This document shows, piece after piece, positions 1 through 64,000 of a stretch of 64,000 nucleotides of DNA (the first letter of the stretch is position 1; the number at the start of each line of letters is the position of its first letter). Source of the stretch: Ignavibacteria bacterium (GTDB lineage: Bacteria; Bacteroidota; Ignavibacteria; Kapaibacteriales; Kapaibacteriaceae); contig CANGZU010000002.1 in assembly GCA_947458785.1 (NCBI GenBank), positions 1,770 through 65,769 of the forward strand. The letters are read 5' to 3'. The notes below the pieces were generated by a model. The model was not told the origin of the DNA. It did no database searches and was given only the letters and a program-made list of their open reading frames with translations. The position numbers and the translations under genes were made by a program.

Positions 1-1
1 A

Positions 2-376
2 TCGATCTTGGTTCGCGGACTAGAGAACAACAAGAGGTATTTCTGGCGTGTCCGCAGTGCCAACGCTGATGCAACGGGCGTTTATGGTGAGCGGAGTTCG
101 TTTGTAACAGGAGTTCTCACAAACGTTGCTGAACAGCGCGAGGGTGTAATCGTTGGACCCAATCCAATGTCGACCACATGTCGAGTTACATCTCCAGAAC
201 TCATTGGTAGTAAGATCCATATGTATACATCCGATGGCAAGCTGGTGCGCGCGATCGAGTCAGCAACACAAAGTCTCTTCATCGATGTTGCCGACCTTCC
301 AAACGGAGCCTACACGCTTGTGATTTCGCGCGGAGGTCGTACGATCGTGCACTACTCGCTGACCAAGATCCAGTGA
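2..376 (+). CDS. 3' fragment of a secreted protein ending in a T9SS (Por) C-terminal sorting domain; the 5' end lies outside the window
   Basis: The frame is open from the window edge. The last ~80 aa (VIVGPNPMSTTCRVTS...IHMYTSDGKLV...LPNGAYTLVISRGG) fit the T9SS CTD pattern seen in other proteins of this window. Confidence 0.7.
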   Translation, partial: SILVRGLENNKRYFWRVRSANADATGVYGERSSFVTGVLTNVAEQREGVIVGPNPMSTTCRVTSPELIGSKIHMYTSDGKLVRAIESATQSLFIDVADLPNGAYTLVISRGGRTIVHYSLTKIQ

Positions 377-2535
377 CGATAGAGTCTGTCGAAGAGCTTT
401 TCCGAGGTCTGAATCGCGATCCATTCATCAATGTAGCGGTGCCATGCTACATCGTCGCCAGCAAGTAACATGACCATCTGATTCGGGAGTTCACCACCGA
501 AGACGGAGAGTACGTCGGTCTTCGGGTACAACACGCTCCATGCAGAGCCTCCTTCAGCATTCCACAGCAAAGCATCATACGCGCTCGGTTCACCTTGTGC
601 AAAGAAGGACTGAACATCTGGTATGCGGACAAATGATACGGGAACAGGTGGTCCCGGTGACCCAAGATGTGTCTCGATCGCATCTTTGAGATCCGATGAC
701 GGAAGGTACCTGTCTGCAACGGCAATGCGAATCGGGCTATCAGGCTTCCGAAGCTCTGCACTCTGAACCTTTTGCACCATATCATGCCAAACAACAAGCG
801 CACGATGAATGGTCTGATACCCATTGCTCGTATGAATCCGTGCCGCCCGGTAGGCGTTTTCCTCAATACCTCCGAGGACTAGGTCAAGCTGCTCATTGGT
901 GAGCATCTGCTCAAGCACGTCGAGCGGTGCCTCGACGAGTTGAACACGCAGTTCACTGAAGTTGGCAATCGTCTGGGCTACGTCTACATCATATCCGATG
1001 AGCCTGCCTGTTTGCGAACGAAATGACCAAGGAACATCAAGAGTCTTGATGCCGATACGGATTGCCCCCCTCATGCGTATCGAGTCTAGACGTGCAGTCT
1101 GCCGAGGGAACTTGGCTTCCGATACCTCGTCAATAGAAGCAACTTTGACATGTGAAGTGATTGAGTTACGCACTTCTACAAGGGGCTTGCGCGACATCAA
1201 CACTTCGTTCTTCTTATACGAACCAGCAAGCGTGTTCGTTAGAAGTGCAAAAATGCCTAGCGTCATGAACGCGCCAAGTGACAGCGAGGTTGCAAGCGTG
1301 CTAAACAATCGTCGCTTGTTCAATCGAAGAGTTCCAGTTGTAACGCCAACGATACAGATCACAAGTACGATCAAACCAATCAATGAGAGTGTCTTCTCGG
1401 TACGATAGATCCACTCTGTGTTGAGAAAGAAGATGTTGAGCAGATTCTCTGGTAGTGATGCAGCTGCAAGCTCCTGTCGGACAACGGAACGAATGCCCCC
1501 TATCGAACCTGGGATTCCAGTAGCAAGCATATGCAGCTTTTGCATAATGGTGAAGGACCTATCGGCGTACCAACCCATGAATGGTACCATCATCAGCATG
1601 TATACTTGACCAAGTGTTGGGAGCGCAAAACCCACCGGGACTGCGGCACCGATCTGTTCATGCGTCGTAGATATAATGTCGGTATTACGGTCTTTGAACT
1701 TCTCCGTGAGAACGTCCTGGAGGCTTGCTACCAGGGTGGGCAGACTGATGATGAGATTCGATGTGCTTGCTGTGAGGATAAGGGGCGCTTTGATGATAGA
1801 CCAGAGCTCTTTCCATGTAAGAGTCGAGAAGCTCATGGTAAGGCCAATCACGGTGATGGCTAGGAGCATAGCACCGGTTAGGCCAATCACTGGTAGCGCA
1901 TGTAATCGTATGAGTTCATCAGTGTTGGCAGCAGACAACGTTGTGCTAACAAGTGAGAACACTGCTATTGGCGTCATCTTGAGCACAACCTTGTTGAGCT
2001 TGCGGAAGAGCTCACGAGCGCTGTTCATGGGCACCAGTAGAACATCGCGTTCCTTTATGCCCTGCAGAACAAGTCCCGCAAATGCGCTAAAGAGCACAAC
2101 GGCAGGGAAGTTGTCTTCGGCCATTGCCGTAAAGATGTTGAAGGGAAGAAACTTCTCGATCAGGTTCATCTGTGGCGGTTCTGCTAGCAGACTCGGGCTA
2201 AAGAAGTTCGATGATGTGAGAGGGGGCAGCCATGTTGGGACAATGATCACAGCGATGCTGGCAACGATCACTAGCAGAAGGAAGACGAGTCCACCAGTAC
2301 GCAGCAGAGTGCGCAGAGAATTGCTGCTAAGGCCACCCAAGGAACATGCTAGCTCGAGCATGATGAAGGGCATCGTGACCAATTGCGACGCTCGAATGAA
2401 GATCGTACCAACTACCGACCAATAGTCTGTATAGTGCGGAACAAGCCAAGAGGCAAGTATCCCAAGCATCAGGCCGAGTAGGCACTTGGCCCCAAAGGAT
2501 GTGGACTTCAATCGTTGTAACAAAACACTCATCAT
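352..2535 (-). CDS. Fusion membrane protein: DAACS (sodium:dicarboxylate symporter family)-like domain, one extra TM helix, then a family-3 periplasmic solute-binding domain
   Basis: 727 aa ORF. The N-terminal ~400 aa are polytopic with DAACS-like segments (FLPFNIFTAMAEDNFPAVVLFSAFAGLVLQ, TASTSNLIISLPT, FLNTEWIYRTEKTLSLIG). An extra hydrophobic helix (STLATSLSLGAFMTLGIFALL) follows. The C-terminal part reads like SBP_bac_3 (RLDSIRMRGAIRIGIKTLDVPWSFRSQTGRLIGYDVDVAQ...LDLVLGGI). Confidence 0.75.
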   Translation of the reverse strand: MMSVLLQRLKSTSFGAKCLLGLMLGILASWLVPHYTDYWSVVGTIFIRASQLVTMPFIMLELACSLGGLSSNSLRTLLRTGGLVFLLLVIVASIAVIIVPTWLPPLTSSNFFSPSLLAEPPQMNLIEKFLPFNIFTAMAEDNFPAVVLFSAFAGLVLQGIKERDVLLVPMNSARELFRKLNKVVLKMTPIAVFSLVSTTLSAANTDELIRLHALPVIGLTGAMLLAITVIGLTMSFSTLTWKELWSIIKAPLILTASTSNLIISLPTLVASLQDVLTEKFKDRNTDIISTTHEQIGAAVPVGFALPTLGQVYMLMMVPFMGWYADRSFTIMQKLHMLATGIPGSIGGIRSVVRQELAAASLPENLLNIFFLNTEWIYRTEKTLSLIGLIVLVICIVGVTTGTLRLNKRRLFSTLATSLSLGAFMTLGIFALLTNTLAGSYKKNEVLMSRKPLVEVRNSITSHVKVASIDEVSEAKFPRQTARLDSIRMRGAIRIGIKTLDVPWSFRSQTGRLIGYDVDVAQTIANFSELRVQLVEAPLDVLEQMLTNEQLDLVLGGIEENAYRAARIHTSNGYQTIHRALVVWHDMVQKVQSAELRKPDSPIRIAVADRYLPSSDLKDAIETHLGSPGPPVPVSFVRIPDVQSFFAQGEPSAYDALLWNAEGGSAWSVLYPKTDVLSVFGGELPNQMVMLLAGDDVAWHRYIDEWIAIQTSEKLFDRLYRHWILVSE

Positions 2536-2549
2536 GCGTAATCAAGCCT

Positions 2550-4754
2550 TTACAAGTAGTCGTCCGATTCAGATGGAATCGCCTGTATCCAGTGTTTGTG
2601 AAGTAAACTGAAGAGTCCACGTTGTGTTTCAGAGGCTATCCAAACATCAATGAATTCTTCGAATACATCATTATCGCCCGCTATCAGCATAACAAGTGAC
2701 GACGACAATTCACGTCCAAAGGTTGGGTACATTGTAAACTCGGGATGCAGAATGGCCAACGTTGCACCTGCCTCGGCTGTGGTCAGCATTGCGTCGATGC
2801 CGAGTTTGTGATGCGATGCTATGAACTCCTTGATCGAAGGGAGTCGTACAAAGCGAACATCAGCAGGTGCAGGCAGGTAACTCAGCTTTTTCGCTATAGC
2901 ATATCTCAGTGCGGACGTAAGGTCTACTTTATCTGGTACACCAATGATGAACGGACGCCCTAATGTACCTTCACGAGCCTTTGCAAGAGCTTGATAGTGC
3001 TTGTCCTCAACAAGGAATGCACCATGCACTGTCTGATAGCCAGCACTGATGTTGAGTCCACTGTGTAAAAGGGTGAAATCAGGAAGTTGGCCGATTGCAA
3101 TGTCAACACGTTCTGAGCCAACGAGGGTGTCGATGAGTTTCAATGGAGCAACGTAATATCTGATACTTACGTTCAGCGACTGAGCTAACGCTTGTACAAC
3201 GTCGATGTCATGTCCCAACAACGTACCATGTTCATCAAGTCGAGCATAGGGTAAACCAACCAAATTCACTGCAACCCGCACAAATCCACGCTTTCGAATA
3301 GAATCTAGTCGCACCGGCATAGGCGACAGATCTTGAAATGCAGAATCACGTGTATTGTAGACTCTTACCATTGTGGACTTCTGAAGCTCAGGTACTATTG
3401 GGCGTAGCCTAAGCAGAATGTCATCGTTGACATACGTGGACGACAGTGCACTCGCCAAGTAGGTTGGCACCAGCAATGACGAGGCAACGATTATCGTTGA
3501 CGCGCAGAAAAGCATGGCCCCAAGTCGAGTGTATCGAACGCGAAACGTCTTGTTATACATGGCCGCGAGAACCATTGCAAGTGCAAGCAGTCCTACAGCA
3601 GATAGCGACTTCTCAAGACGGGCTATCCATTCATAGTTCACACTTAGCACTTCCATAACATCGGGTGGTAAGTGTGACGCAACAACCTCTTTGCGTATAG
3701 CAATCGCGATGCCGCCGGTAACTGTCGGTATGGCAGTAATCAGCATCTTCAATCGTGATAGTAGATCCATCGGGCGATCGATATACCACGCCATGTAGGG
3801 CACAATAGAGACCATAAAGACTTGCCCAACAGACGGTAGGGCATAGCCGATGGAGATACTTGTACCAATCTGCTCAGATAGTGAATCGATGTGTTGAGCG
3901 TTTGAATGTGATTCTGACTTCAGGAGCGTTCGCAATGATTCAACGATCATTGGCAATGCAATGAACAAGCTCCCACTGCTGAAGGTAACAGCAATGGGCC
4001 CCCGTAATGCGCGTAGCACGTCTAACAGTCGCAATGATGTAAAACTGACCACGCCCCCTATCATCACGACAATCAGGGCCATTGCTCCACAGAGCGTAAC
4101 CACTGGCAGTGCATGTAGTTTGTACAACTCATTGAAGTCGATATCAGAGGTTGATACTATCGTCAATGCCAGCACTCCGAGAGGCATGACTCGTGCAATG
4201 TACCCGTTGAATCTGCTGATGACCGCGCGAAGCTGATCTAATGGGGCTAGCAATACACCCTTGCGTTCAACCTGCTGCAATAGAACCCCTGCAGCTAGGC
4301 TGACGATAACAATTGCTGGGTAGTTGTCCTCTGTTAACGCTTTGAAGATATTGAATGGAAAGAACGTATCGTAGAGGTTTCCTGATTCAGCAACATCGAG
4401 CATTGCTGGCGTGAAAAAACCAGATGTGACCATCTCTGGCAGTAACGATGGTGTATACAGGCATGCAATAGCAGCAATTGTTATCAGGGCAGCGATGGTC
4501 ATAGCTCCGGTTCGTACGACCACCCGTAGGCTCTGGTCAGACAGACTGCCAATTGAACAAAGCAGTTCCAGTATCATGTACGGCAATACGGCAAACGTAG
4601 AGATGCGAACAAAGATTGTAGCTGCTGGTTCAAAAAACGGGACAGACTCGGGAATACCAGAGGCAATGGCTAACCCAAGTAGTAGGGCTGCAACGCAACG
4701 ACCACTATTCGTGGTTGGCATCAATCTGTTTATCATTTGCGGTATTTGCACCAT
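2550..4754 (-). CDS. Paralogue of the downstream gene: DAACS-like domain, extra TM helix, family-3 solute-binding domain
   Basis: 734 aa ORF, colinear with 352..2535 (roughly 35-40% identity by eye) and with the same architecture (FFPFNIFKALTEDNYPAIVIVS; RLDSIRKRGFVRVAVNLVGLPYARLDEHGTLLGHDIDVVQ). By alignment to the paralogue the start may be the in-frame ATG at 4736 or 4721. Confidence 0.75.
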   Translation of the reverse strand: MVQIPQMINRLMPTTNSGRCVAALLLGLAIASGIPESVPFFEPAATIFVRISTFAVLPYMILELLCSIGSLSDQSLRVVVRTGAMTIAALITIAAIACLYTPSLLPEMVTSGFFTPAMLDVAESGNLYDTFFPFNIFKALTEDNYPAIVIVSLAAGVLLQQVERKGVLLAPLDQLRAVISRFNGYIARVMPLGVLALTIVSTSDIDFNELYKLHALPVVTLCGAMALIVVMIGGVVSFTSLRLLDVLRALRGPIAVTFSSGSLFIALPMIVESLRTLLKSESHSNAQHIDSLSEQIGTSISIGYALPSVGQVFMVSIVPYMAWYIDRPMDLLSRLKMLITAIPTVTGGIAIAIRKEVVASHLPPDVMEVLSVNYEWIARLEKSLSAVGLLALAMVLAAMYNKTFRVRYTRLGAMLFCASTIIVASSLLVPTYLASALSSTYVNDDILLRLRPIVPELQKSTMVRVYNTRDSAFQDLSPMPVRLDSIRKRGFVRVAVNLVGLPYARLDEHGTLLGHDIDVVQALAQSLNVSIRYYVAPLKLIDTLVGSERVDIAIGQLPDFTLLHSGLNISAGYQTVHGAFLVEDKHYQALAKAREGTLGRPFIIGVPDKVDLTSALRYAIAKKLSYLPAPADVRFVRLPSIKEFIASHHKLGIDAMLTTAEAGATLAILHPEFTMYPTFGRELSSSLVMLIAGDNDVFEEFIDVWIASETQRGLFSLLHKHWIQAIPSESDDYL

Positions 4755-4810
4755 CGCAATATCGCGAAAAGGATGTGTGCGGCGACGAACAATTGCCTGT
4801 AATTTCGTTG

Positions 4811-5500
4811 ATGAATCAGATTGCAGAAAATCTCAAGGCAGTGCACGAACGAATCGATCTGGCTTGCTCCTTGTATCATCGATTGCCGCAGAGCGTTCAA
4901 CTTATGCTGGCAACAAAGACACAAACCGATAACGTTCTTCGCTCAGCTTTTGAAGCAGGTGAAACTCTCTTTGGGGAGAATCGTGTCCAAGAACTTGTGC
5001 CAAAGACATCAGAGTTGGCAGATCTACCAATCACATGGCACTTCATTGGTCACCTCCAAACGAATAAGGTCAAGGACGTGGTTGGTCGTGCCAGTTGCAT
5101 TCAATCAGTAGATCGTCAGTCACTTGTCGAGGCAATCCATAACGAGTGCACAAAGAAGCAAAGAGTGATCGACGTCATGATCGAGGTGAATACGTCGTTT
5201 GAAGAAAGCAAACATGGACTTCATCCGGATAATGCACCAGCATTCGTCGAAATGATCTCCGCTTATTCGACCATGCGCGTAAGGGGCTTCATGACAATCG
5301 GAGCGAACGTCGATGATGAGATAACTGTTCGCAAAGGATTCGCCATGCTTCGCGAACTGCGTGATCTTAGTCTGAGCATTCTACCGCAGGCCACTGAGCT
5401 TTCTATGGGTATGTCACACGATCTTGAGTGGGCTATCGCCGAAGGTTCGACCATAGTGCGCGTGGGAAGTGCCGTATTTGGTCAGCGTCCTAGCGCATGA
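4811..5500 (+). CDS. yggS: YggS-family pyridoxal-phosphate homeostasis protein
   Basis: Motifs ENRVQEL, WHFIGHLQTNKVKDVV, GMSHDLEWAIAEGSTIVRVGSAVFG. The start is set at the internal ATG at 4811 (MNQIAENLKAV...), which gives a canonical ~229 aa length and avoids overlap with the divergent gene. Confidence 0.85.
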   Translation: MNQIAENLKAVHERIDLACSLYHRLPQSVQLMLATKTQTDNVLRSAFEAGETLFGENRVQELVPKTSELADLPITWHFIGHLQTNKVKDVVGRASCIQSVDRQSLVEAIHNECTKKQRVIDVMIEVNTSFEESKHGLHPDNAPAFVEMISAYSTMRVRGFMTIGANVDDEITVRKGFAMLRELRDLSLSILPQATELSMGMSHDLEWAIAEGSTIVRVGSAVFGQRPSA

Positions 5501-7064
5501 TCACAACCGGCACCGACGTTGCGCCCAATTCGGTCGATACACGAAGAGTGTATTTTCCCGCTGGCAGGTGGCTAACATCTACGTTCGAGTCTGAAAGTCC
5601 TTGCTGAACCATATGCGGCTGGGCGTCATGATAGACGCGGTTTCCTGAGACGTCAATCAGTTCAATAGTAGCAGTACGCTCCTGATCACTTTCGATGATC
5701 ATGCGAATGCGCTCACGACTGGGGTTGGGCACCACAGAAACGTCCAGGCCTTTGAGGAGCTCGCGCTCATGAACGGATGTCGGAATTGGTGTGTCCATAT
5801 CGATCGATTCATCACCCGGCTGATAGGGGAGCCAGTGAAAGTAGCACAGTAGCATTTCATCTGTTGTTCCCTCGCCCCATCGAACTTCTTTTGGCGGATT
5901 ATTGGGGTTGTTCAGATTATTGATCGTGTTGTCGTATGTAGCGATGTAGTGGAGTTTAGAGCCACGTGGGATACGAACAGGATTCTTGTACGTATAGCCC
6001 CCTTGCCAATGGAAGTCCCATTGATCGAGCTTGATGAGGTTGATCGTATCACCCTTGGGTGTTACAGCAAAAGCCCTGCAGTCGCGCCCTAGAAGGTGCA
6101 TATGCGGAGCGATTCCGAGCAAGCTGATCTCGAGTGGAGTGGTATACGATGTGGTAAAGATCGGTACCTTATTGGCTGGAATGATGAACTTCTGCCCAGC
6201 CACCAAGTTGTTGGGCGACATAGGGAACTCCTGCACCTGACGCACGTCGTCGTTTTCATGGAAGAATACGTTCACGTGTGATTGGTCGTACTGTTCTGTC
6301 GTTGAAGGGGCGTAATGCACTTGAATAATCAGATCAGAGTTCTTGTGCATCGTAGCGCCGATCGTGGGCGGATAGAATCGCGTCTGTGCGCCTGGAACCC
6401 ACCCGAGAAACGAGGCGGCAGATTCAAATCCTGGATCGCCAAAACCGGAATAACCGGGGAGCTGATCTTCCGCATCTTTCTTGCGCGCTGTAGCCGTTGT
6501 ATCGAGGAAGTAAAGCACGTGGTGAACTACGGCGGCATTTCCCGGACGGAATTCCAGCGCTTTGATGTGTCGATCACGCAGAAGATTTGTCGGCAGCACG
6601 AAGAACCGATAGACGTCGCGATTGTTTCCCCGAACGGTCCACCTTTCGCTCATGGTGAGTACCATATCGGGCTTGCCAAGCTGCGAACCACTCGGAAATG
6701 TTGGGAGCTTAGGAGCGGCTGCAAGATCGCCCGAAGGAGTATCTGCATCTACCCAGTCTGAGATTGTTTGAATTTCGTCTTCTGTGAGAGAACGATCCCC
6801 AACGAAACTACCATGACCCTTTACCGGAGGCCACGGTGGCATTTCCTTCTTCGTCACTGCCCGCTTGATAGAATATGCGAAGTCAACCGCCTGCTCATAC
6901 GATTCAAGTGTGAAAGGGGCTATCTCTCCGCTGCGGTGGCATGGAGTGCAATTCTTGTAGATGATCTTTGCGACGTTGGAAGACCATGTGGGCGCTGAAC
7001 CTTGTGCCAGTGCGGCAATGGCTGCGAACACAATTGTGAGACCTACAGTGAGAGTTTGCTTCAT
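5490..7064 (-). CDS. Secreted fusion: c-type cytochrome domain, PHM/DBH-like copper type II monooxygenase domain, T9SS C-terminal sorting domain
   Basis: Signal peptide (MKQTLTVGLTIVFAAIAALAQG). CTPCH haem c motif with a downstream KKEMPPWPP. Candidate Cu ligands: VVHHVLYF, VHYAP, APHMHLLGR, TTDEMLLCYFHW. CTD-like tail (VVPNPSRERIRMII...GKYTLRVSTE). Confidence 0.7.
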   Translation of the reverse strand: MKQTLTVGLTIVFAAIAALAQGSAPTWSSNVAKIIYKNCTPCHRSGEIAPFTLESYEQAVDFAYSIKRAVTKKEMPPWPPVKGHGSFVGDRSLTEDEIQTISDWVDADTPSGDLAAAPKLPTFPSGSQLGKPDMVLTMSERWTVRGNNRDVYRFFVLPTNLLRDRHIKALEFRPGNAAVVHHVLYFLDTTATARKKDAEDQLPGYSGFGDPGFESAASFLGWVPGAQTRFYPPTIGATMHKNSDLIIQVHYAPSTTEQYDQSHVNVFFHENDDVRQVQEFPMSPNNLVAGQKFIIPANKVPIFTTSYTTPLEISLLGIAPHMHLLGRDCRAFAVTPKGDTINLIKLDQWDFHWQGGYTYKNPVRIPRGSKLHYIATYDNTINNLNNPNNPPKEVRWGEGTTDEMLLCYFHWLPYQPGDESIDMDTPIPTSVHERELLKGLDVSVVPNPSRERIRMIIESDQERTATIELIDVSGNRVYHDAQPHMVQQGLSDSNVDVSHLPAGKYTLRVSTELGATSVPVVIMR

Positions 7065-7126
7065 GATTGCACGCTTACGTTGGATGATCCGCTCTTGGAT
7101 GCTCGTGCAATATGCAGGGTTTAAGG

Positions 7127-8020
7127 CTATTTAAACACCATCACTTTGAAGACGGCAGATGCCGGATCCTTGTCGGCATTATCGTAGTTGTTGAATCGAA
7201 TGGTTACAGTGTTTGCAGCTGACACCCATGCCGTGTAGCACGTGTTCACTAACACGGCTGCATTCGGAACGCCCAGAGATACAGCGTCGCCCGAGGCCGC
7301 TCCCGTAATAGTAACCGTTAAGTCAGATGAGTTGCGTGTAGCAGTTATCGGGAAGTTCAGTGTTGCCGTTGCAACGGCCATTTGACGCCAGGACATGGTA
7401 CCCGATGACGATACCTCCAGCACACCTCCGCCGAGTTGGGTTCCACTTGCTGCTTCAGAAGGCTTACTCGTTGGCCAATTGTAGGTCACGCTTCGTATTG
7501 TTGAAAGGTCGCCATTGGCGCCGATCACCAACTGCTGACTGCCACTGCTGTTCTGTACCTCTAATAGGTTTGCAGTAGCGCTTGCTGCCCCTCGAATGAT
7601 GAGGCCCTTTTCAGACGCGCTGGAAGTATTGAGTTGGAATCGACCATCAGGAGATGTTGTGCCCACGCCAAGTGTCGCACCATTGTCATAAAGGATACTA
7701 GTTCCAAGTCCAGTGGCTGAAGTGTATTTCGTAAGGTAGTTGGCGGTGCCATTGATAGTTGCGCCATTGAGCAGAGCAATCCAGCTAAGCCCGCCGGATC
7801 CGTCGTTTGAGAGTACCGATCCAGCTAAACCTTGTGCCGAAGGAAGTGTGAGCGAATACGTCGAATCGAGCGTTGGAGCAAGAAGTTGCACCACCTTACC
7901 ATTGCCGTTGTGTTGAATGTTCAGTTGTCGTGTGAGCAGCGGCAATTGAGCGTGTACCTGCACCGAGAGCAAAATGCACCCTATTGTCGTCAACGCACAC
8001 AGATACGATATGTGATTCAT
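7127..8020 (-). CDS. Secreted tail-fibre-like protein (paralogue family member 1), function unknown
   Basis: Signal peptide ending VHAQ. The N-terminal ~70 aa align with the protein at 8095..9180 (AQLPLLTRQLNIQ...YSLTLPSAQGLAGSVLSNDGSGGLSWIA versus AQLPFESREIKLQ...YTITLPNAVGSTGSLLYSNTTTGGLTWTG). No T9SS tail is recognisable. Confidence 0.6.
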   Translation of the reverse strand: MNHISYLCALTTIGCILLSVQVHAQLPLLTRQLNIQHNGNGKVVQLLAPTLDSTYSLTLPSAQGLAGSVLSNDGSGGLSWIALLNGATINGTANYLTKYTSATGLGTSILYDNGATLGVGTTSPDGRFQLNTSSASEKGLIIRGAASATANLLEVQNSSGSQQLVIGANGDLSTIRSVTYNWPTSKPSEAASGTQLGGGVLEVSSSGTMSWRQMAVATATLNFPITATRNSSDLTVTITGAASGDAVSLGVPNAAVLVNTCYTAWVSAANTVTIRFNNYDNADKDPASAVFKVMVFK

Positions 8021-8094
8021 GTTCTTCGATCCCTGGTGATGTATTGTCGGTGCACCTCACTCCGGCGCAATGCCGGAGTAAGCAGAACCGATGT

Positions 8095-9180
8095 TTACTG
8101 AGCTGCGAGAACCATGTAGCTAAACTTGCCACTGTATGCACCAGAGAACGTGACGGTGAAGCCTGTTCCAGGAGTGCGTGAAGTAACTGTTGCGGTTACT
8201 GATGTACTTCCTTCAAGTGTAACAAGAATTGCATCAGTTGCCGTCAGTGTTGTTAAACCGGTAACAGTGTGTGATGTTGCACCGGCAGCCGTTGTTACGA
8301 GTGCAACACTACGAATACCAATTGCGCTATTGATGCTTTGCCACTCTGGCGTTGCGCCTGTTCCCTTAGATACAAGTACGTTGCCAATGGATCCGGCAGC
8401 ACCATTCATTTGTAGTTCACGAGTAGTACCGACAAGATTAACGTTGCCAGTAACATCAAGATCGCCTGTCATATTCACGTCTCCAGTATGACCCAGCGTA
8501 CCAACTGTTGTGATGGTGCCACCGGTTCTACCGATAGTTACCGTTCCTGCAGTGGTGCCAGTACCGATGTTCGTAGCAAATGTGCCAGTCGATGTATTGA
8601 TGTTCGTTGCCCCGGTGAGGTTGGAGGTACCCAGGAGGTTGACAGTGTTGCCGTCTTTACCGATGTTGGTTGTAGCACCAGCATTGGTCCCATCATTGAT
8701 GCCAATGACGCCACTACCTGTGATGGACATACGCTCCAAGTTGTTCGTGATGATACTTATGCCCTGATTCGTTGAAGAACCGAGAACACCAGTAGCACCG
8801 AGAGCATTGCCCGTAAGAGACCAGTTCGGGTTGTCGGCACCTGCAGGGTCTACCCATTCGATTGCAGTCCCGTTCCAACGGAGCGAGTATCCCGTTCCGC
8901 CCGGAGCACCAGTCCATGTCAGACCACCTGTTGTTGTGTTGCTATACAGCAAAGAACCGGTGCTACCCACGGCATTAGGAAGCGTGATGGTGTATGGCGT
9001 GGTTACGGTTGAAGGAGCTACGATTGACAGAGATCCGGCTGCCGAACCCTGCAACTTGATCTCTCGTGATTCGAAAGGCAGCTGAGCGAAGGATTCATAC
9101 GGTACCGTAATGAGGACCGCAAGAGTAAGAGCGACACGTAGGCGTGTCAAGATTGTGGTTATGCGCATGTGCATCTCCAA
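8095..9180 (-). CDS. Secreted Gly/Thr-rich repeat, tail-fibre-like protein (paralogue family member 2)
   Basis: Signal peptide. The N-terminal module is shared with 7127..8020. The central part is degenerate G/T/N repeats (GTSNLTGATNINTSTGTFATNIGTGTTAGTVTIGRTGGTITTVG...). It contains the motif LQMNGAAGSIGNVLVSKGTGATPEWQS. Confidence 0.6.
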   Translation of the reverse strand: MEMHMRITTILTRLRVALTLAVLITVPYESFAQLPFESREIKLQGSAAGSLSIVAPSTVTTPYTITLPNAVGSTGSLLYSNTTTGGLTWTGAPGGTGYSLRWNGTAIEWVDPAGADNPNWSLTGNALGATGVLGSSTNQGISIITNNLERMSITGSGVIGINDGTNAGATTNIGKDGNTVNLLGTSNLTGATNINTSTGTFATNIGTGTTAGTVTIGRTGGTITTVGTLGHTGDVNMTGDLDVTGNVNLVGTTRELQMNGAAGSIGNVLVSKGTGATPEWQSINSAIGIRSVALVTTAAGATSHTVTGLTTLTATDAILVTLEGSTSVTATVTSRTPGTGFTVTFSGAYSGKFSYMVLAAQ

Positions 9181-9210
9181 TAAAGGTGGTGAATGAGAAT
9201 GTGCGGATGT

Positions 9211-10254
9211 CTAGAGATTCAAGACAATCCAATTGAAAGCTGCGTTAGGGGGCAATCCCCCTGTGAAATCGACTGTAAATCCCTGAGCCGTTCGATTTGA
9301 GATTACGCCCGTGCTCGAGGAACCGGTCGATTCCATCGTGATGAGAATTCGAGCTGAGGCCAGCAGATTCTCGATGGCTACCGGTGTGGAATTCCGTGTA
9401 TCGATTGTAATGGAGTACTGGCGTGTAGTTGTAGTGTTGATGTATCTGCCAGAGGCGATAGGCATTGTCACTACGGTAAGGGGCATTGTGGAGATCGACG
9501 TGATACGCCCATCTTTGCCCACCGTGATTCGAGGAATGTGCGTTGAATCTCCGTATGTACCCGGCGCAACGCCCGTTGACCTAAGATGCCGTGACGCAAT
9601 GGATGAGTCGTTTACCCCAAGCTTTACGGCAGAAGAACTTGGGTTCGTGATGCGGATGACAGAATCGAGTGTCGTTATGGTGATGCTTCCCACCACGCTC
9701 GATGCATCGATGTTGATATCGGTGCCATTCTGCGTGATGACGAGTCCGCCTGTACCACTGAGCCGAAGATCACCACTTGCACCATTCAAACTCAGCACGG
9801 CCCCTTTTGCATTGGGTAGCAGCCCACCGGCAACAACAGACGAGTGTGCTGCCATGGCATAAGGGGCCGATGTGAGCTTGGTTCGTGGTGAGAATGCTTG
9901 TTGAGCGGTTCCGGGAAGACCTATCTCTAGCCAGAGTTGCTGGGTAAAGTCGACATCACGAAGACTTACTTGCTCGCCAATGATGAGGTTGAACACACCG
10001 CCAATCACGGCAGTACTCAACTCATCAGCATAGACAGGCGAGCCATCTGTTGCTACAGTGAACAGCTTGACAGAGATTACGTACTGACCATCTGAATAGA
10101 CTGTCCCGTCCGGTTGAATGAGCACTCCCTGAAACGAAAGCAGTCGGGGTATACCTGTGTCTTCAGACTGAGCATGAGCACTCTGCGTTGTAGCTATCAT
10201 TACCACGATCGCGAGTATCATCAGCCCGATGTGCTGTAGCCTTTGCATTGTCAT
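9211..10254 (-). CDS. Secreted tail-fibre-like protein (related, with a different N-terminal module)
   Basis: Signal peptide ending AHAQ. Segments LSLNGASGDLRLSGTGGLVITQNGTDINIDA and GVAPGTYGDSTHIPRITVGKDGRITSIS resemble recurring phage side-tail-fibre motifs. The C-terminal module is comparable in length and alternating pattern to its two neighbours. Confidence 0.55.
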   Translation of the reverse strand: MTMQRLQHIGLMILAIVVMIATTQSAHAQSEDTGIPRLLSFQGVLIQPDGTVYSDGQYVISVKLFTVATDGSPVYADELSTAVIGGVFNLIIGEQVSLRDVDFTQQLWLEIGLPGTAQQAFSPRTKLTSAPYAMAAHSSVVAGGLLPNAKGAVLSLNGASGDLRLSGTGGLVITQNGTDINIDASSVVGSITITTLDSVIRITNPSSSAVKLGVNDSSIASRHLRSTGVAPGTYGDSTHIPRITVGKDGRITSISTMPLTVVTMPIASGRYINTTTTRQYSITIDTRNSTPVAIENLLASARILITMESTGSSSTGVISNRTAQGFTVDFTGGLPPNAAFNWIVLNL

Positions 10255-10261
10255 AGCGTGC

Positions 10262-10855
10262 CTAGCGATTGCAAGAGATAGTGGCCGAAAAGTGTTCGCG
10301 AGTAGTACTGGAAAACTGTTGTACGCTCACCCGCACGGTATAGAGTCCGTTTGCTACCGGAGTACCTCCTGCGTCGAGACCATTCCATAGGAAGAGCGCA
10401 GCATCTGGTCGCAGTTGGTTGGGTGTGACCGATCGGATCAGTGACCCACGGTTGTTGTAGATGTCTGCATGAGCAAACTCAATAAACGGATGCGTCACCT
10501 CGATGTGCAGGTTGTCGCGGAACGGATTGGGCCATGTCCATACACGAGCACCAGTCACAACATCAGACCCAGAGCCCACGGATGTAACGACCTCGACGGG
10601 AATCCAGAAACCAAGCATGAGTCGATGATTCAGCGATCGATACGTACCAACAGATGTAAGACCAACTATTGTGCTCAGCGAGAACGGCGTTGTAGGGTTT
10701 GTTGTCAGTAGTGCCGCCCCGCAGGATTGGACCACGCGCTGACGGGGCATCGTGAGCGGTACGTGGTTCGTCTGGGCATGTAAAGACTGATGCAGAGATC
10801 CGATCAAGGCTGCGAATGCATGAAGGGAGATCCAGACGAGGCGGCACATTGACAT
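10262..10855 (-). CDS. Small secreted protein with a T9SS/FlgD-Ig-like C-terminal domain
   Basis: Signal peptide ending LHAQ. The C-terminal half (WTWPNPFRDNLHIEV...ADIYNNRGSLIRSV...LFLWNGLDAGGTPVANGLYTVRVSV) matches the NPF-type sorting-domain pattern. Confidence 0.6.
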   Translation of the reverse strand: MSMCRLVWISLHAFAALIGSLHQSLHAQTNHVPLTMPRQRVVQSCGAALLTTNPTTPFSLSTIVGLTSVGTYRSLNHRLMLGFWIPVEVVTSVGSGSDVVTGARVWTWPNPFRDNLHIEVTHPFIEFAHADIYNNRGSLIRSVTPNQLRPDAALFLWNGLDAGGTPVANGLYTVRVSVQQFSSTTREHFSATISCNR

Positions 10856-10867
10856 TACAGCAACCCC

Positions 10868-11485
10868 TTAGTTGAAGTACCAAGCCAGTGTGAAGTTTGC
10901 CGAGGTAAGCCCAAGAGAAATGTCCGATGTTTCGGGTCCATCCGTCTCTGTACCTGCGGCATTGGTGATCTTGCTTGTGGAGGCCTTGTATCCAATGCCA
11001 TATTCAAGCATGAGCGAAACGTGCCTCCAAGGAAACCACTCTGCGCCAGTAAAGACACCGCCACCAAATGTTGTTGCGCTCACCTTGCTGATCTGCGAGC
11101 CTGCTGCATCATTCTTGATCTCGCCGAGGCCGAAGAGAACTTCGCCCCCTGCATACAGCGCGATGTTGTCGTTGTCGTAAACATTGTATCGCACGCCAGG
11201 TGTGATTGTAAACGACATTGCCGTGGTTTCTTCCTGAGCCGAGTTGTTCTTTGTTTCAACAGCATTGGAGAATCCAATACCAGCCCGTAAGGCGAGGTTG
11301 TTCGAGATAAAGGTCATCGCACCGAGACCGCCGCGGTAGTTTTCTGCACCAATGTCCGAGAGCCCCTTTAGGTCGAACAGCAATGCGCTAGATCCAGACT
11401 GATGCTGCGATGTAGGCTCACTCTGTGCATACGAGCAAAGCGTCGTCGATGCGATCAATGCGACCGCAACAAGAAATCGTTTCAT
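10868..11485 (-). CDS. Small outer-membrane beta-barrel protein (OmpA-beta-barrel / OmpW-like class)
   Basis: Signal peptide MKRFLVAVALIASTTLCSYAQ. Alternating hydrophobic/polar strands with G- and aromatic-rich turns; ends ...ANFTLAWYFN. The start is set at ATG 11485, which is preceded by GGAGG at 5 nt. The ORF-track start at 11500 is a GTG. Confidence 0.65.
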   Translation of the reverse strand: MKRFLVAVALIASTTLCSYAQSEPTSQHQSGSSALLFDLKGLSDIGAENYRGGLGAMTFISNNLALRAGIGFSNAVETKNNSAQEETTAMSFTITPGVRYNVYDNDNIALYAGGEVLFGLGEIKNDAAGSQISKVSATTFGGGVFTGAEWFPWRHVSLMLEYGIGYKASTSKITNAAGTETDGPETSDISLGLTSANFTLAWYFN

Positions 11486-11567
11486 TAGTACCTCCCTCAC
11501 GATGAGTTGAATAAATTGCCGGCGAAACCTTGCCGGCTCATTTCGGGTCGCAACATCATCCTTCGGA

Positions 11568-14084
11568 ATGTCTCATTTGCTACGACTTTCTTCAACTACG
11601 ACACTAGTACTCATGTTGTTTAGAATCTTGTTTTGGATTGTGATGCTGTTTTGGGCGGTGTCTACGCTGCATGCCGATGACGGCTCTGTGATCAACGGAA
11701 TCATCGTTGATAGCCTTACCAAACGGCCTATTCCGGGTGTTGCGATTCGCGCAAAGGGGGCTTCACTGGGCACCTATTCCAAGAGTGGTGGCAAGTTTCG
11801 ATTGCCGGTTCCAACGTCAACGACGCAGCTACAAGTGCGAGGAATTGGGTATGAGCAGCGTGCGATTGATATCGTAGCTGGAGCCTCCGATGTGCGTATC
11901 GCCCTTATGCCTACAAACGTGAATCTGCCCAATGTGAGCGTCGAAGAGTCGATCAGCGCACAGGAAGTGATCAAGCGTGCGATTGCCAAGAAGGATCTGA
12001 ACAATCAGAAGATTCGCTCGCTGGAACAGACGTTGTATTCAAAGGTGAAGGCAATACTGAGTGCCGGAGCACTGAGCAAGCGAGAGGGACCTTCGGAGAT
12101 CATAACCGAAACGTTCTCAACGATCACGGAGCAGCGTATTCCAACTGAGCGCAAATACACACGTATCACACAACGACGTCAGACAGCAAACATTCCGGCC
12201 CAGGATAATCTTGCAGTCTTCGATGTGTTCTTTGATTTCACAGAAGATGAAAACAATGTTCTTAACACACGGCTCGTAACGCCCCTTGGCAAGAATGCGC
12301 TTGATGAATACAACTTTGTTATCGATCGAAAAGTACTTCTCGACAATCTCTGGGTCTATGAGATATCCTTTGCCCCAAAGTCGAGGCTGTTTCCAGGATA
12401 TGAGGGGGTACTGAGTATCTACGAAGACTCCTATCAGGTAGTAGCAGCGCGATTTGCACCATCCCAGGAGACGGCGTTTCCGTTCCTGAAGAACTTTGTG
12501 ATCGAGCAGCGGTATGACCGCATACAAGACACACTCTGGGTGCCGACGTATCAGCAGGCGTCTGCAGAACTCAAAATCAAACTCATGCCGTTTGTAGAGT
12601 TTAAGGCAAGTGTTGTGGCTCAGATCAACGTAAGCTCCGTGCGGGCAAACATCGATGTACCTGATTCATTGTTTCCAGTAGTAGATCCAGACTCTGCTGA
12701 TTCGCGCGTGAAGACGGATGCACGGGGCGCTACTGTAGAGGTGCGGAGTAGAGATGGCAATAGTCGAATTGTCGTAGATGCAGAGGCGGATTCAGCCAAG
12801 CAGGAGTACTGGGACAAGTACGCCTTTGCAGAGCAGACAGACGAAGAACGGCAGATCTATGCCCGGCAGGACAGCATAAAGAAGGCTGATCCACAGGACG
12901 ATGATGACAGTCCGCGTGGACCACTAGCTGGCTCAATGTTCAACATAGGTAGCATTGGAAGTATAGCATTCGGATTAGACCCGTATATCAATCGAACAGG
13001 AATCACGGGTACATTGTACGGTCCGGCACTTGCCGTTGTTGCGCCACGTCTGCGCTTTACTGCCTCTGCCGGATTCGGCAGCGCGGGAACCCGCGTAGGC
13101 CGTGCGGATCTTGATGTGCGGCTGTTTCGATCCCGTGGCTATGGCCTGAACGCCTTAGGCTCGGTCTTCTCATCGATCGCCTCAATCCAGGATGCGCGAA
13201 ATGCACAGCTTGGCTTCAGCTCAATCGATGTTACAAACCTGATTTATGCAGAGTTCTCAGACTTCTACCGTCGAGATGGTTTCGACCTCGGACTTCGCCT
13301 TCGTGCGCCGTGGGGCGTTACAACAGTAGGGGGCTCGTGGGCACGCCAGTACAACGCACCGCTGCTCGAAGATCTCAAGCGTGAACAGGCCTTAGCCGCA
13401 CCTGGCAACTATCGTATTCTGGGCGTTCGAACACAGATTCTAGAGGGCGGCAACTCTGTTGGCAATCTCTTCGGTTCTTCGAAGGATGATCCCGTCACGG
13501 GGTCGTTACATGGTATCTATGGGACGGAACTTTCATCGAACACATCCTTCTGGAGCATTGATGCGAGTATCACGGGGCATATCCCGACGGTACGCACGGG
13601 ATATGCGCCCATGATGTTAGATCTGACGCTCGAGGGCGGTCTGCAACCGGCAGAGACGCCGCAGCAGTTTCGGTTTGTGACATTGCGAAGCTTCCCAGTG
13701 CTTGGCATGACCAACATGTTTGCAACGATCAATATCAACCGGTTTGCCGGCACGGAGTATGCAACGCTGCATGCTGAGCATAACTTTACGGACCTCTGGT
13801 GGCGGGCAATTGGTCTGCCCAGTCTCTCATTTGGCCGAGGTGTGGACCTGATTGGACGCTTCAGCGCTACGAACGTTGTGCAGCGTGCAAAGCCCCTTAC
13901 AGCTAATCAGCTCTTTGATTCTTCTAACGGCTATTACATGGAAGCAGGATTCGCTGTTTCCCGGATTCCATCATACATCAGCGATCTGATCTTCCTCCGT
14001 GTTGATGCTCGCTGGCCGGTTGGACCTCTTTCATCCCAGGGCAGCTTTGGCTGGATCCTGACGTTATCCAGTCCGCTGATGTAG
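11568..14084 (+). CDS. Carboxypeptidase-regulatory-like domain protein, DUF5686-type (large FCB-group envelope protein)
   Basis: N-terminal hydrophobic anchor, then INGIIVDSLTKRPIPGVAIRAKGASLGTYSKSGGKFRLPVP (CarboxypepD_reg-like). The ~830 aa size is typical of DUF5686 proteins. Confidence 0.55.
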   Translation: MSHLLRLSSTTTLVLMLFRILFWIVMLFWAVSTLHADDGSVINGIIVDSLTKRPIPGVAIRAKGASLGTYSKSGGKFRLPVPTSTTQLQVRGIGYEQRAIDIVAGASDVRIALMPTNVNLPNVSVEESISAQEVIKRAIAKKDLNNQKIRSLEQTLYSKVKAILSAGALSKREGPSEIITETFSTITEQRIPTERKYTRITQRRQTANIPAQDNLAVFDVFFDFTEDENNVLNTRLVTPLGKNALDEYNFVIDRKVLLDNLWVYEISFAPKSRLFPGYEGVLSIYEDSYQVVAARFAPSQETAFPFLKNFVIEQRYDRIQDTLWVPTYQQASAELKIKLMPFVEFKASVVAQINVSSVRANIDVPDSLFPVVDPDSADSRVKTDARGATVEVRSRDGNSRIVVDAEADSAKQEYWDKYAFAEQTDEERQIYARQDSIKKADPQDDDDSPRGPLAGSMFNIGSIGSIAFGLDPYINRTGITGTLYGPALAVVAPRLRFTASAGFGSAGTRVGRADLDVRLFRSRGYGLNALGSVFSSIASIQDARNAQLGFSSIDVTNLIYAEFSDFYRRDGFDLGLRLRAPWGVTTVGGSWARQYNAPLLEDLKREQALAAPGNYRILGVRTQILEGGNSVGNLFGSSKDDPVTGSLHGIYGTELSSNTSFWSIDASITGHIPTVRTGYAPMMLDLTLEGGLQPAETPQQFRFVTLRSFPVLGMTNMFATININRFAGTEYATLHAEHNFTDLWWRAIGLPSLSFGRGVDLIGRFSATNVVQRAKPLTANQLFDSSNGYYMEAGFAVSRIPSYISDLIFLRVDARWPVGPLSSQGSFGWILTLSSPLM

Positions 14085-14093
14085 TTTTGCATC

Positions 14094-15204
14094 ATGTTCG
14101 AACCACAAAAACAACAGATAGCAACTCTCCGCGACCGTGTGGACCAACTGCGGAGGTTCCTTTGACATCGATCGTAAACTTGACGAGATAGCCGAGCGTG
14201 AGATGCTCACGCAGGCCCCAGGATTCTGGGACGATGCACAGAATGCGCAAAAGGTTATGCGCGAAACAGCCGGACTCAAAGACTGGGTTGATGCTTGGAA
14301 AAACGCCGAGCAAAGTGTTGGTGATGTTCAGGCCCTCATCGAGCTCGCAGAAGAAGTAGACGATGCATCGATGGAAGCAGAGATTATCGCAGAAGCAGAC
14401 CGTAGCGCGAAAGCTGTAGATGAGCTCGAGCTGCGCAAGATCCTGTCGGGACCGGACGACAACCGTAATGCGATCCTAACCATCAACGCTGGTGCCGGCG
14501 GCACCGAGGCTCAAGATTGGGCTGAGATGCTCATGCGTATGTACACTCGTTGGGCTGAGAAGCACGACTTCGAAGTGTATCTAGCGGAAGAGCAGGAGGG
14601 CGATACGGCCGGTATCAAGAGCTGTACGCTTGAGATCCGCGGACGCTATGCCTTTGGATTTCTCAAAGCTGAAAACGGCGTGCACAGGCTTGTGCGCATC
14701 AGTCCGTATGACTCCAACGCCCGACGTCACACGTCGTTCGCATCAGTGTTCGTTTACCCCGAAGTTGATGATGAAGTAGAGATCGTGGTCAACCCGGCTG
14801 ATGTTGAAATGGATACATTTCGATCTGGGGGTAAGGGCGGACAAAACGTCAACAAGGTCGAAACAGCTGTGCGTTTGCGTCACATCCCATCAGGCATCGT
14901 TGTGGCGTGTCAGCAAGAGCGCTCTCAGCTTCTGAATCGAGAGCACGCCATGAAGATGCTCAAGTCACGACTCTATCAACAACGTCGTGAAGAAGAAGAA
15001 GCGGCCAAGGCTGCCATTGAAGGCTCAAAAAAGAAGATCGAATGGGGCTCGCAGATCCGCTCGTATGTCTTCCAGCCATACACAATGGTTAACGACCACC
15101 GCACCGAAACCAAGATCACGGATGTGCATTCAGTGATGGACGGCGACCTTGATGAGCTTCTCAAGGCCTACTTGCTTCTCGAGGATCAACTGCAGAATTC
15201 ATGA
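14094..15204 (+). CDS. prfB: Peptide chain release factor 2, expressed through a programmed +1 frameshift
   Basis: A short frame-0 ORF (ATG 14094, [23 protein letters not shown]) ends at CTT TGA C (14160-14166). The +1 frame continues as a full RF2 containing [16 protein letters not shown] and the GGQ motif ([18 protein letters not shown]). Confidence 0.93.
14151..14166 (+). promoter_or_regulatory. prfB autoregulatory +1 frameshift site (internal SD-like GGAGG, then CTT TGA C)
   Basis: The sequence cGGAGGttcCTTTGAC was read directly. The TGA at 14163-14165 is in the frame of ATG 14094, and the downstream RF2 ORF is in the +1 frame. Confidence 0.9.
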
Positions 15205-15920
15205 GTACCAGCCCCCTTCACGCGGTAGCACATCTGCTCGACACCAGCGCGCGTATCTGCGTGCTTACCGGTGCAGGTGTAAGCGCGGAGTCGGGTGTTG
15301 CAACGTTTCGTGATCCTGACGGACTCTGGGCACGATTCTCGCCGTACGAGCTGGCGAGCATGGATGGATTCCTGGCGAATCCCGACCGCGTTCGTGATTG
15401 GTACAACTATCGTCGTGCGATCATCAACAGTGTTGAGCCGAATGCTGGTCACGTTGCCATCGCAAAGCTTGAGAAGATGTTCGGTGCGAGTTTTACTCTT
15501 GCTACGCAAAATGTAGACAGACTTCACCAGCGTGCGGGCAGTATTCGCGTGCTCGAAGTACACGGGAACATTCACGAGAACCGCTGCAATGGCTGTCATG
15601 GTGTGCGTAGCGACGATGAGCTCACGTGTCCATCATGCTCGGGTTCGATGCGTCCAAACGTTGTGTGGTTCGGTGAGGACCTTCCAGAAGATGTCTTTGC
15701 AGCGGCAGAAGAAGCAGCGCGCACGTGCGATGTGATGCTTGTTATCGGCACAAGCGCTGATGTATGGCCGGCAGCAGGACTCCCGTATACGGCCAAGATG
15801 GCTGGTGCACAGATCGTGGAGATCAATCCCAATCAAACATCGTTGACTCCTCACGTGCATCATGTACTGAGCGGAACCAGCGCCGTGATACTACCTCAGA
15901 TTCTCGAGGCAATGACATGA
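15201..15920 (+). CDS. cobB: NAD-dependent protein deacylase (Sir2 family)
   Basis: [31 protein letters not shown]...C..C...CP.C (zinc ribbon), RPNVVWFGE. Confidence 0.88.
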
Positions 15921-16300
15921 TCATCGGCATCGGTACCGACGTTGTAGATGTCCCGCGCATTCAAGCAGCATTGCAAGAGTATGGCGAACGCTTTCTTGTA
16001 AAAGTGTTTACGGAAGAGGAGATCAACTACTGCAATCGCTTCGGGGAAACACGCTTTCTTCATTATGCCGCTCGTTTTGCCGCAAAGGAGGCCTTTTCGA
16101 AGGCCGTTAAGACAGGAATGCGTGATGGCATGTCGTTCAGGCAAGTTGGCATTCGCAACCTCCCCTCAGGCGAACCCATTATGGAGCTCTTCGGTACCAT
16201 GCAGGAGCGGTGGGCAGGCCATACTATTCACGTAAGCATTAGTCACACGGCCACCGTAGCTTTAGCTGTCGTGGTCATTGAATCAGTTCCGCAATCGTAA
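15917..16300 (+). CDS. acpS: Holo-[acyl-carrier-protein] synthase
   Basis: [15 protein letters not shown]...FAAKEAFSKA...ISHT. The start ATG at 15917 overlaps the cobB stop (ATGA). The longer ORF-track start at 15764 is rejected. Confidence 0.88.
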   Translation: MIIGIGTDVVDVPRIQAALQEYGERFLVKVFTEEEINYCNRFGETRFLHYAARFAAKEAFSKAVKTGMRDGMSFRQVGIRNLPSGEPIMELFGTMQERWAGHTIHVSISHTATVALAVVVIESVPQS

Positions 16301-16312
16301 TCAGACATCGCT

Positions 16313-17476
16313 ATGCTCCCATCGATCTACAACCCATCAGAACCCTTCACACTCGGTTTGTTAGGGGGCGGGCAGCTCGCCAAGATGACGGCTCAAGAGG
16401 CCTATCGTATGGGGCTTCGTGTTGCCGTGATTGAACACGGTGCAGATTCTCCCGCCGGCATCATGACCAAGAAAGAATTCCCAGGCGGCTGGAAGAATCC
16501 GGAAGATCTTGAAGCATTCATTCAGGCCTCTGACATCATCACGCTAGAAAACGAATTCATCGATCCTGAGATCCTTGATGTGATCGCAGAGCGCAGACTT
16601 GTTTTCCCGACACCAGATACCATGCGCCTTGTGCAGGACAAGTTCATTCAGAAGCAGACGTTCTCAGCAGCTGGTGTTCCCACGCCTCACTTTGCTGAGA
16701 TAGCCACAAAGCAGGATCTGATCGACTTTGGTGCCAAGCATGGCTACCCATTTGTTGCCAAGACCCGCAAGTTTGGATACGACGGTTACGGAAACGCTAC
16801 GATCAAGCGTGAAACAGAGATCGATATGGTGTGGCGCAGGTTCATGGAAGGGGAAGACCCTCGCCCCCTGCTCGCCGAATCATTTGTAACGTTTACCAAA
16901 GAACTGGCGGTAATGGTTGCCCGTAACAAGCGCGGAGAGATCGCCGTGTACCCTTGTGTGCAGACAATCCAACAGGGTCACATTTGCGTTACGGTGCTCG
17001 CACCCGCGCCGATTGAAGCACCACTGCTGAAGCGTGCACAGGATATCGCGATAGCTTGTGTAGAGACGATCAACGGTGTCGGCGTGTTTGGAATCGAGAT
17101 GTTCCTGACGTCAGACGATGACATCGTTTTTAACGAGATCGCTCCGCGTCCACACAACAGCGGACATTACACCATTGAAGCGTGCCACACATCACAGTTT
17201 GAAAACTGTCTTCGAGCCGTTACGAACCTCCCACTTGGCTCTGCAGCCATGCGCGTACCTGCTGCATGCATGATCAACTTGTTGGGTGAGCGCACAGGCA
17301 GCGGTATCCCCGACAGCGTTCTTGAAATGCTCAAGGTTGATGACGTTGCACTCCACCTCTACGGCAAGAAAGATGTCCGCATGGGTCGCAAGATGGGGCA
17401 CCTCACGGCTACCGGTGCCACTGTCGACGAGGCCTTTCAACGAGCCTCGCTGGCGCTGAACAGGTTTGTTTGGTAA
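16313..17476 (+). CDS. purK: N5-carboxyaminoimidazole ribonucleotide synthase (ATP-grasp)
   Basis: LGLLGGGQLAKMTAQEA..., an ATP-grasp core, a PRPHNSGHYTIEA motif, ~387 aa. Confidence 0.88.
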   Translation: MLPSIYNPSEPFTLGLLGGGQLAKMTAQEAYRMGLRVAVIEHGADSPAGIMTKKEFPGGWKNPEDLEAFIQASDIITLENEFIDPEILDVIAERRLVFPTPDTMRLVQDKFIQKQTFSAAGVPTPHFAEIATKQDLIDFGAKHGYPFVAKTRKFGYDGYGNATIKRETEIDMVWRRFMEGEDPRPLLAESFVTFTKELAVMVARNKRGEIAVYPCVQTIQQGHICVTVLAPAPIEAPLLKRAQDIAIACVETINGVGVFGIEMFLTSDDDIVFNEIAPRPHNSGHYTIEACHTSQFENCLRAVTNLPLGSAAMRVPAACMINLLGERTGSGIPDSVLEMLKVDDVALHLYGKKDVRMGRKMGHLTATGATVDEAFQRASLALNRFVW

Positions 17477-17486
17477 GAGAGTTGTC

Positions 17487-17570
17487 AATTACCAATTACC
17501 AGTTACCAATTACGAGTTACGAGTTACCAGTTACCAATTACGAGTTACCAATTACCAATTACCAGTTACC
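17487..17570. repeat. Tandem array of 12 heptamers, consensus ARTTACS (AATTACC/AGTTACC/AATTACG/AGTTACG)
   Basis: Read directly: aattacc aattacc agttacc aattacg agttacg agttacc agttacc aattacg agttacc aattacc aattacc agttacc. It starts 11 nt after the purK stop. Confidence 0.95.
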
Positions 17571-17610
17571 AACTTCTTGCAGATACCGATTGATTTGATC
17601 AGCGTCATTA

Positions 17611-17645
17611 GTAATTCGTAATTCGTAATTCGTAATTCGTAATTC
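17611..17645. repeat. Tandem array of 5 heptamers GTAATTC (equal to AATTACG units on the opposite strand), inverted relative to 17487..17570
   Basis: Read directly: gtaattc x5. It ends 4 nt from the stop of the convergent permease gene, whose stop codon occupies 17650-17652. Confidence 0.95.
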
Positions 17646-17649
17646 GCAA

Positions 17650-18936
17650 CTATCGATTATTCACCCTAACCGTGATCCAAACACCGATGATGCCGATGAT
17701 GATGTTGCCGAGCCACATGGCAAGGAATGGGGACAGGTAGCCGCGATCGGCAAACTCTTCGCCACCGATCATGGACATCCAATAGATTACGTAGAAGCCG
17801 AGAGAGTACATGGCGCTCGTGCCGAAGTTGCCACCCTTTGTGAGAATGCCGAGCGGGCTTCCAACGATCACAAAGAGTAGGCAGGCGAAGGGGATTGCAT
17901 ACTTCTTGTGGATCTCCACGAGATACTTATTCGCAACGATGCGCTCGTTCTTTGCACGCTGATACTCTGATTCCATCATCATTTGCGCTGTCGCAATAAA
18001 TGAACTGGTTCGCTGCAGAATGTCTGCCGTGCTCAAGGATGTCGTTAGAGCAACAGGGGGCTGACGTAGATCGCGAAGATGTAGCTGAAGAATGGAGTCG
18101 TATCGCTGCTGCGCTAAACGTTCTTGGATTTGGGAGTTGTCAACGATGCGTTGCATGTCTGCGATCGTCATTTCGCGCTCGCCGCGAGAGCTACCTGTCA
18201 CATCGCTTGCTTCATAAAAGAATTTATCAGCAGGCAAAACGATCTGGTATCGATCGAAGGCGATGACGCGATACTCGTTGGGATCACGGACTCCACGCTG
18301 GTGGATCTCGCCACGTGAAAGTTGGATAACCAGTCGTGTCAAGGACGGTGAGAATGCAAGTCGTCCGCTGTCTGCATTGATGATGTTAACAGCATCAAAT
18401 TTAGACTTGTCATAGATCGAGACACCTAGCATAGCGCCGCTCGGAAGGACCTGGCGCGCCAGGATTGACGTTGTGGAATTGAAGGTCGTGAATTGTCCCT
18501 CCTCCACCGCAAACGAGGGCTTTGTGCTTTCGATGTCGCGCATCATACCGGTGAGGCGCACATTTGAGTCGGGCAGAACACTGTCTGTGTACCAGAACGT
18601 GAACCCCCACAACAAGCATCCGGCAGCCATGACAGGGATCATCATCTTAAAGAGCCCCATGCCGCTTGCCTTCATAACCGTCACTTCGTGATTGCTCGAC
18701 ATTGCACCGAAGGCCATGATCGTGCTAAAGAGCACGCCAATGGGGATAGCCAGCACGACGATCCACGAAAGGTTCAGTGCTAGGAACTGCATGATCGTTG
18801 GCGCATCGAGCCCCTTACTGGCAAGCTTGTCTACCCAGCGCATCATGTACTGGATCAGAAACAGTGCCATGATCACCGACGTACCGAAGACGAAGGGGGC
18901 TATGTGAGCGCGCAGGATGTAGCGGTAGATGAGCAT
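17650..18936 (-). CDS. LptF/LptG-family lipopolysaccharide export permease (YjgP/YjgQ)
   Basis: N-terminus MLIYRYILRAHIAPFVFGTSVIMALFLIQYMMRWVDKL. Layout of 3 TM, a large periplasmic loop, then 3 TM; ~428 aa. Confidence 0.8.
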   Translation of the reverse strand: MLIYRYILRAHIAPFVFGTSVIMALFLIQYMMRWVDKLASKGLDAPTIMQFLALNLSWIVVLAIPIGVLFSTIMAFGAMSSNHEVTVMKASGMGLFKMMIPVMAAGCLLWGFTFWYTDSVLPDSNVRLTGMMRDIESTKPSFAVEEGQFTTFNSTTSILARQVLPSGAMLGVSIYDKSKFDAVNIINADSGRLAFSPSLTRLVIQLSRGEIHQRGVRDPNEYRVIAFDRYQIVLPADKFFYEASDVTGSSRGEREMTIADMQRIVDNSQIQERLAQQRYDSILQLHLRDLRQPPVALTTSLSTADILQRTSSFIATAQMMMESEYQRAKNERIVANKYLVEIHKKYAIPFACLLFVIVGSPLGILTKGGNFGTSAMYSLGFYVIYWMSMIGGEEFADRGYLSPFLAMWLGNIIIGIIGVWITVRVNNR

Positions 18937-18942
18937 AGCGGT

Positions 18943-20067
18943 TTAGGAACGCTTTCGCTCACATTCCTTGATGAGCTTGTCAAACTCGTCGTGTTTTTCC
19001 GGCTTTTGTGCCTGCAGGTTCTTGAAGGCCTCAATGGCCAATTCGTATGAACCTTGTTGCATGTAGATCCGCGCGATTGTCTCGGTAATCATGATCGGAG
19101 AAGGTTGTGCGCTGAAGTCTTCTTTCGAGATCTCTTGCTCAACGGCAGCAGACCTTGGCATACGTGCATCGGTAAGTCGTGCAGCCAATTCCTCGAGCGT
19201 GACTGGCTTTTTACGGGCTTCCTGAGCATCTGATGATCGCGCCGGACGTCGCATTTGGTGGAAGGTTCGAAACGCTGGCGGGTCGAGTAACGACGTGATC
19301 TCCCGACGACCACGAGAACGCACGCCCTCAAAGCGAAGGCTGGTAAACTCTAATCCTGGAATAAGTCGCACGCTGGCGCTGCGAATGATGCGGGTATCCG
19401 TGGTTACAGGAGCCATCTCGATCAACCGCAAAACATTCGGGTGCGAGACATACAGTGGCTCAGCGGCGCTGTCTACGACCTCAACAGGGTCGGCGACCTC
19501 AGGAGCTTCGACGATGTCTAGGTATATGTCTTCTACCTGTGTTGCATCATCACCAAGCTCCTCTACGCTCTCCTCAACATGCTGTTCTTCGTCGGTGCTA
19601 ACGTTAGTTGGCTCTTCTTCGATGATGGCTTCGACGTAGCTAACTGCGGCTTCCTGAGCGGACTCAACGATTTCGCATTGGAGATCTACAGGTTCTGGAT
19701 CATACTGCTCGACAATAACATCGATGAGCGGTTCCGAGATCTCTTCAATCTGCGGCTCGAAGTCGTCTTCAGCAGCATGAAGGATCTCCGCTTCGGATAT
19801 CGTATCGGAGGGTACAACTGCGTAGGACTTCAGTATAGGTAGGCCAGGGAAGCGAGCATGGAGTGCTTCACGAATCACCTGTGCATCGCGAAGCTGACCA
19901 AGTGATTCGTAGGCCGATGCCAAAAGGATGTACCCACCGATATAGTCTGGGTAGTGCTCAACACCGGATGCGCAGAGCTGCGCAGCCTCAAGGATGCTGT
20001 TGGACTGCAATAACTCGATTGCAGTAACAGCAAAAGAGGGGGCGGGACGATTAGTCGCGGTTGCCAA
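18943..20067 (-). CDS. Tetratricopeptide-repeat protein with a long acidic central region
   Basis: TPR-like helices at both ends (YILLASAYESLGQLRDAQ; ARIYMQQGSYELAIEAFKNLQ) and an E/D/V-rich middle. No family was recognised. Confidence 0.5.
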   Translation of the reverse strand: MATATNRPAPSFAVTAIELLQSNSILEAAQLCASGVEHYPDYIGGYILLASAYESLGQLRDAQVIREALHARFPGLPILKSYAVVPSDTISEAEILHAAEDDFEPQIEEISEPLIDVIVEQYDPEPVDLQCEIVESAQEAAVSYVEAIIEEEPTNVSTDEEQHVEESVEELGDDATQVEDIYLDIVEAPEVADPVEVVDSAAEPLYVSHPNVLRLIEMAPVTTDTRIIRSASVRLIPGLEFTSLRFEGVRSRGRREITSLLDPPAFRTFHQMRRPARSSDAQEARKKPVTLEELAARLTDARMPRSAAVEQEISKEDFSAQPSPIMITETIARIYMQQGSYELAIEAFKNLQAQKPEKHDEFDKLIKECERKRS

Positions 20068-20752
20068 ACAAACGCAGAAGATACAGGAACAGATTGATGA
20101 AGTTCAGATACAGCGACAGGGCACCGATGATTGCGCGCTTGTGAGCAAGCCCTTCACCCGCATACATCACGATGGCTTGTTCCTTGATCTTGTTCATTTC
20201 ATATGCTGTAAGACCGGTAAAGATCAACACACCAATCACACTGACAGCAAACTCAAGTACACCGCTACCGAGAAAGATATTGACGACTGATGCGATGATC
20301 AGGCCGATGAGCCCCATGAAGAGGAATGAGCCCATTCCTGTGAGATCGCGCTTTGTTGTATATCCAAACACCGCAGCGGCCGTATACATGCCGGCGGCGA
20401 TCAGGAATACTTGGAAGATGCTGCCGAGTTCATAGACGAGGAAGATTGATCCAAAGGACAACCCGTTCGTGAGAGCGTATGCGATGAACGTGCCGGCTGC
20501 CGTGCTTGGCTGCATGCGGTCAATGCGGGCCGAGAGGAAGAAGACCATGGCGATAGGGGCCAGCATCACAACCCAGACGAGTGGTGTTCCGAAAATGGCT
20601 GCCTGCAGTGTATCGCTCGATGCAACGAGTGCCGCACTGGCAGTCGTGAGCAGAAGTCCGCCGACCATCCACGCGTAAACGCGCTGTATGTATGTACGGA
20701 TAGCGTCCGCGCTGATAGCCTGCGAGAACGCATTGTGTGGTTGCATATTCAT
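20051..20752 (-). CDS. Bax inhibitor-1 / YccA family membrane protein
   Basis: ~233 aa, 7 predicted TM helices. N-terminal YIQRVYAWMVGGLLLTT and C-terminal GALSLYLNFINLFLYLLRLFG are typical of BI-1/YccA. Confidence 0.8.
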   Translation of the reverse strand: MNMQPHNAFSQAISADAIRTYIQRVYAWMVGGLLLTTASAALVASSDTLQAAIFGTPLVWVVMLAPIAMVFFLSARIDRMQPSTAAGTFIAYALTNGLSFGSIFLVYELGSIFQVFLIAAGMYTAAAVFGYTTKRDLTGMGSFLFMGLIGLIIASVVNIFLGSGVLEFAVSVIGVLIFTGLTAYEMNKIKEQAIVMYAGEGLAHKRAIIGALSLYLNFINLFLYLLRLFGNRD

Positions 20753-20777
20753 TGTGTACCTCGACGAATAACGTGTA

Positions 20778-21761
20778 TTACCTTGTTCGCGTCACAACAA
20801 AGTTAGCAAAGTCCATGAGCGCTTCTTTGTACTGCGAATCCGGGAATACGACGATTTTCTCCCTCGCCTGTTGTTGCAGGTCGAAGGCAGTAGCCTGGGC
20901 CGAGTCGATACCATTATGGCTGGTCACAAAATCAACGACGCGTTTGACGTCTTTTGTGTCGGCCTTTTTCGATTTGACGATTGCGACCATTTTTTTGGAT
21001 TCGCTCGAATCGGCATTCTGCATCGCTCGGAGCAAAGGCAGGGTGATCTTCCCTTCGCGGATGTCATTACCAACTGGCTTTCCGAGGATCATGGTCCGGC
21101 TTGTATAGTCCAGCACATCGTCGCGGATCTGGAATGCCAGCCCCACTAACTCCCCGTAATCACGCAGGGCCGTGCGAACCGAGGGGTCGTCTGACACACT
21201 GATGGAACCAACTTCACAGCAGGTGGAGATCAACGAAGCAGTCTTATCGGAGATGATACGGAAGTACGTCTCTTCGTCAATAGTTTTTTGTCGGCTCTTC
21301 TGAATCTGTAGGAGCTCGCCTTCACTCATGCGTCGTACGGCTTCGCTCGTTACGCGTAAGTAGTCGAACTCATTGGTGTTTACGGCGATCAGTAAGCCCC
21401 TTGATAGGAAGTAGTCACCCACAAGTACCGCAACCTTGTTCTTCCATACTGCATTGATCGAGGCAACACCGCGGCGTTCATCTGAGCTATCAACCACGTC
21501 GTCATGGACCAGCGTAGCCGTATGCAGTAGCTCAACCATTGCTGCTCCAACAAACGAGCGCTCGTTGATCGCGCCACAGAGGCCAGCTGAAAGAAACACC
21601 AAGGCTGGGCGAACTCGCTTACCGCGCTGCTTCATGATGTAACGCACTACGGTGTCGAGCAGGGCAGTACGCGAACGCACTTGATCGCGCATGTACGACT
21701 CAAAGCGTTCAATCTCGGCCGCTACAGGGCTGCTAATCGACGATATACTGTGTGAACTCAT
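20778..21761 (-). CDS. Polyprenyl diphosphate synthase (long-chain, IspB-like)
   Basis: First and second aspartate-rich motifs LVHDDVVDSSDERRG and FQIRDDVLDY; ~327 aa. Confidence 0.85.
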   Translation of the reverse strand: MSSHSISSISSPVAAEIERFESYMRDQVRSRTALLDTVVRYIMKQRGKRVRPALVFLSAGLCGAINERSFVGAAMVELLHTATLVHDDVVDSSDERRGVASINAVWKNKVAVLVGDYFLSRGLLIAVNTNEFDYLRVTSEAVRRMSEGELLQIQKSRQKTIDEETYFRIISDKTASLISTCCEVGSISVSDDPSVRTALRDYGELVGLAFQIRDDVLDYTSRTMILGKPVGNDIREGKITLPLLRAMQNADSSESKKMVAIVKSKKADTKDVKRVVDFVTSHNGIDSAQATAFDLQQQAREKIVVFPDSQYKEALMDFANFVVTRTR

Positions 21762-21772
21762 GGATACGGGGC

Positions 21773-22513
21773 TTAGACTGCCGGTTTAGGTTGTACAATC
21801 CGGGCAACTACTACACTAACCTCGTAGAGAATCCAGAGTGGCACAGCAACCATGAGCTGGCTTACGGGATCGGGAGAGGGAGTAATGATCGCGGCGAGAA
21901 TAAGGATGACGACGATAGCATGCCGACGGTACTTCGTCATTGTTGCTGATGTGACCATCCCAAGACGTGCTAACACGAAGGTGACCATGGGAAGTTCAAA
22001 TATCAACCCGCTGGCCAACATCATGTTCACAAGAAAGCTGAAATAACTGCCGACGTGGATGTTGTTCTCGATGTTGGGGTTGGCAAAGTCCTTGACGTAG
22101 TCCAGCATGCTGGGAATAAGGTAATAGTACCCAAAGGCCACTCCCAGCAGGAAGCAGATGCTGGTAAGTATCGTGATACGAAGCGCCCATTTGCGCTCCG
22201 TCATGTACAGTCCGGGTGCAACAAACGACCAGATCTGGTACAACACCCAGGGAAATGCAGCAATGATCGACGTGAGAAAAATGACCTTGAAATACAGAAA
22301 CGTCTGCCCGAAGGGCTCGATGTTCTGTAGCTTGACCTTGGCCTGCACGGCAGGCTGTAGCAAGACAATATTCATAATCTCATCGCCGAAGTATCCGATG
22401 ATGCAGCATGCCACCAAAAGGCCGTAGACAGAGTACAATAGCCGACGCCGAAGCTCCTCTAGATGATCAAGGAACCCCATCTCTTTAACTGGCTCTTGGG
22501 CTGTTGTGTTCAT
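21773..22513 (-). CDS. tatC: Twin-arginine translocase subunit TatC
   Basis: GFLDHLEELRRRLLYS..., six TM segments. The start is set at ATG 22513 (MNTTAQEPVKEMGFLDHLEELRRR). The longer ORF start at 22663 adds 50 aa that do not resemble TatC. Confidence 0.85.
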   Translation of the reverse strand: MNTTAQEPVKEMGFLDHLEELRRRLLYSVYGLLVACCIIGYFGDEIMNIVLLQPAVQAKVKLQNIEPFGQTFLYFKVIFLTSIIAAFPWVLYQIWSFVAPGLYMTERKWALRITILTSICFLLGVAFGYYYLIPSMLDYVKDFANPNIENNIHVGSYFSFLVNMMLASGLIFELPMVTFVLARLGMVTSATMTKYRRHAIVVILILAAIITPSPDPVSQLMVAVPLWILYEVSVVVARIVQPKPAV

Positions 22514-22590
22514 GCCTACTACAATCGGTTCTTTCGTGTGCTCGCGGTGCGAAAATACGCAGATGTGGTGCCTAATATGTTTTCGGACAT

Positions 22591-22635
22591 TCACAAGCGA
22601 AAAAAATTCACAGGTACTACATTTTTTGCTTGTGA
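22591..22635. repeat. Long imperfect inverted repeat (~15 bp arms, 14 nt loop) in the tatC-dnaA divergent intergenic region
   Basis: tcacaagcgaaaaaaa [ttcacaggtactac] attttttgcttgtga was read directly. The arms are complementary apart from one bulged g. Confidence 0.8.
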
Positions 22636-22756
22636 GAGATGACGTAGGAGAGGATATTCGCATCCCCTGCCAGCTATTACGGCAGGATTACGCAGTCGGG
22701 GAAGTACATGGCGGTAGTTGGGGGGAGACAACTACGGTAGGACTGAACAATTGACT

Positions 22757-24193
22757 ATGAATAAAAGCACGACACGAGTATCGCAACAAAGCTTGACGGA
22801 CGCCGAAGGACTCTGGGGTCAGTGTCTGGATATCGTACGTGACAACGTATCTGATCAAGTCTTTAAGACATGGTTTGAAAAGATGCGTCCGATGAGGTGG
22901 GACGGAGTCCAGTTGACTCTTGAGCTTCCCAGCCACTTCTTTTACGAGTGGATCGAGCAGCACTATTCGAATCTTCTTCAAAAGACCATCCAGCGTGTGT
23001 TAGGACCGAAGGCCAAGGTTGTCTTCGAAGTTGTTGTCGATGACGGTGGCACGTCGCAAGATCGCAAGACTGTTAAGCTGCCCGGCCTTCGCGGTGGGGT
23101 GCAACCATCCCTGCCGTTTAGCGAGGCAAAACCACAGACACAGGCACCTGTCCGAACAACGCATTATCCAACGTATTTCAACCCACGGTACACGTTTGAG
23201 AACTTCATCCGTGGAGAAAACAATCAGCTTGCAACATCGGCAGCCATTGCCGTTGCAGACAATCCCGGCAAGACGAAGTTTAACCCGCTTGTGATCTACG
23301 GTCCAACGGGGCTTGGCAAGACGCACCTTGTGCAAGCCATTGGCAACCGTGTTCTCCAACGCAACCCGCAGGCCAAGGTTCTGTATACGAACTCTGAAAA
23401 GTTCACGATGGAGTACATCAACGCCATCCAGACGAACAAGGTACCGGAGTTCACGAACTTTTACCGCAGTGTGGATGTGTTGATTGTTGATGACATCCAG
23501 TTCCTCGGCGGAAAAGAAAAGACGCAGGATAATTTCTTCCACACGTTTAACGCCCTTCACCAAGACGGAAAGCAGCTTATCCTAACATCCGATAAGCAGC
23601 CAAAGGATCTTGCAGATCTGGACGAGCGCCTGATCTCGAGGTTCCAGTGGGGCCTTACAACAGACATCCAGCCCCCTGATCTTGAGACACGTATTGCTAT
23701 TCTCCAGCAGAAGAGCATGGAAGAGGGCATGGATCTTCCGGGCGATATTCTCGAGTACGTCGGTATGCACGTCACGAGCAGCGTTCGTGAACTTGAGGGC
23801 TGTCTGATTTCGATCCTTGCCAAAGTATCGCTTGATCGTCGCGACCTTACCTTGGAACTTGCCAAGGAAGTCGTGCGTGGTATCTCAAGCGCTGGGAATT
23901 CCCGTACGCTGACCATTGATGAGATCAAGAAGGAAGTTGCCACGTTCTATAACATCGATACGGCTCTTCTCTCAGCAAAGACCCGCAAGCACGAGATCGT
24001 GCTTGCACGTCAGATGTCGATGTATTTGGCAAAGAACCTTACTCAGACATCACTGAAGAGTATCGGTATGCACTTTGGTGGACGAGACCACACGACGGTG
24101 CTTCACTCGTGTCAGCAAATCCTGAATTACATCGACACGGATAAAAAAGTCCGTCAAGACGTAGAGTTTTTGAAAAAAGCACTGCGCGGATAA
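22757..24193 (+). CDS. dnaA: Chromosomal replication initiator protein DnaA
   Basis: Walker A (GPTGLGKTHL), VDDIQFLGGKEKTQDNFFHTFNAL, C-terminal DNA-binding domain (HFGGRDHTTVLHSCQQI). The start is set at ATG 22757. Confidence 0.93.
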   Translation: MNKSTTRVSQQSLTDAEGLWGQCLDIVRDNVSDQVFKTWFEKMRPMRWDGVQLTLELPSHFFYEWIEQHYSNLLQKTIQRVLGPKAKVVFEVVVDDGGTSQDRKTVKLPGLRGGVQPSLPFSEAKPQTQAPVRTTHYPTYFNPRYTFENFIRGENNQLATSAAIAVADNPGKTKFNPLVIYGPTGLGKTHLVQAIGNRVLQRNPQAKVLYTNSEKFTMEYINAIQTNKVPEFTNFYRSVDVLIVDDIQFLGGKEKTQDNFFHTFNALHQDGKQLILTSDKQPKDLADLDERLISRFQWGLTTDIQPPDLETRIAILQQKSMEEGMDLPGDILEYVGMHVTSSVRELEGCLISILAKVSLDRRDLTLELAKEVVRGISSAGNSRTLTIDEIKKEVATFYNIDTALLSAKTRKHEIVLARQMSMYLAKNLTQTSLKSIGMHFGGRDHTTVLHSCQQILNYIDTDKKVRQDVEFLKKALRG

Positions 24194-24234
24194 CTTGGTA
24201 GATTTCAAAGAAGTGTTAATTTCGCACTCCTCAT

Positions 24235-24308
24235 TCCGCAGTAGCTCAGCTGGTTAGAGCATCTGACTGTTAATCAGAGGGTCCGGGGTTCAAGTCCCTG
24301 CTGCGGAG
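24235..24308 (+). tRNA. tRNA-Asn (anticodon GTT)
   Basis: A 74-nt cloverleaf folded by hand: acceptor tccgcag/ctgcgga, D-arm gctc/gagc, anticodon stem tctga/tcaga with loop ctGTTaa, T-arm cgggg/ccctg with loop ttcaagt. CCA is not encoded. Confidence 0.9.
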
Positions 24309-24320
24309 CACGAAACGATA

Positions 24321-24356
24321 AAAAGGCCATACTTTCGAGTATGGCCTTTTTTCTTT
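24321..24356 (+). terminator. Rho-independent terminator after tRNA-Asn
   Basis: 13-bp perfect stem aaaaggccatact / agtatggcctttt, loop ttcg, followed by a T-rich tail. Confidence 0.85.
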
Positions 24357-24372
24357 AAAAGCTTGGTGTATC

Positions 24373-24720
24373 ATGCCACGTTTTGAAAACGTCGACGCCT
24401 ACATTGAGACGTTTCCGCCGTTGACGCAGCGAAAGCTCCAGCAGCTGCGTAGGCTTATGCGCAAACATGCGCCTTTTGCCAGCGAGTGTATCAGCTACAA
24501 CATGCCGGCATATAGGGTGGCGAAGGGCGTGCTCGTCTACTATGCGGCATACACACACCATATAGGTTTCTACCCAACGGGCAAAGGTATCGAGGCAATC
24601 AAGGAAGAGCTTGATGGGTATGCGTGGTCGAAGGGGGCTATCCAATTCCCACTCGACGAGCCCCTTCCCGTTGCGTTGATTACGAAGATCGTGAGGTTGC
24701 GCTGTGATCATCTCCGCTGA
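24373..24720 (+). CDS. DUF1801 (YdhG-like) domain protein
   Basis: FENVDAYIETFPP...LRRLMRKHAP...ISYNMPAYR...YYAAYTHHIGFYP...IQFPLDEPLP is typical of the DUF1801 family. Confidence 0.7.
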   Translation: MPRFENVDAYIETFPPLTQRKLQQLRRLMRKHAPFASECISYNMPAYRVAKGVLVYYAAYTHHIGFYPTGKGIEAIKEELDGYAWSKGAIQFPLDEPLPVALITKIVRLRCDHLR

Positions 24721-25399
24721 GTCAATTGTTCTGCATTCCAGACGCTACGGCGATTCGTCGAGAATCGTAACGCTCTATACGCGTGAGCTCGGGAAAGTTG
24801 CCGTTGTAGCCAAGGGGGTTCGTACGATGAAGTCTACGATCAGCGCGGCCCTTGAGCCCCTTTCCCACTGTCGATGCACGATCTATCATGGAAAGAATAA
24901 GGAGCTGCACACGTTATCGCAGGCAGAGTCGATCACGCAGCGTCGAAATCTCACAACGCTGGAACATTTGCAATCTGGACTGATGATGTGTGAGGCAATC
25001 ATTCGCACGCAGGCGCAGGAGCAAGCGGAACCAGATGTGTTTGAGCTGCTGCGAAAGGCCCTCGAGGTGCTTGATGCGGCACCCGAAGACCAAGCATATA
25101 GTATCAGTGTTGCTATGCGATGCAGGCTTGCAGAAGTGATGGGATTTGGATTGCAGTTTGTGCCGCCTCGAGAGCAGGCATCGGTGTTTATTGACGTAAC
25201 GGACGGAAGCGTTGCACCTGCGGGCATTGGCGTGCAGATGACGCGCAGTGCGTACGGCGGCATGTATGCCTCTCGCAGGGGACAGTGGACGTTGGTGAGC
25301 GAGGCAGATAAACTCGAGATCGAGTCGATCTTATCCCTGTATTTCTCACACCATCTTGAGAAGCGAATCGTCTCCCAGACATACTCTCACTTGCGATAG
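24704..25399 (+). CDS. recO: DNA repair protein RecO
   Basis: N-terminal OB-fold region (AESIVLHSRRYGDSSRIVTLYTRELGKVAVVAKGVR), ~231 aa, GTG start overlapping the upstream gene. Confidence 0.8.
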   Translation: MIISAESIVLHSRRYGDSSRIVTLYTRELGKVAVVAKGVRTMKSTISAALEPLSHCRCTIYHGKNKELHTLSQAESITQRRNLTTLEHLQSGLMMCEAIIRTQAQEQAEPDVFELLRKALEVLDAAPEDQAYSISVAMRCRLAEVMGFGLQFVPPREQASVFIDVTDGSVAPAGIGVQMTRSAYGGMYASRRGQWTLVSEADKLEIESILSLYFSHHLEKRIVSQTYSHLR

Positions 25400-25413
25400 G
25401 TTATATTCGTTTC

Positions 25414-26703
25414 ATGCTTGGTGATATAGCACTTACGTTGTTCTTCGTTGTCTTGAATGGATTCTTTGTCGCAGCAGAGTTCGCCATCGTCAAGGTGCGT
25501 ACGTCTCAAGTTGAGATTCGGGCCAGAGAAGGAAACTTCTTTGCCGGCATTGCAAAGCATATTCTTGAGCATCTCGACTCCTACCTAAGCGCTTGTCAGG
25601 TGGGCATTACACTTGCGTCTCTCGGTCTGGGTTGGATTGGCGAAAGCGTCGTTGCACGCATCGTTTCGCAAGCGGCAACTGCACTGAACATTCAACTTTC
25701 CGCCGAGTATCTGCACACGATCTCTGTCGTTATTGCGTTTGCGATCATCACAGTGCTGCACATTGTTGTTGGTGAGATGGCACCCAAGACCTACGCTATC
25801 AGGCGCTCTGAGGCCGTGACGCTCGCTGTGGCAGTTCCGCTTCGTGCCTTCTATGTTGTGTTCAGTCCAGTCATTGCATTGCTGAACTGGATGTCCAATG
25901 CGATGCTGGGAATGGCCGGCATCAAACCAGCCGGAGAGCACGATGTGCATAGTCCGGATGAATTGCGGTATCTCATAGCCGAAAGTTCAAAGCAAGGGGC
26001 TCTTGAAGTCTCTGAACAAGAGCTTATCGACAACGTGTTCGAGTTTACGGAAACAACGGCGGCACAGGTCATGGTGCCCCGATCCAAGATCACCGCTCTT
26101 GATAGCAAGCTCTCGGTCGCTGAAATGCTTGACATCGTCATGCGCGAGGGATACTCACGTATGCCAGTCTATTCTGATTCGATCGACACGATTATCGGAA
26201 TCATCTACGCCAAAGACCTTCTGACGTTGATGCATCATCGAGACCTCATCATCCTTCAAGACATCCTGCATGCCCCTTACGTTGTCCAGGAAGATGTGAT
26301 GCTTAAGCGCCTTCTGCGTGACATGCAGCGCGACAAAGTGCACATGGCTATAGTTCTTGATGAGTTTGGTGGTACTGCAGGCCTTCTCACGCTTGAGAAC
26401 ATCATTGAGGAGTTGGTCGGTAACATCCAGGATGAATACGACGACGAAGCACCCCTGCACTCGAATCAGACAACAGATGCCATAGAGCTTGATGCATCTA
26501 TTCGTATCGACGAAGCAAACGAGATCCTGCAGGAGCCCCTTCCAGAGAGTGAGGACTACGAAACACTTGGGGGCATGATCAACAACTATGCTGGACGCAT
26601 CCCGGTCGTGGGAGATGTGATCCAACTTGAACATTACGATTGCACTGTGCTTTCGGCCACTCCAAGAAGGGTTGAACGTGTAGTCCTGAGGAAGCGTCAG
26701 TAA
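25414..26703 (+). CDS. CNNM/CorB-type hemolysin-family membrane protein (DUF21, CBS pair, CorC_HlyC)
   Basis: The N-terminal DUF21 segment carries the GEMAPK motif, followed by a CBS pair (VMVPRSKITALD...; YSRMPVY...IIGIIYAKDL) and a C-terminal CorC/HlyC-like domain. Confidence 0.85.
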   Translation: MLGDIALTLFFVVLNGFFVAAEFAIVKVRTSQVEIRAREGNFFAGIAKHILEHLDSYLSACQVGITLASLGLGWIGESVVARIVSQAATALNIQLSAEYLHTISVVIAFAIITVLHIVVGEMAPKTYAIRRSEAVTLAVAVPLRAFYVVFSPVIALLNWMSNAMLGMAGIKPAGEHDVHSPDELRYLIAESSKQGALEVSEQELIDNVFEFTETTAAQVMVPRSKITALDSKLSVAEMLDIVMREGYSRMPVYSDSIDTIIGIIYAKDLLTLMHHRDLIILQDILHAPYVVQEDVMLKRLLRDMQRDKVHMAIVLDEFGGTAGLLTLENIIEELVGNIQDEYDDEAPLHSNQTTDAIELDASIRIDEANEILQEPLPESEDYETLGGMINNYAGRIPVVGDVIQLEHYDCTVLSATPRRVERVVLRKRQ

Positions 26704-26712
26704 CCGATGTAG

Positions 26713-27375
26713 TTACTTGACAACAAGCATTGGCTTCACGAACGATGAACCGGGCGCTTCGAGAACAACGTTGTACATGCTGGAGGAAGTTGTTGTTCCC
26801 CGCACAATGTACTCTACGCTGTGGACACCAGCCGGCAGTGTTGAGTTGACCACTGTTGCTACGGTGTTTCCAACCAGATCGGTAACATAGACCGATACCT
26901 TTGCGGCCTTCGGAAGCCGGAAGGTAATGTTGGCCTTGTCTGTTACAGGGTTCGGATACACATCATCGAGCTCAACATCTGCAACCACAAACGGTTTCGA
27001 AACAACATCGTTGTTCATCTGATCGCGCTCGACGATCACGGGTGCCGTCATGATGCGCGCACACGGCGTTGTCAGACGTGCATGGTAGGATCCGGCAAAT
27101 GCCCCATCAGTTGGTTGGATACGTAACTCGATCCCAGTTGCTCCGGCAAGGGGCTCGTTGTTTCTAAACCACTGGATATCGTAGTACTTGGCATTCTTTT
27201 CGTTCTCAATGCCGAGTGTCACAGAAGATCCATCAGCCACGCGGAGTACCGCATCCGGGTCTAGTGTAGATGTCCCGGCATTCGAGACACGCGTAAGACG
27301 CGGAGCCTGCCCAGCACTGGACAGACCTATCGAAGCGAGCAGCGCGAGTGCGATGATGGATGTTCGTGTATGCAT
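26713..27375 (-). CDS. Secreted Ig-like protein with a T9SS C-terminal sorting domain
   Basis: Signal peptide MHTRTSIIALALLASIGLSSAGQ (start set at ATG 27375). CTD: VYPNPVTDKANITFRLPKAAKVSVYVTDLVGNTVATV...AGVHSVEY. Confidence 0.65.
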   Translation of the reverse strand: MHTRTSIIALALLASIGLSSAGQAPRLTRVSNAGTSTLDPDAVLRVADGSSVTLGIENEKNAKYYDIQWFRNNEPLAGATGIELRIQPTDGAFAGSYHARLTTPCARIMTAPVIVERDQMNNDVVSKPFVVADVELDDVYPNPVTDKANITFRLPKAAKVSVYVTDLVGNTVATVVNSTLPAGVHSVEYIVRGTTTSSSMYNVVLEAPGSSFVKPMLVVK

Positions 27376-27435
27376 GAGAAACCTCTGCTTGGCCGACGAA
27401 AATATAGCGAAATTCGTGCCACTGGATACCACGCC

Positions 27436-28545
27436 ATGGACACCTACCGACCACCACGAATCTTCATCACCGCCGGGGAGCCCTCGGGCGATGCTCATGC
27501 CGCACGGCTGATGGCAGCCATCCGCAAGCAGGTACCCGACGTCATCTTTGAAGGTTTTGGTGGACCCCAGATGGAGATGCAGGGGTTGCGGTCGTTGGCG
27601 CACATACGCGACCTAGCTGTTACGGGGTTCTACGAGGTAGCGAAACGCTACTCATTCTTTATGGACCTTCTCAAGCGTTGTGAGAAGGCCATTGCCGTCA
27701 ATAAGCCTGACTTGTTCATACCGGTGGACTACCCGGGTTTTAACATGAGGCTGGCTGCGCGCGTTAGAAGTCCACGTCTGCCAGTTGTATGGTACATCGC
27801 TCCCCAGCTATGGGCATGGGGCGAGAAACGAGCTGCAGAGCTCGCCAAAGTAGTCGACCGATTGCTTGTGGTCTTTCCATTTGAAGTAGAGTTTTTCGGA
27901 AAGCACAACATCAAAGCTGAGTACGTTGGGCATCCACTGATCGAGGCAATGGGGGATGCTCCGGCTGTTCGAGATCCCCACCGCGTGCTGCTCATGCCGG
28001 GTAGCAGGCGGCAAGAGATTCATCACCATGTTCCCTTGATCGCGTCTGTTGTTGAACACCTGCGCAAGACTCATCCACATATGGAGATGGTCGTGGCTAA
28101 GTCTGCTAATGTCGACGCAGCCAGCATGCAGTCGCTGATCGACGCAGGCGCTGTTCTCAGTTCTGATGCCCTCACGGAGATGCGTCGCTGCTCAGCAGGT
28201 CTTATCAAAGCTGGGACATCTACTCTTGAAGCTACACTGGCGGGCCTACCATTTTCTACGTTCTATCGAACCTCCACGTTAAGCTTTTACATCAGCAAAC
28301 ACTTGGCAAAAATCAGCTCAGTGACGCTTGCCAACCTACTGCTCAAGCGCAATGTTGTACGAGAGTTCATTCAGTCTGATGCCAAGCCTGAGCTTCTTGC
28401 TGATGATCTTGTTGATCTACTCGAGAACGCACCCCGTAGGCATGAGCTAGATGCAGCAATGCAGGAGGTTCAGCACATGCTTGCCGGTGCAGGTGCGAGT
28501 CTTACTGCGGCTGCAATTGTTACATCAATGTTGAGTCGTCGATGA
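27436..28545 (+). CDS. lpxB: Lipid-A-disaccharide synthase
   Basis: IFITAGEPSGDAHAARLM...FGGPQM..., ~369 aa from ATG 27436. The longer ORF start would overlap the divergent gene. Confidence 0.88.
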   Translation: MDTYRPPRIFITAGEPSGDAHAARLMAAIRKQVPDVIFEGFGGPQMEMQGLRSLAHIRDLAVTGFYEVAKRYSFFMDLLKRCEKAIAVNKPDLFIPVDYPGFNMRLAARVRSPRLPVVWYIAPQLWAWGEKRAAELAKVVDRLLVVFPFEVEFFGKHNIKAEYVGHPLIEAMGDAPAVRDPHRVLLMPGSRRQEIHHHVPLIASVVEHLRKTHPHMEMVVAKSANVDAASMQSLIDAGAVLSSDALTEMRRCSAGLIKAGTSTLEATLAGLPFSTFYRTSTLSFYISKHLAKISSVTLANLLLKRNVVREFIQSDAKPELLADDLVDLLENAPRRHELDAAMQEVQHMLAGAGASLTAAAIVTSMLSRR

Positions 28546-29129
28546 AGGCGTGGATACTTTCGATCGTGATTCGACTCCTGGCGCGCACATGGACTATTCG
28601 TGTTCATGGTAGGTTGCCCACCGGACCATCCATTGTTGCATTCTGGCATGGTGAAATGCTGCCGGTGTGGTTTGTGTTTCGTGCGCTCCGGCCGGTTGCA
28701 CTTGTAAGTTCTAGCAAGGATGGATCATTGCTTTCTCGGCTGTTGCAGGATTGGGGCTATGATGTTGTTCTGGGATCTTCATCAAAGGGCGGAAAAGAAG
28801 CGCTCGAGCAGCTCGTACATGAGGCATCCTCACGAGTAGTTCTCATTACGCCAGACGGGCCGCGCGGTCCTGCTCATCAGGCCAAGCCGGGGGCTGTCGT
28901 TGCGGCGCATCGTGCCGGTGTTCCGGTAATCCTTGTGCGCATGAATGCAAGCCGTTCACGAATCTTTCAACGGTCATGGGACAAGTTCCAGCTGCCGTCG
29001 CTGTTCGCATCGATCGATTTGTTTGTAGACCAACCGTGGTCCATACCACCCGATGCTACTCGAGAGTTGTTGGAATCATCGATTACCGATATGAATCAAC
29101 GGATGCAGAACCTGGTATCGGATGCATGA
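28542..29129 (+). CDS. DUF374 domain protein (lysophospholipid-acyltransferase-like, associated with lipid A/Kdo genes)
   Basis: FWHGEMLP...SSSKDGSLLSRLL...GSSSKGGKEAL...ITPDGPRGP. It lies between lpxB and lpxK with 4-nt start/stop overlaps. Confidence 0.7.
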   Translation: MKAWILSIVIRLLARTWTIRVHGRLPTGPSIVAFWHGEMLPVWFVFRALRPVALVSSSKDGSLLSRLLQDWGYDVVLGSSSKGGKEALEQLVHEASSRVVLITPDGPRGPAHQAKPGAVVAAHRAGVPVILVRMNASRSRIFQRSWDKFQLPSLFASIDLFVDQPWSIPPDATRELLESSITDMNQRMQNLVSDA

Positions 29130-30109
29130 TGTCTATCCTACAACGATTGTACTCGTGGATCATCACTCGACGCAACGCGCAGTTCGATGCACGCACGCGT
29201 CCCATCGTGCCAGTTACCAAGCCTGTTATCAGTATTGGCAACATCAGCGTTGGCGGCACTGGAAAGTCTCCAGCTGTGCAGCTTGTAGCTCGTATCCTGC
29301 TCAAGCATGGCATGCGTCCTGCAATCGTGATGCGGGGGTATCGAAGACGGTCGCGGGGACTCGTCGTTGTGCACGATGGCTCAGATATCCTCACCACTGT
29401 TGAGCGTGCAGGAGACGAGGCATTCATGCATGCCTCGATGCTCGGTGTGCCCGTTGTTGTCAGCAGTGATAAGGTCCAAGCTGCAGCCTATGCCGCTGGA
29501 TGTCTGCCCTGCGATGTTATCATCGTTGACGACGGCTATCAGCATCGAGCTCTGCATCGCTGCTGTGATATCGTGTTGGTCAACGACGAGACAATGAACG
29601 GTACACTTCTCCCACACGGACGCCTTCGCGAGCCCCTTTCCGAGCTGCGCCGTGCGTCGATCATTGTGTGTGCTCATGATGGACTTCGTGCCAATGTCTT
29701 GCAGTGTTCCACCCCCAATGCACGGATTGTCTCATCGACGTCGGTGATGCAGTGCGATGCCCCGAAGGATGCGCCAGTTGTTATTGTGAGTGGTATAGCC
29801 AATCCTGAGCGCATCAGAATATCTCTCGAGCAGCAAGGATATACGATTGCCAAGCACATCGCTTTTGGTGATCACCACCGCTATCGTACAGCAGACATCT
29901 GGAAGATCAGAGATGTTGCGGCATCGTTAACGGCAGTGGTGGTAACGACGGACAAAGACATTGCAAAGATTCGCAGCGTTGATTCGTCAAACGACCTGCA
30001 AAAAACGCCGCTTTACGTGGCCCATGTGCAGATGATGATTCATGCACCAGAGTTTACAGAACGAATTCTCCAGGATATCAAGAATGAAGATTGTCATCTC
30101 GAAGAGTGA
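29126..30109 (+). CDS. lpxK: Tetraacyldisaccharide 4'-kinase
   Basis: P-loop ISIGNISVGGTGKSP, DDGYQH motif. The start ATG at 29126 overlaps the upstream stop (ATGA). Confidence 0.88.
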   Translation: MMSILQRLYSWIITRRNAQFDARTRPIVPVTKPVISIGNISVGGTGKSPAVQLVARILLKHGMRPAIVMRGYRRRSRGLVVVHDGSDILTTVERAGDEAFMHASMLGVPVVVSSDKVQAAAYAAGCLPCDVIIVDDGYQHRALHRCCDIVLVNDETMNGTLLPHGRLREPLSELRRASIIVCAHDGLRANVLQCSTPNARIVSSTSVMQCDAPKDAPVVIVSGIANPERIRISLEQQGYTIAKHIAFGDHHRYRTADIWKIRDVAASLTAVVVTTDKDIAKIRSVDSSNDLQKTPLYVAHVQMMIHAPEFTERILQDIKNEDCHLEE

Positions 30110-30812
30110 AGGGGCGAATGTCGATAACTACATAAACTGGCTCAAGGCTGCTCGTGAGGATGTAGAGGTTGTGGAGCTTGGCGGACTTACACCAGATGAT
30201 GCGGTTGAAGCTCTGAAGCACGCAGACGGACTGCTCCTGAGCGGTGGTGCTGACGTGGATCCAGTTGAATATGAACGCGAGAGTATGCGTTCACTTTGCA
30301 AAATGGATCCCGCACGTGATGCAATGGAACTTGCACTCATTCACGCATCGCGCGAACTCCGCATGCCCGTGCTTGGTATCTGCCGAGGAATGCAGATCCT
30401 CAACGTTGCCTATGGCGGCACGTTGATCGCCGATATCCCATCACAGTATCCCACTACGATCGAGCATCGTCAAGATGCGGAGACCAAGATCGATGCCACG
30501 CATGGGGTTGAATTGCAGCCCGGGACAATTCTCCGTCGCTTCATGGGAGTCTTTGAGGGCACTGTCAACTCTGCACATCATCAGTGTGTAGACCAGCTTG
30601 CCGACGTTTTTACTGCGTCTGCTCAGTCTTCGGATGGAATCATCGAAGCATTGGAATGGGGCGATGCATCTCTTGGCGGCAAGCCCTTTTTGTACGCGGT
30701 TCAGTGGCATCCCGAGCGCCTGCCGCACGACAATCCCATGTCGCTGCCTATTGCTCAGCACTTTCTGCTTGAGGTAGACGCGTATCGTGTGCTCGTGAAA
30801 TCTGCCCGCTAA
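30084..30812 (+). CDS. Class I glutamine amidotransferase / gamma-glutamyl-GABA hydrolase-like (peptidase C26)
   Basis: LLLSGGADVDP, the nucleophile elbow GICRGMQILNV, HHQ, and WHPE near the C-terminus. The start is set at ATG 30084. Confidence 0.8.
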   Translation: MKIVISKSEGANVDNYINWLKAAREDVEVVELGGLTPDDAVEALKHADGLLLSGGADVDPVEYERESMRSLCKMDPARDAMELALIHASRELRMPVLGICRGMQILNVAYGGTLIADIPSQYPTTIEHRQDAETKIDATHGVELQPGTILRRFMGVFEGTVNSAHHQCVDQLADVFTASAQSSDGIIEALEWGDASLGGKPFLYAVQWHPERLPHDNPMSLPIAQHFLLEVDAYRVLVKSAR

Positions 30813-32268
30813 CAGCCAGGCGCACATCGTAGTGAGTCAGTGGTTGATCTGTCGTAGTGGTCATGCTTACGATGGCTGAGATAGTCAGCCCCTTATGTGG
30901 TCTCCAGTCTGAGGCTATACTCCATCGTAATCCGTAGCCATTGCAGACCACCAGCCGCTGAAGATCTCTGGATGCGTAATCGATCATCCGTGATGCGATC
31001 AGATACGATGGGCATGCAAAGTGCACTGCGCGTGCGCGTAGCGTAAGTTCTGGGTGCGGCGTGTTGATGACCTCAACCTGTATTGTTGAGGAAACATGCG
31101 TGGTGTTAGTCCATAGCCAGCGGAGATCAGCGCGTGCACGCCAGCGCAACGTTGGTCTGATCATGCGTTCAATCGTTGATTGAAGTCCTACTCGATGCAT
31201 CTGCTGCTGCGTAGCTGTCCCGTCGATAACGATACCGTCGTCATCACGCATCACCGACATACGCCAGATCACATGAAGCTGACTCGTCACAGTCTGCCGT
31301 ACTTCGGCACGCAGTGCATATTCGAGCTGGGGAAACGGTGTGTCATGAGCGCGCGTGAAGGTGCCGCGAATTGTCCACCAGATGTTCCATCCAACAAATG
31401 AACGGATTGTGTGACGGATGGAGCCCGCTACACCCCACGTGTTGCTGGGAGTGCTGCTTGTTGCTACGAGTGTGCCAAGCCCGTTAACGGTAACTGGTGG
31501 ACACGACCAAGCTGCAAGACCTACGGAGATTGCTTGTTGTTTGAGTCCATAGCTGAGTTGCATTGATACAGGCTCTGCACGCCCGGTAATCAGTTCGGCG
31601 ATGAGCGTATGTAGCCCATGTGCATATCGCATCCATACGCCCAGACCCACTGATCTTGCGGATTCGTTGATGTGCATGTTGTATCCGAGCGATACGCTCG
31701 AAAGTCTCGCAGAGAACATCGTCACGTAGTTCATCGCTGCATCACGCATTGACATGCCGGCTGCAAGCCCCATACTATAGCGTCCGCTATCGATATGTCC
31801 AACAATCGCCCCACCTCGAAGGGCTGGTTCGTTCCATCGTGACCGCCATTGCCGCACGGAAGGTTCTGATGAAGCAGGGGGCTTTACAGAGCTCAACGAC
31901 CGAATGCCGCTTGATGCAGTACCAACGAGAAGTCCGCCGCCGCTGTGCAAAGCAACATCACCAAGGACCAACGAGATCTGCTCTTGCTGATGCTGCAGCC
32001 AGAATCCTGTTGGCATCAATGAAGCACTCGGCGTTGTGATGTTGAAGCCAAGAGTTGTGTTCATCACGCGAGCGTCGAAGCGGTAGGATAGCTGCCCGAG
32101 TGTGGAGTCGCGCTGCACAACGGCAAGCCGGACGGATGCCGGCGTGATGTCCAGCCAGTCGATTGCATCGATAGCTGATACGGCATCGATGGTGTCGGCA
32201 TCAACGTCGGCATGAGCCATCGTTGAGTCGGAGCATGCTACTGCCACAGCGAGGGCGAGCGCCAGCAT
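30748..32268 (-). CDS. Hypothetical protein, possibly an outer-membrane beta-barrel; family not recognised
   Basis: 506-aa ORF with no competing long ORF on the opposite strand. It is rich in R/W/S/T/G with alternating-pattern segments. The N-terminus MLALALAVAVAC resembles a lipobox but lacks a basic n-region. Its 3' end overlaps the convergent amidotransferase gene by 65 nt. Confidence 0.45.
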   Translation of the reverse strand: MLALALAVAVACSDSTMAHADVDADTIDAVSAIDAIDWLDITPASVRLAVVQRDSTLGQLSYRFDARVMNTTLGFNITTPSASLMPTGFWLQHQQEQISLVLGDVALHSGGGLLVGTASSGIRSLSSVKPPASSEPSVRQWRSRWNEPALRGGAIVGHIDSGRYSMGLAAGMSMRDAAMNYVTMFSARLSSVSLGYNMHINESARSVGLGVWMRYAHGLHTLIAELITGRAEPVSMQLSYGLKQQAISVGLAAWSCPPVTVNGLGTLVATSSTPSNTWGVAGSIRHTIRSFVGWNIWWTIRGTFTRAHDTPFPQLEYALRAEVRQTVTSQLHVIWRMSVMRDDDGIVIDGTATQQQMHRVGLQSTIERMIRPTLRWRARADLRWLWTNTTHVSSTIQVEVINTPHPELTLRARAVHFACPSYLIASRMIDYASRDLQRLVVCNGYGLRWSIASDWRPHKGLTISAIVSMTTTTDQPLTHYDVRLAVSGQISRAHDTRLPQAESAEQ

Positions 32269-33029
32269 AGGGTTACTCGTGGTTGGATACCTAGGCGCTC
32301 GCGCTGCCGCACTGCAAGTACGATGGCAGTTTCCTTGCCAGCCGGAATACGGATTGCGATATCAACTGTGATGGGGCTGGCTCCGATGCGAATTCCTGTT
32401 GTGACGGAATCACCTAACACGAGCTGTGTTGAAAGGCTCACCAGTGGCGATGTAACCCATCGCGATGAAAGCTCGACACCTGCTGAGCCCGTGGCAAACG
32501 CGGTACTTATTCCAATCAACATGGCAGGACGCGGTGTTCTGCCCCATACCATCGCATCGAACAGTCCAGCCCGTATGCTCCACCCGGCAAGGGTCATCTG
32601 GGCCGCCACGTCCAGATCTATAGACCATTGATCGGGGAATGCCGCCAGGGCCATCCATTGGGCAGTGAGATGTCCCACAACGTGGTATGAATCCTGCGGA
32701 CTCCACATCGTCCGGGCACCGATCCGTGTTTGTAGAAGTCCGGGAGCCCCTTGGGCTTCCCATGCTACAGAGCATTTTTCTTGCGGCCAACCGTGTGCAA
32801 TGCGAGCCCGAGATAACGACGCATGACCATACGGGACAGGCACGACCTCTACTGCTAGCTCGGGTCGGATCGCCGCCAAAGGAGCATCAAGACCATCTGT
32901 CTCCGAAAGTGCAGTATGGCCATTGAGCGTTTGCTGTGCCATGGCAGTGGTCATGGGTATAAGCAAGAGAGCGCAGAACACGATAATGGTGCGTAGATTC
33001 GTCGGATATTGTTGAAGGAGACCTAGCAT
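32238..33029 (-). CDS. Hypothetical secreted or outer-membrane protein; family not recognised
   Basis: ORF 32238..33143. The start is placed at ATG 33029, giving the signal peptide MLGLLQQYPTNLRTIIVFCALLLIPMTTAMAQQ. It overlaps the downstream ORF by 31 nt. Confidence 0.45.
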   Translation of the reverse strand: MLGLLQQYPTNLRTIIVFCALLLIPMTTAMAQQTLNGHTALSETDGLDAPLAAIRPELAVEVVPVPYGHASLSRARIAHGWPQEKCSVAWEAQGAPGLLQTRIGARTMWSPQDSYHVVGHLTAQWMALAAFPDQWSIDLDVAAQMTLAGWSIRAGLFDAMVWGRTPRPAMLIGISTAFATGSAGVELSSRWVTSPLVSLSTQLVLGDSVTTGIRIGASPITVDIAIRIPAGKETAIVLAVRQRERLGIQPRVTLCWRSPSLWQ

Positions 33030-33936
33030 GATGACCCTGAGAATGTCACTCTTCCTCCTCCTTGTGTCCGCAGCGTTGCAGAACGTGACATTGTCGGCCC
33101 AGGAGCTGCAGGCTACTGTTAACGTGAACATGCAGACGCTCACGCAGGACCAACGTCAGGATATGATGACGATGGCCCGCGACGTTGAGAACTACCTCAA
33201 CAGTAACCGATATCTCAATCGTGACTGGGAAGGCGAGCGCGTGCCTGTTGACGTAACGATCTACGTCAATTCAAGGAACGGCAATCGCGTCAGCGGACGT
33301 CTTTCGGTTGTTAGCAAGCGTCTTGTAAACAATGCGGCTGGCACTGGATCTGGATTGCTACGTGTATTCGACCAGGATTGGGTCTTCGAATGGTCGTTCT
33401 CGCCTACGTTGGTCTATCAGCCCCTTCGCTATGACCCGTTCACGAGCGTGCTGGATTTCTACATGCTCTTGGCAATCGGCATGGACATGGATACCTACGA
33501 TGATCTTGCCGGAACCGAAGCGTATAAGATCGCTCAGCAGATCGCGCAGAATGGAAACGCGCAGGGCGTGAGCCAGTTCAGTACTGTTTATCAGCCGGGA
33601 CAGCTCACGAGAATGTCGCTTGTTACAGAACTTATGGACATGCGCTTTCAGCCGATGCGCCGCTTGATGTACGACTATCACGACGCCATGGACACCTATG
33701 ATACAGATAAGCTTAAGGGGCTTGCAGACCTTGAGCTCGTGATTCGTGATCTTGCAGACTACAAGAAGAACAAGCTGTCGAGCCGCAGCGTGCTGATGCA
33801 GGTGTTCTTTGATGCTAAGTCCATGGAGCTCGCCGGCATGTTCAAGGGCGTGAAGAGTGCGGGCCTTTGGGCTGACTTGCGCTTCCTTGATCCAGGAAAC
33901 ACGCAGCTCTACGAAGCAGCACAACAGGGCAAGTAA
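33028..33936 (+). CDS. DUF4835 family protein (PorD-like T9SS-associated protein)
   Basis: Signal peptide, then QELQATVNVNMQTLTQDQRQDMMTMARDVENYLNSNRYLNRDWEGERVPVDVTIYVNS, which matches my recollection of the DUF4835 N-terminal pattern. ~300 aa. AAGGAG lies 7 nt upstream of ATG 33028. Confidence 0.6.
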   Translation: MMTLRMSLFLLLVSAALQNVTLSAQELQATVNVNMQTLTQDQRQDMMTMARDVENYLNSNRYLNRDWEGERVPVDVTIYVNSRNGNRVSGRLSVVSKRLVNNAAGTGSGLLRVFDQDWVFEWSFSPTLVYQPLRYDPFTSVLDFYMLLAIGMDMDTYDDLAGTEAYKIAQQIAQNGNAQGVSQFSTVYQPGQLTRMSLVTELMDMRFQPMRRLMYDYHDAMDTYDTDKLKGLADLELVIRDLADYKKNKLSSRSVLMQVFFDAKSMELAGMFKGVKSAGLWADLRFLDPGNTQLYEAAQQGK

Positions 33937-33938
33937 GC

Positions 33939-35123
33939 ATGTCCGAGGTTGCTCGCCGGCATGAGTCGTTCATGCGTCAGGCGCTTGTTCTAGCTGCCGA
34001 TGCCGGTAGCGAGGGAGATGTCCCTGTTGGATGTGTGATCGTACGTGGTGACGATGTAGTTGGCCGCGGAGCGAACTACATTCAGCGCTTGGGCGACCCC
34101 ACACGTCATGCCGAGATCGTCGCGATCGAGGATGCCGTCCGCACGGTCGGCGAGAAGTTCCTCCACGAATGCACGCTCTACGTAACCCTTGAACCATGTA
34201 CCATGTGTGCCGGTGCCATTGTGCTGGCGCGAATCCCCAACCTTGTCTACGGTGCATCTGATGCCAAGACAGGGGCCTGTCGGAGTGTCTTTGAGCTGGT
34301 CGACGATCCCCGACTGAACCACAACGTCATTGTTCGCACGGGCATTCTCGAAGACGACTGTTCTCGGTTGCTCTCAGAGTTCTTTGAACGTCAGCGAACG
34401 TTAACAGCTGAACCTGCTCATCGGGAGAATACGGCTAAACCAGGCGGCACACTCTACCTTGTGCCAACACCGATTGGGAATCTCGAAGACATGACGCTGC
34501 GCGCGGTCAAGACGCTTCGGGAGGTGGATGTCATAGTCTGTGAGGATACACGACACACAAGCCCCTTGCTGAAAAAGTACGATGTGCCGAAGAAAACACT
34601 CCTGAGTTATCACGAACACAATGAACGTGAGCGAGCCGACGAGATCGTGCGTCGCATTAAGAGCGGTCAGCGTGTAGCTCTTGTTTCAGATGCGGGCATG
34701 CCCGGCATTAGCGACCCAGGGTATCGTGCTGTGCATGCATGCGTAGAGGCAGGATTGCCCGTTGTGGCGCTTCCTGGAGCTTCTGCGATGGTAACAGCCG
34801 CCGCCGCATCCGGTCTGCCAACAGATCGACTGTTGTTTGGTGGATTTTTGCCGCATAAGAAGGGGCGTAAGGCCGCTTTGGAGTCGCTGATGATCGTACC
34901 CAATTGTACGGTGATTCTATACGAATCTCCATACCGGATCAACGACTTGCTGGCAGAGATCGAAGAGATTGGCGGTACGGAGCGTGAGGTGGTCATCGCA
35001 CGTGAGGTATCAAAGCTCCATGAGGAATATCTTCGCGGAACAGTACAGCAACTGCGCTCTGCGCTCGAGAAGCGAAATGGTGTTAAAGGGGAGTGCGTTG
35101 TGCTTATTGGATCAGCAACGTAG
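33939..35123 (+). CDS. Fusion protein: tRNA adenosine(34) deaminase TadA (N-terminal) and 16S rRNA C1402 2'-O-methyltransferase RsmI (C-terminal)
   Basis: N-terminal CDA motifs HAEIVAIEDA and PCTMCAGAI. After a ~16 aa linker comes the RsmI N-terminus GTLYLVPTPIGNLEDMTLRAVKTLREVDVIVCEDTRHT and SDAGMPGISDPG. A single uninterrupted 394-aa ORF. Confidence 0.8.
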   Translation: MSEVARRHESFMRQALVLAADAGSEGDVPVGCVIVRGDDVVGRGANYIQRLGDPTRHAEIVAIEDAVRTVGEKFLHECTLYVTLEPCTMCAGAIVLARIPNLVYGASDAKTGACRSVFELVDDPRLNHNVIVRTGILEDDCSRLLSEFFERQRTLTAEPAHRENTAKPGGTLYLVPTPIGNLEDMTLRAVKTLREVDVIVCEDTRHTSPLLKKYDVPKKTLLSYHEHNERERADEIVRRIKSGQRVALVSDAGMPGISDPGYRAVHACVEAGLPVVALPGASAMVTAAAASGLPTDRLLFGGFLPHKKGRKAALESLMIVPNCTVILYESPYRINDLLAEIEEIGGTEREVVIAREVSKLHEEYLRGTVQQLRSALEKRNGVKGECVVLIGSAT

Positions 35124-35137
35124 AAGGAAACAACACG

Positions 35138-35740
35138 GTGTTCATCTCTTTTGAAGGAATCGATGGATCTGGTAAGAGCACGCAGCTCTCACTGTTGCGT
35201 GATGTGCTTGAGGCCAAAGGACACTCGGTCATCACCATTCGAGAGCCCGGAGCAACGCTGCTCAGCGAGTCGATACGCGAGATTCTGCTCAGTAACAAGC
35301 AGACCATCACCTCAACCGCGGAATTGCTCCTATTCAGTTCTGCGCGCACGCAACTCGTGGAAATGATCATCGAGCCTGCGCTCCGCGACGGGAAATACAT
35401 TCTGTGCGATAGATACGTCGATAGTACGACGGCCTATCAGGGGTATGGAAGACAGCTCAACATGGAACATGTCGAGCTGTGTAACAAAATCGCCACTCGC
35501 GGTGTTATGCCCCATGTAACGTTCTTTATCGACGTTGCCTACGAGCAAGCTCAGCAGCGCATGCAGTTTACGCCCGGTTCCGCCGAGCCCGACCGCATGG
35601 AGCGATCTGGCAGGGAGTTTTTCGAGCGTGTGCGGGAGGGCTATTTAGCCATAGCCAAGTCGGATCCACAACGGTTTGTGGTGATCGACGGACACCGCAA
35701 CCGTGAAGAGATTCATGCTGATATCGTTGCGTATCTTTGA
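35138..35740 (+). CDS. tmk: Thymidylate kinase
   Basis: FISFEGIDGSGKSTQ P-loop, DRY motif (CDRYVDSTTAYQG). The start is set at GTG 35138, just after the upstream stop and preceded by GAAGGAA. An alternative GTG at 35093 would add 15 aa. Confidence 0.85.
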   Translation: MFISFEGIDGSGKSTQLSLLRDVLEAKGHSVITIREPGATLLSESIREILLSNKQTITSTAELLLFSSARTQLVEMIIEPALRDGKYILCDRYVDSTTAYQGYGRQLNMEHVELCNKIATRGVMPHVTFFIDVAYEQAQQRMQFTPGSAEPDRMERSGREFFERVREGYLAIAKSDPQRFVVIDGHRNREEIHADIVAYL

Positions 35741-35763
35741 GGCCCCTTAACCACAGCCACTTC

Positions 35764-38343
35764 ATGAGTACCACTATGATGTACACCACACTTCGAACCT
35801 TGGCTTCTTTTGCGATCGTCTGCATCAGCACGCTTGCCGTCTATGCGCAAGTATCGATCGATACACGCACGCTCTTTGTACCATACGAAGCGGCTGGTAA
35901 ACAAGAGACCGCGCAGCAGACAGGATTCTTGCGCACAACGTTGCTTTCGCACTCGGTTGCCAAGAATGTGTTTGAGCAGTACAGCAAGACTGTTGAACTC
36001 AAGAACTTTCCGCTCCCGGGTAACCAGGATGCTACGCTGCAGCTTGAACTTGCGCGCCCTGTGGTGGATGCCAATACGGAGTTCTACACGCACACAAAAG
36101 CTGGTAAGGTCCCGATGAAGGTGCGTCCGGTTGTTTCGTATTGGGGCAAGGTGCAAGGCGACCCGAACTCAATGGTGTCGGTGCACTATAGCGAGGGAAG
36201 CATCACAGGATTCGTGCAGCAGTCAAGCGGACAGCGCACGATCATCGGTCGTGACTTCTCTGGTTCGCGCACGCTTGGCTCTACGCCGCACGTTATTGGT
36301 GACGAAGCAACAATGTTCGGTGTAGATCCGATCACACGCTTTGTTTGTGGTAGCGAATCGATGCAGATCAATCAAGACGACATGGCACGGAAAATGTCCA
36401 TGCCTGCAACGGTGAAGGGGGCTGAAGGCACGCAGGCAGAAGATCTGCGCGAATTCAAGATCGCTGTTGTTCTCCGTGAGGACATCGACAGCGTTATGAA
36501 GCGTCGTGGTGAGACTGACGAAGAAGTCGTACAGTACTTTATCAAGGTCGTTGCAGCCATGGCGCAGGTTTATGCTCAAGAGCTCAACGTGCACCTTTAC
36601 ATGGGCTATTTCGAGAAGTATACGCAAGACGAGCCGTCTGGATATTTCTATGACGGACGCCAGCCGGGTGAGCTGCTCGAAGAGTTCTCAAGCGACTGGT
36701 CGCGTCGAATGAATAATGTTGACCGTGTTACCGCTCACCTCTATGCGCTCATCCGTCCTGTAGGTGGCTCTTTCGTAGGAGGCATTGCCTACCTTGACCA
36801 ACTCTGTAACAAGAAGAACAAAGGCGGCTATGGAGTAAGCACGGTGTATGTCAACGCAAACGACATCCCTGGTGATCCGAACCGCTCGAATGCATTTGTA
36901 TGGGACGTGTTTGTTGCCGCCCACGAGATGGGACATAACATTGGTTCGCCGCACACGCACAACTGCTTCTGGAATCCACCAGTCGATACATGTCAGCTGT
37001 CGTACGCCATCGATGGAACCGACGGATGTTTCTCAGACCGTGCGCTCAAGAAGGTTGTCCCGGGTACGATCATGAGCTATTGTCACCTTGAAAACGGTAG
37101 CCGCACGCCCCTTACCTTCGGAACACGTGTAGCAGAGCGCATGCGTACGTGGATCAAGGCATCTCCGTGTGCAGTGCCTGTGGCAACGCCGCTGGTATCG
37201 CTTACGGAACCACGTGGTACAGACTCGTATCAGCCAAACGAGAAGATGTCTATTCGCTGGGCTTCGTCACGTGTAAGCGCAATCAACATCGCATGGGGCC
37301 AGTCGGTGTCCGGCCCATGGACATCAATTGCAAGTAATGTAAATGCAGATGACCTGCTGTATACCTGGACAGTCCCTGCTCTTCCCGTTTCAGATTTCTG
37401 GATTCGTATCGAAGACGCATCAAACTCGAACGTTAATGACACATCGCTTGCTCGCTACCGTATGAGCGTTCCTGTTGTACTTGACGCGCCAAAGGGCGGC
37501 GAGCGCATTGGTGCTGGATCGACATTCACTATCAGGTGGACAAAGTCTGCAGGGGTTGGTAACTGCAAAGTTGAGTATTCGGCTGATGGCGGAACAACGT
37601 ATGAGGTTCTTGCGGCATCTGTTGCTGCTAACACGTTTGCATGGACTGTGCCTACCACGGCTACCGAAACAGCGCGTATTCGCGTAACGGCGATCAGCAG
37701 TCCGTCTGTGCCAGCAACGAGCGGGCTCTTCGCAATTGGTCAGCGTCGTTTCGCACTTGAGATCCCGGTTGCAGGCGGAAAGATCTGTAAGAATCAGCCG
37801 AACCAGTACCGTTGGAGTGCTGATTTCGTTCAGTCGATCAAGATTCAATACACAACAGACAATGGTGCAAACTGGCGCACGGCAACGCAGCAGTCGACAA
37901 TCGATCCAGTGTTGTGGCAGGTTTTCAGCCGCAACGTCAACATGAACAATCTGGTCGTTGGCTCAAAGGTTCAAGTGCGCGTTATCGATGCGAATACCGA
38001 TGAAGTTCTCGACACGAAGTCAGACATCACGATTGACTCGTGCGCATCGCCAGTTTCGGTTGATGAACTTGCTGGTGAAACTCCATTTGCCGTGACAATG
38101 GTCACGCCAAATCCGGCAACTACGTCGGTAAAGGTTGCAGTATCCAGTGAACGCGAGTTTGTTGGAATGGTTTCGTTGCTTTCCATGGATGGTCGTGAGA
38201 TCCTGCTTGTTGCAGATCAGCGCATCAATGCTGGAACCCAAACAATCGAGCTGCCGTTGTCGGACGTCGCTGGTGGAAGCTACCGCATCGTTATCCGAAA
38301 CGGAAATGCTCAGGTTGCCGCTCCACTGATGATTGTTCGTTAA
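35764..38343 (+). CDS. Secreted zinc metalloprotease (metzincin, reprolysin/M12B-like) with Ig-like repeats and a T9SS C-terminal sorting domain
   Basis: Signal peptide (start ATG 35764). HEMGHNIGSPH zinc motif (HExxHxxGxxH). C-terminal CTD (VTPNPATTSVKVAVSS...GGSYRIVIRNG). Confidence 0.8.
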   Translation: MSTTMMYTTLRTLASFAIVCISTLAVYAQVSIDTRTLFVPYEAAGKQETAQQTGFLRTTLLSHSVAKNVFEQYSKTVELKNFPLPGNQDATLQLELARPVVDANTEFYTHTKAGKVPMKVRPVVSYWGKVQGDPNSMVSVHYSEGSITGFVQQSSGQRTIIGRDFSGSRTLGSTPHVIGDEATMFGVDPITRFVCGSESMQINQDDMARKMSMPATVKGAEGTQAEDLREFKIAVVLREDIDSVMKRRGETDEEVVQYFIKVVAAMAQVYAQELNVHLYMGYFEKYTQDEPSGYFYDGRQPGELLEEFSSDWSRRMNNVDRVTAHLYALIRPVGGSFVGGIAYLDQLCNKKNKGGYGVSTVYVNANDIPGDPNRSNAFVWDVFVAAHEMGHNIGSPHTHNCFWNPPVDTCQLSYAIDGTDGCFSDRALKKVVPGTIMSYCHLENGSRTPLTFGTRVAERMRTWIKASPCAVPVATPLVSLTEPRGTDSYQPNEKMSIRWASSRVSAINIAWGQSVSGPWTSIASNVNADDLLYTWTVPALPVSDFWIRIEDASNSNVNDTSLARYRMSVPVVLDAPKGGERIGAGSTFTIRWTKSAGVGNCKVEYSADGGTTYEVLAASVAANTFAWTVPTTATETARIRVTAISSPSVPATSGLFAIGQRRFALEIPVAGGKICKNQPNQYRWSADFVQSIKIQYTTDNGANWRTATQQSTIDPVLWQVFSRNVNMNNLVVGSKVQVRVIDANTDEVLDTKSDITIDSCASPVSVDELAGETPFAVTMVTPNPATTSVKVAVSSEREFVGMVSLLSMDGREILLVADQRINAGTQTIELPLSDVAGGSYRIVIRNGNAQVAAPLMIVR

Positions 38344-38357
38344 CCTGGATACCTACT

Positions 38358-39260
38358 GTGAGTCTGTTCAATAAGCTAGTAGTGGCAACACTACCAGCCA
38401 TACCAAAGAGTATTGTCAAGGTCGTGGCCCAGCGCTATATCGCTGGCGATAAGCTTTCCGATGCTGTGCGTGCAACACAACAGCTGATGCAGAAGGGGGC
38501 TTGCTCGACAATCGATGTGTTAGGTGAGTTTGTCACCACACGAGAGCGTGCCGTTTCTGAGACCGCTGCCCAGTCGGCAGTGATCGATGCGATCGATAAG
38601 CACAAGCTGCATTCCTATCTATCGGTCAAGCCTACGTCACTTGGTCTGGACGTCGACAAGGACTTTGCCTACGAGAATCTGACGTCGCTTGTCAAGAAGG
38701 CCAAGGACAGGGGGCTCTTTGTTCGCATGGACATGGAGAACACACCATATACGGACATCACTCTTGAGTTCTATAAGCGTCTCCGTGCCGATGGTTACGA
38801 TAACGTGGGCGTTGTGATCCAGGCCTACCTCAAGCGTTCAGAGGCAGACATACGCATGCTCCTCGAGTATGCACCATCAGTGCGCCTTTGCAAGGGCATC
38901 TACGTCGAGAGTGCCGAGGTTGCAATCAAGGATCCAGACGGGATTCGCGGCAACTATAAGAAGCTGCTCAACATCTTGCTTACCTCGAGTGCGCGCGTGC
39001 ACATTGCCACACATGATGAGCAGCTGATTGTTGATGCAGAGCGCCAAGTAGCCCAGCATCGTCCAAGCGGTAAAGATGTTGAGTTTCAAATGCTGCTGGG
39101 CGTGCGTGAAGATCGCCGGGATGCATTGCTTAAGGCTGGTCACAAGGTACGTATCTACGTGCCTTTCGGAGACGATTGGTATGGCTACTCAACACGCCGC
39201 TTGAAGGAGAATCCACAAGTCGCTGGTTACGTAGCCAAGGCGTTCTTAACAGGGAAGTAA
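38358..39260 (+). CDS. Proline dehydrogenase family protein (monofunctional PRODH)
   Basis: ~300 aa TIM-barrel PRODH pattern: RMDMENTPYTD, VVIQAYLKRS, RLCKGIY, ATHDE, YVPFG.DWYGYSTRRLKENP. GTG start. Confidence 0.8.
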   Translation: MSLFNKLVVATLPAIPKSIVKVVAQRYIAGDKLSDAVRATQQLMQKGACSTIDVLGEFVTTRERAVSETAAQSAVIDAIDKHKLHSYLSVKPTSLGLDVDKDFAYENLTSLVKKAKDRGLFVRMDMENTPYTDITLEFYKRLRADGYDNVGVVIQAYLKRSEADIRMLLEYAPSVRLCKGIYVESAEVAIKDPDGIRGNYKKLLNILLTSSARVHIATHDEQLIVDAERQVAQHRPSGKDVEFQMLLGVREDRRDALLKAGHKVRIYVPFGDDWYGYSTRRLKENPQVAGYVAKAFLTGK

Positions 39261-39264
39261 GTAC

Positions 39265-40155
39265 ATGAGCATCATACGTGCATTCCGCCTGCTGGTGGCC
39301 AGTGCCGCCATCAGCGTAGCGCTTGTTGGATGCCAGTCTGCGCGCGTTCAGGATCCCAACATCGTAACGATTGGTACCTTCAACATCGAGTGGCTTGGCG
39401 ATGGCAACGATGATCTCAAACCTCGTGGAGAAGATGACTATCGCTTGATTGCCGATGTTATTGAGCGAACAAGCGCCGATGTCCTCGGAGTGCAGGAAGT
39501 TGAAAGCCAGGCCGCGCTTGATCGAGTGCTGAAGTATCTGCCTAACTACAAAGGCACGATCTACAACGCCGGAATCCAGCAGAACGTGGGTGTTGTCTAC
39601 AAGCCCTCTGCTATCACGGTTACGCCGGTCGGACCCTACATGCCCCTTACCTTAGATCGCACAAGAATGCGGCCGGGGTACGTTGTCCACTGCAAAAAGG
39701 GAGATCTAGATTGGACAATGATGGTGGTGCATTTGAAGAGCACATCGCGTATGGACAGCACCGATGCCCTGCGCGAGGAGTCTCGCTTGATACGGGGCAA
39801 GCAGGTTGCGATGCTGCGTTCGTGGAGTGATTCAGTTGTCAAGTCTACAGATGAGAAGAACGTAGTGATCGTTGGTGACTTCAACGACTTTACAGGACGC
39901 AGGGGTGAGCAGGCAACGTTAACCCCTCTGATTAACAGCACTGAGATGTCTTTTTTGACGGGATCTCTAAAGAGCTGTAAGAACCCTAACTGGTACGTCA
40001 TCGATCATGTTGTGGTTTCGCGTTCGATGAAGGACAGAATGATGGTATCCAGCGAGCGGGTAGAAGACCCGAAGGCGTTTATCTCTGAGAAGGCTGCTGG
40101 CGCTGTAAGCGACCACTGTCCGGTTGTGGTACAGTTCCTTACGCGAACACCGTGA
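39265..40155 (+). CDS. Endonuclease/exonuclease/phosphatase (EEP) family lipoprotein
   Basis: Lipobox LVGCQS. EEP motifs FNIEWLG, VLGVQEV, GDFND, SDHCPV. Confidence 0.8.
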   Translation: MSIIRAFRLLVASAAISVALVGCQSARVQDPNIVTIGTFNIEWLGDGNDDLKPRGEDDYRLIADVIERTSADVLGVQEVESQAALDRVLKYLPNYKGTIYNAGIQQNVGVVYKPSAITVTPVGPYMPLTLDRTRMRPGYVVHCKKGDLDWTMMVVHLKSTSRMDSTDALREESRLIRGKQVAMLRSWSDSVVKSTDEKNVVIVGDFNDFTGRRGEQATLTPLINSTEMSFLTGSLKSCKNPNWYVIDHVVVSRSMKDRMMVSSERVEDPKAFISEKAAGAVSDHCPVVVQFLTRTP

Positions 40156-42559
40156 CCTTATTGCCAGACTTCTTACTTACGCCCAGTGCTGCTTGAGCGT
40201 GTGCAATGACGTCGTCCCAATTGTCACGTGGTTCTGCCTGTGCGATACCGATTGATACCGTAAACGACAAGCGCTTACCCTGCACGTCGACCGGCGAGCT
40301 TGCCACTTCGCGGCGCATCGTCTCGGCCCAGTTCTGAGCCTCTTGCAGCTTATAGCCACCGAGAGCAAGAGCTATCTGATACTCATCAACGCGCGCTACA
40401 ACATCATATTCACGAAGCTGTTCCTTGATCAGCTTAAGCACGTGCAACACAGCATGTTCTCGTTGTTCTGCAGATGTACGTGATGGATCAAGCTCAACGA
40501 CGCACAACGTAAGAGGTGCGTTGTAGTCAACAGCCCTGGCGAATTCTTCTCGAACGCGCATCTCAAATCCCGAGGCATTGAGAACGCCAGTCGATGCATC
40601 AAGGAGCGCATTGTGTTGCAGTGCTGTTGCTCGGTGAATCTGTTCAAAGAGAGAACCGATATGTTCGCCTAGAGCTTCAGCAAGTGCGATGTCTTGCTGC
40701 GAGAGGCTTGACTCGAGATTCTCCATGAACAGAGCGCCGAACGACTCCGTTGTTGTTGCCAGAGGAACGGCAACAAACTGACCTCCGTCAAGGGGCGGCT
40801 CTCCGGAGAAAATGCGAACAGCTGAACCATCGTCGGTGGCCACTACAGAGGAAGCAGACTGGATGGCCTGACCTACAAGAGAACGAGTGAGATCTACTGC
40901 AGTTCCTACATGCCCCCTGTAGCCATCCTCCATTGCCGAACGCGCATCGGTAAGGGTCCACGTGCGCTGCGATGGATCAAAACTCACCACGCCGATGCGG
41001 CTGATGTCCATGTATTGGATAAGGGTGCCGAACATAGCCTTGATCACTAGCTGCAGCGTTGGTTCACCAGAGCCGAGCGCCGTGCGGAAGTGTCGCAGCG
41101 CTTCGAGCGTTGTATTGGCGTGCAGGAGGTCGTACTTCGATGTGTAGGAGGAGACCAGTCCTGAGATCAGCTTGGTGAACTGACCAAAGAAACCAACGGT
41201 GATATCGGAGTAGGCGTCCTCAACCAGTGAGTCGGCAAACAGGATGCCCACGACATTGCCGCCGTAATAGACCGGTACGCCAATAAACGAAACGGTTCCA
41301 GCGGAGCGTTCGTAATAGGGCAGTAGTTCGAGTTCTGCACCGGAGCTGATTTGCGTGATGATTTCGGGGCGTCCTTCGCGTGCGATCTGACTGAGCGCAT
41401 CGATTCCCATTGGAATCTTTCGCTGCTGCGTAAACTCCGTCTCTGCCTCCGTAATCTTTGCTTCCACCACAAGTTGCTGACGTTCATGGTTAACCCACAG
41501 AAATGCCGCCGTTCGTGCATTCGTGGCAGAGCGGATAACCATCAGCACGCGATTGAGCAAGTAGTCGAACTCGCGACGCGGCTCTTGTGACGACATGTCT
41601 TCTTCGTCGACGTCGTTTACAAATGTCGACAGCGACACGACTGGTGATCTGCGCGATGTTTCCCGTGGCTGTGTGCTTGCGACTGCTGGAGCCGGTTCTT
41701 GCGAGTACACAATATCCGGTTCTACCGAAGCTTCTGCCTCGATGATCTCCGATGTGATCTCGACATCTTCTTCGACAGCCTCATCAATGATCACCATGCG
41801 GGGAGTTTCTGTGATCGCTGACTCGATGCGCTCTTCCTGATCTGCTGGAACGACATTCTCTGGCGCTTGTTCAGAAGGTGTCGCAGATGTTGACTCACTC
41901 TGCTGCTGCACGGGGCGGGCAGGACGGATGACAATATCCTCAGAGAGTTGTATCTCCTCAGTGATAGGCCCGTCGATCAGAGACGCACGAGCTGCCTGGC
42001 GCATTTCACTCACCAGCTTAGGGGGCTCGGCCTTGCTTGGCGTCAGGTTCTTTACACCAACGATACGCACGCTTGATTCGCTGTCAGATGCAAGATCGAC
42101 GCCCAATGGTGGCAGATGCGCTGGAACCTGCGTCTGTGGTGTCGGCGCTGAGCGCGACATCACACGAGGTGTTGATGGCTGTTGCTCTTCGAAGAGATTT
42201 GTTTGCCGTTCATCAATGAATGGCACTTCGTCCGAATCTGCTTGGCCAAACGACTCACGGTAGGCATCTGGATCGAATGTCTGAGACTTCTTTGCAGAAT
42301 CCTGTGTGGTTCGCGACGATAGGTCTGGCGTGGAAGAGGGTCTGATTGGAGTTATGATTTGCAGATCTGTCAGGCGCGGAGATACCATCATGAACAGTGC
42401 CACACCGCCGAGAATCGCGATGCAGATTCCGATGAGCCGCACAGCGAGATTGTCGCCGGGTGCAATCAGAGCAATAACAAGACCTATGCCGATTGCGATA
42501 AAGGCAACGGCATCACTTGGCTGGAAAACTTTGAGGAGATCGACTTTCTTTTTTGGCAT
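40139..42559 (-). CDS. Membrane-anchored GAF-domain protein with a degenerate GGDEF domain
   Basis: Two N-terminal TM helices and a ~280 aa acidic low-complexity linker. Two GAF-like regions follow. The C-terminal GGDEF-like fold (GVLNASGF...VVELD...ARVDEYQIALAL...SIGIAQA...AQAALGVSKKSGNKV) has VDEY in place of GGDEF. Confidence 0.7.
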   Translation of the reverse strand: MPKKKVDLLKVFQPSDAVAFIAIGIGLVIALIAPGDNLAVRLIGICIAILGGVALFMMVSPRLTDLQIITPIRPSSTPDLSSRTTQDSAKKSQTFDPDAYRESFGQADSDEVPFIDERQTNLFEEQQPSTPRVMSRSAPTPQTQVPAHLPPLGVDLASDSESSVRIVGVKNLTPSKAEPPKLVSEMRQAARASLIDGPITEEIQLSEDIVIRPARPVQQQSESTSATPSEQAPENVVPADQEERIESAITETPRMVIIDEAVEEDVEITSEIIEAEASVEPDIVYSQEPAPAVASTQPRETSRRSPVVSLSTFVNDVDEEDMSSQEPRREFDYLLNRVLMVIRSATNARTAAFLWVNHERQQLVVEAKITEAETEFTQQRKIPMGIDALSQIAREGRPEIITQISSGAELELLPYYERSAGTVSFIGVPVYYGGNVVGILFADSLVEDAYSDITVGFFGQFTKLISGLVSSYTSKYDLLHANTTLEALRHFRTALGSGEPTLQLVIKAMFGTLIQYMDISRIGVVSFDPSQRTWTLTDARSAMEDGYRGHVGTAVDLTRSLVGQAIQSASSVVATDDGSAVRIFSGEPPLDGGQFVAVPLATTTESFGALFMENLESSLSQQDIALAEALGEHIGSLFEQIHRATALQHNALLDASTGVLNASGFEMRVREEFARAVDYNAPLTLCVVELDPSRTSAEQREHAVLHVLKLIKEQLREYDVVARVDEYQIALALGGYKLQEAQNWAETMRREVASSPVDVQGKRLSFTVSIGIAQAEPRDNWDDVIAHAQAALGVSKKSGNKVTVFA

Positions 42560-42574
42560 CTGTGCTGATCCATC

Positions 42575-43549
42575 TCACCATTGGTACTGACCTAGAAGCT
42601 TCCACTGCAGTGTTGTTGTTGTATTCTGCGTGAACGGTTCGCGTCCGGCAACCAACTGGAGAGTACCTTTTGCAATCGATGTGTACTCATTGATCGTGCC
42701 GGCTGTTGAGAGAAGCAGAGTATTGTTCGTAGTTAGTGATCCCGAAACCACACTGGCCAATTCTGGGATGTTGTAGGTATGAACCACCTGACCGGGAGAA
42801 GCGGTCAGCGTATCCTGGGTAATGATGTGGTACAAGCCCCCTTCGTAGGCTGCAAGCCGTGATCGCACGGTGCCGGAATATTGTGTCCCGTCGATACGCA
42901 ATGCCAGCTGATGCTTCCATGTTGAGTCGACGGCTTTCCGCAAGCCAGGTATTATTCGTTTTTGCAAGTCTCCAACATGGAGGAGATTCTCGCGAGAGAG
43001 CGATTGCGTCCAAATGGTGTAGAGCACCGTGTCGAGATCAGAGGCGTTCTGCTCGAGATACTCTCTCCAAAAGTCGATCTGTTCTCCAGTAATACTGGTA
43101 ACCTCTCCATAGGGAGAATACGTGAGCTCAAATGAGCGGTTCAAGGGGCCGATATAGTTATTCAGATCGGCAAAGTTCTTCGGAGTGATGTCCTTCTGTG
43201 AATCGTAGGTGATCTCCTTACCCTCGGATGTGAATTTGTACAGGAGGGAATCCAGATTCACGACAACCTTTGAGATACCATCAAGAGCTTCGATACAGCG
43301 AACCGTTACAAAGTAGGTCGCCGTGCGCGAGTAGGTTGTCTTGGACGAATCTCGGAAAACGCGTTCAACAGAGGTCTGCTCGACAAACTCATAGCTCTGA
43401 GCAATACTGGCACGATAGAGTGTCTGAAGTTTGTATTCACGTCCTGGCGGCGCAGATAGCTGCTGTTGCTGTGCCGTGCCATACGTTGCCATGAGAGCGC
43501 TTAACGCAGCGAATGCAAGGACAAAACGGAGTGTATGCATAGAGGTCAT
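42575..43549 (-). CDS. Hypothetical secreted protein
   Basis: Signal peptide MTSMHTLRFVLAFAALSALMATYGTAQ, 324 aa, no recognised family. It lies 15 nt upstream of the GAF/GGDEF-like gene. Confidence 0.55.
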   Translation of the reverse strand: MTSMHTLRFVLAFAALSALMATYGTAQQQQLSAPPGREYKLQTLYRASIAQSYEFVEQTSVERVFRDSSKTTYSRTATYFVTVRCIEALDGISKVVVNLDSLLYKFTSEGKEITYDSQKDITPKNFADLNNYIGPLNRSFELTYSPYGEVTSITGEQIDFWREYLEQNASDLDTVLYTIWTQSLSRENLLHVGDLQKRIIPGLRKAVDSTWKHQLALRIDGTQYSGTVRSRLAAYEGGLYHIITQDTLTASPGQVVHTYNIPELASVVSGSLTTNNTLLLSTAGTINEYTSIAKGTLQLVAGREPFTQNTTTTLQWKLLGQYQW

Positions 43550-43574
43550 GTCGTGAATCTACCACAATTCAGTA

Positions 43575-43608
43575 AGAAACGCCACGAGGGCGGATGGCCG
43601 CCCTCGTG
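43575..43608 (-). terminator. Probable intrinsic terminator or attenuator downstream of ndk
   Basis: 11-bp GC-rich stem cacgagggcgg / ccgccctcgtg with loop atgg. On the minus strand it is followed by GCGUUUCUUACU. Confidence 0.55.
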
Positions 43609-43643
43609 AGGATAGTAGACGCTATTCGTAAGCAGTTCGTGCC

Positions 43644-44066
43644 TTAGGCGTTGTTGATCAGTTCACTTTCTGAGAAGAAAAAGCCAACTTCACGGAGGCC
43701 GTTTTCAACACTGTCGGAACCGTGAACAGCGTTCTCGCCCTTGCTTGTTGCATAATTCTTGCGAATTGTTCCTTCTGCAGCTTCAGCTGGGTCTGTTGCG
43801 CCGATGAGGGCACGCCAGTCAGCGATGGCATTTTCCTTTTCAAGAGCGATCGGTACAATAGCGCCGCTCGACATGAAGTTGACGAGCTCACCGTAAAACG
43901 GACGCTCCTTGTGTACTTCATAAAACGCGCCAGCAACTTCTGGTGAGATCTTCGTGAGCTTCATGCCCAAAATGCGGAATCCTGCCGCTTGGATCATGGC
44001 TACGATGTTGCCAACGTTGTTCAGACGAACTGCATCCGGCTTGATGATACAGAGTGTACGTTCCAT
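43644..44066 (-). CDS. ndk: Nucleoside-diphosphate kinase
   Basis: [13 protein letters not shown]...NAVHGSDS. The start ATG at 44066 is preceded by AGGAGA. The longer ORF-track start is rejected. Confidence 0.9.
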
Positions 44067-44086
44067 GGTGGGTCTCCTGATATTCT

Positions 44087-44174
44087 GGGGCACGATGTAT
44101 CGTGCCTGTTTTCGTCAATGGGGCACGATGTATCGTGCCTGTTTTCGTCAATGGGGCACGATGTATCGTGCCCC
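44087..44174. repeat. Tandem repeat, 2.6 copies of a 33-bp unit, each carrying the near-perfect palindrome GGCACGAT-GT-ATCGTGCC
   Basis: ggggcacgatgtatcgtgcctgttttcgtcaat occurs at 44087-44119 and 44120-44152, with a partial copy ggggcacgatgtatcgtgcccc at 44153-44174. The array fills the sucD-ndk intergenic region. Confidence 0.95.
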
Positions 44175-44185
44175 TGAGGTCGGTG

Positions 44186-45118
44186 TTACTTCTTCTTGGT
44201 CTTTGCTGCTGGCTTGTGGGCGTCGAGGACGTTCTTCATGGTAATACCAATTGATGCTGGTGATTCTACCACGTGGATGCCGCATGCCTTCATTGTGGCC
44301 ATCTTATCTGCTGCTGTGCCCTTGCCCCCTGAAATGATGGCACCGGCGTGACCCATCCGACGTCCCGGAGGTGCGGTTTGGCCAGCAATGAAGCCAACAA
44401 CAGGCTTTGTGACGTGCTTCTTGATATACTCTGCGGCCTCTTCTTCCGCGTTCCCGCCGATTTCGCCGATCATCACGATGGCCTTTGTTTCAGGGTCTTC
44501 GTTGAACAGCTTGATCGCATCGATAAAGCGAGTACCAATGATCGGGTCGCCGCCAATACCGATACAGGTTGTTTGACCAAGGCCTACATCAGAGAGCTGT
44601 CGAACGGCTTCGTAGGTAAGTGTTCCAGAGCGCGATACCAGGCCAATCGGGCCACCTGGGGTAAAGATGAAGCCTGGCATGATACCGATCTTACACTCGC
44701 CCGGCGTGATGATGCCAGGGCAGTTTGGACCGATCAGACGCGTTGACGAATTCTGGAGTGCGGCTTGCACAGGGATCATGTCCTTTACAGGGATGCCTTC
44801 TGTGATACAAACCACAACGTCCATGCCGCAGGCGATCGATTCAAGGATTGCATCAGCGGCCATTGGCGCTGGTACGAAGATGATTGAGACGTCGCAACCG
44901 CTTGCTTCGCGGGCTTCTGCAAGCGTATTGAACACCGGCACTGGGCGTGTGAACATGTCATCGCCCTTGCCAGAGTATAGCGAGCCACCCTTGCCTGGTG
45001 TAACGCCGGCGACGACGTTGGTGCCGTAGGCAAGCATCTGCGATGTGTGAAATGTTCCTTCGCCGCCGGTAATTCCCTGCACGACGATCTTGGAATCTTT
45101 ATTTACTAATACGCTCAT
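44186..45118 (-). CDS. sucD: Succinate--CoA ligase subunit alpha
   Basis: [23 protein letters not shown], and the phosphohistidine loop [15 protein letters not shown]. Confidence 0.92.
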
Positions 45119-45185
45119 GTTGTTTTGTCCTGTAATTTCAAGAGCGCGAATTTACGGAAGTTCAAACATTCAGGAGGCGCATTCC

Positions 45186-45614
45186 ATGGTTGAAATTGCA
45201 ATAACATACGATGGGACGCTGCGATGCAGTGCCACGCATGACCCTTCGGGTACGGGGCTGATCACAGACGCCCCAGTCGATAACCAGGGCAAAGGGGAGA
45301 GCTTCTCTCCTACGGACCTCTTGGCAACGGCACTGGGAACCTGCATGATGACCTATATCGGGCTGCTTGCCGAACGTACCGGATGGGACGTTACGGGAAC
45401 CACGATGCGCGTGCAGAAGGAAATGGTTGCAGATCCGATCAGGCGAGTAGGGCGTCTTGTGGTTGACATACACATCCCTATTGAGCTTTCAGACAAGGAC
45501 CTGACCGTAGTTGAAAACACGGTAACCACGTGTCCTGTCAAGATGAGTATCTCGGACAGAATTCAGGTACCGATAACGGTAACGGGAAGGCCGGCTACCT
45601 GGAAGCCAGCGTAG
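45186..45614 (+). CDS. OsmC/Ohr family protein
   Basis: ~142 aa with FSPTDLLATALGTCMM and VTTCPV (the two conserved Cys regions). The start ATG at 45186 is preceded by AGGAGG. Confidence 0.8.
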   Translation: MVEIAITYDGTLRCSATHDPSGTGLITDAPVDNQGKGESFSPTDLLATALGTCMMTYIGLLAERTGWDVTGTTMRVQKEMVADPIRRVGRLVVDIHIPIELSDKDLTVVENTVTTCPVKMSISDRIQVPITVTGRPATWKPA

Positions 45615-46983
45615 CGGCTATATCCATGATTCTCTCATCTCCGAACATTGGCCCCTGAAGCTGCATACCGATTGGTAGCCCCTTGCTATCAGTTCCGAAT
45701 GGAACACTTAAGGCAGGAATCCCGGCAATGTTTGCTGATACCGTGAAGTAGTCACTTAACCACATTTGTACGGGGTCTTTAACGTCGCCGATGCCAAACG
45801 CCGTGGTTGGAGTTGTAGGTAATGCAAAGGCATGGTATGATTCAAAGATCTTTGCATAGGCATCGCTGATCAAACGTCGGGCCTGTTGGGCCTTAGTGTA
45901 GTATGCTTCACCATATCCTGCCGAGAGCACAAAAGTGCCCAGCATGATACGACGTTGAACTTCAGGCCCAAAGCCATCAGATCTGCTGGCCGTGGTGATG
46001 TCGCCATCCTCGGCTTCTGCGCGCAATCCGTAGCGCACTCCGTCGAAGCGCGCAAGATTACTCGATGCTTCGGCTGTTGCAAGAATGAAGTACGTCGGAA
46101 TCCAGAGCTCGCTGTAGGGCAGAGACACTTCCTCAACAACTGCACCCGTGGCCCGGAGAGCATCGAGGTAGCCTGCATAGGCAGCAATGATATCAGGATC
46201 ACAGCCCTTGAGCTCCGCAACGGGAAGTGCCGCTATCCGCAGTTGGTCTGCTGATACGCTTGGCAGGGGGCTTACATTCTTCACAGATGTTGCGTCCATC
46301 TGGTCATACCCAGCGATGATGTCGAATGTAGCCTGCATATCGGGCAGCGTGCGACTGAAGATGCCAATCTGGTCAAGAGACGAGGCGAATGCTACCAAGC
46401 CATAGCGTGAGATGCGGCCATACGTGGGCTTGAGACCGTAGGTGCCTGTGAATGCTGCTGGTTGACGTATCGAACCGCCGGTGTCGGAACCAAGCGATAC
46501 GTGGCACATACCGCCAGAGACAGCTACAGCAGAACCGCCCGATGAACCGCCCGGCACGCGCGAAGGATCCACCGAGTTGCGCACAATGCCAAAGGCTGAT
46601 GTCTCATTCGACGAACCCATGGCGAACTCATCCATGTTTGTCTTGCCGATGACTAAGGCACCGGCATCCATCAGACGCTCGATAACCGTTGCATTGTAGA
46701 GTGGACCGAATCCTTCAAGCATACGTGAAGCACACGTTAGCGGCTGTCCGGTAACGCTAATGTTGTCCTTGACAGCAACCACAAGCCCCTCGAGTGGACG
46801 CGCCAGCCCGGCAGCGAAACGCTCGTCCGAGGCGTCGGAATCGCACCGCACACCATCGGTGTTTACATGCAGAAACGCATGGAGCGAGGATTGTTCCTCG
46901 ATCGAGGTGAGAAATGTCTCAACCGTTGAACGAACCGTGGATCCGCCTGCAATGATTGTGCTACGGTCTTCTGTGTAACTCAT
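45595..46983 (-). CDS. gatA: Asp-tRNA(Asn)/Glu-tRNA(Gln) amidotransferase subunit A
   Basis: Amidase signature GGSSGGSAVAV, KDNI, ~462 aa. Confidence 0.9.
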   Translation of the reverse strand: MSYTEDRSTIIAGGSTVRSTVETFLTSIEEQSSLHAFLHVNTDGVRCDSDASDERFAAGLARPLEGLVVAVKDNISVTGQPLTCASRMLEGFGPLYNATVIERLMDAGALVIGKTNMDEFAMGSSNETSAFGIVRNSVDPSRVPGGSSGGSAVAVSGGMCHVSLGSDTGGSIRQPAAFTGTYGLKPTYGRISRYGLVAFASSLDQIGIFSRTLPDMQATFDIIAGYDQMDATSVKNVSPLPSVSADQLRIAALPVAELKGCDPDIIAAYAGYLDALRATGAVVEEVSLPYSELWIPTYFILATAEASSNLARFDGVRYGLRAEAEDGDITTASRSDGFGPEVQRRIMLGTFVLSAGYGEAYYTKAQQARRLISDAYAKIFESYHAFALPTTPTTAFGIGDVKDPVQMWLSDYFTVSANIAGIPALSVPFGTDSKGLPIGMQLQGPMFGDERIMDIAATLASR

Positions 46984-47363
46984 GGATTCGTTGGTGTTGT
47001 TGTATCGTTAGATGTCGTTTCCTGAGAAGCGTCAGGATTCGAGGGGGCAGGCACCTGAGACGGTGCTCCGCCTTCGCCTGCGGAAGGAGCTGCTTCCGCT
47101 GTTGCAATCGCACGCTCGCGCGAAACGCCGTCTGTTACGGGTCGCACCATCGGACGCGGGGGGGTGTCAACTGAGAGCGCATCCTGGATGGCCGCATCAG
47201 CTGAGATGTCGCGTATCTGCTGCGTCAAATCCTCTTGTGCTTTGCGGAACTGCCGAACACCCCGTCCAACTTGTTGCATGAACTTGGGTATGCTCTTTGG
47301 ACCGAACAGAAGAATGATCGCCAGAATGATGACGACAAGTTCAAAACCACCTACGTCGAACAT
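46980..47363 (-). CDS. tatB: Twin-arginine translocase TatB-like subunit (TatA/B/E family)
   Basis: MFDVGGFELVVIILAIILLFGPKSIPKF... followed by an amphipathic helix; 127 aa. Confidence 0.65.
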   Translation of the reverse strand: MFDVGGFELVVIILAIILLFGPKSIPKFMQQVGRGVRQFRKAQEDLTQQIRDISADAAIQDALSVDTPPRPMVRPVTDGVSRERAIATAEAAPSAGEGGAPSQVPAPSNPDASQETTSNDTTTPTNP

Positions 47364-47375
47364 GATCGTCTGGTA

Positions 47376-47567
47376 TTAGTTCTTCGGTTCCGACGTTGTC
47401 GTTGGTGTGGACTTCTTTGGTTCCTCTTCTTCCGTCCCGTTCGATGCCTTCTTGAATTCACGGATGCCAGAACCAAGCCCCTTCATGAGCTCAGGAATCT
47501 TACGTCCGCCAAACAGCAGTACGATGACAAGGATAATAAGGAGGATCTCTGGTAGACCTGGTTTCAT
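47376..47567 (-). CDS. tatA: Twin-arginine translocase subunit TatA
   Basis: 63 aa: [37 protein letters not shown]. Confidence 0.8.
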
Positions 47568-47609
47568 AGTGGTCGTACTCCGTAGTGTTTCATTGATCGA
47601 TGGCGCAAA

Positions 47610-48311
47610 TTACGCCACCATAGCGTTGCATTGACGCGCAAGACTGTGAAATACATGCAATCCGTCAGCAGAGCCCAATAATGGCTCGCATGCCCGCTCA
47701 GGATGCGGCATCAATCCCATGACATTTCCAGCCGCATTGACAATGCCGGCAATGTTGTTCAGGCTGCCGTTGGGATTGGCCTCAGCCGTAATAGCACCCT
47801 CTGCATTGCAGTACCGATAGAGAACCTGTCCGTTGTCTTCAATCGCAGCCAGCATGTCGGCTGGAGCTGTGAAACGGCCTTCACCGTGTGCAATCGGTAT
47901 GCGAATAACATCACCTGTGGCAGCGGCATTGGTAAAGGGGCTGTCATGACGCTCGATGCGCAGATGTACATCCTTGCAGACAAACGAGAGGTTCTCGTTC
48001 CGGATCAATGCACCTGGGAGCAGACCCGATTCGCAGAGAATCTGGAACCCATTGCAGATACCGAAGACGTATCCACCTCCATTAGCAAATCGAATGACCT
48101 CTTCCATGATCGGAGAGAACCGTGCGATGGCTCCGGTGCGAAGGTAATCCCCGTAGGAAAAGCCCCCTGGCAGGATGATCACATCGAGAGAGGCTGGAAG
48201 ACTGGTGTCTTTGTGCCATAGCGCATGCACGGTATTGCCGGTTATCTCAGAGGCATATCGGGCATCGGCATCACAATTGGAGCCCGGGAACGTTACAACA
48301 CCGATGTTCAT
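47610..48311 (-). CDS. purQ: Phosphoribosylformylglycinamidine synthase subunit PurQ
   Basis: VVTFPGSNCD, the GATase nucleophile GICNGFQIL, MPHPER. Confidence 0.9.
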   Translation of the reverse strand: MNIGVVTFPGSNCDADARYASEITGNTVHALWHKDTSLPASLDVIILPGGFSYGDYLRTGAIARFSPIMEEVIRFANGGGYVFGICNGFQILCESGLLPGALIRNENLSFVCKDVHLRIERHDSPFTNAAATGDVIRIPIAHGEGRFTAPADMLAAIEDNGQVLYRYCNAEGAITAEANPNGSLNNIAGIVNAAGNVMGLMPHPERACEPLLGSADGLHVFHSLARQCNAMVA

Positions 48312-48571
48312 GCCGCTTCCCCTTCGTGCAGGGTAAAGGTGTAATCTTCCATCACTGGATTCGTCAGGAGCTTATCGCAAGCCTCCCGGATCATGGCCGA
48401 CGCAGATTCCTGATCTGACGCTTGAACGTGGAGTTCGATGTGCTTGCCGATGCGCACGTTTGTAAGCCCCGGCATGTGCAGCGAATGCAGCGCATGCTCA
48501 ACAGCCTTGCCCTGGACATCAAGGATGGCGCGACGGAGTGTAACAGCGATATGTGCAGTGTAGGTTTTCAT
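48308..48571 (-). CDS. purS: Phosphoribosylformylglycinamidine synthase subunit PurS
   Basis: 87 aa with ILDVQGKAVEHAL and NPVMEDY; 4-nt overlap with purQ. Confidence 0.85.
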   Translation of the reverse strand: MKTYTAHIAVTLRRAILDVQGKAVEHALHSLHMPGLTNVRIGKHIELHVQASDQESASAMIREACDKLLTNPVMEDYTFTLHEGEAA

Positions 48572-48574
48572 AGT

Positions 48575-49336
48575 CTACATGGAAAGTGGATCTGGATCGG
48601 ATTCTTCGACTGAGTCATCATCATCGTTGCGGTCACGCAGAAACAGAAACGCATGCCTGATGGCACCACCGGCGAGGTATAGCGCCATGAATGGGAACAT
48701 TGCCTTCAGTGAGGTGGCGATGCAGGCAATAATGCCGACGATGAACATGGTGAATATCACTGGTCGCTGACGGAACGAACGGGCCGACGGACGCGGGAGG
48801 TTGTCGTACTTGACCGTGCTTACCATTGCCAGCGATACAACGAGCGTAACGATTGTTAGGGCCAATGGCTGAAATGCACCCGGCACCTCGATATGCCAGT
48901 CATGTATGTAGGCAAGGATCGTAAGTGCGCCGGCAGGAATCGGCATGCCGCGGAAATACAGCTTGTCTTCCATACTCGTTAGCTGAACGTTGAACCGTGC
49001 CAATCGGAGTACGCCGGCAATAGCCGGCAGGGCAGCCACTACGAGCGTCCACTGTTGATGCTGCCACGCCATAGGAAACGTAACATAGAGCAGCACCGAG
49101 GGAGCCACGCCAAATGAGACGGCATCACAGAGCGAATCTAGCTCTACACCAAATTCAGATGTGCTGTGGGTAATGCGGGCAACGACGCCATCGAGCATGT
49201 CGAATATGCCTGCCGTGACAACCAACCAAATTGCCTGATCGATCCGGCCCTCGAAAGAGGCAACGATAGAGGCAAAGCCGCAAAAGAGATTCGCGACCGT
49301 AAAGAGATTGGGTATGACAGACCGTGTTACGCGCAT
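48575..49336 (-). CDS. pssA: CDP-diacylglycerol--serine O-phosphatidyltransferase
   Basis: CDP-alcohol phosphatidyltransferase motif DMLDGVVAR...G.ELDSLCD; multi-TM. Confidence 0.85.
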   Translation of the reverse strand: MRVTRSVIPNLFTVANLFCGFASIVASFEGRIDQAIWLVVTAGIFDMLDGVVARITHSTSEFGVELDSLCDAVSFGVAPSVLLYVTFPMAWQHQQWTLVVAALPAIAGVLRLARFNVQLTSMEDKLYFRGMPIPAGALTILAYIHDWHIEVPGAFQPLALTIVTLVVSLAMVSTVKYDNLPRPSARSFRQRPVIFTMFIVGIIACIATSLKAMFPFMALYLAGGAIRHAFLFLRDRNDDDDSVEESDPDPLSM

Positions 49337-49337
49337 C

Positions 49338-50018
49338 TTAGGACGCCTGCCCTCTCATGTCGGCCAAAATCGATGCATTGCTCACGACCTTTTGCCCAGG
49401 TCGCACCAGAACATGCGCAGTGGCTGGCACAACAACATCCATGCGTGAGCCAAACTTCATCATGCCAAACCGGTCTCCGGCGCGCACGACATCGCCTTCC
49501 TTGGTGTCGTACACGATTCGTCTTGCCAAGAATCCTGTGATCTGCTGGTAGCTGATAAGTCCGTGCTCGGTCTCCATCACAAACTGTGATCGCTCGTTCT
49601 CCTGGCTTGACTTCGGGTTGAAGGCCATCAGGTACTTGCCAGGGAAATATGTCACGTTGCGGATAACGCCCGATGCGGGATAGCGGTTGACGTGCAGATT
49701 CACCGGCGAGAGAAAAATGCTGATCTGGACGGCTGCACAGCCGAGCTCCGGGCTGTGGTCCAGTGGGGTAACGTTCACAACCTGCCCATCGGCAGGGGCC
49801 ACGATCATGGCATCGTTACCGACGGCTTCAGGGTTCATAGGGCGTTCAGCATCTCGGAAGAACCACATCGTAAAGAAAAACAAACCGGCTCCGAGTACCC
49901 AATGGATGATCTTCCAGACAGGGTCGAAGGGGGCAAATCCAAGCGAGGCGATGGCAAGGGCCACACCCAACATGAGAAATGCGTTGTCGTAGCCGTAAGG
50001 TGTTAATATTCTTTGCAT
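49338..50018 (-). CDS. psd: Phosphatidylserine decarboxylase family protein
   Basis: GDRFGMMKFGSRMDVVVP (self-cleavage G-S region), N-terminal TM segments. The start is set at ATG 50018. Confidence 0.8.
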   Translation of the reverse strand: MQRILTPYGYDNAFLMLGVALAIASLGFAPFDPVWKIIHWVLGAGLFFFTMWFFRDAERPMNPEAVGNDAMIVAPADGQVVNVTPLDHSPELGCAAVQISIFLSPVNLHVNRYPASGVIRNVTYFPGKYLMAFNPKSSQENERSQFVMETEHGLISYQQITGFLARRIVYDTKEGDVVRAGDRFGMMKFGSRMDVVVPATAHVLVRPGQKVVSNASILADMRGQAS

Positions 50019-50111
50019 TCGAATGGTTGTAGACTCTAGAAGTGGTTCGTAGATTCGCCCTTCAAAACTAGCATTTTCGCGCCGCATGGCGTGATTTCTT
50101 TCGGAAGACCC

Positions 50112-51233
50112 ATGAAGTTCACAGTAGCGCTACCCGATCTTCAAAAAGCATTGCAAAAAGTGCTCCCTGCCATTCCAGCGAAGAGCACGATTCCTGTGCT
50201 TGAGCACCTCCATGCAGAATTGGAAGGTAGCCAGCTAACGTTTACGGCAACCGATCAAGAGATCACGATATCGCTTGCGATCACCGTGGTCGGAGAAAAG
50301 GACGGCACACTGCTCATACCGGCACGCCAGTTCAATGATCTCGTCAAAGAATTGGGATCCTCCGGGTCGATCGAAGTTGACGGTAACAACAAGACACAGG
50401 TCATTACCATACGAACACCGACGGGTTCCTATGAAATGAAGGCACTCGATGCCGATGAGTTTCCATCGATACCTCCATTTCCCGAGGCACAGGTTGCCCA
50501 GCTCCGCAAAGAGGACATGGTTCGCATGGCAAACAAGACCGTGTTTGCGGTGTCAACAGAAGAGTACCGTCCGAGCATGACGGGCGTTTTCTTCCAGTTT
50601 CATGGTGAGAGCGTCACAGCGGTGGCAACAGACGGGTTCCGCCTCTCACGCGTGGTGGTCAAGGCCGATGACGGGGCTGCCTTTCCAACAGATCTCGAGG
50701 CGATCGTCCCTTCGCGAGCGGTGGATCTGCTGCGCAAGCTCGACAACAACGTGGAAATGGCGATCTCTCGTACGCACGCCCGCTTCAGTGTTGGTTCGAT
50801 GACGATTACAACCCGTATCATCGATGAAAAGTATCCGCCGTATCAAAACGTTATCCCATCGGACAACGACAAAACGCTCATCGTAAATCAGCGCGAGGTA
50901 CTTAGCGCCATCAAGCGCGTTTCGCTGTTTGCAAACACAAATACGAAGCACGTGCGATTCCGCATTGAACCATCGTCGATGTCGGTGCACTCAGAAGATG
51001 AAGATTCAGGCGGCAAGGGCACGGAGAACATCCCTTGTGAGTTCACAAGTGGCTCTTTCGAGGTTGGTTTCAACTACCGATTCCTCGAGGAAGCCATTAA
51101 GAACATCACTGCTGAAGATGATCCCGACCTCAATGTTAAAATGACCTTTTCGTCGCCTATTCGTGCGGTGCTCATTACACCGGCCGCCGGAGACGATTCG
51201 CTGCTCATGCTCGTCATGCCAGTGAAGATTTAA
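50112..51233 (+). CDS. dnaN: DNA polymerase III subunit beta (sliding clamp)
   Basis: MKFTV...LQKALQKV, three-domain length (~373 aa), followed by recF. The start is set at ATG 50112. Confidence 0.9.
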   Translation: MKFTVALPDLQKALQKVLPAIPAKSTIPVLEHLHAELEGSQLTFTATDQEITISLAITVVGEKDGTLLIPARQFNDLVKELGSSGSIEVDGNNKTQVITIRTPTGSYEMKALDADEFPSIPPFPEAQVAQLRKEDMVRMANKTVFAVSTEEYRPSMTGVFFQFHGESVTAVATDGFRLSRVVVKADDGAAFPTDLEAIVPSRAVDLLRKLDNNVEMAISRTHARFSVGSMTITTRIIDEKYPPYQNVIPSDNDKTLIVNQREVLSAIKRVSLFANTNTKHVRFRIEPSSMSVHSEDEDSGGKGTENIPCEFTSGSFEVGFNYRFLEEAIKNITAEDDPDLNVKMTFSSPIRAVLITPAAGDDSLLMLVMPVKI

Positions 51234-51249
51234 GTAAGGGGCTTGTACG

Positions 51250-52440
51250 GTGATCATACGATCCGTTGTTCTGGAGCACATCCGTAACCATACGACTACG
51301 GAATTGCAGTGTGCCCCAGATGTTAATGTTCTGTCGGGCCTTAACGGATCGGGCAAGACGTCGGTGCTAGAAGCTGTTAGCTTCTGTGCCATTGCAAAGA
51401 GTTTTGTTCCAGTTCCAGACCAAGCTGTGATTCATCACGGAGAACCATCATGCACGGCAACCGTTCACGCAAATCGTGATATCGACGTCCCGTACACGGT
51501 CTCTGTTATGGTTCGTAATGGTGTGCGAAAGAAGATCACGAACTCACATCAGACATCCTGCTCGCCCCGTGACATCATTGGTGAGATGCCGATCGTTGCA
51601 TTGAGTCCGGATCATAAGAGCATCACGTTTGGAGGTCCAGCAGAGCGCAGGTCGTTTCTCGACGGTGTTATGGCTCAGTCAAGCAGACGCTATGCCGAGC
51701 TCTTGTTTGAGCATCGGCGCCTGTTGAAACACCGCAATGCTCTGCTGCAGCTGGTGGCAGCCGGACAGGCCTCTTCGCATGACCTCGATGTCTGGACGGA
51801 GCAGTTTATTGCCGTGAGCGCAGAGATCGTTGAGCGGCGTGCTGTCTTTGTTCGTGAGTTCACGCCGCGCATCGAGGCTATCTATGCTACGATCAGCGAT
51901 GAACGCGAAAAGATTGATGTACTGTATGAGCCAGATGGAATCAGCCTCACATCAGATGTGGAATGCACAGCTTATGTTGTTGGTCAACGCTATGCAGACT
52001 TAGCGCAAACTCTGCGATCACGTGAGATCGCACGCGAGACCACGATGTTCGGACCGCAGAAGGACGAGATACAGTTCCGAATTAATGGCGGACTTGTTCG
52101 GGAGACAGCATCGCAGGGACAGCATAAGTCGCTGCTCATTGCACTCAAGATCGCTGAATGCGAACTCCTGCACGAGCGTTGCAATGAACGGCCAATCGTT
52201 TTGCTGGATGATGTCTTTAGCGAACTCGACAGTGAACGCAGCATGCGCGTTTTGGAGGCAATCATTCGCATGGGAATGCAGTGCTTCGTAACAACAACCA
52301 ACGGTGCAGAGGTGTTTGACCTGATTACGAAAAATAGCATCGACCGTACAACGCCGATTCACGTGGCAATGTTCGGTGTTGATGCAGGTCGGGTTACCCG
52401 TGAGGATGCTACGGTCCATTCTACCCGTGAGGCGGCATAA
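51250..52440 (+). CDS. recF: DNA replication and repair protein RecF
   Basis: Walker A (GLNGSGKTSVLEA), SQGQHKSLLIALK signature, LLDDVFSELD Walker B. GTG start. Confidence 0.88.
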   Translation: MIIRSVVLEHIRNHTTTELQCAPDVNVLSGLNGSGKTSVLEAVSFCAIAKSFVPVPDQAVIHHGEPSCTATVHANRDIDVPYTVSVMVRNGVRKKITNSHQTSCSPRDIIGEMPIVALSPDHKSITFGGPAERRSFLDGVMAQSSRRYAELLFEHRRLLKHRNALLQLVAAGQASSHDLDVWTEQFIAVSAEIVERRAVFVREFTPRIEAIYATISDEREKIDVLYEPDGISLTSDVECTAYVVGQRYADLAQTLRSREIARETTMFGPQKDEIQFRINGGLVRETASQGQHKSLLIALKIAECELLHERCNERPIVLLDDVFSELDSERSMRVLEAIIRMGMQCFVTTTNGAEVFDLITKNSIDRTTPIHVAMFGVDAGRVTREDATVHSTREAA

Positions 52441-52715
52441 TGCACGAGTTGCGCGACATTCTCCGCAGTTTCATCAAGAGTCGTCATCTTGAGGGCGAAC
52501 TACTGAAAGCACGTCTGCCAGCCTATTGGGAAGATGTTGTTGGTAAGGGGCTTGCAGCCCGCACAGAAATCAAGTCGTTTGAAAACGGGGTTCTACGGAT
52601 TCATGTTCCAGAGGCCCCTTGGCGCAGTGAGCTTACACTTCGCCGTGAAGAATTACGATTATCACTCAATCTACGTGCCGGTGAAGATTTCGTTCGAGAG
52701 ATCATCATTCGGTAG
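52440..52715 (+). CDS. DUF721 (DciA-like) domain protein
   Basis: 91 aa, located between recF and gyrB. GVLRIHVPEAPWRSELTLRREELRLSLN is typical of DUF721. Confidence 0.7.
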   Translation: MHELRDILRSFIKSRHLEGELLKARLPAYWEDVVGKGLAARTEIKSFENGVLRIHVPEAPWRSELTLRREELRLSLNLRAGEDFVREIIIR

Positions 52716-52736
52716 AGTTGTCTTTAGGAGAATATT

Positions 52737-54746
52737 ATGTCAGAACAATTGCAACAACCAGGATACACCGAGGATAGTATCAAGGTCCTCGAAGGACTCG
52801 AAGCCGTCCGCAAGCGTCCGGCCATGTACATCGGCGACGTTGGCGAACGTGGTCTGCACCACCTTATCCAGGAAGTTGTCGACAACTCAATCGACGAAGC
52901 CCTTGCCGGACACTGTAAGAACATCACGATCACCCTACATTCTGATGGGTCGTGCTCGGTACAGGATGATGGCCGCGGTATTCCGGTTGGACCACACCCG
53001 GTGAAGAAGATCTCGACGCTCGAAGTTGTCATGTGTACCCTTCACGCCGGCGGTAAGTTCGACAAGAACACGTACAAGGTCTCTGGCGGTCTTCACGGCG
53101 TGGGCGTGAGCTGCGTGAACGCGCTATCAACCGATCTCACGGTAACGGTTGAGCGGGAAGGCAAGATGTATGAGCAGAAGTACAAGATCGGCGCTCCACA
53201 AGGGCCGGTGCAGGAAATTGGTACTTCATCGCGTACAGGAACTAGCGTTCGCTTTTGGCCTGATGCCACCATCTTCCGCACTGTTGAGTTTCGCTACGAA
53301 AAGGTCTCTGAGCGTTTGCGGGAGCTGGCATTCTTGAATCCGGACGTCACGATTACGCTGCAGGATGAGCGTGATGGTCAGAAAGACGTCTTTGCATACC
53401 GCGGCGGTCTGGTAGACTTCGCGCGCCACCTCGATGCTAATGCAACGGTCATCACAAAGCCAATCCTGATGTCTGGCACGTATACCAATGAGTCGGGCAT
53501 TGAAACAGTGGTTGAAATCTGCTTCGAATACAACAGCGGGTACAGCGAGACACTGCTCTCGTATGTAAACAACATCAACACGGTCGAAGGGGGCACGCAC
53601 GTATCTGGCTTCCGCAGCGCCCTTACGCGTACGCTCAATGCGTATGCGTCGGCCAATAACATGACCAAGAAGGACATCAACCTAACGGGTGAAGACTTCC
53701 GTGAAGGTCTTACGGCCATCGTTGCCGTTAAGATTGCCGAGCCACAGTTCGAGGGTCAGACAAAGACAAAGCTTGGTAACGGCGAGACCGAAGGTATTGT
53801 CCGCTCGATCGTCAACGAAGAACTGAGCAAATATCTCGATGCAACGCCAAGCGCTGCAAAGACGATTATCGAAAAGGCAACACAATCAGCCGAAGCCCGT
53901 GCTGCGGCGCGTAAAGCAAAGGACCTGATCCGACGTAAAGGGGCGCTCGAAAGCGGTTCGCTTCCGGGCAAGCTTGCTGATTGTCAGCTTCGCACGCCAG
54001 AAGACACCGAGATCTTCCTCGTTGAGGGTGATTCGGCCGGTGGTTCTGCCAAGCAGGGACGCGACAGACGTTTCCAGGCAATCCTACCACTGAAGGGTAA
54101 GATCCTGAACGTGCACAAAGCACGTCTCACGAAGGTGCTTGAGAATGAAGAAGTCCGCACGATCTTTACTGCCATCGGTGCAGGGTTCGGTGATGACTTT
54201 GATGTTGCACGCGCGCGCTACGGAAAGATCATCCTGATGGCTGATGCCGACGTGGACGGCTCACACATCCGCACGTTGCTTCTGACGTTGTTCTGGAAGC
54301 ATATGCCGCAGCTTATCAACGACGGACGCCTCTACATCGCTCAGCCCCCTCTCTATAAGCTTAAGAAGGGTAAGCAGGAGCACTATGCCTACAATGATGC
54401 CGAGCGTGATGAGATCATAGGCCGCATCCGCAAGGAAAAGGCAGACCGCAAAGCGGCTAAGGCAACAGAAAAGGGAGCGCCAGTAGAGGATGCAGATGGA
54501 CCAGTCGAGGAAGGGGCTACAGCAGACGGGATCGTGATCAGCCGATTTAAGGGTCTTGGCGAAATGAACCCGGAACAGCTCTGGGCAACGACCATGAACC
54601 CTGAGACGCGCACGCTGCTTCGCGTGAGCATCGAGAATGCGGCCGAAGCAATGCACGTCTTTGAGACGCTCATGGGCGAGGCCGTAGAGCCGCGTCGCGA
54701 GTTTATCGAGCGCAACGCTCAATACGTACGGAACTTGGACATCTAA
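52737..54746 (+). CDS. gyrB: DNA gyrase subunit B
   Basis: YTEDSIKVLEGLEAVRKRPAMYIG, GGLHGVG, EGDSAGGSAKQGRDR (Toprim), PLKGKILNV. Confidence 0.95.
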   Translation: MSEQLQQPGYTEDSIKVLEGLEAVRKRPAMYIGDVGERGLHHLIQEVVDNSIDEALAGHCKNITITLHSDGSCSVQDDGRGIPVGPHPVKKISTLEVVMCTLHAGGKFDKNTYKVSGGLHGVGVSCVNALSTDLTVTVEREGKMYEQKYKIGAPQGPVQEIGTSSRTGTSVRFWPDATIFRTVEFRYEKVSERLRELAFLNPDVTITLQDERDGQKDVFAYRGGLVDFARHLDANATVITKPILMSGTYTNESGIETVVEICFEYNSGYSETLLSYVNNINTVEGGTHVSGFRSALTRTLNAYASANNMTKKDINLTGEDFREGLTAIVAVKIAEPQFEGQTKTKLGNGETEGIVRSIVNEELSKYLDATPSAAKTIIEKATQSAEARAAARKAKDLIRRKGALESGSLPGKLADCQLRTPEDTEIFLVEGDSAGGSAKQGRDRRFQAILPLKGKILNVHKARLTKVLENEEVRTIFTAIGAGFGDDFDVARARYGKIILMADADVDGSHIRTLLLTLFWKHMPQLINDGRLYIAQPPLYKLKKGKQEHYAYNDAERDEIIGRIRKEKADRKAAKATEKGAPVEDADGPVEEGATADGIVISRFKGLGEMNPEQLWATTMNPETRTLLRVSIENAAEAMHVFETLMGEAVEPRREFIERNAQYVRNLDI

Positions 54747-54755
54747 ATACAAGAA

Positions 54756-54785
54756 GACCCCGCATGTCTGCACTCATGCGGGGTC
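54756..54785 (+). terminator. Stem-loop downstream of gyrB (11-bp stem, no U-tract)
   Basis: gaccccgcatg [tctgcact] catgcggggtc was read directly. It is followed by ggaatgaagg, so it is not a canonical intrinsic terminator. Confidence 0.45.
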
Positions 54786-54883
54786 GGAATGAAGGGGATC
54801 CCGAAGGATTCCCCGACCATTGAATGTGGAAATGCACAAGAGCTGTAGATAGTTCCCGATAGGGTAAAACCAGTAGGAAATAG

Positions 54884-55387
54884 ATGGAATTGGTGGTTCG
54901 AAGAGCAGATCTCGGCGATGTCCAGGCGATCTACGACGTAGCGGGGGATACCTGGGAGCCTACGTACAGGCCGATCATTTCGCAGGAACAGATCGAGGTC
55001 ATGTTCGAGGATCTTCTCAGTGTGCCTGCAATCGAGCGTCAGATCAGGCTGCATGAGGGTACGTACATACTTGCACTTGTAGACGGTCTCGCTCAGGGAT
55101 TTGCCTATTACGCACCCAAAGACGGACAGGATGGAACGCGGTACAAGCTGCATCGCCTCTATGTTCGGCCAAGCACCCAGCATCATGGGGTAGGTGGAGC
55201 GATTCTGCGGTTTGTAGAGGATGAACTATCCCAGCAGGGTGTGCTCGAGCTAGAGCTGAACGTGAACCGTTTCAATACAGCCCAGGACTTCTATCGTAAA
55301 CAAGGATATGAAGTAGCGGAGACAGTGGATATTCCCTACAAGCAATTCTGGCTGAATGACTACGTAATGAAAAAGGCCCTGCGTTAG
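54884..55387 (+). CDS. GNAT family N-acetyltransferase
   Basis: Acetyl-CoA binding region LHRLYVRPSTQHHGVGGAIL; 167 aa. Confidence 0.8.
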   Translation: MELVVRRADLGDVQAIYDVAGDTWEPTYRPIISQEQIEVMFEDLLSVPAIERQIRLHEGTYILALVDGLAQGFAYYAPKDGQDGTRYKLHRLYVRPSTQHHGVGGAILRFVEDELSQQGVLELELNVNRFNTAQDFYRKQGYEVAETVDIPYKQFWLNDYVMKKALR

Positions 55388-55402
55388 CAGGGCCTTTCTT
55401 GT
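55367..55402. terminator. Bidirectional intrinsic terminator between the GNAT gene (+) and ahcY (-)
   Basis: 11-bp stem aaaggccctgc / gcagggccttt, loop gtta. It is flanked by an A-run on one side and a T-rich stretch on the other, giving U-tracts on both strands. Confidence 0.8.
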
Positions 55403-55423
55403 TTCCGTCGTGTTGTAAAGATC

Positions 55424-56869
55424 TTAGTAGCGGTAGTACTCAGGCTTGTATGGCCCCTTGACTTCAACGCCAATGTATTTGGCCTGCTTGTCATTGAGCA
55501 CTTCAAGCTGAACACCGATCTTCTTGAGGTGAAGGCGTGCAACCTTCTCATCAAGCTTCTTCGGCAGAACATAGACCTTGTTCTCATACTTGTCGGCATT
55601 CTTCCAAAGTTCGATCTGTGCGAGCGTTTGGTTCGTGAAGGAGTTCGACATCACGAATGATGGGTGGCCCATCGCGCAGCCCAGATTGACGAGGCGTCCT
55701 TCGGCAAGTACAATGATGTTGTTCTTGCCGATCGTGTACATGTCTACCTGTGGCTTGATCTCGACCTTGCTCTTGCCATGATTCTTGTTCAGCCATGCCA
55801 TGTCGATCTCATTATCGAAGTGGCCGATATTGCAGACTATAGCCTTGTCCTTCATTGCCTTGAAGTGCTTTTCCGAGATGATGTCGCAGTTACCCGTTGC
55901 GGTAACGACGATGTCTGCTTCCTTGACCGCATCGATCATCTTCTTGACTTCAAATCCATCCATTGCGGCCTGTAGGGCGCAAATTGGATCGATCTCTGTA
56001 ACGATTACACGAACGCCAGCACCAGCAAGCGATGCCGCAGAGCCCTTACCTACGTCGCCATAGCCAGCTACAACGGCAACCTTACCTGCAAGCATGATGT
56101 CCGTTGCGCGACGAATGGCGTCTACAAGAGATTCCTTGCAGCCATACTTATTATCGAACTTGCTCTTCGTGACCGAGTCGTTTACGTTGATGGCTGGGAT
56201 CGGGAGTGTGCCCGCTTTGATACGCTCGTACAAGCGCAGAACGCCGGTCGTTGTCTCTTCCGAAAGACCACGGATGCCGCCTACGAGCTCAGGGTACTTG
56301 TCTAGTACCATGTTCGTAAGATCTCCACCGTCGTCAAGGATCATGTTAAGGGGCTGACGGCTCTTGCCGAAGAACAGAGTCTGCTCGATGCACCAGTCAA
56401 ACTCCTCTTCGTTCATGCCCTTCCAGGCAAAGACCGGAACACCCGCCTTGGCGATTGCCGCTGCTGAGTGATCCTGCGTTGAGAAGATGTTACAGCTCGA
56501 CCATTGCACATCTGCTCCGAGATCCACAAGTGTCTCGATCAGGACAGCAGTCTGAATTGTCATGTGAAGGCAGCCAGCAATGCGAGCCCCTTGAAGTGGC
56601 TTCTTGCCCTTGTATTCATCACGCAGAGCCATTAAGCCCGGCATTTCTGCCTCGGCTAGCATGATCTCCTTGCGACCCCACGGGGCAAGACTCATGTCGG
56701 CAACGGCAAACGCGTTAGGCTTGTAGCCGATATCGCCTTTGGCTACCCGTGCCGGTAACTTCATGAGTTTGTTTGACGTGTGAACACCATTCTTGGCTGT
56801 GCCATTCTTGGCGACACCGTTCTTTGCGACGCCGTTTGTGGCCGTCTTCTTCGTTGTAGTTGTTGCCAT
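55424..56869 (-). CDS. ahcY: Adenosylhomocysteinase with an N-terminal pentapeptide-repeat extension
   Basis: [17 protein letters not shown]-binding GYGDVGKG, C-terminal YRY. The N-terminal 35 aa contain [18 protein letters not shown]. An alternative canonical-length start is ATG 56764. Confidence 0.9.
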
Positions 56870-56892
56870 TGTCTTGTTGAATATGATGGTAA

Positions 56893-58035
56893 TTAGGCGA
56901 ACTTGGAAGCAAACATCTCACGCAGGTCCAGATGTTCCCACGGGAACTCGTGGCGTCCAAAATGTCCGTAGGCGGCAGAGGCACGATAGATCGGTCTACG
57001 CAGGTTTAGGCGGGTGATGATGCCAGCCGGCGTAAGGTCGATGTTGCTCATAATAAAGGCCTCAAGCTCGCGTGGGTTTACCTGTGAGGTGCCATGGAGA
57101 TCGGCGTTGATCGACACTGGCTGGGCCACACCGATGGCGTATGCAAGCTGAATTGTGCATTCGCGAGCGATGCCTGCAGCAACGATGTTCTTGGCCAAAT
57201 GGCGCGCGGCATATGCTGCTGAGCGGTCAACCTTTGTTGGATCCTTGCCCGAGAAAGCGCCACCACCGTGTGGAGCCTTGCCCCCGTATGTGTCAACAAT
57301 GATCTTGCGGCCCGTAAGCCCCGTATCACCGTGAGGTCCGCCAATCTCGAACTTACCCGTCGGGTTGACGTGGAAGGTTGTATCACTGTCGATCAGATGC
57401 TCGGGAATGACTGCCTTGACAACATTCTCGATTACGTCTTCTTTGATGCGTGACTGGGCATTGTCCATCGGGTCGTGCTGTGTTGAGACAACGACCGTAT
57501 CAACGCTTACAACTTCGCCGTTATCACCGTAGACCACCGATACCTGAGCCTTTGCGTCTGGACGCAGATATGGCATCAGCTTGGGGTTGTTCTTGCGGAT
57601 GTCTGCCAGGCGCTTGACGAGTTGATGCGAGAAATGGATCGCAGCTGGCATGTATTCGGCTGTTTCCGTGTTTGCATAACCAAACATCATACCTTGGTCA
57701 CCAGCGCCGCCGGTGTCAACGCCCTGAGCGATGTCGGGCGACTGACGGTTGATCACGTTGATGACAGAGCAAGAGTCTGCTTCAAAACGATATTCACCAC
57801 GATCGTAACCGATGTCGCGAATAACGCCACGAACAAGCTCTGGCAGGTCGATGTAGTGCGTTGTTGTGATCTCGCCACCAACGACGATCATGCCTGTTGT
57901 TGCAAAGCACTCACAGGCAACACGACCGGTGGGGTCGTTGGCTAGAACTTCGTCAAGCACCGCATCTGATACTTGATCGCAAACTTTGTCTGGGTGTCCT
58001 TCTGAAACGGACTCGGAGGTAAAGATGTACTTCAT
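56893..58035 (-). CDS. metK: S-adenosylmethionine synthetase
   Basis: [48 protein letters not shown]. Confidence 0.95.
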
Positions 58036-58038
58036 GTG

Positions 58039-59019
58039 CTACTGAGATAACCTCACGATGGAGGCATCGCCAATATTAATGGTGGAAAATCTTCCTGTGA
58101 TTTCAGCGTTCTCGCCAATGATCGACTGGTCTAGTGCAATGTCGATGGCCGATGCATTGTCACTGATGATACTATCACGAATGATACTATTGCGAACAAC
58201 TGCCCCCTTTGAGATCGACGCATACGGACCAATGACGGAGTGTTCGACGATCGCCGTTGGGTCTACGTGGACCGGTGGTACAAAGACACATCCTTCTGGG
58301 GCAGGGGGCTGGGCACTGCGCTTGGTAAGCAGAAAGCGATTGGTCAGGAGCAGTGTTTCCGGCTTGCCACAGTCGTACCATCCGTCTACTGTGAACGTTG
58401 TGAACTTCACCCCTGCATCTACCATGAGCTGCAGTGCGTCTGTGAGTTGATACTCACCCTTGGTGCGGATATTCTGCTGGATCAGTGTATCAAGAGCTGT
58501 GCGCAGTTTACGGGGCTCGTGGATGTAGTACAAGCCAACGATAGCCATCGTAGAAACGAGTGATTCTGGCTTTTCAACGAGGCGGGACACAAAGCCCCCT
58601 TCCTCGATAACAACACCGAACCGACGTGGATCGTCAACATGTTTAACACCGAGCGATGAGAACTGACGCGACTTCAGCGTAGCTAGGTCAACATCAAAGA
58701 CAGTGTCGCCAAGAATGATGAGTACAGGTTCATCGGCAAGAGACTCGCGCGCTGTCCAGATTGCATGGCCTAGGCCGAGCATCTCGTCTTGCTGAACAAA
58801 CGTTGCATCAAGCTTGTAGTTGTTGTTGACGTATTCCTCTACAAGCTCGCCCTTGTATCCAGTGATGATCGTGGTGCTGGTGATGCCTTGCTCAACAAGT
58901 GAGTCAAGGATATGTCCAAGGATCGGCTTGCCCGCAACATTCACCAACACCTTTGGAAGGGAATGAGTAAACGGACGAAGCCTGGTACCGATGCCAGCTA
59001 CTGGAATGATCGCATGCAT
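58039..59019 (-). CDS. Sugar-1-phosphate nucleotidyltransferase with a C-terminal left-handed beta-helix
   Basis: MHAIIPVAGIGTRLRPFTHSLPKVLVNVAGKPIL (NTP_transferase G-loop). Hexapeptide-like repeats at the C-terminus. Substrate not assignable. Confidence 0.75.
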   Translation of the reverse strand: MHAIIPVAGIGTRLRPFTHSLPKVLVNVAGKPILGHILDSLVEQGITSTTIITGYKGELVEEYVNNNYKLDATFVQQDEMLGLGHAIWTARESLADEPVLIILGDTVFDVDLATLKSRQFSSLGVKHVDDPRRFGVVIEEGGFVSRLVEKPESLVSTMAIVGLYYIHEPRKLRTALDTLIQQNIRTKGEYQLTDALQLMVDAGVKFTTFTVDGWYDCGKPETLLLTNRFLLTKRSAQPPAPEGCVFVPPVHVDPTAIVEHSVIGPYASISKGAVVRNSIIRDSIISDNASAIDIALDQSIIGENAEITGRFSTINIGDASIVRLSQ

Positions 59020-59058
59020 TGCGGCAAAGATACGGGCAGAATGCTTTGCATACGTCCG

Positions 59059-61272
59059 TTAATCGATGGTAACGACCTGTCCGGCACGAAGGCCAGAGGA
59101 ACGCTTTAGCGAAGGATTCTTCTTCTTCAGCGTTGCGACCGTTGTGTTGAACCTATCGGCGATCTCTGCTAGTGTGTCGCCCTTGCGAACCTTATACTTC
59201 TTGGGTCTTTGTACGACTTGCTGCCGCTGCACTGCTGGTTGGGCAACTCGGACTTCAACTTTGAGTCGTTGGCCAGCCTTGATTTTTGGTCGGATTGCCG
59301 AAAGCCCATTCAGCTTCGCAATGCGTTCGACGGAGGTTCCGTATGTCCGCGCTATGCTTGCTAGAGTCTCGCCCCTGAGCACCTTGTGCTGCTTTGTTTG
59401 CACAACGGGCAATCGTTCTATCTCAGGATCCTGGCTCTTGCGCACGCCGGAAGGGGTGCCCACGACGAGTGTGTCTCCGATACGGAGCGCATCCCGGTCA
59501 TAGGCAATGTTGTTCCAGTTGCGGAGATCCATCAAGCGAATGTTGTACTTGTTCGAGATCGACGAAAGATTGTCGCCTTTGGCAACAACGTGAATAGCAG
59601 CTACCTTTTCCTTACGACCAGTCGGGCCGGTTGGAGCGTCATGTCCTGCTACTGCCGAAGGATTTGCACTTGGCGTTGACTTCTTTTCCTGTGTTGATTG
59701 CGAGTTTGATTGTTCGGACGCTTCGACGCTGGTAGAAGACTGTGCACTAGGTTGTGTCGCCGCCGAAGCAACTGCCGATGCGTTCTCTTGACCGCCGCGA
59801 ACTGGTACACGGAGAGCCATCCCTCCCTTTAAACGAGCGCGATATCCACTAAGCCCGTTGATTTCTGCGAGCTCTCCAGCGGTGGCCCCATACATTGCGG
59901 CTATGCTTGCGAGCGTCTCGCCACGCACCACTGAGTGCTTGATGAAGACCTGCTTTTCGTCGTCGCTCAGGGCAGCATATCGCTTGATGAAGTCGTTGCC
60001 CATTCCAGGATAAACCTTCAACTGATAGCCACCGGTAGGGGGCGTGCAGTCTCGAACCAGCTCTGGATTGAGCTTACGCAGAGAATCAATCGACATTGCC
60101 CCACACATGGCAAGCGTGGAGAAGTTCACGGGCTCGTCGATCTTGACCGTCTCGTATTCGTATGGCGGAAGAAGGCTGATGGAATCATCGGGAAATCCGT
60201 ACTTATCGCGCTTCATCGTGATGATCGTTGTAGCGATATACAGCGGCACGTAGTCGCGGGTTTCCTTTGGCAGATGTTCGCGGATTTGCCAGAAGGTTGG
60301 CTTCTCGAGACCTGATTTCCGAATTGCTCTACGCACGCCCCCTCCACCACAGTTGTAGGCTGCAAGTGCAAGGTGCCAGTCGCCTAGGTCATTGTATAGA
60401 TCCCGCAGAAACCGCATGGCGGCTCGAGTGGCCTTCTCTGGGTCGCGACGTTCGTCGAGCCAATAGCCGGCTCTGAGGTTGTACTCTTCGCCCGTAGGCT
60501 TCATGAACTGCCACATGCCAACGGCCTTCGCGCGGGAGAATGCATTCGGATTCAATGCCGACTCCATCATCGCCAGGTGGACGATCTCCTCGGGCATCTT
60601 CTCTTCTTTGGCAATACGTCGCAAGAGTCCAAACCAACGTCCAGTACGCTCGATCCATGTCTTCATGAACCGCCGACCGCGGCCATAGGCCATGAACGAA
60701 ATGTTTGCATCAACGTGCTCGTTGTAGGTCAATGGAATCGTTGTCTCGGGCAAGTCCGGCGGGGCAAGGGGCTTGGGCACCGAGATCGTTTCAAGCGTAG
60801 TCTGCCGAGCATCTACGGCCTCGAACAATCGATCGCGAAGAATGAAAATCGAGGAATTCTGGTTCAGGTTGTCAATGCTGCGGACGTACGTTTCGTAGTC
60901 CTCGATAACGCTTTGTACCAGGTCGGTAAAGTCAGAATTGGATTCGACATCCGGGAAGGATGCAAGCTCATTGAGGATGGCAATCGCCCCCTCGAAATCC
61001 TCTGCAGCCCGAGTCGTATCAGAGTTCTCGATGTGCGAGAGAGCCTGCAGATATCGCTGGCGCGCCTGTTCCATTCGGCGAGCGACGGAAGGATCTAGCT
61101 TGTCGGACTCTTCATCGTATTCGTCCAGCTCACTGAACTCATCGGGAAAGACAGGTTTCGTACGCGCAGAATCACGTGTGGAGGACAGTCCATGCGGCTT
61201 TGCTGATGCATGGTCTACGACCAAGCATGAAGAAATCAGCAGAACTATACTGAGACACGTCCAACACCGCAT
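59059..61272 (-). CDS. Membrane-bound lytic murein transglycosylase D-like protein (SLT domain plus four LysM domains)
   Basis: SLT catalytic region MESALNPNAFSRAKAVGMWQFM. Four LysM modules (HSVVRGETLASIAAMYG, HVVAKGDNLSSISNKYN, HKVLRGETLASIARTYG, YKVRKGDTLAEIADRFN). Confidence 0.85.
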   Translation of the reverse strand: MRCWTCLSIVLLISSCLVVDHASAKPHGLSSTRDSARTKPVFPDEFSELDEYDEESDKLDPSVARRMEQARQRYLQALSHIENSDTTRAAEDFEGAIAILNELASFPDVESNSDFTDLVQSVIEDYETYVRSIDNLNQNSSIFILRDRLFEAVDARQTTLETISVPKPLAPPDLPETTIPLTYNEHVDANISFMAYGRGRRFMKTWIERTGRWFGLLRRIAKEEKMPEEIVHLAMMESALNPNAFSRAKAVGMWQFMKPTGEEYNLRAGYWLDERRDPEKATRAAMRFLRDLYNDLGDWHLALAAYNCGGGGVRRAIRKSGLEKPTFWQIREHLPKETRDYVPLYIATTIITMKRDKYGFPDDSISLLPPYEYETVKIDEPVNFSTLAMCGAMSIDSLRKLNPELVRDCTPPTGGYQLKVYPGMGNDFIKRYAALSDDEKQVFIKHSVVRGETLASIAAMYGATAGELAEINGLSGYRARLKGGMALRVPVRGGQENASAVASAATQPSAQSSTSVEASEQSNSQSTQEKKSTPSANPSAVAGHDAPTGPTGRKEKVAAIHVVAKGDNLSSISNKYNIRLMDLRNWNNIAYDRDALRIGDTLVVGTPSGVRKSQDPEIERLPVVQTKQHKVLRGETLASIARTYGTSVERIAKLNGLSAIRPKIKAGQRLKVEVRVAQPAVQRQQVVQRPKKYKVRKGDTLAEIADRFNTTVATLKKKNPSLKRSSGLRAGQVVTID

Positions 61273-61415
61273 TCAAGTTCACCCACGAGATACACCACGA
61301 AACATTGGTCGACGCGCTAAATATACGACCATGGGCCAAAGGACGCCAAACCCGGGCGTTCATTGTTCGATGAACACAAGTTCATGGAAACGTTAGGCTT
61401 AGGACCGAATACGGA

Positions 61416-62147
61416 CTATTTCAAGCCACCGGCCACCCATGCCTTGACCTTCTGGATCGAGCAATCGTCCAGTTTCGGTCCGGATGGTGGCATCTTGGCA
61501 AAGCCTGCCGTGTGCGTGACGGTGCCTACCAATGCACCTGAACGGGCCTGTGCTTCGACCACCGAGCGGTTCGTAAGATCGATTCCCGCACTTGGGTCAG
61601 TTGCACCGTGACAGCCCACGCACCACGTTGTGAGCAATGGCGCTATCGTGGCTGTGTAGGTTACGTTCGATGTGTCGCAAGCGGTCTCGTTGGAGCAGTC
61701 GCGGTTCGTAGCCCCTTCCTTGATCCATCGTGCGATCGTGTTGATCTGCTCGGTGGTGAGTTTACCCGGAGGAGGAGGCATGACCTTGTCTGGATCGGTT
61801 TCTGTGATAACCCCATACAACTCGGATCTGCTCAGGCTACCAGGGGTGACGTTCCGTATGACATACGCATACGTTGTTAGCACGACTCCGTCCTCATGTG
61901 ATGATTCGTTATGACATCCAGACATCGCACAATTGGAGATCAGGATCGGCAAGACGTCGCGGGAGAAGCATACAGTCGAATCGATCTTGGTCGTATCTCC
62001 TCCACCGGTATAGTCTGTGGTGTCGATTTCGGTCGAGTCGTCATCATCATGGTCGCGGCCATGAAACGGACCATCGATAAGGTCAGCGCATGCGGTTATT
62101 GAAACGGCAATTATGAGCACAATGAGTGCACGAAAGGGCGTCTTCAT
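61416..62147 (-). CDS. Lipoprotein with two c-type-cytochrome-like domains (one CX4CH, one CXXCH)
   Basis: Lipobox SITAC. Domain 1: ILISNCAMSGCH...KVMPPPPG. Domain 2: LLTTWCVGCHG...AKMPPSGP. Both resemble the N-terminal domain of the protein at 5490..7064. Confidence 0.6.
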   Translation of the reverse strand: MKTPFRALIVLIIAVSITACADLIDGPFHGRDHDDDDSTEIDTTDYTGGGDTTKIDSTVCFSRDVLPILISNCAMSGCHNESSHEDGVVLTTYAYVIRNVTPGSLSRSELYGVITETDPDKVMPPPPGKLTTEQINTIARWIKEGATNRDCSNETACDTSNVTYTATIAPLLTTWCVGCHGATDPSAGIDLTNRSVVEAQARSGALVGTVTHTAGFAKMPPSGPKLDDCSIQKVKAWVAGGLK

Positions 62148-62176
62148 CGCGCAAGAATACGTCAGGCCAGGATTCG

Positions 62177-62419
62177 TTACAATTCTAGGTTGCTGCGCAA
62201 CAGGTCCACTTGATACCGAACATGGGCCTCCCGCGCGATACGCAAATCGTGCAATCGTTGGCGCAGCTCGCGCTGATCGTCAATTGTGCCATGAACCCTG
62301 GCGTCATGCACGAGTGATTCCAACTGGACTTCTTCTTCGAGCCATGCTAGCTCTTGACTGCGCAACTGCTCTAGTTGCTCGATGTAGTAATCGAATGTAA
62401 TGTCTGATGTGGTTGTCAT
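62177..62419 (-). CDS. Small hypothetical coiled-coil protein
   Basis: 80 aa from ATG 62419, which is preceded by GAGGTG. E/L/Q/R-rich heptad-like sequence, lying between two same-strand genes. No family recognised. Confidence 0.4.
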   Translation of the reverse strand: MTTTSDITFDYYIEQLEQLRSQELAWLEEEVQLESLVHDARVHGTIDDQRELRQRLHDLRIAREAHVRYQVDLLRSNLEL

Positions 62420-62502
62420 GAACACCTCTGAACAAATGAAGAATCTCTCCTCCATAGTGCTGACAAAGGCCCCAAGTGTGACATCAACGCGGGGTACTTC
62501 GT

Positions 62503-64000
62503 TTACTGACGCACGACAAATGCGCTGTACCGTGGAACGGAAATGGTGTATACGCCGGCCTCATACCAACCATCATAGATGACTCCGAGCTCTCTACCAA
62601 GGATGTCGTAGGCTACGAGCCGATAGGATCCTGGGTTAGTTATCGTAACACAGGCGTGATCACTACCATACATGAGCTTGATGTCTGCGTCTCGCTCATT
62701 CGCGCTCTCCAGAACACTCAACGGCCCATCTTCTATGCGTCCACGCCGGCTTAAGCGTTTGCCTTCAAACGCGGGCGCGTCCTTCGGATAGCGATAGATT
62801 TTGAAGACCATGTTGTTACGAGGTGTGCTGCCTTGGGGTATGATGGTTCCGTTCTGACCTACCGGATTTACGTATCGCCACACCTCACGTTTGTCGGGTG
62901 TTGATTCGATGAACATGCCGGATGGCCCCACGCAGGAAAGCACATTACCATTCGGCAGGATGGTGGCACCACTGATGTTTTGACCAAAAAACCTGTTCGA
63001 AAGAGACTCAGGATAGAGCATAGTAGACTGCGCGGGCTCGTAGGCTGCGGTGCCTGTTCTTCGGTAGACGCCGTCTGCATTGACCGGTAGCTCGATCAAG
63101 TCAACACTCGATGCATTTCCTCCAGTTCGTCCATTGCCGTTGTTAAAGATGCTCACCCGATTCCAGTCGCCCGGTACCCAACGTGCGTCGTGCTGTCCCC
63201 ATAGACGCTGCTGGGCAGCGCTCCCTGCCTTATAGATCTGAGGGTTACCCCATCGGTATACTAGTTTGCCGGACTTACGAGAAACGATCCAAATCTCGTT
63301 CAGGTGGTGAATGCTGATCATAACTTCATCACGCAAAGGGTTATAGCGCACGGAGTTTGCATGAAGCCAGTCGCTGCGATTACCGCCCGCATTGATATCG
63401 ATACGATCAGGATTCTGGTTAACAACGCCGAAGTTCGGTTTGTTGGGGTCGACATCCTGGATAAGATGATCCCATGAATTCCACGACCAGACAACGGTTC
63501 CGCTCGTTGGTCCTGTTGGCTGAACTTCTATCACGCGCTCCGACCACAATGCGTTCTCGACAAGCCGTGACGGAAGGCGTCCAGCAGCAAACGCCTCTTC
63601 CAGCGTATGGCTCTCCCATACAAGAAGCAGGACGTTTCCATTTGGCATGATCTCGACATCATGATGCGAGCGGTATGAAGTCCCATAGTGCTCGTAACGC
63701 CAAAGCGTTGTGCCGTCCCATGAAATGCGCTCTACGATACCGCCTGCCCCGCCCCCTCCCATCGCTTGAACATTTGCAGAGCCCGTGCGCAAGAGTGAGC
63801 CATCATCAAGCAGCATGACGGCCTGACCGGGGGGGATGTTACTGTTCCACGTATTGACGACTTGCCCATCGTTATCGATGAGATACGTAGTTGCCCGCTG
63901 ATTTACCGGCGCAAAGAGTGTATAACCGTCGAAGCATGCAGAAGGGTCGCTGCTGATGAGCCCGACAGTACGTTGCGCAATCAGGCAGTGTGCTGAGACG
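62503..64000 (-). CDS. Arylsulfotransferase (ASST)-like beta-propeller protein with a T9SS-type C-terminal domain; the 5' end lies outside the window
   Basis: The frame stays open to position 64000 (my translation gives ...FDGYTLFAPVNQRATTYLIDNDGQVVNTWN...). Motifs SWDHLIQD and DWLHANSVRYNPLRDEVMISIHHLNEIWIV. C-terminal tail (VTITNPGSYRLVAYDILGRELGVIYDGWYEAGVYTISV). Confidence 0.65.
   Translation of the reverse strand, partial: VSAHCLIAQRTVGLISSDPSACFDGYTLFAPVNQRATTYLIDNDGQVVNTWNSNIPPGQAVMLLDDGSLLRTGSANVQAMGGGGAGGIVERISWDGTTLWRYEHYGTSYRSHHDVEIMPNGNVLLLVWESHTLEEAFAAGRLPSRLVENALWSERVIEVQPTGPTSGTVVWSWNSWDHLIQDVDPNKPNFGVVNQNPDRIDINAGGNRSDWLHANSVRYNPLRDEVMISIHHLNEIWIVSRKSGKLVYRWGNPQIYKAGSAAQQRLWGQHDARWVPGDWNRVSIFNNGNGRTGGNASSVDLIELPVNADGVYRRTGTAAYEPAQSTMLYPESLSNRFFGQNISGATILPNGNVLSCVGPSGMFIESTPDKREVWRYVNPVGQNGTIIPQGSTPRNNMVFKIYRYPKDAPAFEGKRLSRRGRIEDGPLSVLESANERDADIKLMYGSDHACVTITNPGSYRLVAYDILGRELGVIYDGWYEAGVYTISVPRYSAFVVRQ

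Follow-up and report, generated by a model that had tools for sequence, protein, structure and literature searches.

Transporters of the DAACS/SLC1 family, such as GltPh, GltTk, E. coli GltP, DctA, the EAATs and ASCT2, form the best-understood family of elevator carriers, with dozens of structures and relevance to the human EAAT and ASCT proteins. Dependence on a solute-binding protein (SBP) has been described for other secondary carriers. It was believed to be confined to TRAP and TTT before TAXI-GltS (Bordetella BP0403/GltS and fusions in Lachnospiraceae) was added in 2025, and these three are the only SBP-dependent secondary transporters listed in that year; further classes have been called for, in order to test whether the elevator mechanism permits partnership with an SBP (PMC12344293). 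In addition, the "uncoupled" ancestral aspartate transporter AncInt indicates that a DAACS protein can bind and transport without ion coupling (PMC12668577).

The window analysed here, a stretch of 64,000 nucleotides from an Ignavibacteria bacterium, contains two adjacent genes, A and B, in which a DAACS-type membrane domain is followed by a family-3 SBP domain. As in TAXI-GltS, an SBP has been recruited to an elevator-type secondary carrier outside TRAP and TTT, and covalent fusions are the key evidence for the partnership. The two cases differ in their membrane family (GltS/ESS versus DAACS), in their SBP family (TAXI versus family 3), in the position of the SBP, which is N-terminal in TAXI-GltS, and in extent, with 14 reported TAXI-GltS fusions against more than 150 clusters in the A/B family; furthermore, GltS is Na+-coupled. 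In TRAP and TTT the substrate is brought to an elevator-type secondary carrier by a periplasmic SBP, and the ligand carboxylate is typically clamped by a conserved Arg, but as a rule these SBPs are polypeptides of their own. Neither the membrane proteins of these systems (DctQM, TctAB) nor their SBP families (DctP/TAXI, Bug) are related to those of A and B, and TRAP is driven by Na+. The fusion of an SBP to an elevator-type carrier is thus present without homology to DctQM, TctAB or GltS and, the membrane domain being DAACS, A and B are proposed to work like these systems while being members of none. The same SBP family is tethered in ABC importers of the GlnPQ type (6h30 is among the PDB matches), but there the permease is ATP-driven, and A and B have no gene for an ABC permease or ATPase beside them. 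Full-text literature searches found no description of a DAACS-SBP fusion architecture, and the 2025 list of TRAP, TTT and TAXI-GltS (PMC12344293) agrees with the original prediction, made from the sequence alone, that no SBP-dependent DAACS transporter was known. The design is apparently widespread but unstudied.

Layout and domain architecture of the gene pair

The features of the two genes are collected in Table 1. The ORF list, BLASTP and Pfam agree on the initial claim of two adjacent genes with one shared architecture, 14 nt apart. Neither reading frame is interrupted, and the products are 34% identical over 720 columns, that is, over their full length (BLASTP, E = 3e-150). The proposed size of A stands, while that of B is correct for the ORF only: orthologs of B start at Met7, so this is most likely its true start as well, at coordinate 4736, giving 728 aa. 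Ignavibacteria relatives have a 4-nt overlap in place of the spacer, and A and B are probably co-transcribed. An Rfam scan upstream of the pair detected no riboswitch. Both genes lie on the minus strand, a correction to the original prediction.

Table 1. Position of genes A and B and of their features within the window
Feature	Coordinates	Strand	Basis or remark
Gene A	352..2535	minus	ORF, 727 aa; DAACS-fold membrane domain, ninth TM helix, linker, family-3 SBP domain
A residues 1-406, DAACS/SLC1-fold domain (TM1-6, HP1, TM7, HP2, TM8)	1318..2535	minus	Pfam, HHalign, Foldseek
A P306-T-L-G-Q310, unwound TM7 segment replacing canonical N310-M-D-G-T314	1606..1620	minus	HHalign, AF2
A R378, one strongly conserved charged residue of TM8	1402..1404	minus	R in 128/152, K in 11/152 family members
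A residues 407-436, basic cytoplasmic loop (RLNKRR) and ninth TM helix	1228..1317	minus	Hydropathy, AF2
A residues 437-480, periplasmic linker (predicted)	1096..1227	minus	pLDDT about 88
A residues 481-727, family-3 (polar amino-acid type) SBP domain, R563 at carboxylate-clamp position	355..1095	minus	Pfam, HHalign, Foldseek
A-B spacer	2536..2549	minus	14 nt, stop of B to start of A
Gene B	2550..4754	minus	ORF, 734 aa; architecture as in gene A
B residues 7-407, DAACS-fold domain with P307-S-V-G-Q311 replacing NMDGT	3534..4736	minus	Pfam, BLASTP, AF2, Foldseek
B residues 408-438, ninth TM helix after basic loop	3441..3533	minus	Hydropathy, AF2 (H408-438)
B residues 481-734, family-3 SBP domain, Leu replacing clamp Arg	2553..3314	minus	Pfam, BLASTP, Foldseek

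Profile comparison and predicted structures together show that the N-terminal ~400 residues of both proteins have the DAACS/SLC1 elevator fold, as had been claimed. The SDF family (PF00375, Pfam cut-off 27.9 bits) matched residues 16-346 of A with 102.7 bits and residues 19-347 of B with 78.3 bits. The expected hmmscan hit over residues ~10-400 was therefore obtained above threshold in both proteins, but not over its whole extent: of the 387 profile positions the match covers only 3-329, since the TM7b-HP2-TM8 third, though conserved in fold, is divergent in sequence. A PDB search of the membrane half by sequence alone reached HP1/TM7a and no further, so that conservation of the remainder became apparent only in a fold search, and the NCBIfam scores of A and B are far under every equivalog cut-off. 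HHalign against GltPh, GltP and DctA gave probabilities of 99.3-99.94% over 376-382 columns, the best being 99.94% with E = 2.4e-36 over 382 columns. GltP and DctA of E. coli entered the profile from RefSeq; for the GltPh sequence, 16 landmark residues were checked against the known numbering.

Single-chain AF2 models (pLDDT 84 for A and 79.6 for B) have the fold of eight TM helices and two re-entrant hairpins, with scaffold and transport domains. In Foldseek they matched full-length 9bgy, 9bgz, 9bh0, GltTk, GltPh, EAAT3 and ASCT2 with TM-scores of 0.7-0.84 over 400-445 columns. AncInt and its descendants (9bgy, 9bgz, 9bh0) are the best structural match of both membrane domains, with TM-scores of 0.77 for A (9bgy, over 413 columns; EAAT3 gave 0.75) and of 0.84 and 0.83 for B (9bgz and 9bgy). 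With the DAACS/SLC1 proteins A and B have in common the scaffold, including its motif (L/V)P(F/T)N(I/P)F..A.A, as well as HP1, the broken TM7, HP2 and TM8. They differ in the absence of NMDGT, in an altered HP1 serine motif, in a sequence similarity that vanishes after HP1, and in the addition of a ninth TM helix and a predicted periplasmic SBP domain of ~290 aa. All the motifs quoted in the original prediction were recovered by HHalign or in the model of A: FLPFNIF..EDNFPAVVLFS aligns with the DAACS TM4 motif VPTNPF..GQVLPTIFFA, TASTSNLIISLPT maps onto HP1, GFALPTLGQV falls on the NMDGT segment, and NTEWIYRTEKT sits in the TM8 helix.

The extra TM helix after TM8 is supported by hydropathy and by the model of A, where it spans residues 407-436 with a pLDDT of about 90, and 149 of 152 family members have a hydrophobic helix at this site. 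An equal number carry at least two K/R in the loop that precedes it (median D+E = 0), and loop 401-409 of A has four. The C-terminus of DAACS proteins is cytoplasmic. A cytoplasmic end of TM8, followed by a K/R-rich loop and by a ninth helix crossing outward, places the SBP domain outside; it should thus be periplasmic as proposed, although this is a prediction without experimental topology. The linker of A contains a Y440..D443..L446 motif conserved in its close subfamily.

SBP_bac_3 (PF00497, Pfam cut-off 26.4 bits) was found in both proteins close to the expected residues ~470-700, at 492-723 in A with 55.1 bits and at 493-724 in B with 26.4 bits, exactly equal to the cut-off. The assignment to family 3, which had likewise been anticipated, is strengthened by HHalign of A to HisJ, ArgT and GlnH (99.5%) and by Foldseek, in which both domains show the two-lobe fold with hinge and reach TM-scores of 0.75-0.83 to AncCDT-1, Trp-bound 9e2b, ArgBP and PEB1a (0.81 for B to both AncCDT-1 and PEB1a). 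Both models are closer to closed, ligand-bound SBPs than to apo ArgBP.

The transport core and the binding pocket

The equivalence of A residues 306-310 and NMDGT was stable in three HHalign runs, which confirmed the claimed loss of NMDG (GFALPTLGQV in A, GYALPSVGQV in B). In the model of A the TM7 helix breaks at 305-307, at the same place as in DAACS/SLC1. Throughout the family this site has a conserved P-x-x-G-(K/R/Q) core. Among 152 members P306 is conserved in 91%, G309 in 94%, W322 in 100% and R378 in 84%, and position 310, at the equivalent of GltPh T314, is occupied by K, R or Q, with Lys or Arg in most. None of the 152 has N310, and none has an acidic residue at 312.

Published signatures define Na+ coupling by [S/T]92-93, N310, [M/S]311, [D/E]312 and [D/E]405, and H+ coupling by a hydrophobic residue at 92, L311 and N405 (PMC12668577). 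By these definitions neither the full Na+ nor the full H+ signature occurs in any of the 152 members, and the label of "symporter" originally given to the proteins is not supported. The substrate residues of GltPh TM8 are D394, R397, T398 and N401. Two profile alignments place TM8 three residues apart, and in local mode the alignment stops short of this helix; because of this difference R378 was assigned neither to GltPh D394 nor to R397. In either register, the residue aligned with D405 is neither acidic nor Asn. Judged from these alignments, the putative membrane pocket is conserved within the family but non-canonical. Since the canonical Na+/H+ coupling residues are all missing, transport would be either uncoupled or coupled via a non-canonical site. 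AncInt differs in this respect, as its Na+ and substrate-site residues are intact and its uncoupling is due to allosteric changes, whereas in the A/B family the site residues themselves are replaced; moreover, AncInt has no SBP domain.

In the SBP domain of A, HHalign places R563 on HisJ R77, which clamps the alpha-carboxylate of the ligand. Within the close subfamily of A this Arg reaches a conservation of at least 90%, but the wider family has it in just 81 of its 152 members, and B has Leu instead. The equivalent of HisJ D161, the Asp that contacts the alpha-ammonium group, is N659 in A and T in B; across the family it is S or T, and Asp in only 7 of 152. The A660-E661 pair immediately after N659 is conserved (91% and 92%). 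From the Arg aligned with R77 and from the resemblance of both models to ligand-bound SBPs, the SBP domain looks competent for ligand binding, an inference from sequence and models alone.

Distribution and selection of the fusion family

The fusion family comprises more than 150 full-length clusters at 50% identity, and the SBP-DAACS fusion is covalent in every member. It was found in Ignavibacteria, freshwater picocyanobacteria, Planctomycetota, Verrucomicrobiota and Gammaproteobacteria, in at least five phyla, and the ~720-aa architecture is also present in isolate genomes. Both domains of both paralogs are under purifying selection, with dN/dS of 0.07-0.12 (0.083 in the SBP domain of B). 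From this breadth and these ratios the fusion is judged to be functional and old, on comparative grounds and without functional data. An architecture that recurs in so many clusters is neither a chance pattern nor a mis-assembly, and together with the conserved ninth helix and a dN/dS of about 0.1 it bears out the view that this is a true fusion and no annotation accident. Gene neighbourhoods were compared at 70 related loci. They contained neither a kinase or regulator nor an ABC component or metabolic operon, and nothing was conserved as a partner gene in Ignavibacteria or cyanobacteria.

Proposed mechanism and alternative readings

A and B are best read as elevator-type transporters with a tethered binding protein, whose ion coupling is non-canonical or absent and whose substrate and energetics are inferred. 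That each of them is a self-contained, binding-protein-assisted secondary transporter is considered probable, with moderate confidence, transport and SBP dependence being inferences. In such a transporter TM8 would end in the cytoplasm, the basic loop and the ninth helix would return the chain outward, and the structured linker would hold the SBP domain in the periplasm, where it would capture a small polar solute. The ligand of A is probably carboxylate-bearing, since the clamp Arg is kept, and that of B probably chemically different, since Leu takes its position. From there the solute would be passed on to the transport domain and its HP2-gated pocket, by analogy with TRAP, TTT and TAXI-GltS. 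Uptake may be facilitated and uncoupled, made efficient and one-directional by the SBP and by metabolic trapping, or it may be coupled through a non-canonical site. Trimers are expected by homology, as the scaffold motifs are conserved and only single chains were predicted; A and B may form separate homotrimers of different specificity or mixed trimers. In a more far-reaching version, the SBP, attached to the moving transport domain, would ride the elevator. That the carrier lacks any Na+/H+ coupling site, with affinity and directionality depending on the riding SBP, is a tentative proposition to which somewhat less than even confidence is given.

Several points weigh against transport assisted by a tethered binding protein. 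There are no functional data, and substrate, direction and energetics are inferred at most. An uncoupled carrier alone cannot concentrate solute. The ninth helix is joined to TM8, part of the moving transport domain, by ~6 residues only, so that the elevator movement might be restricted. The SBP lacks the canonical alpha-ammonium Asp, and B, like roughly half of the wider family, has no clamp Arg either. Finally, no covariation pattern was observed between SBP sites (563, 659, 661 and others) and membrane sites (260, 307, 310, 374-387).

The missing clamp Arg and the absence of covariation between the two pockets would also suit a carrier whose DAACS domain transports directly. The fused SBP would then not deliver substrate but, on sensing some other ligand, switch the carrier on or off as a periplasmic gate or allosteric regulator. 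Regulatory domains fused to transporters are indeed a common theme (PMC10710835). This remains possible but unlikely: the known SBP-transporter fusions, of the ABC GlnPQ/OpuA type and TAXI-GltS, all deliver substrate, and the membrane pocket has lost the residues for a high-affinity, ion-coupled binding of its own, which fits the reliance on an external binding module.

The loss of the canonical coupling motifs might instead point to receptors that do not transport, in which the SBP signals via the elevator domain to an unidentified cytoplasmic partner, a transceptor role that the original prediction had left open. SBP_bac_3 is a sensor module elsewhere, and a weak NCBIfam similarity links the proteins to the SBP portions of MltF and of the kinase StpK7. 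However, this role is weakened to the point of being improbable by the absence of any cytoplasmic output domain (the cytoplasmic loops are a few residues long) and of a kinase, regulator or other conserved neighbour in Ignavibacteria or cyanobacteria; in addition, the HP1-TM7-HP2-TM8 transport core is kept in fold and under strong purifying selection.

A further reading is suggested by the PDB matches of the SBP domain (AncCDT-1, CDT and ArgBP by profile, with E = 1e-30 for CDT and AncCDT using the family profile), as the best sequence and fold matches include cyclohexadienyl dehydratase and its reconstructed ancestors. The periplasmic domain would then be an enzyme of this type, evolved from family-3 SBPs, whose product is channelled into the carrier. 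Non-enzymatic binders such as AncCDT-1, Trp-bound 9e2b, ArgBP and PEB1a score equally well, so this reading is retained only as a very unlikely one; the HHalign match to HisJ, ArgT and GlnH also speaks against it, and reconstructed ancestors, which resemble a consensus, often come first in lists of this kind. An artefact by frameshift, mis-assembly or a wrongly merged gene call found no support and can be ruled out with near certainty from the intact frames, the number of clusters, the conserved ninth helix and the low dN/dS.

If the preferred reading, transport assisted by the tethered SBP, is true, A and B would extend the binding-protein-assisted secondary transporters by a new class. The more far-reaching version, with no Na+/H+ coupling site and an SBP that rides the elevator, would if true make this the first transporter of SLC1 fold shown to use a binding protein, and would test in a natural case whether SBPs are restricted to elevator-type partners, as has been proposed. 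As a natural and abundant SBP-fused branch, the family would offer a single-polypeptide system for the coupling of an SBP to the elevator movement, and would show what replaces Na+/H+ coupling once the NMDGT core is rewritten. Its presence in cultured freshwater picocyanobacteria and planctomycetes makes genetics feasible, and in oligotrophic lakes it may be a hitherto unnoticed means of scavenging organic nutrients. The cyanobacterial loci show housekeeping synteny only (a GH57-like gene, leuA, rplK-rplA), and those of Ignavibacteria have YggS and T9SS-secreted proteins as neighbours.

Domain architecture, topology and probable function of the fusion proteins

Genes A and B are both intact, and their products align end to end with 34% identity (E = 3e-150). 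The original prediction had described two adjacent genes, 727 and 734 aa long and 14 nt apart, and this description stands; their strand, which it left unstated, is the minus strand. Because orthologs of B are 728 aa long and begin with MI(K/N)RL, the true start of B is most likely Met7, at coordinate 4736.

The two domains proposed for each protein were both recovered by Pfam: SDF (PF00375) at 16-346 in A (102.7 bits) and 19-347 in B (78.3 bits), and SBP_bac_3 (PF00497) at 492-723 in A (55.1 bits) and 493-724 in B (26.4 bits, at the cut-off). NCBIfam scores were weak and far below threshold, for DctA, GltP and SstT in the membrane half and for binding proteins of Lys/Arg/Orn, cystine and His in the SBP half; by these profile comparisons, neither half falls in a named equivalog. 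The SDF profile match stops at position 329 of 387, and the alignment of the family profile with the PDB sequence of GltPh reaches only to HP1, so that the TM7b-HP2-TM8 third looks lost when judged on sequence alone. AlphaFold2 models built from family alignments (A: mean pLDDT 84, pTM 0.69; B: pLDDT 79.6) have membrane halves which match complete glutamate-transporter chains in a Foldseek search of the PDB. The ancestral uncoupled aspartate transporter (9bgy/9bgz/9bh0) matched A with a TM-score of 0.77 and B with 0.82-0.84 over ~400-413 columns, and EAAT3 (0.75), GltTk, GltPh and ASCT2 were also found. The expected elements are present in model A: HP1 at 241-279, HP2 at 330-358, a TM7 broken at 305-307 and, at 363-400, a long TM8. 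When the profile of the 152-sequence family was aligned with that of GltPh, GltP and DctA, the probability was 99.94% (E = 2.4e-36, 382 columns). The C-terminal halves match family-3 binders with TM-scores of ~0.75-0.83 (AncCDT-1, the Trp-bound SBP 9e2b, ArgBP, PEB1a and GlnBP), and HHalign aligned the SBP domain with E. coli HisJ, ArgT and GlnH at 99.5% probability over 222 columns. Pfam, HHalign and Foldseek all support the proposed DAACS fold and family-3 SBP domain.

In DAACS proteins the C-terminus is cytoplasmic. TM8 of A is directly followed by GTLRLNKRR, with four K/R and no acidic residues, and then by a ninth helix (407-436, pLDDT ~90 in the model). A hydrophobic ninth helix is present in 149 of the 152 diverse members, and the loop preceding it contains at least two K/R in 149/152; the median number of D/E in this loop is zero. 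The linker and SBP domain are therefore placed in the periplasm by the positive-inside rule. The extra helix, as originally proposed, is supported, and the periplasmic location of the SBP is a prediction only. The linker is modelled confidently (pLDDT ~88) and carries a Y440..D443..L446 motif conserved in the close subfamily, which suggests a defined geometry and not a floppy tether. TM9 is joined by about six residues to TM8, which belongs to the moving transport domain, and from this the SBP is inferred, without inspection of the model coordinates, to move along with the elevator.

The observation and its structural interpretation are supported overall. With moderate confidence, A and B are most likely elevator-type transporters with a tethered SBP and with non-canonical or absent ion coupling, a function for which anatomy and evolutionary conservation are the sole basis. 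The main rival explanation gives the SBP domain a regulatory role in transport instead of substrate delivery. For a tethered-SBP transporter, SBP-assisted secondary transport would be the known part and its pairing with the SLC1/DAACS fold the new one. According to the 2025 TAXI-GltS paper (PMC12344293), SBP use by secondary transporters had been known only from TRAP and TTT before TAXI-GltS; SBP pairing with elevator-type carriers is described there as 'an emerging theme', an idea which further classes would test, and fusions are treated as strong evidence of partnership, with only 14 TAXI-GltS fusions found. Full-text literature searches, in which one possibly relevant review was not covered, returned no description of a DAACS-SBP fusion. 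The original statement that no SBP-dependent DAACS transporter was known agrees with the account in the TAXI-GltS paper. Database annotations already show the architecture, so it is not unseen; it appears to be uncharacterised.

Coupling and ligand-binding sites

In three alignment runs, TM3, HP1 and TM7 mapped onto GltPh in the same way. Residues Y89, T92 and S93 of GltPh correspond to L88, V91 and A92 of A, R276 and S279 to S259 and I262, and N310-M-D-G-T314 to P306-T-L-G-Q310. The Na+ site has been defined as [S/T]92-93, N310, [M/S]311, [D/E]312 and [D/E]405, and the H+ signature as a hydrophobic residue at 92 with L311 and N405 (PMC12668577). Neither full signature occurs in any of the 152 family members; N310 and an acidic residue at 312 are likewise each found in 0/152, which bears out the suspected replacement of the NMDG motif. 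The replacement motif is itself conserved (P306 91%, G309 94%), as are F319 (96%) and W322 (100%), while position 310 is K in 85 members, R in 19 and Q in 18. In TM8, R378 is R in 128/152 and K in 11/152. The register of this helix is unstable, GltPh D394 pairing with R378 in one alignment and with K381 in another, and no residue equivalences were therefore assigned in TM8. HP2 and TM8 are unusually charged in the subfamily of Ignavibacteria and cyanobacteria (R349, R353, E355, E374, R378, E380, K381). Some other Na+-independent carriers are known to have a basic side chain where a cation would be bound; that the same holds for A/B-type carriers is, by analogy, only a hypothesis.

In the binding domain, the arginine of HisJ which clamps the alpha-carboxylate (R77) aligns with R563 of A in HHalign. 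Within the close subfamily R563 has a conservation of at least 90%, but family-wide only 81/152 members have Arg there; B has Leu at this position. In place of the Asp that binds the alpha-ammonium group (HisJ D161), position 659 has N, S or T, and the adjoining A660-E661 are conserved (91% and 92%). From sequence alone, it is inferred that the ligand of A is a carboxylate-bearing solute not recognised exactly as a standard alpha-amino acid, and that the ligands of A and B differ. A cyclohexadienyl dehydratase-like enzymatic role remains only a minor rival because, although such enzymes head the match lists for the SBP domain, non-enzymatic binders score equally.

Distribution and genomic context

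The A/B-type fusion is a large, old and constrained family. A word-indexed search returned 147 relatives, almost all of them 700-760 aa long with both Pfam domains, and an exhaustive representative search gave >150 full-length 50%-identity clusters at E < 1e-106 and 676 matches at E < 1e-30. In both paralogs, comparison with a relative gave dN/dS values of 0.07-0.12 for the membrane half and the SBP half alike. The fusion occurs, among others, in MAGs of Ignavibacteria, Melioribacter and Kapaibacterium and in many picocyanobacteria from freshwater, including isolates (Cyanobium spp., Synechococcus lacustris Tous, Vulcanococcus). Farther afield it is carried by Allorhodopirellula solitaria (Planctomycetota), Coraliomargarita (Verrucomicrobiota) and Methyloprofundus (Gammaproteobacteria). 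Existing annotations go no further than 'cation:dicarboxylate symporter family transporter' and, for JGI entries, 'Na+/H+-dicarboxylate symporter/ABC-type amino acid transport substrate-binding protein'. Several MAGs serving as species representatives (loci L020, L030, L034, L038, L049 and L058) contain cyanobacterial-type members but bear the names 'uncultured Klebsiella sp.', 'Asaia bogorensis', 'Bifidobacterium breve', 'Alphaproteobacteria' or 'delta proteobacterium'; mislabelling or contamination of these bins is probable, and taxon names for the family should thus be treated with caution.

Features of the window
Feature	Position	Strand	Remarks
C-terminal end of T9SS-sorted protein	8-376	+	Por_Secre_tail; convergent with gene A
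Gene A	352-2535	-	Intact ORF, 727 aa
Gene B	2550-4754	-	Intact ORF, 734 aa
YggS-type PLP-binding protein (Ala_racemase_N)	~4809-5500	+	Divergent from gene B, ~55-75 nt intergenic
T9SS-sorted protein, copper type II ascorbate-dependent monooxygenase-like	5490-7064	-	524 aa; Cu2_monoox_C, weak Cu2_monooxygen, T9SS C-terminal sorting domain
Secreted-looking protein	7127-8020	-	297 aa; no Pfam match
Secreted-looking protein	8095-9180	-	361 aa; no Pfam match; adjoins the 7127-8020 gene
tRNA-Asn(GTT)	24235-24309	+	RNA gene
tRNA-Ser(GCT)	46469-46563	-	RNA gene

Among the related loci compared, the B-A tandem is limited to one Ignavibacteria sublineage (L001-L003, L007, L009-L011), where they either share 4 nt or are separated by only a few; elsewhere in the Ignavibacteria, and in all cyanobacteria, the gene is single-copy. 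Neighbouring genes gave no functional hint in the window, its Ignavibacteria relatives or cyanobacteria: in the first two they encode T9SS-secreted proteins and, divergently, a YggS-like PLP protein, and in the last they are housekeeping genes. No signalling partner or ABC component was found at the fusion loci, and no riboswitch upstream of the pair. In Vulcanococcus sp. Clear-D1 (L004, 10001-12178), the single-copy fusion lies directly 3' of secE-nusG-rplK-rplA, in the usual position of rplJ-rplL. Loci L001-L003 share both the divergent YggS-gene B arrangement, for which no functional link to A/B has been established, and the adjoining monooxygenase-like gene. The T9SS-sorted protein end overlaps the 3' end of gene A by 25 nt (352-376), and the same convergent overlap is found in L001 (12160-12184). 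The 297- and 361-aa proteins have similar N-terminal segments (AQLP..., ...LTLPSAQG..GS.L.....GGL.W) and repetitive Gly/Thr/Ser-rich bodies, and are possibly paralogous surface or fibre-like proteins. Besides the two tRNAs, no RNA gene and no non-tRNA Rfam family was detected in the window.

Window positions 352-4556 are colinear with positions 1-4555 of a Melioribacter MAG contig (L007). Across the whole of gene B the nucleotide sequences are ~90-96% identical, but identity falls sharply where B gives way to A: the part of A that encodes the membrane domain is 70-80% identical, and the part that encodes the SBP domain ~60-70%. Gene B has a dS of 0.29 and gene A one of 1.5, yet dN/dS is at most 0.12 throughout. 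Gene A looks to have been allelically replaced or recombined between lineages, and not decayed.

What the first reader, a model, noticed from the sequence alone, without database searches (positions are those of the whole stretch)
5490..7064. T9SS-exported cytochrome c fused to a PHM/DBH-like copper monooxygenase with all Cu ligands apparently intact
One 524-aa ORF combines four elements:
- a signal peptide;
- an N-terminal haem c motif (CTPCH) with a downstream EMPPWPP, a likely axial Met;
- a domain in which the six ligand positions of peptidylglycine/dopamine-beta-monooxygenase-type enzymes can be matched by eye;
- a T9SS C-terminal sorting domain.

The ligand matches are HH in AVVHHVLYF plus H in VHYAP for the CuH site, and HxH in APHMHLLG plus M in TTDEMLLCY for the CuM site.

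Eukaryotic members of this family obtain electrons from ascorbate. A covalently attached c-type cytochrome suggests a built-in electron donor for an extracellular or surface-attached copper monooxygenase. The substrate is unknown.

The gene lies directly downstream of, and on the same strand as, the surface-fibre cluster at 7127-11485.
Basis: partly seen in the sequence, partly recalled or inferred. Interest (0 to 1): 0.6.

Follow-up and report, generated by a model that had tools for sequence, protein, structure and literature searches.

The report
Secreted haem-copper monooxygenase-like enzyme
This gene encodes an exported bacterial relative of the animal copper enzymes that make noradrenaline and amidated hormones, joined to its own haem electron-carrier domain; it belongs to a very large family for which I found no characterised member and whose substrate is unknown.

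Summary
A 524-aa ORF lies on the minus strand at 5490-7064. It has four parts:
- a Sec-type signal peptide;
- a CxxCH/MPPW haem c module;
- a two-domain PHM/DBH-fold core;
- a type A T9SS sorting domain.

**Homology to PHM/DBH.**
- Pfam Cu2_monoox_C and Por_Secre_tail score above their cut-offs.
- Foldseek puts human DBH and rat PHM first (E 1e-13 to 1e-12).
- A profile alignment to rat PHM places all six copper ligands on the PHM ligands.
- These six residues, CxxCH and Met75 are invariant in 85 homologues.
- PHM's peptide-anchoring residues are not conserved, so the substrate is not peptidyl-glycine.

**Family.** It is huge, with 14,398 50%-identity clusters, and I found no characterised member. 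Most Bacteroidota members sit next to a small two-cysteine redoxin, and members elsewhere are fused to one.

**This window.** Its clade has no adjacent redoxin. The "fibre" cluster upstream is a variable cassette, absent in a closer relative. It lies in a conserved backbone that runs from the DUF5686 gene through this gene to yggS.

**Reading.** The best reading is a self-supplied copper monooxygenase with the electron path haem c to CuH to CuM. That path is inferred, not shown. The cytochrome fold test was inconclusive.

The parts
5490..7064 (-). Whole ORF of 524 aa (P0001): signal peptide, cytochrome c module, PHM/DBH-like two-copper core and T9SS C-terminal domain
   Evidence: ORF list and translation. 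It is single-copy in the 2.13-Mb genome.
7005..7064 (-). Sec-type signal peptide, residues 1-20 (MKQTLTVGLTIVFAAIAALA | QG)
   Evidence: Read directly from the sequence: a hydrophobic core followed by an A-x-A site. No signal-peptide predictor was available.
6735..6995 (-). Monohaem cytochrome c-like module, residues about 24-110. CxxCH is at 6936-6950 (C39, C42, H43). The candidate axial Met is in MPPW at 6831-6842 (M75).
   Evidence: - C39/C42/H43 are invariant in 84 of 84 homologues and M75 in 85 of 85.
- The Pfam hits in this protein are weak: Cytochrome_CBB3 13.2 bits and Haem_bd 14.1 bits.
- The same module in homologues P0121 and P0126 scores 34.1 and 37.1 bits, above the cut-off of 27.
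- Fold search of this domain alone ranks OmcF, cytochrome c6 and the hydrazine synthase haem domain first, but only at E >= 0.5.
6666..6704 (-). Invariant linker motif P-x-F-P-x-G-S-Q-L-G-x-P-D, residues 121-133, between the haem module and the copper core
   Evidence: Invariant columns P121, F123, G126, S127, Q128, L129, G130, P132 and D133. Its role is unknown.
6255..6665 (-). PHM N-domain-like beta-sandwich carrying the CuH-type site: H181/H182 (6519-6524) and H250 (6315-6317). Q248 matches PHM Q170.
   Evidence: - Pfam Cu2_monooxygen matches residues 152-253 at 17.7 bits, below the cut-off of 30.
- hhalign to rat PHM aligns VVHHVL with TVHHML and IQVHY with LQVHY.
- The three His are conserved in 85 of 85 homologues and Q248 in 84 of 85.
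5820..6242 (-). PHM C-domain-like beta-sandwich carrying the CuM-type site: H321-x-H323 (6096-6104) and M404 (5853-5855). It also holds the family-specific invariant motifs WDFxWQG (6000-6020) and YDNT.
   Evidence: - Pfam Cu2_monoox_C matches residues 312-412 at 27.8 bits, above the cut-off of 23.
- hhalign aligns PHMHLLG with VHTHHLG and DEM with DEM.
- The ligands are conserved in 85 of 85 homologues, and W349, F351, W353 and Q354 also in 85 of 85.
5493..5744 (-). Type A T9SS C-terminal sorting domain, residues about 441-524
   Evidence: - PF18962 scores 31.4 bits against a cut-off of 27, and TIGR04183 scores 31.3 against 23.
- All 22 members of alignment A1 match Por_Secre_tail.
- The SprA translocon is present in the genome.
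7065..7126 (-). 62-nt gap to the upstream same-strand gene
   Evidence: No terminator-like hairpin and no sigma-70-like promoter was found in it. Co-transcription with the upstream genes can be neither shown nor excluded.
7127..11500 (-). Context only: a five-gene cassette made of a beta-barrel OMP, a small FlgD_ig/CTD protein and three Gly/Thr-rich secreted proteins. It is variable and not a conserved partner.
   Evidence: - Present upstream in the relatives L001/L002 and L042.
- Absent in L014, which at 75% identity is closer to the window than those two.
- Also absent in L016-L019, L070 and L075, where the DUF5686 gene abuts the enzyme gene directly.
11568..14084 (+). Context: a CarboxypepD_reg/DUF5686 outer-membrane-type protein. 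It is the conserved divergent upstream neighbour of the enzyme gene in this clade.
   Evidence: Pfam assignment. It is found divergently upstream in L001, L014, L016-L019, L042, L070 and L075.
4715..5500 (+). Context: a convergent YggS-like PLP-binding protein (Ala_racemase_N) whose 3' end overlaps the enzyme's stop region by 11 nt
   Evidence: ORF list and Pfam. It is a conserved downstream neighbour in 9 loci.

Best explanation
**Proposed function.** The gene encodes a haem-and-copper redox enzyme. It is made with a Sec signal peptide. It would be matured in the periplasm, where haem c is attached to CxxCH and two copper ions are loaded. It would then be exported folded through the type IX secretion system by its C-terminal sorting domain.

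**The catalytic core.** The core is a homologue of peptidylglycine alpha-hydroxylating monooxygenase (PHM) and dopamine beta-hydroxylase (DBH):
- a His3 "CuH" electron-accepting site formed by H181, H182 and H250;
- a His2Met "CuM" oxygen-activating site formed by H321, H323 and M404.

**Most likely mechanism.**
1. The N-terminal monohaem cytochrome c takes the place of ascorbate.
2. It passes single electrons to CuH, and from there they reach CuM.
3. O2 is activated at CuM and hydroxylates a C-H bond of a substrate outside the cytoplasm.

**Substrate.** It is unknown. It is not a glycine-extended peptide, because PHM's carboxylate-anchoring residues are replaced. A family-specific invariant aromatic and acidic set (WDFxWQ, YDNT) occupies the CuM domain.

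**Shown here.**
- The domain composition.
- Homology to PHM/DBH at profile and fold level.
- Positional identity and invariance of the six ligands.
- Invariance of CxxCH and Met75.
- Presence of cytochrome c assembly genes and of SprA in the genome.

**Inferred, not shown.**
- Haem and copper occupancy.
- The haem-to-CuH electron path.
- Monooxygenase chemistry.
- Actual export.
- The source of electrons for the haem.
For: **Domains and fold.**
- Pfam and NCBIfam domain hits.
- The full-length AlphaFold2 model has mean pLDDT 82.3.
- Its best PDB matches are human DBH 4zel (E 7.8e-14) and about 28 PHM entries (E 1e-12 to 1e-9). The TM-score normalised to PHM is 0.60-0.66.

**Ligand positions.**
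- hhalign of the family profile against the rat PHM core gives probability 89.8% and E 1.8e-6. That PHM sequence was first checked against 4e4z_A.
- All six ligands, and Q248 = Q170, fall on the PHM residues.

**Conservation.**
- The ligands, CxxCH and M75 are invariant in 22 and in 85 homologues.
- That excludes a decayed pseudo-enzyme.
- The only invariant cysteines in the protein are the two of CxxCH.

**Family size and architecture.**
- 14,398 representative clusters at E <= 1e-3.
- The same haem plus copper core appears in several architectures: fused to an N-terminal AhpC/TSA redoxin, or followed by PKD/Ig domains and a CTD.
- This shows the haem-copper pair is the conserved functional unit.

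**Genome support.** The genome has two Cytochrom_C_asm genes and SprA.

**Precedent, from established knowledge.**
- Cytochrome c-tethered copper nitrite reductases.
- The cytochrome domain of cellobiose dehydrogenase feeding LPMO copper.
Against: - No biochemical data exist for any member that I could find.
- The Cu2_monooxygen N-domain hit is below Pfam's cut-off, at 17.7 against 30.
- Sequence searches against PDB do not reach PHM directly.
- The cytochrome c assignment in this protein rests on motifs. Its own Pfam hits are sub-threshold, and the fold search of the isolated domain gave only non-significant cytochrome matches (E >= 0.5, TM 0.3-0.45).
- A surface-exposed or released monohaem cytochrome has no obvious electron donor outside the cell.
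- The redoxin that accompanies most family members is not adjacent here. The best homologue in this genome is a weak, unlinked one: 62.5 bits, against 128-252 bits for true partners.
Confidence: 0.6

Rival explanations
1. The protein is an oxygen, peroxide or superoxide-scavenging oxidase or peroxidase. The haem-copper core would reduce O2 or reactive oxygen species with electrons from thiols or cytochromes, as part of an envelope antioxidant system, and would not hydroxylate an organic substrate.
For: - The commonest partner across the family is an AhpC/TSA/Redoxin-type protein. It is adjacent in 53 of 73 loci with adequate flanks or fused at the N-terminus.
- Uncoupled PHM-type enzymes reduce O2 to H2O2 (established knowledge).
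Against: - This window's clade lacks the adjacent redoxin.
- The partners often have CxxS/T plus a distal Cys (24 of 52) and lack an obvious peroxiredoxin-type motif.
- A His2Met CuM site together with a conserved aromatic pocket is typical of substrate hydroxylation.
- T9SS export to the cell surface is odd for an envelope antioxidant.
Confidence: 0.12
2. The protein is an extracellular electron-transfer or metal-redox protein. The haem and copper centres would shuttle electrons to or from external metals such as Fe, Mn or Cu, or humic compounds, as an oxidase or reductase without oxygen insertion.
For: - It is T9SS-exported with a haem c and two redox-active copper sites.
- The genome encodes other c-type cytochromes, including a five-CxxCH ORF.
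Against: - The copper ligand sets are those of the non-coupled PHM/DBH monooxygenase sites, not of blue-copper or multicopper oxidase sites.
- No outer-membrane conduit gene is adjacent.
- Many family members lack a CTD and are probably periplasmic.
Confidence: 0.08
3. The protein is a dedicated modifying enzyme for the neighbouring secreted Gly/Thr-rich "fibre" proteins at 7127-10254. It would hydroxylate or amidate them after export, as the last gene of a six-gene operon.
For: - It is on the same strand, 62 nt downstream, with no terminator-like site in the gap.
- The six-gene arrangement recurs in L001/L002 and L042.
Against: - The cassette is absent in L014, a closer relative at 75% identity, and in L016-L019, L070 and L075. 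In those loci the enzyme gene sits directly beside the DUF5686 gene.
- No other family member examined, among 80 genome loci, has these genes nearby.
- None of the three fibre proteins ends in glycine.
- PHM's peptide-anchoring residues are not conserved.
Confidence: 0.07

Closest known systems
Peptidylglycine alpha-hydroxylating monooxygenase (PHM, catalytic core of rat PAM; PDB 1PHM, 1OPM, 1SDW, 4E4Z)
   Same: - The same two-domain beta-sandwich fold (Foldseek E about 1e-12, TM normalised to PHM 0.60-0.66).
- All six copper ligands at aligned positions, plus Q170 = Q248.
- Pfam Cu2_monoox_C above its cut-off.
   Different: - Only about 15% identity in the structural alignment.
- An N-terminal haem c module and a T9SS CTD, both absent from PHM.
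- The PHM substrate clamp R240/N316/Y318 is replaced by A319/L406/Y408 and varies across the family.
- PHM uses ascorbate, whereas here the donor is presumed to be the fused haem.
- No sequence-level PDB hit.
Human dopamine beta-hydroxylase (PDB 4ZEL)
   Same: - It is the best structural match (E 7.8e-14, 20-22% identity over about 325 columns).
- Like this protein, DBH carries an extra N-terminal domain (DOMON) ahead of the two-copper core (established knowledge).
   Different: - The N-terminal domain here is a CxxCH cytochrome c-type module, not a DOMON beta-sandwich.
- There is no dimerisation domain.
- This protein is bacterial and T9SS-exported.
- Its substrate is unknown.
Cytochrome c-tethered copper nitrite reductases (e.g. 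Ralstonia pickettii NiR) and cellobiose dehydrogenase cytochrome domain feeding LPMO copper. These are functional analogues named from established knowledge and were not tested here.
   Same: A haem domain, covalently fused or dedicated, serves as one-electron donor to a mononuclear copper site of an extracytoplasmic enzyme.
   Different: - The copper domains are unrelated folds: cupredoxin trimer and LPMO.
- The chemistry differs.
- No homology to this protein was detected.
Redoxin-linked members of the same uncharacterised bacterial family (e.g. loci L003, L004, L047 Hymenobacter armeniacus; fusion proteins P0207, P0154)
   Same: The same haem plus two-copper core with identical invariant residues, at 38-48% identity.
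   Different: - Those members carry an adjacent or fused two-cysteine AhpC/TSA-type redoxin.
- The window's well-supported 11-member clade does not.

Membership tests
PHM/DBH copper type II monooxygenases | Two-domain beta-sandwich catalytic core fold | tested here: met
   The AlphaFold2 model has pLDDT 82.3. Foldseek puts DBH 4zel first at E 7.8e-14, followed by PHM entries at E about 1e-12 with TM normalised to PHM of 0.60-0.66.
PHM/DBH copper type II monooxygenases | Profile match to the C-terminal (CuM) domain, PF03712, above the gathering score | tested here: met
   27.8 bits against a cut-off of 23, over residues 312-412. 20 of 22 family members match.
PHM/DBH copper type II monooxygenases | Profile match to the N-terminal (CuH) domain, PF01082, above the gathering score | tested here: not met
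   17.7 bits against a cut-off of 30, although the match covers profile positions 17-125 of 130. 8 of 22 members match at E <= 0.01. The homology of this domain rests on hhalign and on the fold.
PHM/DBH copper type II monooxygenases | CuH site: His-His pair plus a third His at the aligned positions (PHM H107, H108, H172) | tested here: met
   H181/H182 and H250 align to them. They are conserved in 85 of 85 homologues.
PHM/DBH copper type II monooxygenases | CuM site: H-x-H plus Met at the aligned positions (PHM H242, H244, M314) | tested here: met
   H321/H323 and M404 align to them. They are conserved in 85 of 85 homologues.
PHM/DBH copper type II monooxygenases | Ascorbate as electron donor, and copper occupancy of both sites | not testable with these tools
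   This needs metal analysis and enzymology.
PHM proper (peptidylglycine-specific) | Substrate carboxylate clamp R240, N316, Y318 | tested here: not met
   The aligned residues are A319, L406 and Y408. Across 85 homologues these columns read A/Y/F/L, L/Y/F/V and Y/P/G/F.
Class I c-type cytochromes | CxxCH haem attachment motif in the mature protein | tested here: met
   C39-T-P-C42-H43 lies 19 residues after the predicted cleavage site. It is invariant in 84 of 84 homologues.
Class I c-type cytochromes | Distal axial ligand (Met) downstream of CxxCH | tested here: inconclusive
   M75, in MPPW, is invariant in 85 of 85 homologues. Its role as a ligand is inferred, because no cofactor-aware model or coordinates were available.
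Class I c-type cytochromes | Profile match above cut-off | tested here: not met
   In this protein Cytochrome_CBB3 scores 13.2 bits and Haem_bd 14.1 bits, both against cut-offs of 27. The homologous module in P0121 and P0126 scores 34.1 and 37.1 bits, above the cut-off.
Class I c-type cytochromes | Cytochrome c fold | tested here: inconclusive
   The isolated-domain model has pLDDT 84.1. Its top Foldseek hits are OmcF, cytochrome c6 and the hydrazine synthase haem domain, but at E 0.5-2 and TM 0.3-0.45. The profile search against PDB gives cytochrome c6 at E about 1.
Class I c-type cytochromes | Cytochrome c maturation machinery encoded in the genome | tested here: met
   Two PF01578 Cytochrom_C_asm ORFs lie on contig C3, at 98.7 and 96.8 bits.
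T9SS type A cargo | C-terminal sorting domain above cut-off | tested here: met
   PF18962 scores 31.4 against 27, and TIGR04183 scores 31.3 against 23.
T9SS type A cargo | T9SS translocon present in the same genome | tested here: met
   SprA_N scores 88.5 bits on contig C14. Other CTD-bearing ORFs are also present in the genome.
T9SS type A cargo | Actual export, and cleavage or attachment of the CTD | not testable with these tools
   This needs proteomics of the surface or secreted fractions.
Redoxin-partnered subgroup of the bacterial haem-copper family | Adjacent or fused two-cysteine AhpC/TSA-type redoxin | tested here: not met
   - No such gene lies next to the ORF in the window.
- The window falls in a clade of 11 loci, none of which has an adjacent redoxin (SH-aLRT 100).
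- The best genome-wide hit is unlinked on contig C12, at 62.5 bits against 128-252 bits for true partners.

The most novel reading that the evidence does not exclude
These proteins would be self-sufficient extracellular copper monooxygenases in which a covalently fused cytochrome c replaces ascorbate. Exported by the T9SS to the cell surface, they would oxidise a recalcitrant external substrate such as a polymer or an aromatic compound. That would make them a one-polypeptide counterpart of the cellobiose dehydrogenase/LPMO pair, in bacteria that lack LPMOs (no LPMO_10 in this genome). They would also give a tractable bacterial system for studying long-range CuH-to-CuM electron transfer in the PHM/DBH family.
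Probability: 0.2. Interest if true: 0.85.

Novelty: new variant of a known kind. Interest (0 to 1): 0.55.

Why it matters
**Why the family is of interest.**
- PHM, DBH and tyramine beta-monooxygenase are studied as animal enzymes that depend on ascorbate. How electrons cross the roughly 11 Å solvent gap between their two copper ions is still debated (established knowledge).
- A bacterial family of more than 14,000 sequence clusters keeps both copper sites intact and carries its own haem donor.
- It would offer a simple, genetically tractable model for that question.
- It would also point to an unrecognised class of extracytoplasmic oxidative enzymes in Bacteroidota and related phyla.

**What this window adds.**
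- It belongs to a lineage that has dispensed with the adjacent redoxin partner. This argues that the redoxin is not an obligatory catalytic component.
- It shows that the nearby "fibre" genes are an unrelated variable cassette.

Tried and rejected
- **Direct sequence searches against PDB.** Neither the protein nor the 22-sequence profile reached PHM or DBH. Only CTD-like chains matched. Homology had to be shown by Pfam, hhalign and Foldseek instead.
- **Fold search of the isolated haem domain.** It gave only non-significant cytochrome matches, so I do not claim a proven cytochrome fold.
- **Literature.** Four searches found no paper on a bacterial member. They covered Pfam names, PHM-like and DBH-like terms, the cytochrome c domain and the ascorbate-dependent monooxygenase.
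- **Haem-to-copper distance.** Model coordinates are not exposed to the Python box, so it could not be measured.
- **Fibre proteins as the enzyme's substrates.** Rejected as the main reading, because the cassette is absent in closer relatives and the proteins have no C-terminal Gly.
- **The contig C12 thioredoxin-like gene as the missing redoxin partner.** It is the best genome-wide hit, but it scores far below true partners and is unlinked, so I leave it as a candidate only.
- **A degenerate pseudo-enzyme or adhesin.** Rejected, because every ligand is invariant.
Full report
**1. Observation**

The ORF list shows a 524-aa ATG-to-stop frame at 5490-7064 on the minus strand. The opposite strand is closed by many stops.

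- The N-terminus, MKQTLTVGLTIVFAAIAALA|QG, looks like a Sec signal peptide.
- CTPCH lies at residues 39-43, so it is well inside the mature chain.
- The frame is single-copy in the 2.13-Mb genome, which is 97.9% complete.

**2. Domain assignment**

| Model | Score (bits) | Cut-off | Region |
|---|---|---|---|
| Por_Secre_tail (Pfam) | 31.4 | 27 | 446-516 |
| Cu2_monoox_C (Pfam) | 27.8 | 23 | 312-412 |
| Cu2_monooxygen (Pfam) | 17.7 | 30 | 152-253; spans profile positions 17-125 of 130 |
| Haem_bd, Cytochrome_CBB3 (Pfam) | 14.1, 13.2 | 27 | weak hits over residues 32-106 |
| TIGR04183 (NCBIfam) | 31.3 | 23 | C-terminal domain |

Plain sequence searches of PDB, with the protein or with a family profile, found only CTD-like chains. 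The relation to PHM/DBH is therefore remote.

**3. Fold and ligand homology**

- An AlphaFold2 model built on a 22-sequence alignment has mean pLDDT 82.3 and pTM 0.70.
- Foldseek against PDB ranks human dopamine beta-hydroxylase first (4zel, E 7.8e-14). About 28 rat PHM entries follow (E 1e-12 to 4e-9). The TM-score normalised to PHM is 0.60-0.66, so the whole PHM core is covered.
- To test ligand positions I needed a PHM sequence. It matched 4e4z_A residues 27-312 with one difference, which I corrected.
- hhalign of the family profile against that sequence gave probability 89.8% and E 1.8e-6 over 220 columns. It aligns:

| This protein | Rat PHM |
|---|---|
| VVHHVL (H181/H182) | TVHHML (H107/H108) |
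| IQVHY (Q248, H250) | LQVHY (Q170, H172) |
| PHMHLLG (H321/H323) | VHTHHLG (H242/H244) |
| DEM (M404) | DEM (M314) |

The same alignment shows that PHM's substrate clamp R240/N316/Y318 corresponds to A319/L406/Y408. Across 85 homologues these columns are A/Y/F/L, L/Y/F/V and Y/P/G/F. The protein is therefore not a peptidylglycine enzyme.

**4. Conservation**

- In the 22-sequence alignment, which reaches down to 42% identity, these residues are invariant: C39, C42, H43, M75-P-P-W, H181, H182, H250, H321, H323 and M404. So are a linker motif FPxGSQLGxPD and the CuM-domain motifs WDFxWQG and YDNT.
- In 85 loci from genomes and metagenomes the six ligands are conserved in 85 of 85. CxxCH is conserved in 84 of 84, the remaining sequence being truncated. 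M75 is conserved in 85 of 85.
- The only invariant cysteines are those of CxxCH.

**5. The haem module**

- Its identity as a c-type cytochrome rests on the invariant CxxCH and Met.
- In homologues the same module reaches Pfam's cut-off, with Cytochrome_CBB3 at 34.1 and 37.1 bits in P0121 and P0126. Seven of 22 alignment members match it at E <= 0.01.
- The genome carries two cytochrome c assembly genes.
- I modelled residues 21-130 separately (pLDDT 84.1). Foldseek ranked OmcF, cytochrome c6, the hydrazine synthase haem domain and the NOR cytochrome subunit first. The scores were only E 0.5-2.5 and TM 0.26-0.45.
- A profile search gave cytochrome c6 at E about 1.
- I record the fold test as inconclusive.

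**6. Family size and architectures**

- The word-indexed search returned more than 4,160 hits. All were named "hypothetical" or "T9SS type A sorting domain-containing protein", and they came from Kapabacteria, Ignavibacteria and Bacteroidota.
- The exhaustive search of 1.84 billion representatives found 14,398 clusters at E <= 1e-3 and 2,842 at E <= 1e-30.
- Many hits place the haem-copper core after an N-terminal extension of about 200 residues. Pfam identifies this extension as AhpC-TSA/Redoxin.
- Other hits have PKD/Ig domains plus a CTD, EF-hands, or a duplicated core.
- The haem plus two-copper unit is therefore the conserved module.
- Four literature searches found no study of a bacterial member.

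**7. The redoxin partner, and its absence here**

*Across the family*
- Distant Bacteroidota homologues have a gene of about 180 aa immediately beside the enzyme gene.
- Of 73 loci with adequate flanks, 53 have this gene within 400 nt on the same strand, upstream or downstream.
- The partners have an N-terminal hydrophobic segment and an invariant Cys in a motif that reads CxxC in 28 and CxxS/T in 24. They also have a cis-Pro TPE motif and a near-invariant C-terminal G-C (51 of 52).
- At most 24 residues follow that C-terminal Cys, so there is no room for a T9SS CTD.

*Inference*
- In CTD-bearing members the partner stays in the periplasm while the enzyme is exported.
- That favours a role before export: reducing the CxxCH thiols for haem attachment, or handling copper as Sco/TlpA-type proteins do.
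- A role as steady-state electron donor is less likely. The fused forms leave the question open.

*In this window*
- A maximum-likelihood tree places the window in a clade of 11 rows with SH-aLRT 100. None of them has an adjacent redoxin: 8 have full flanks and 3 lie at contig ends. The sister group has the redoxin downstream.
- Genome-wide, the best match to a 52-partner profile is an unlinked 202-aa CxxC protein on contig C12. It scores 62.5 bits, against 128-252 bits for true partners.

**8. Neighbourhood**

- Upstream on the same strand lie five genes (7127-11500):
  - a beta-barrel OMP;
  - a small FlgD_ig/CTD protein;
  - three Gly/Thr-rich secreted proteins with no Pfam match.
- The gap to the enzyme gene is 62 nt, with no terminator-like or sigma-70-like site in it.
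- This six-gene order recurs in L001/L002 and L042, whose enzymes are 66-67% identical to the window's.
- In L014, a closer relative at 75% identity, the cassette is missing. It is also missing in L016-L019, L070 and L075. In those loci the divergent CarboxypepD_reg/DUF5686 gene abuts the enzyme gene.
- The conserved backbone runs as follows. The release-factor and DUF5686 genes lie on one strand. The enzyme gene is divergent from them. A convergent yggS gene follows, with or without a Na/H exchanger gene.
- The fibre cluster is therefore a variable cassette inserted into that backbone, not a conserved functional partner. None of the three fibre proteins ends in glycine.

**9. Distribution**

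- In an even sample of 201 genomes of the phylum, 12 genomes carry the gene at E <= 1e-20, in 11 of 109 genera.
- Both genomes of the window's genus carry it. A second genus of the same family does not.
- It is thus an accessory, patchily distributed gene.
- Cultured carriers include four Hymenobacter strains.
- The genome has SprA and no LPMO_10.

**10. Interpretation**

The best-supported reading is a T9SS-exported, haem c-supplied member of the PHM/DBH copper monooxygenase superfamily that acts on an unknown non-peptidylglycine substrate.

- Shown here: composition, homology, ligand identity, invariance and genomic support for maturation and export.
- Inferred: cofactor loading, the electron path from haem to CuH to CuM, oxygenase chemistry, localisation and the ultimate electron source.

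Rivals are given lower weight, for the reasons listed under each: an antioxidant oxidase, a metal-redox electron carrier, and a fibre-modifying enzyme.

Earlier notes of this scan on other genomes reached similar conclusions. I treated them as leads and re-derived the points independently. What this report adds is the redoxin-free clade and the cassette nature of the fibre cluster.

**11. Limits**

- No signal-peptide predictor was available.

Noticed in passing
window 352-2535 (-) and 2550-4754 (-): Two tandem paralogous genes of 727 and 734 aa. Each combines an N-terminal sodium:dicarboxylate symporter (SDF) domain with a C-terminal family-3 solute-binding domain (SBP_bac_3). A transporter fused to a periplasmic binding domain is an unusual arrangement.
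   Followed up: no
window 4715-5500 (+): A YggS-like PLP-binding protein (Ala_racemase_N) converges on the enzyme gene and overlaps its 3' end by 11 nt. The listed TTG start may be too far upstream, because relatives are 196-240 aa.
   Followed up: partly
window 7127-11500 (-): The five-gene OMP / FlgD_ig-CTD / three Gly-Thr-rich secreted protein cassette is present or absent between the DUF5686 gene and the enzyme gene in closely related genomes. This suggests an indel or mobile cassette.
   Followed up: partly
L012 (own genome contig C12) 403-1494 (-), 1498-2106 (-), 2108-2581 (-): A 363-aa protein made almost wholly of DRRDDRGPRxD repeats lies directly downstream of two tandem thioredoxin-like genes. 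One is 202 aa with CNHC and a C-terminal IGC. The other is 157 aa with WCKPC.
   Followed up: no
Genome-search hits G017:C86:42931-44280 and G083:C1:2367799-2369124: Some phylum members carry copies of the haem-copper gene that are interrupted by in-frame stop codons or lack the CTD. These are possible pseudogenes or truncated paralogues.
   Followed up: no
L014, L016, L017, L019, L039, L041: MAG records labelled Chitinophaga pinensis, Hyphomicrobiales or Luminiphilus carry T9SS-tailed proteins. For L014, L016, L017 and L019 the synteny is also Kapabacteria/Ignavibacteria-like. The record labels look like mis-binning or mislabelling.
   Followed up: no
own genome contig C57 9509-10264 (-): An ORF with five CxxCH motifs, probably a multihaem cytochrome. 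Several dihaem candidates lie elsewhere in the genome, so the organism has a sizeable c-type cytochrome complement.
   Followed up: no

Follow-up and report, generated by a model that had tools for sequence, protein, structure and literature searches.

A conserved five-gene cluster of Candidatus Kapabacteria as a probable operon for short surface fibres built from swapped modules

An uncultured freshwater bacterium of Candidatus Kapabacteria carries a chromosomal cluster of five genes, which we studied within a 64,000-nucleotide stretch of its DNA (the window). We read this cluster, with a probability of roughly 0.6, as a chromosomal operon for short cell-surface fibres or adhesins that are MAT-like ('mosaic adhesive trimer') and phage-tail-fibre-like. 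Three of the five products are predicted Sec-exported proteins made from swapped modules. A fourth is a small protein with a predicted tag for secretion by the type IX system (T9SS), and the fifth is an outer-membrane β-barrel.

Results

Organization and conservation of the locus

The genes, called A to E in reading order, are all located on the minus strand and are separated by gaps of 12, 7, 30 and 74 nt according to ORF translation. The features of the locus are as follows.

11568-14084, plus strand: divergent neighbour, DUF5686/CarboxypepD_reg outer-membrane protein (Pfam)
11491-11497, minus strand: ribosome-binding site AGGGAGG, 6 nt 5′ of the ATG of gene A (direct sequence reading)
10868-11485, minus strand: gene A, 205 aa from ATG; signal peptide and small outer-membrane β-barrel
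10262-10855, minus strand: gene B, 197 aa; signal peptide, mini-domain and T9SS type-A-like C-terminal domain (CTD)
9211-10254, minus strand: gene C, 347 aa; signal peptide, N1 head, one stalk unit and T1 tip
8095-9180, minus strand: gene D, 361 aa; signal peptide, N2, G/T/N-rich stalk and T1 tip
7127-8020, minus strand: gene E, 297 aa; signal peptide, N2, stalk repeats and T2 tip
5490-7064, minus strand: next gene downstream, encoding a T9SS-tailed cytochrome-c/copper-monooxygenase-like protein (Pfam Por_Secre_tail, 31.4 bits, and Cu2_monoox_C)

The five co-directional genes, their gaps and the strong ribosome-binding site before A, all reported in an earlier note on this DNA, were found in the sequence. 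No terminator-like site was detected on the minus strand between any of the five genes. The earlier note had also favoured a cellular module over a prophage remnant and had put forward gene order in relatives as a check. Comparison of related genomes bears this out: every one of 14 loci compared in Kapabacteria kept the order A-B-C-D-E, surrounded by core genes (prfA/prfB, purK, lptFG and yggS-type genes), with an A orthologue heading the cluster each time and C sharing 57-75% identity across loci. The DUF5686 gene is divergent from A wherever the loci extend that far. The copper-monooxygenase gene comes next after E in all loci long enough to tell, and may be co-transcribed with the cluster. 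No phage gene was observed in the neighbourhood of the five genes. The cluster is a conserved one in one genus of Candidatus Kapabacteria, where only some half of the genomes contain a C orthologue.

Comparison with the closest relative revealed an uneven pattern of divergence. DNA identity was 55-72% over A-B-C as compared to mostly 84-97% over D, E and the flanks, with a dip to 68-80% around the stop codon of E and the spacer preceding the monooxygenase gene. The C/D junction coincides with a sharp break in identity. Therefore, A, B and C were inherited or replaced as a unit.

C, D and E combine two N-terminal modules with two tips

The modules recognized in the three putative fibre proteins are listed below.

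9835-10155, minus strand: head domain N1 of C, residues 34-140; resembles the N-terminal domain of MAT fibres
9475-9642, minus strand: stalk repeat unit of C, residues ~205-260; contains PGTYGDSTHIPRITVGKDGRITS
9214-9471, minus strand: T1 tip of C, residues 262-347; β-sandwich, pLDDT ~80-90, common to D
8905-9093, minus strand: N2 module of D, residues 30-92; common to E
8098-8337, minus strand: T1 tip of D, residues 282-361; hhalign with C and reciprocal HMM matches
7775-7957, minus strand: N2 module of E, residues 22-82; common to D
7130-7387, minus strand: T2 tip of E, residues 212-297; phage receptor-binding-protein tip, pLDDT > 90

N-terminal signal peptides of C, D and E are conserved among orthologues. 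Profile searches gave no Pfam family for these proteins, and neither Pfam, NCBIfam nor a CTD HMM specific to this genome detected a T9SS tail in them, in agreement with the earlier note. The N-terminal module that the note had seen in both D and E was recovered with 36% identity over 74 aa (E 3e-10; hhalign probability 88%), and the motif strings that it quoted were all found in the translations. At the other end, the T1 domain is common to C and D (hhalign probability 79%, E 1.6e-5) and E carries T2, a phage tip domain, so that the proposal of one sorting or anchoring domain at the three C-termini does not hold. The three proteins are a mosaic set: C is N1-T1, D is N2-T1 and E is N2-T2. In a paralogous locus, with 38-41% identity, the arrangement is N1-T1, N2-T1 and N2 with another, distinct tip.

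Between the N-terminal modules and the tips lie the stalks. The unit of C containing PGTYGDSTHIPRITVGKDGRITS is a true repeat, present in ~30 copies in the giant paralogues (contigs C4, C20 and C25). Its suggested likeness to the G.Y..VTV..KG.VT unit of phage side-tail fibres was not borne out, since no Pfam repeat of that type was matched in C (E <= 1) or in the giants (E <= 0.1), where the only Pfam match at E <= 0.1 was DUF5907, in one giant. Giant fibre-like proteins also contain stalk motifs of the type G..G.VL.S.G.G...W, and the N2 unit of E has further matches among the internal repeats of giant proteins. Repeat indels make the length of the D stalk differ between orthologues. In AF2 monomer models, the N-terminal and tip domains were confident and the stalks were not (pLDDT 35-65, a value that has no bearing either way on a trimer).

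The tip models were best superposed, for T1 of C as for T2, on the C-termini of phage tailspikes, Klebsiella-phage depolymerases, R-pyocin fibres and H-type lectins, though the similarity to these PDB folds is weak (E 0.008-0.3). With the T1 model of C, Foldseek gave weak matches to the C-terminus of the cyanophage Pam1 tailspike, to the R-pyocin fibre foot and to H-type lectins. For the latter (Helix pomatia agglutinin fold), the probability was 0.8-0.9 with a target-normalised TM of 0.38-0.49 and E > 0.1; T1 had no match to H-type lectins in Pfam. No S74 domain was found by Pfam in the cluster proteins.

T2 is absent from Pfam and NCBIfam. Widespread and unnamed, it forms the tip of tail fibres and tailspikes of phages and is used by many uncultured ones; the tip of E belongs to one sequence family with the tips found on tail fibres and depolymerases of uncultured phages. 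Indeed, 5968 representative proteins matched E, most of them via T2, which lies at their extreme C-terminus. IMG/VR yielded 129 confirmed matches/loci with 50-72% identity, and in one phage contig that we checked T2 ends a 680-aa protein encoded beside portal, head and head protease genes. At the level of structure, Foldseek against BFVD returned 35 matches at E <= 1e-3 (best E 6.6e-8), so that the similarity of T2 to phage proteins is significant.

The N1 head of C weakly resembles the MAT N-terminal domain

The earlier note could not assign C to a named family; a weak relative was found. Residues 34-96, in the N1 domain directly after the signal peptide, matched NCBIfam NF053851 (Bdello_MAT_N) with E 1e-5 and 25.4 bits, the family cut-off being 60. 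The same profile was matched at E <= 0.01 by 29 of the 34 members of the C family (best E 3.4e-7). D reached only E 0.14, over another region, and E gave no match. This weak but consistent match suggests that N1 may be related to the N-terminal domain of Bdellovibrio MAT fibres.

These fibres are the closest described kind. Caulton et al. 2024 (PMC10769870) describe Bdellovibrio bacteriovorus MAT proteins with a β-rich N-domain of ~130 aa straight after the signal peptide, a repeat stalk forming an intertwined trimeric β-prism or β-helix, and an interchangeable C-terminal tip that is adhesive or an S74 chaperone-protease. C appears to have a comparable layout, with a signal peptide, a conserved β-rich N-domain, a repeat stalk and a swappable C-terminal tip, and N1 against Bdello_MAT_N is its only named sequence match. 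Tips are likewise interchangeable (T1 in C and D, T2 in E, a third in the paralogous locus). Further likenesses are many paralogues per genome, tips drawn from phage and possibly lectin folds, and genes that are chromosomal, not prophage-borne. The differences are substantial, however. The score of the N1 match is well under the cut-off of that family; the three proteins C, D and E measure 300-360 aa as compared to ~1000 aa, C being one third of the MAT size; D and E do not have the N-domain; and the S74 chaperone-protease is missing here. The host is a T9SS-bearing relative of the Bacteroidota and no known predator. Finally, N1 genes are here paired with a T9SS-tagged mini-protein, and at this locus also with a barrel, whereas no MAT partner gene, operon or secretion route was found in the passages of PMC10769870 that were searched.

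Gene B encodes a putative T9SS-tagged protein paired with N1 genes

Two domains were delineated in B.

10586-10750, minus strand: mini-domain of B, residues 36-90 (55 aa); conserved pattern R.V..SGG...LS.TIGQ...GFW.P in the family alignment (A5)
10265-10558, minus strand: C-terminal domain of B, residues 100-197; T9SS CTD-like, PNPF ... G.Y ... R

The T9SS-like CTD is the only recognizable large part of B. The C-terminal half had been described as a T9SS/FlgD-Ig-like domain, and the second term stands at the Pfam level (FlgD_ig, 29.6 bits, above the cut-off of 27), whereas the T9SS profiles scored below threshold for B itself (TIGR04183, 19.3 bits, cut-off 23; Por_Secre_tail, PF18962, 19.1 bits, cut-off 27). 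B also matched the C-terminal region of PorU (E 1.3e-5), and its CTD obtained its best scores with the CTDs that PorU and PorZ retain. In the alignment of the B family, the PorU CTD region was matched by 11 of the 11 members and TIGR04183 by 9 of 11 (best E 5.1e-8). An HMM of the B CTD retrieved ~28 other proteins of this genome, PorU included, always at the extreme C-terminus. The B CTD is a member of the genome's own T9SS-tail family; the T9SS components SprA and PorU are encoded in the same genome.

Within its own genome the mini-domain occurs in B alone, and in relatives it occurs upstream of N1 fibre genes. At ~15 further loci of the genus, a B-like gene (mini-domain and CTD) was observed directly 5′ of an N1 gene, often with the stop and start codons of the pair overlapping by 1 nt. 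The pairing was not seen at two N1 genes examined from other families within the order. Of the other four N1 genes in the own genome, at least two lack it (the C25 giant and a 241-aa gene on C21).

N1 also heads giant ORFs of this genome, 1424-1665 aa long and built from ~30 copies of the C stalk unit. Two of them lie on contig C4, each followed by a CTD-like-tailed protein and then by a barrel; the first is too near the contig edge to be scored for the pairing with B. On C20, a third pair of CTD-like protein and barrel follows a giant-type ORF that enters from the contig edge. No type-B CTD was found in the giants checked.

Gene A encodes a generic β-barrel

As the earlier note had proposed, A is a β-barrel, scoring 45.7 bits against Pfam OMP_b-brl (PF13505; E 1.1e-11, cut-off 28.7) and 24.9 bits against DUF3575 (cut-off 21.1). 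It is a generic barrel of eight-strand size, without similarity to PorP, PorQ or PorV and much smaller than all three. A small barrel gene adjoining the gene of a CTD protein recalls T9SS cargo-anchor pairs such as the attachment-complex pairs PorZ-PorQ and PorU-PorV, and type-B CTD proteins pair with PorP/SprF-like barrels for anchorage (PMC9143113). The present case differs in that the CTD of B is type-A-like, A is unlike those barrels and C, D and E, the passengers in this proposal, have no CTD.

Discussion

The fibre-like character proposed earlier for these proteins gained support from the MAT-like N1 of C, the phage- and pyocin-like folds of the tips, the occurrence of the E tip in phage modules and the indels of the D stalk. 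In the scheme that we prefer, C, D and E would be trimeric adhesins displayed at the cell surface. B would use the T9SS for export and become attached to the cell surface. Its mini-domain would act as a dock, and perhaps as an adaptor for export, to which the N1 head of C binds. Judging by gene neighbourhood only, A would supply the membrane anchor. The ligand of the fibres may be a glycan or a protein carried by another surface, for instance that of a cell, of a partner (algal or cyanobacterial) or of a particle. Counted against the fibre reading were the MAT_N score far under its cut-off, the small size of C, the weak PDB folds, the lack of a T9SS tail in C, D and E and of N1 in D and E, the patchy pairing of B with N1, the limitation of the C orthologue to some half of the genomes in the genus and the generic nature of A.

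A, B and the three β-rich proteins could instead be unlinked neighbours, that is independent envelope proteins such as periplasmic or outer-membrane lectin-like monomers. The low confidence of the predicted stalks and the generic barrel are compatible with this, and interaction and trimerisation of the cluster proteins are hypothetical. We nevertheless consider it unlikely, as it fits poorly with the tight spacing and invariant order of the genes, the adjacency of B-like and N1 genes with overlapping stop and start codons at ~15 paralogous loci, the divergence of A-B-C as a block and the modules common to C, D and E.

Somewhat more doubtful still is a gliding or SprB-like system, in which the giants headed by N1 would act as mobile surface adhesins dependent on the T9SS, and A-E as small helpers like SprC, SprD or SprF and not as fibres. 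N1 does head giant repeat proteins, trios of adhesin, barrel and CTD-like protein recur, the T9SS is present in the genome and anchorage of a CTD protein by a PorP-like barrel is known (PMC9143113). However, A-E form a complete and separately conserved locus with no giant gene adjoining, and each of C, D and E has the full head-stalk-tip layout. Pfam and NCBIfam gave no PorP/SprF, SprC or SprD family match, and the giants checked have no type-B CTD.

Derivation from domesticated or decaying phage material, either as the tail fibres of a remnant prophage or as spare ones serving a tailocin or contractile injection system whose genes lie elsewhere, is highly improbable despite the abundance of the E tip in phage contigs, inside a phage structural module, and the resemblance of the tips to pyocin-fibre feet: the neighbourhood is phage-free with perfect core-gene synteny in 14 loci at 57-75% protein identity, PHROGs contained no tail-fibre family for these proteins (weak unknown-function matches for C and E only, none for A, B and D), a pattern scan of IMG/VR found nothing related to C or D, and conserved signal peptides on C, D and E are at odds with cytoplasmic assembly onto a tail. 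The likeness to fibres of phages, tailspikes and R-type pyocins concerns the fold of the C-terminal β-sandwich tips (e.g. 6cl5/6cl6/6ct8, 7eea, 6tku, 4ru4); C, D and E differ from them by their signal peptides, the lack of a baseplate-attachment domain and a cellular, conserved locus outside any phage structural module.

Within the preferred reading of A-E as a surface-fibre operon, a more specific and rather improbable mechanism would have B provide a T9SS signal in trans. The mini-domain of B would clamp the N1 head of a fibre lacking its own signal domain, the complex of B and fibre would pass through the T9SS and stay tethered at the surface via B with A as membrane partner, and C-D-E would form a segmented fibre. 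T1 of C would then dock onto N2 of D and T1 of D onto N2 of E, giving an end-to-end arrangement like the T4 long tail fibre with the phage-type T2 at the distal end. If B did act in this way, it would represent a new mode of T9SS export and anchoring of proteins, and a long-sought kind of partner for a MAT-type N-domain would have been identified. The cluster is a testable candidate for the export and anchoring of such fibres on the cell.

Organization and genomic context of the cluster

The five minus-strand open reading frames described in the earlier note, here called genes A to E, were found at exactly the positions it had given. They are listed below together with a sixth co-directional gene.

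Genes of the cluster and the gene following it (window coordinates)
10868-11485, minus strand: gene A, small barrel protein, 205 aa
10262-10855, minus strand: gene B, T9SS-tagged protein, 197 aa
9211-10254, minus strand: gene C, fibre-like protein, 347 aa
8095-9180, minus strand: gene D, fibre-like protein, 361 aa
7127-8020, minus strand: gene E, fibre-like protein, 297 aa
5490-7064, same direction: cytochrome-c/copper-monooxygenase-like gene with a T9SS tail, 62 nt after E

From A to E, the genes are separated by 12, 7, 30 and 74 nt, and an AGGGAGG sequence stands 6 nt upstream of the A ATG codon. Upstream of A, a divergent gene matched DUF5686 (Pfam). The 82-nt spacer between these two genes, which would be the 5′ leader or promoter region of A, contains a perfect 6-bp GC hairpin (GCCGGC ... 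GCCGGC, window 11518-11537) followed by AATTTATT. No terminator-like hairpin was detected by a scan between A and E on their strand, which is weak evidence; scanning for sigma-70 promoters and terminators gave the same result as shuffled sequence, and the consensus is also ill-suited to this phylum. The monooxygenase-like gene follows E in every sufficiently long locus, with a spacing of ~60-120 nt, and may be co-transcribed with the cluster. The paralogous fibre loci lack it.

Conservation of the gene order was then evaluated. In all 14 loci examined, the arrangement was identical, with the divergent DUF5686 gene followed by A-B-C-D-E and the monooxygenase-like gene; across these loci, C was 57-75% identical. 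Core genes (release factor, purK, lptFG and a yggS-type gene) surround the cluster, no phage gene was found nearby and a PHROGs search returned no tail family. The core-gene surroundings, the constant order in 14 loci and the lack of neighbouring phage genes exclude a prophage remnant, in agreement with the cellular origin favoured in the earlier note.

The window belongs to contig 2 of a 2.13-Mb genome that is 98% complete. Close homologues all came from freshwater metagenomes and from MAGs of Candidatus Kapabacteria/Kapaibacterium; of the 24 genomes searched within the genus, about half carried a C orthologue. Public records carrying the whole syntenic locus (L026, JBIICY010000006.1; L025; L028) are labelled 'Patescibacteria group bacterium' or 'uncultured Melioribacter sp.'; these labels look wrong.

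The DNA of the cluster was compared with that of L025, the closest relative. D, E and both flanks were mostly 84-97% identical, with a dip to 68-80% around the E stop codon and in the spacer before the monooxygenase-like gene, whereas identity fell to 55-72% over A-B-C (trough at window 9226-11590). At the junction between the C stop and the D start, identity jumped abruptly from 68.5% to 96%. A trough limited by such a sharp break indicates that A, B and C were exchanged or diverged as one unit, and it looks like the result of allelic replacement or of strong diversifying selection.

A is an outer-membrane barrel and B a candidate T9SS substrate

A matched the OMP_b-brl family with 45.7 bits (cut-off 28.7) and also DUF3575 (Pfam). 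In the alignment of its family, B starts with a signal peptide; next comes a conserved mini-domain (~55 aa, pattern R.V..SGG...LS.TIGQ...GFW.P) and then a C-terminal domain (CTD), whose PNPF ... G.Y ... R pattern is that of T9SS type-A sorting domains. The B protein of the window scored slightly below the cut-offs of TIGR04183 and PF18962 and above that of FlgD_ig. Within the B family, the PorU CTD region was matched by 11 of 11 members and TIGR04183 by 9 of 11. An HMM built on the B CTD recovered ~28 further proteins of the same genome, PorU included, always at the extreme C-terminus. The genome also encodes SprA and PorU. The matches of the B family, this tail family and the presence of SprA and PorU make B, as judged from sequence, a credible T9SS substrate with the mini-domain as its sole passenger.

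C, D and E are built from shared modules

C and D have in common a C-terminal domain, T1 (BLAST E 4e-4; hhalign 79%; reciprocal HMM matches), and D and E an N-terminal module, N2 (E 3e-10; hhalign 88%). No shared part was detectable between C and E. Pairwise sharing thus gives the architectures N1-stalk unit-T1 for C, N1 being its head domain, N2-stalk-T1 for D and N2-stalk-T2 for E, T2 being the tip of E. Hence the idea of one C-terminal module common to the three proteins, raised in the earlier note, had to be abandoned (hhalign, HMM). All three begin with signal-peptide-like N-termini, variable in sequence yet retained in orthologues, and searches with Pfam, NCBIfam and the HMM of the B CTD found no T9SS tail in any of them. 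A paralogous locus repeats the order, with a B-like gene (B′), an N1-T1 protein, an N2-long stalk-T1 protein and an N2 protein carrying a different tip. In P0174, a metagenome-derived protein of 142 aa, the first 78 aa of an A-type barrel are joined to a segment from the C-terminus of an E-type tip. This chimera is an artefact of assembly or else an A-E fusion created by deletion in some population.

In AlphaFold2 monomer models of C and E, the N-terminal and tip domains were confident and the stalks poor. An obligate trimer would give this pattern in monomer models, and the pattern is no proof of a trimer. The best PDB fold matches of the C model (Foldseek) were weak, with E from 0.008 to ~0.3, and comprised the cyanophage Pam1 tailspike C-terminus, the R-pyocin fibre foot, a Klebsiella-phage depolymerase and H-type lectins (probability 0.8-1.0 for those named). 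PDB sequence searches with profiles of the C and E families gave nothing useful.

The tip of E is widespread in phage proteins

T2 (window 7130-7387, residues 212-297 of E) is an unnamed beta-sandwich of ~85 aa. It was modelled with pLDDT >90 and gave PDB matches similar to those of the C model. Among predicted phage proteins (BFVD, Foldseek), 35 matches were obtained at E <= 1e-3, some of them to tailspike, pectate-lyase and tail-fibre proteins. One was to the terminal part of an SGNH-hydrolase protein of 1172 aa from an uncultured phage (E 6.6e-8, 49% identity, rmsd 1.1 A). At the sequence level, E had 5968 representative relatives, mostly through T2 at their extreme C-terminus, with 50-77% identity. 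T2 occupies this terminal position in thousands of proteins of 98 to ~1950 aa from phage contigs and many bacterial phyla. T2 loci were confirmed in IMG/VR in 129 cases; one checked 40-kb contig carries head protease and portal genes, then a 680-aa protein ending in T2. GenBank phages gave a single weak match to the E tip. No relative of the C and D families was found in IMG/VR by pattern scans, which detect fairly close relatives only, so that this absence is weak evidence. T2 has no Pfam or NCBIfam model, and nine proteins carrying the E tip or stalk were also without family.

Its extreme C-terminal position suggested that T2 might be a new T9SS sorting domain. This was rejected, because T2 is also present in MAGs of Patescibacteria, Planctomycetota, Acidobacteria, Verrucomicrobia, Chloroflexi and Bdellovibrio, among them phyla without T9SS, and is common in phage contigs. 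In a Bdellovibrio MAG (L086, 3719-4708 and 5145-5942), a 329-aa protein combines a YadA-head-like repeat body with an E-type tip, and its gene is convergent with that of a small outer-membrane barrel. A link between T2 and the mosaic adhesive trimer (MAT) fibres of Bdellovibrio through this protein was discarded, since its body is different and it has no MAT N-domain.

The head domain of C weakly matches that of MAT fibres

Phage-tail-fibre-like adhesins on bacterial cells have recently been characterised in Bdellovibrio (PMC10769870). According to that work, the signal peptide leads straight into a beta-rich domain in 21 of 21 MATs, and this domain is followed by a trimeric stalk and by tips that can be exchanged; a surface element is the proposed target of the N-domain, and the partner is said to await 'further study' (PMC10769870). 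The head domain of C, N1, is probably of the same kind, with a weak family match: residues 34-96 matched the NCBIfam model Bdello_MAT_N at E 1e-5, with a score far below the cut-off, and 29 of 34 members of the C family matched it too.

In the genome of the window, N1 is also found at the head of ORFs of 1424, 1599 and 1665 aa. These giants consist of ~30 copies of a stalk unit with PGTYGDS..IPRITVGKDGRITS, of which C holds one copy. N1 proteins of relatives reach ~4900 aa. In the earlier note, the stalk unit was likened to a phage side-tail-fibre repeat, which Pfam did not confirm. The giant loci lie at C4:132-13658, C25:3-4274 and C20:1-3013 (contigs of the window's genome; L015, L016, L018). 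A partial ORF at the C20 edge probably represents the missing C-terminus of the 1424-aa giant, which is truncated at the C25 edge. The two giants of C4 (1599 and 1665 aa) have in common a distinct C-terminal domain ending ...ITFIYSG.L.KWVLMATT. A small pair on C21:19757-21411 (L017, 7758-9412) comprises a 241-aa N1 protein and then a 299-aa N2 protein with a C-terminus that is T1-like by eye; ftsY is upstream, and B-like and barrel genes are absent there.

N1 genes are recurrently linked to T9SS-type and barrel genes

In ~15 loci, a B-like gene lies directly upstream of the N1 gene, and the stop codon of the former often overlaps the start codon of the latter. Beyond the 14 orthologous loci, at least seven other genomes showed the adjacency in paralogous loci. 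It was missing for two N1 genes from other families of the order and for at least two other N1 genes of the window's genome. Each of the two C4 giants is followed by a protein of 320-370 aa and then by a barrel of 255-307 aa. The giant-type ORF at the C20 edge has a third such pair behind it, in which the first protein ends in a CTD-like tail and the second is a barrel. The tail of the middle protein at the giant loci aligns with the B CTD (hhalign 76%, E 2.3e-5). BLAST comparison of A and B with the barrels and CTD-like partners at these loci gave no similarity, the tails being linked by profile comparison only. Together with the cluster of the window, a trio of fibre, CTD-type protein and barrel is thus seen four times.

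Interpretation

Overall, the best-supported reading is that A to E form a cellular MAT-like surface-fibre or adhesin operon. This is based on the conserved cellular context, the modular fibre layout, the phage-type tip, the T9SS-type tag of B, the recurrent B-N1 linkage and the divergence of A-B-C as a block. In such an operon, C, D and E would be trimeric and located at the surface, N1 may dock on B or use it as an export adaptor, A may be a membrane partner, and the fibres would bind a ligand. The boldest reading, piggyback export via B with C, D and E joined end to end by T1-N2 contacts, fits the modules and the gene order; we regard it as improbable.

Adhesins of this general, phage-fibre-like kind are already known on bacterial cells, from Bdellovibrio. 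What is new is the minimal protein size, the three-gene mosaic set, the host lineage and the genetic linkage with a barrel and a T9SS-tagged mini-protein. Because an N1-type head is coupled to B in ~15 loci and here also to a barrel, the trio diverging as a block, the crossing of the outer membrane by MAT-type fibres and the partner holding their N-domain now have concrete candidates in B and, here, A. T2, with ~6000 representative proteins, is a very common phage receptor-binding tip domain that merits a family entry. With 300-360 aa each, C, D and E make a minimal set of fibres whose structures should be amenable to determination. Finally, these uncultured freshwater bacteria may live attached, as hinted at by the many giant and mini fibres that a genome of 2.1 Mb encodes.
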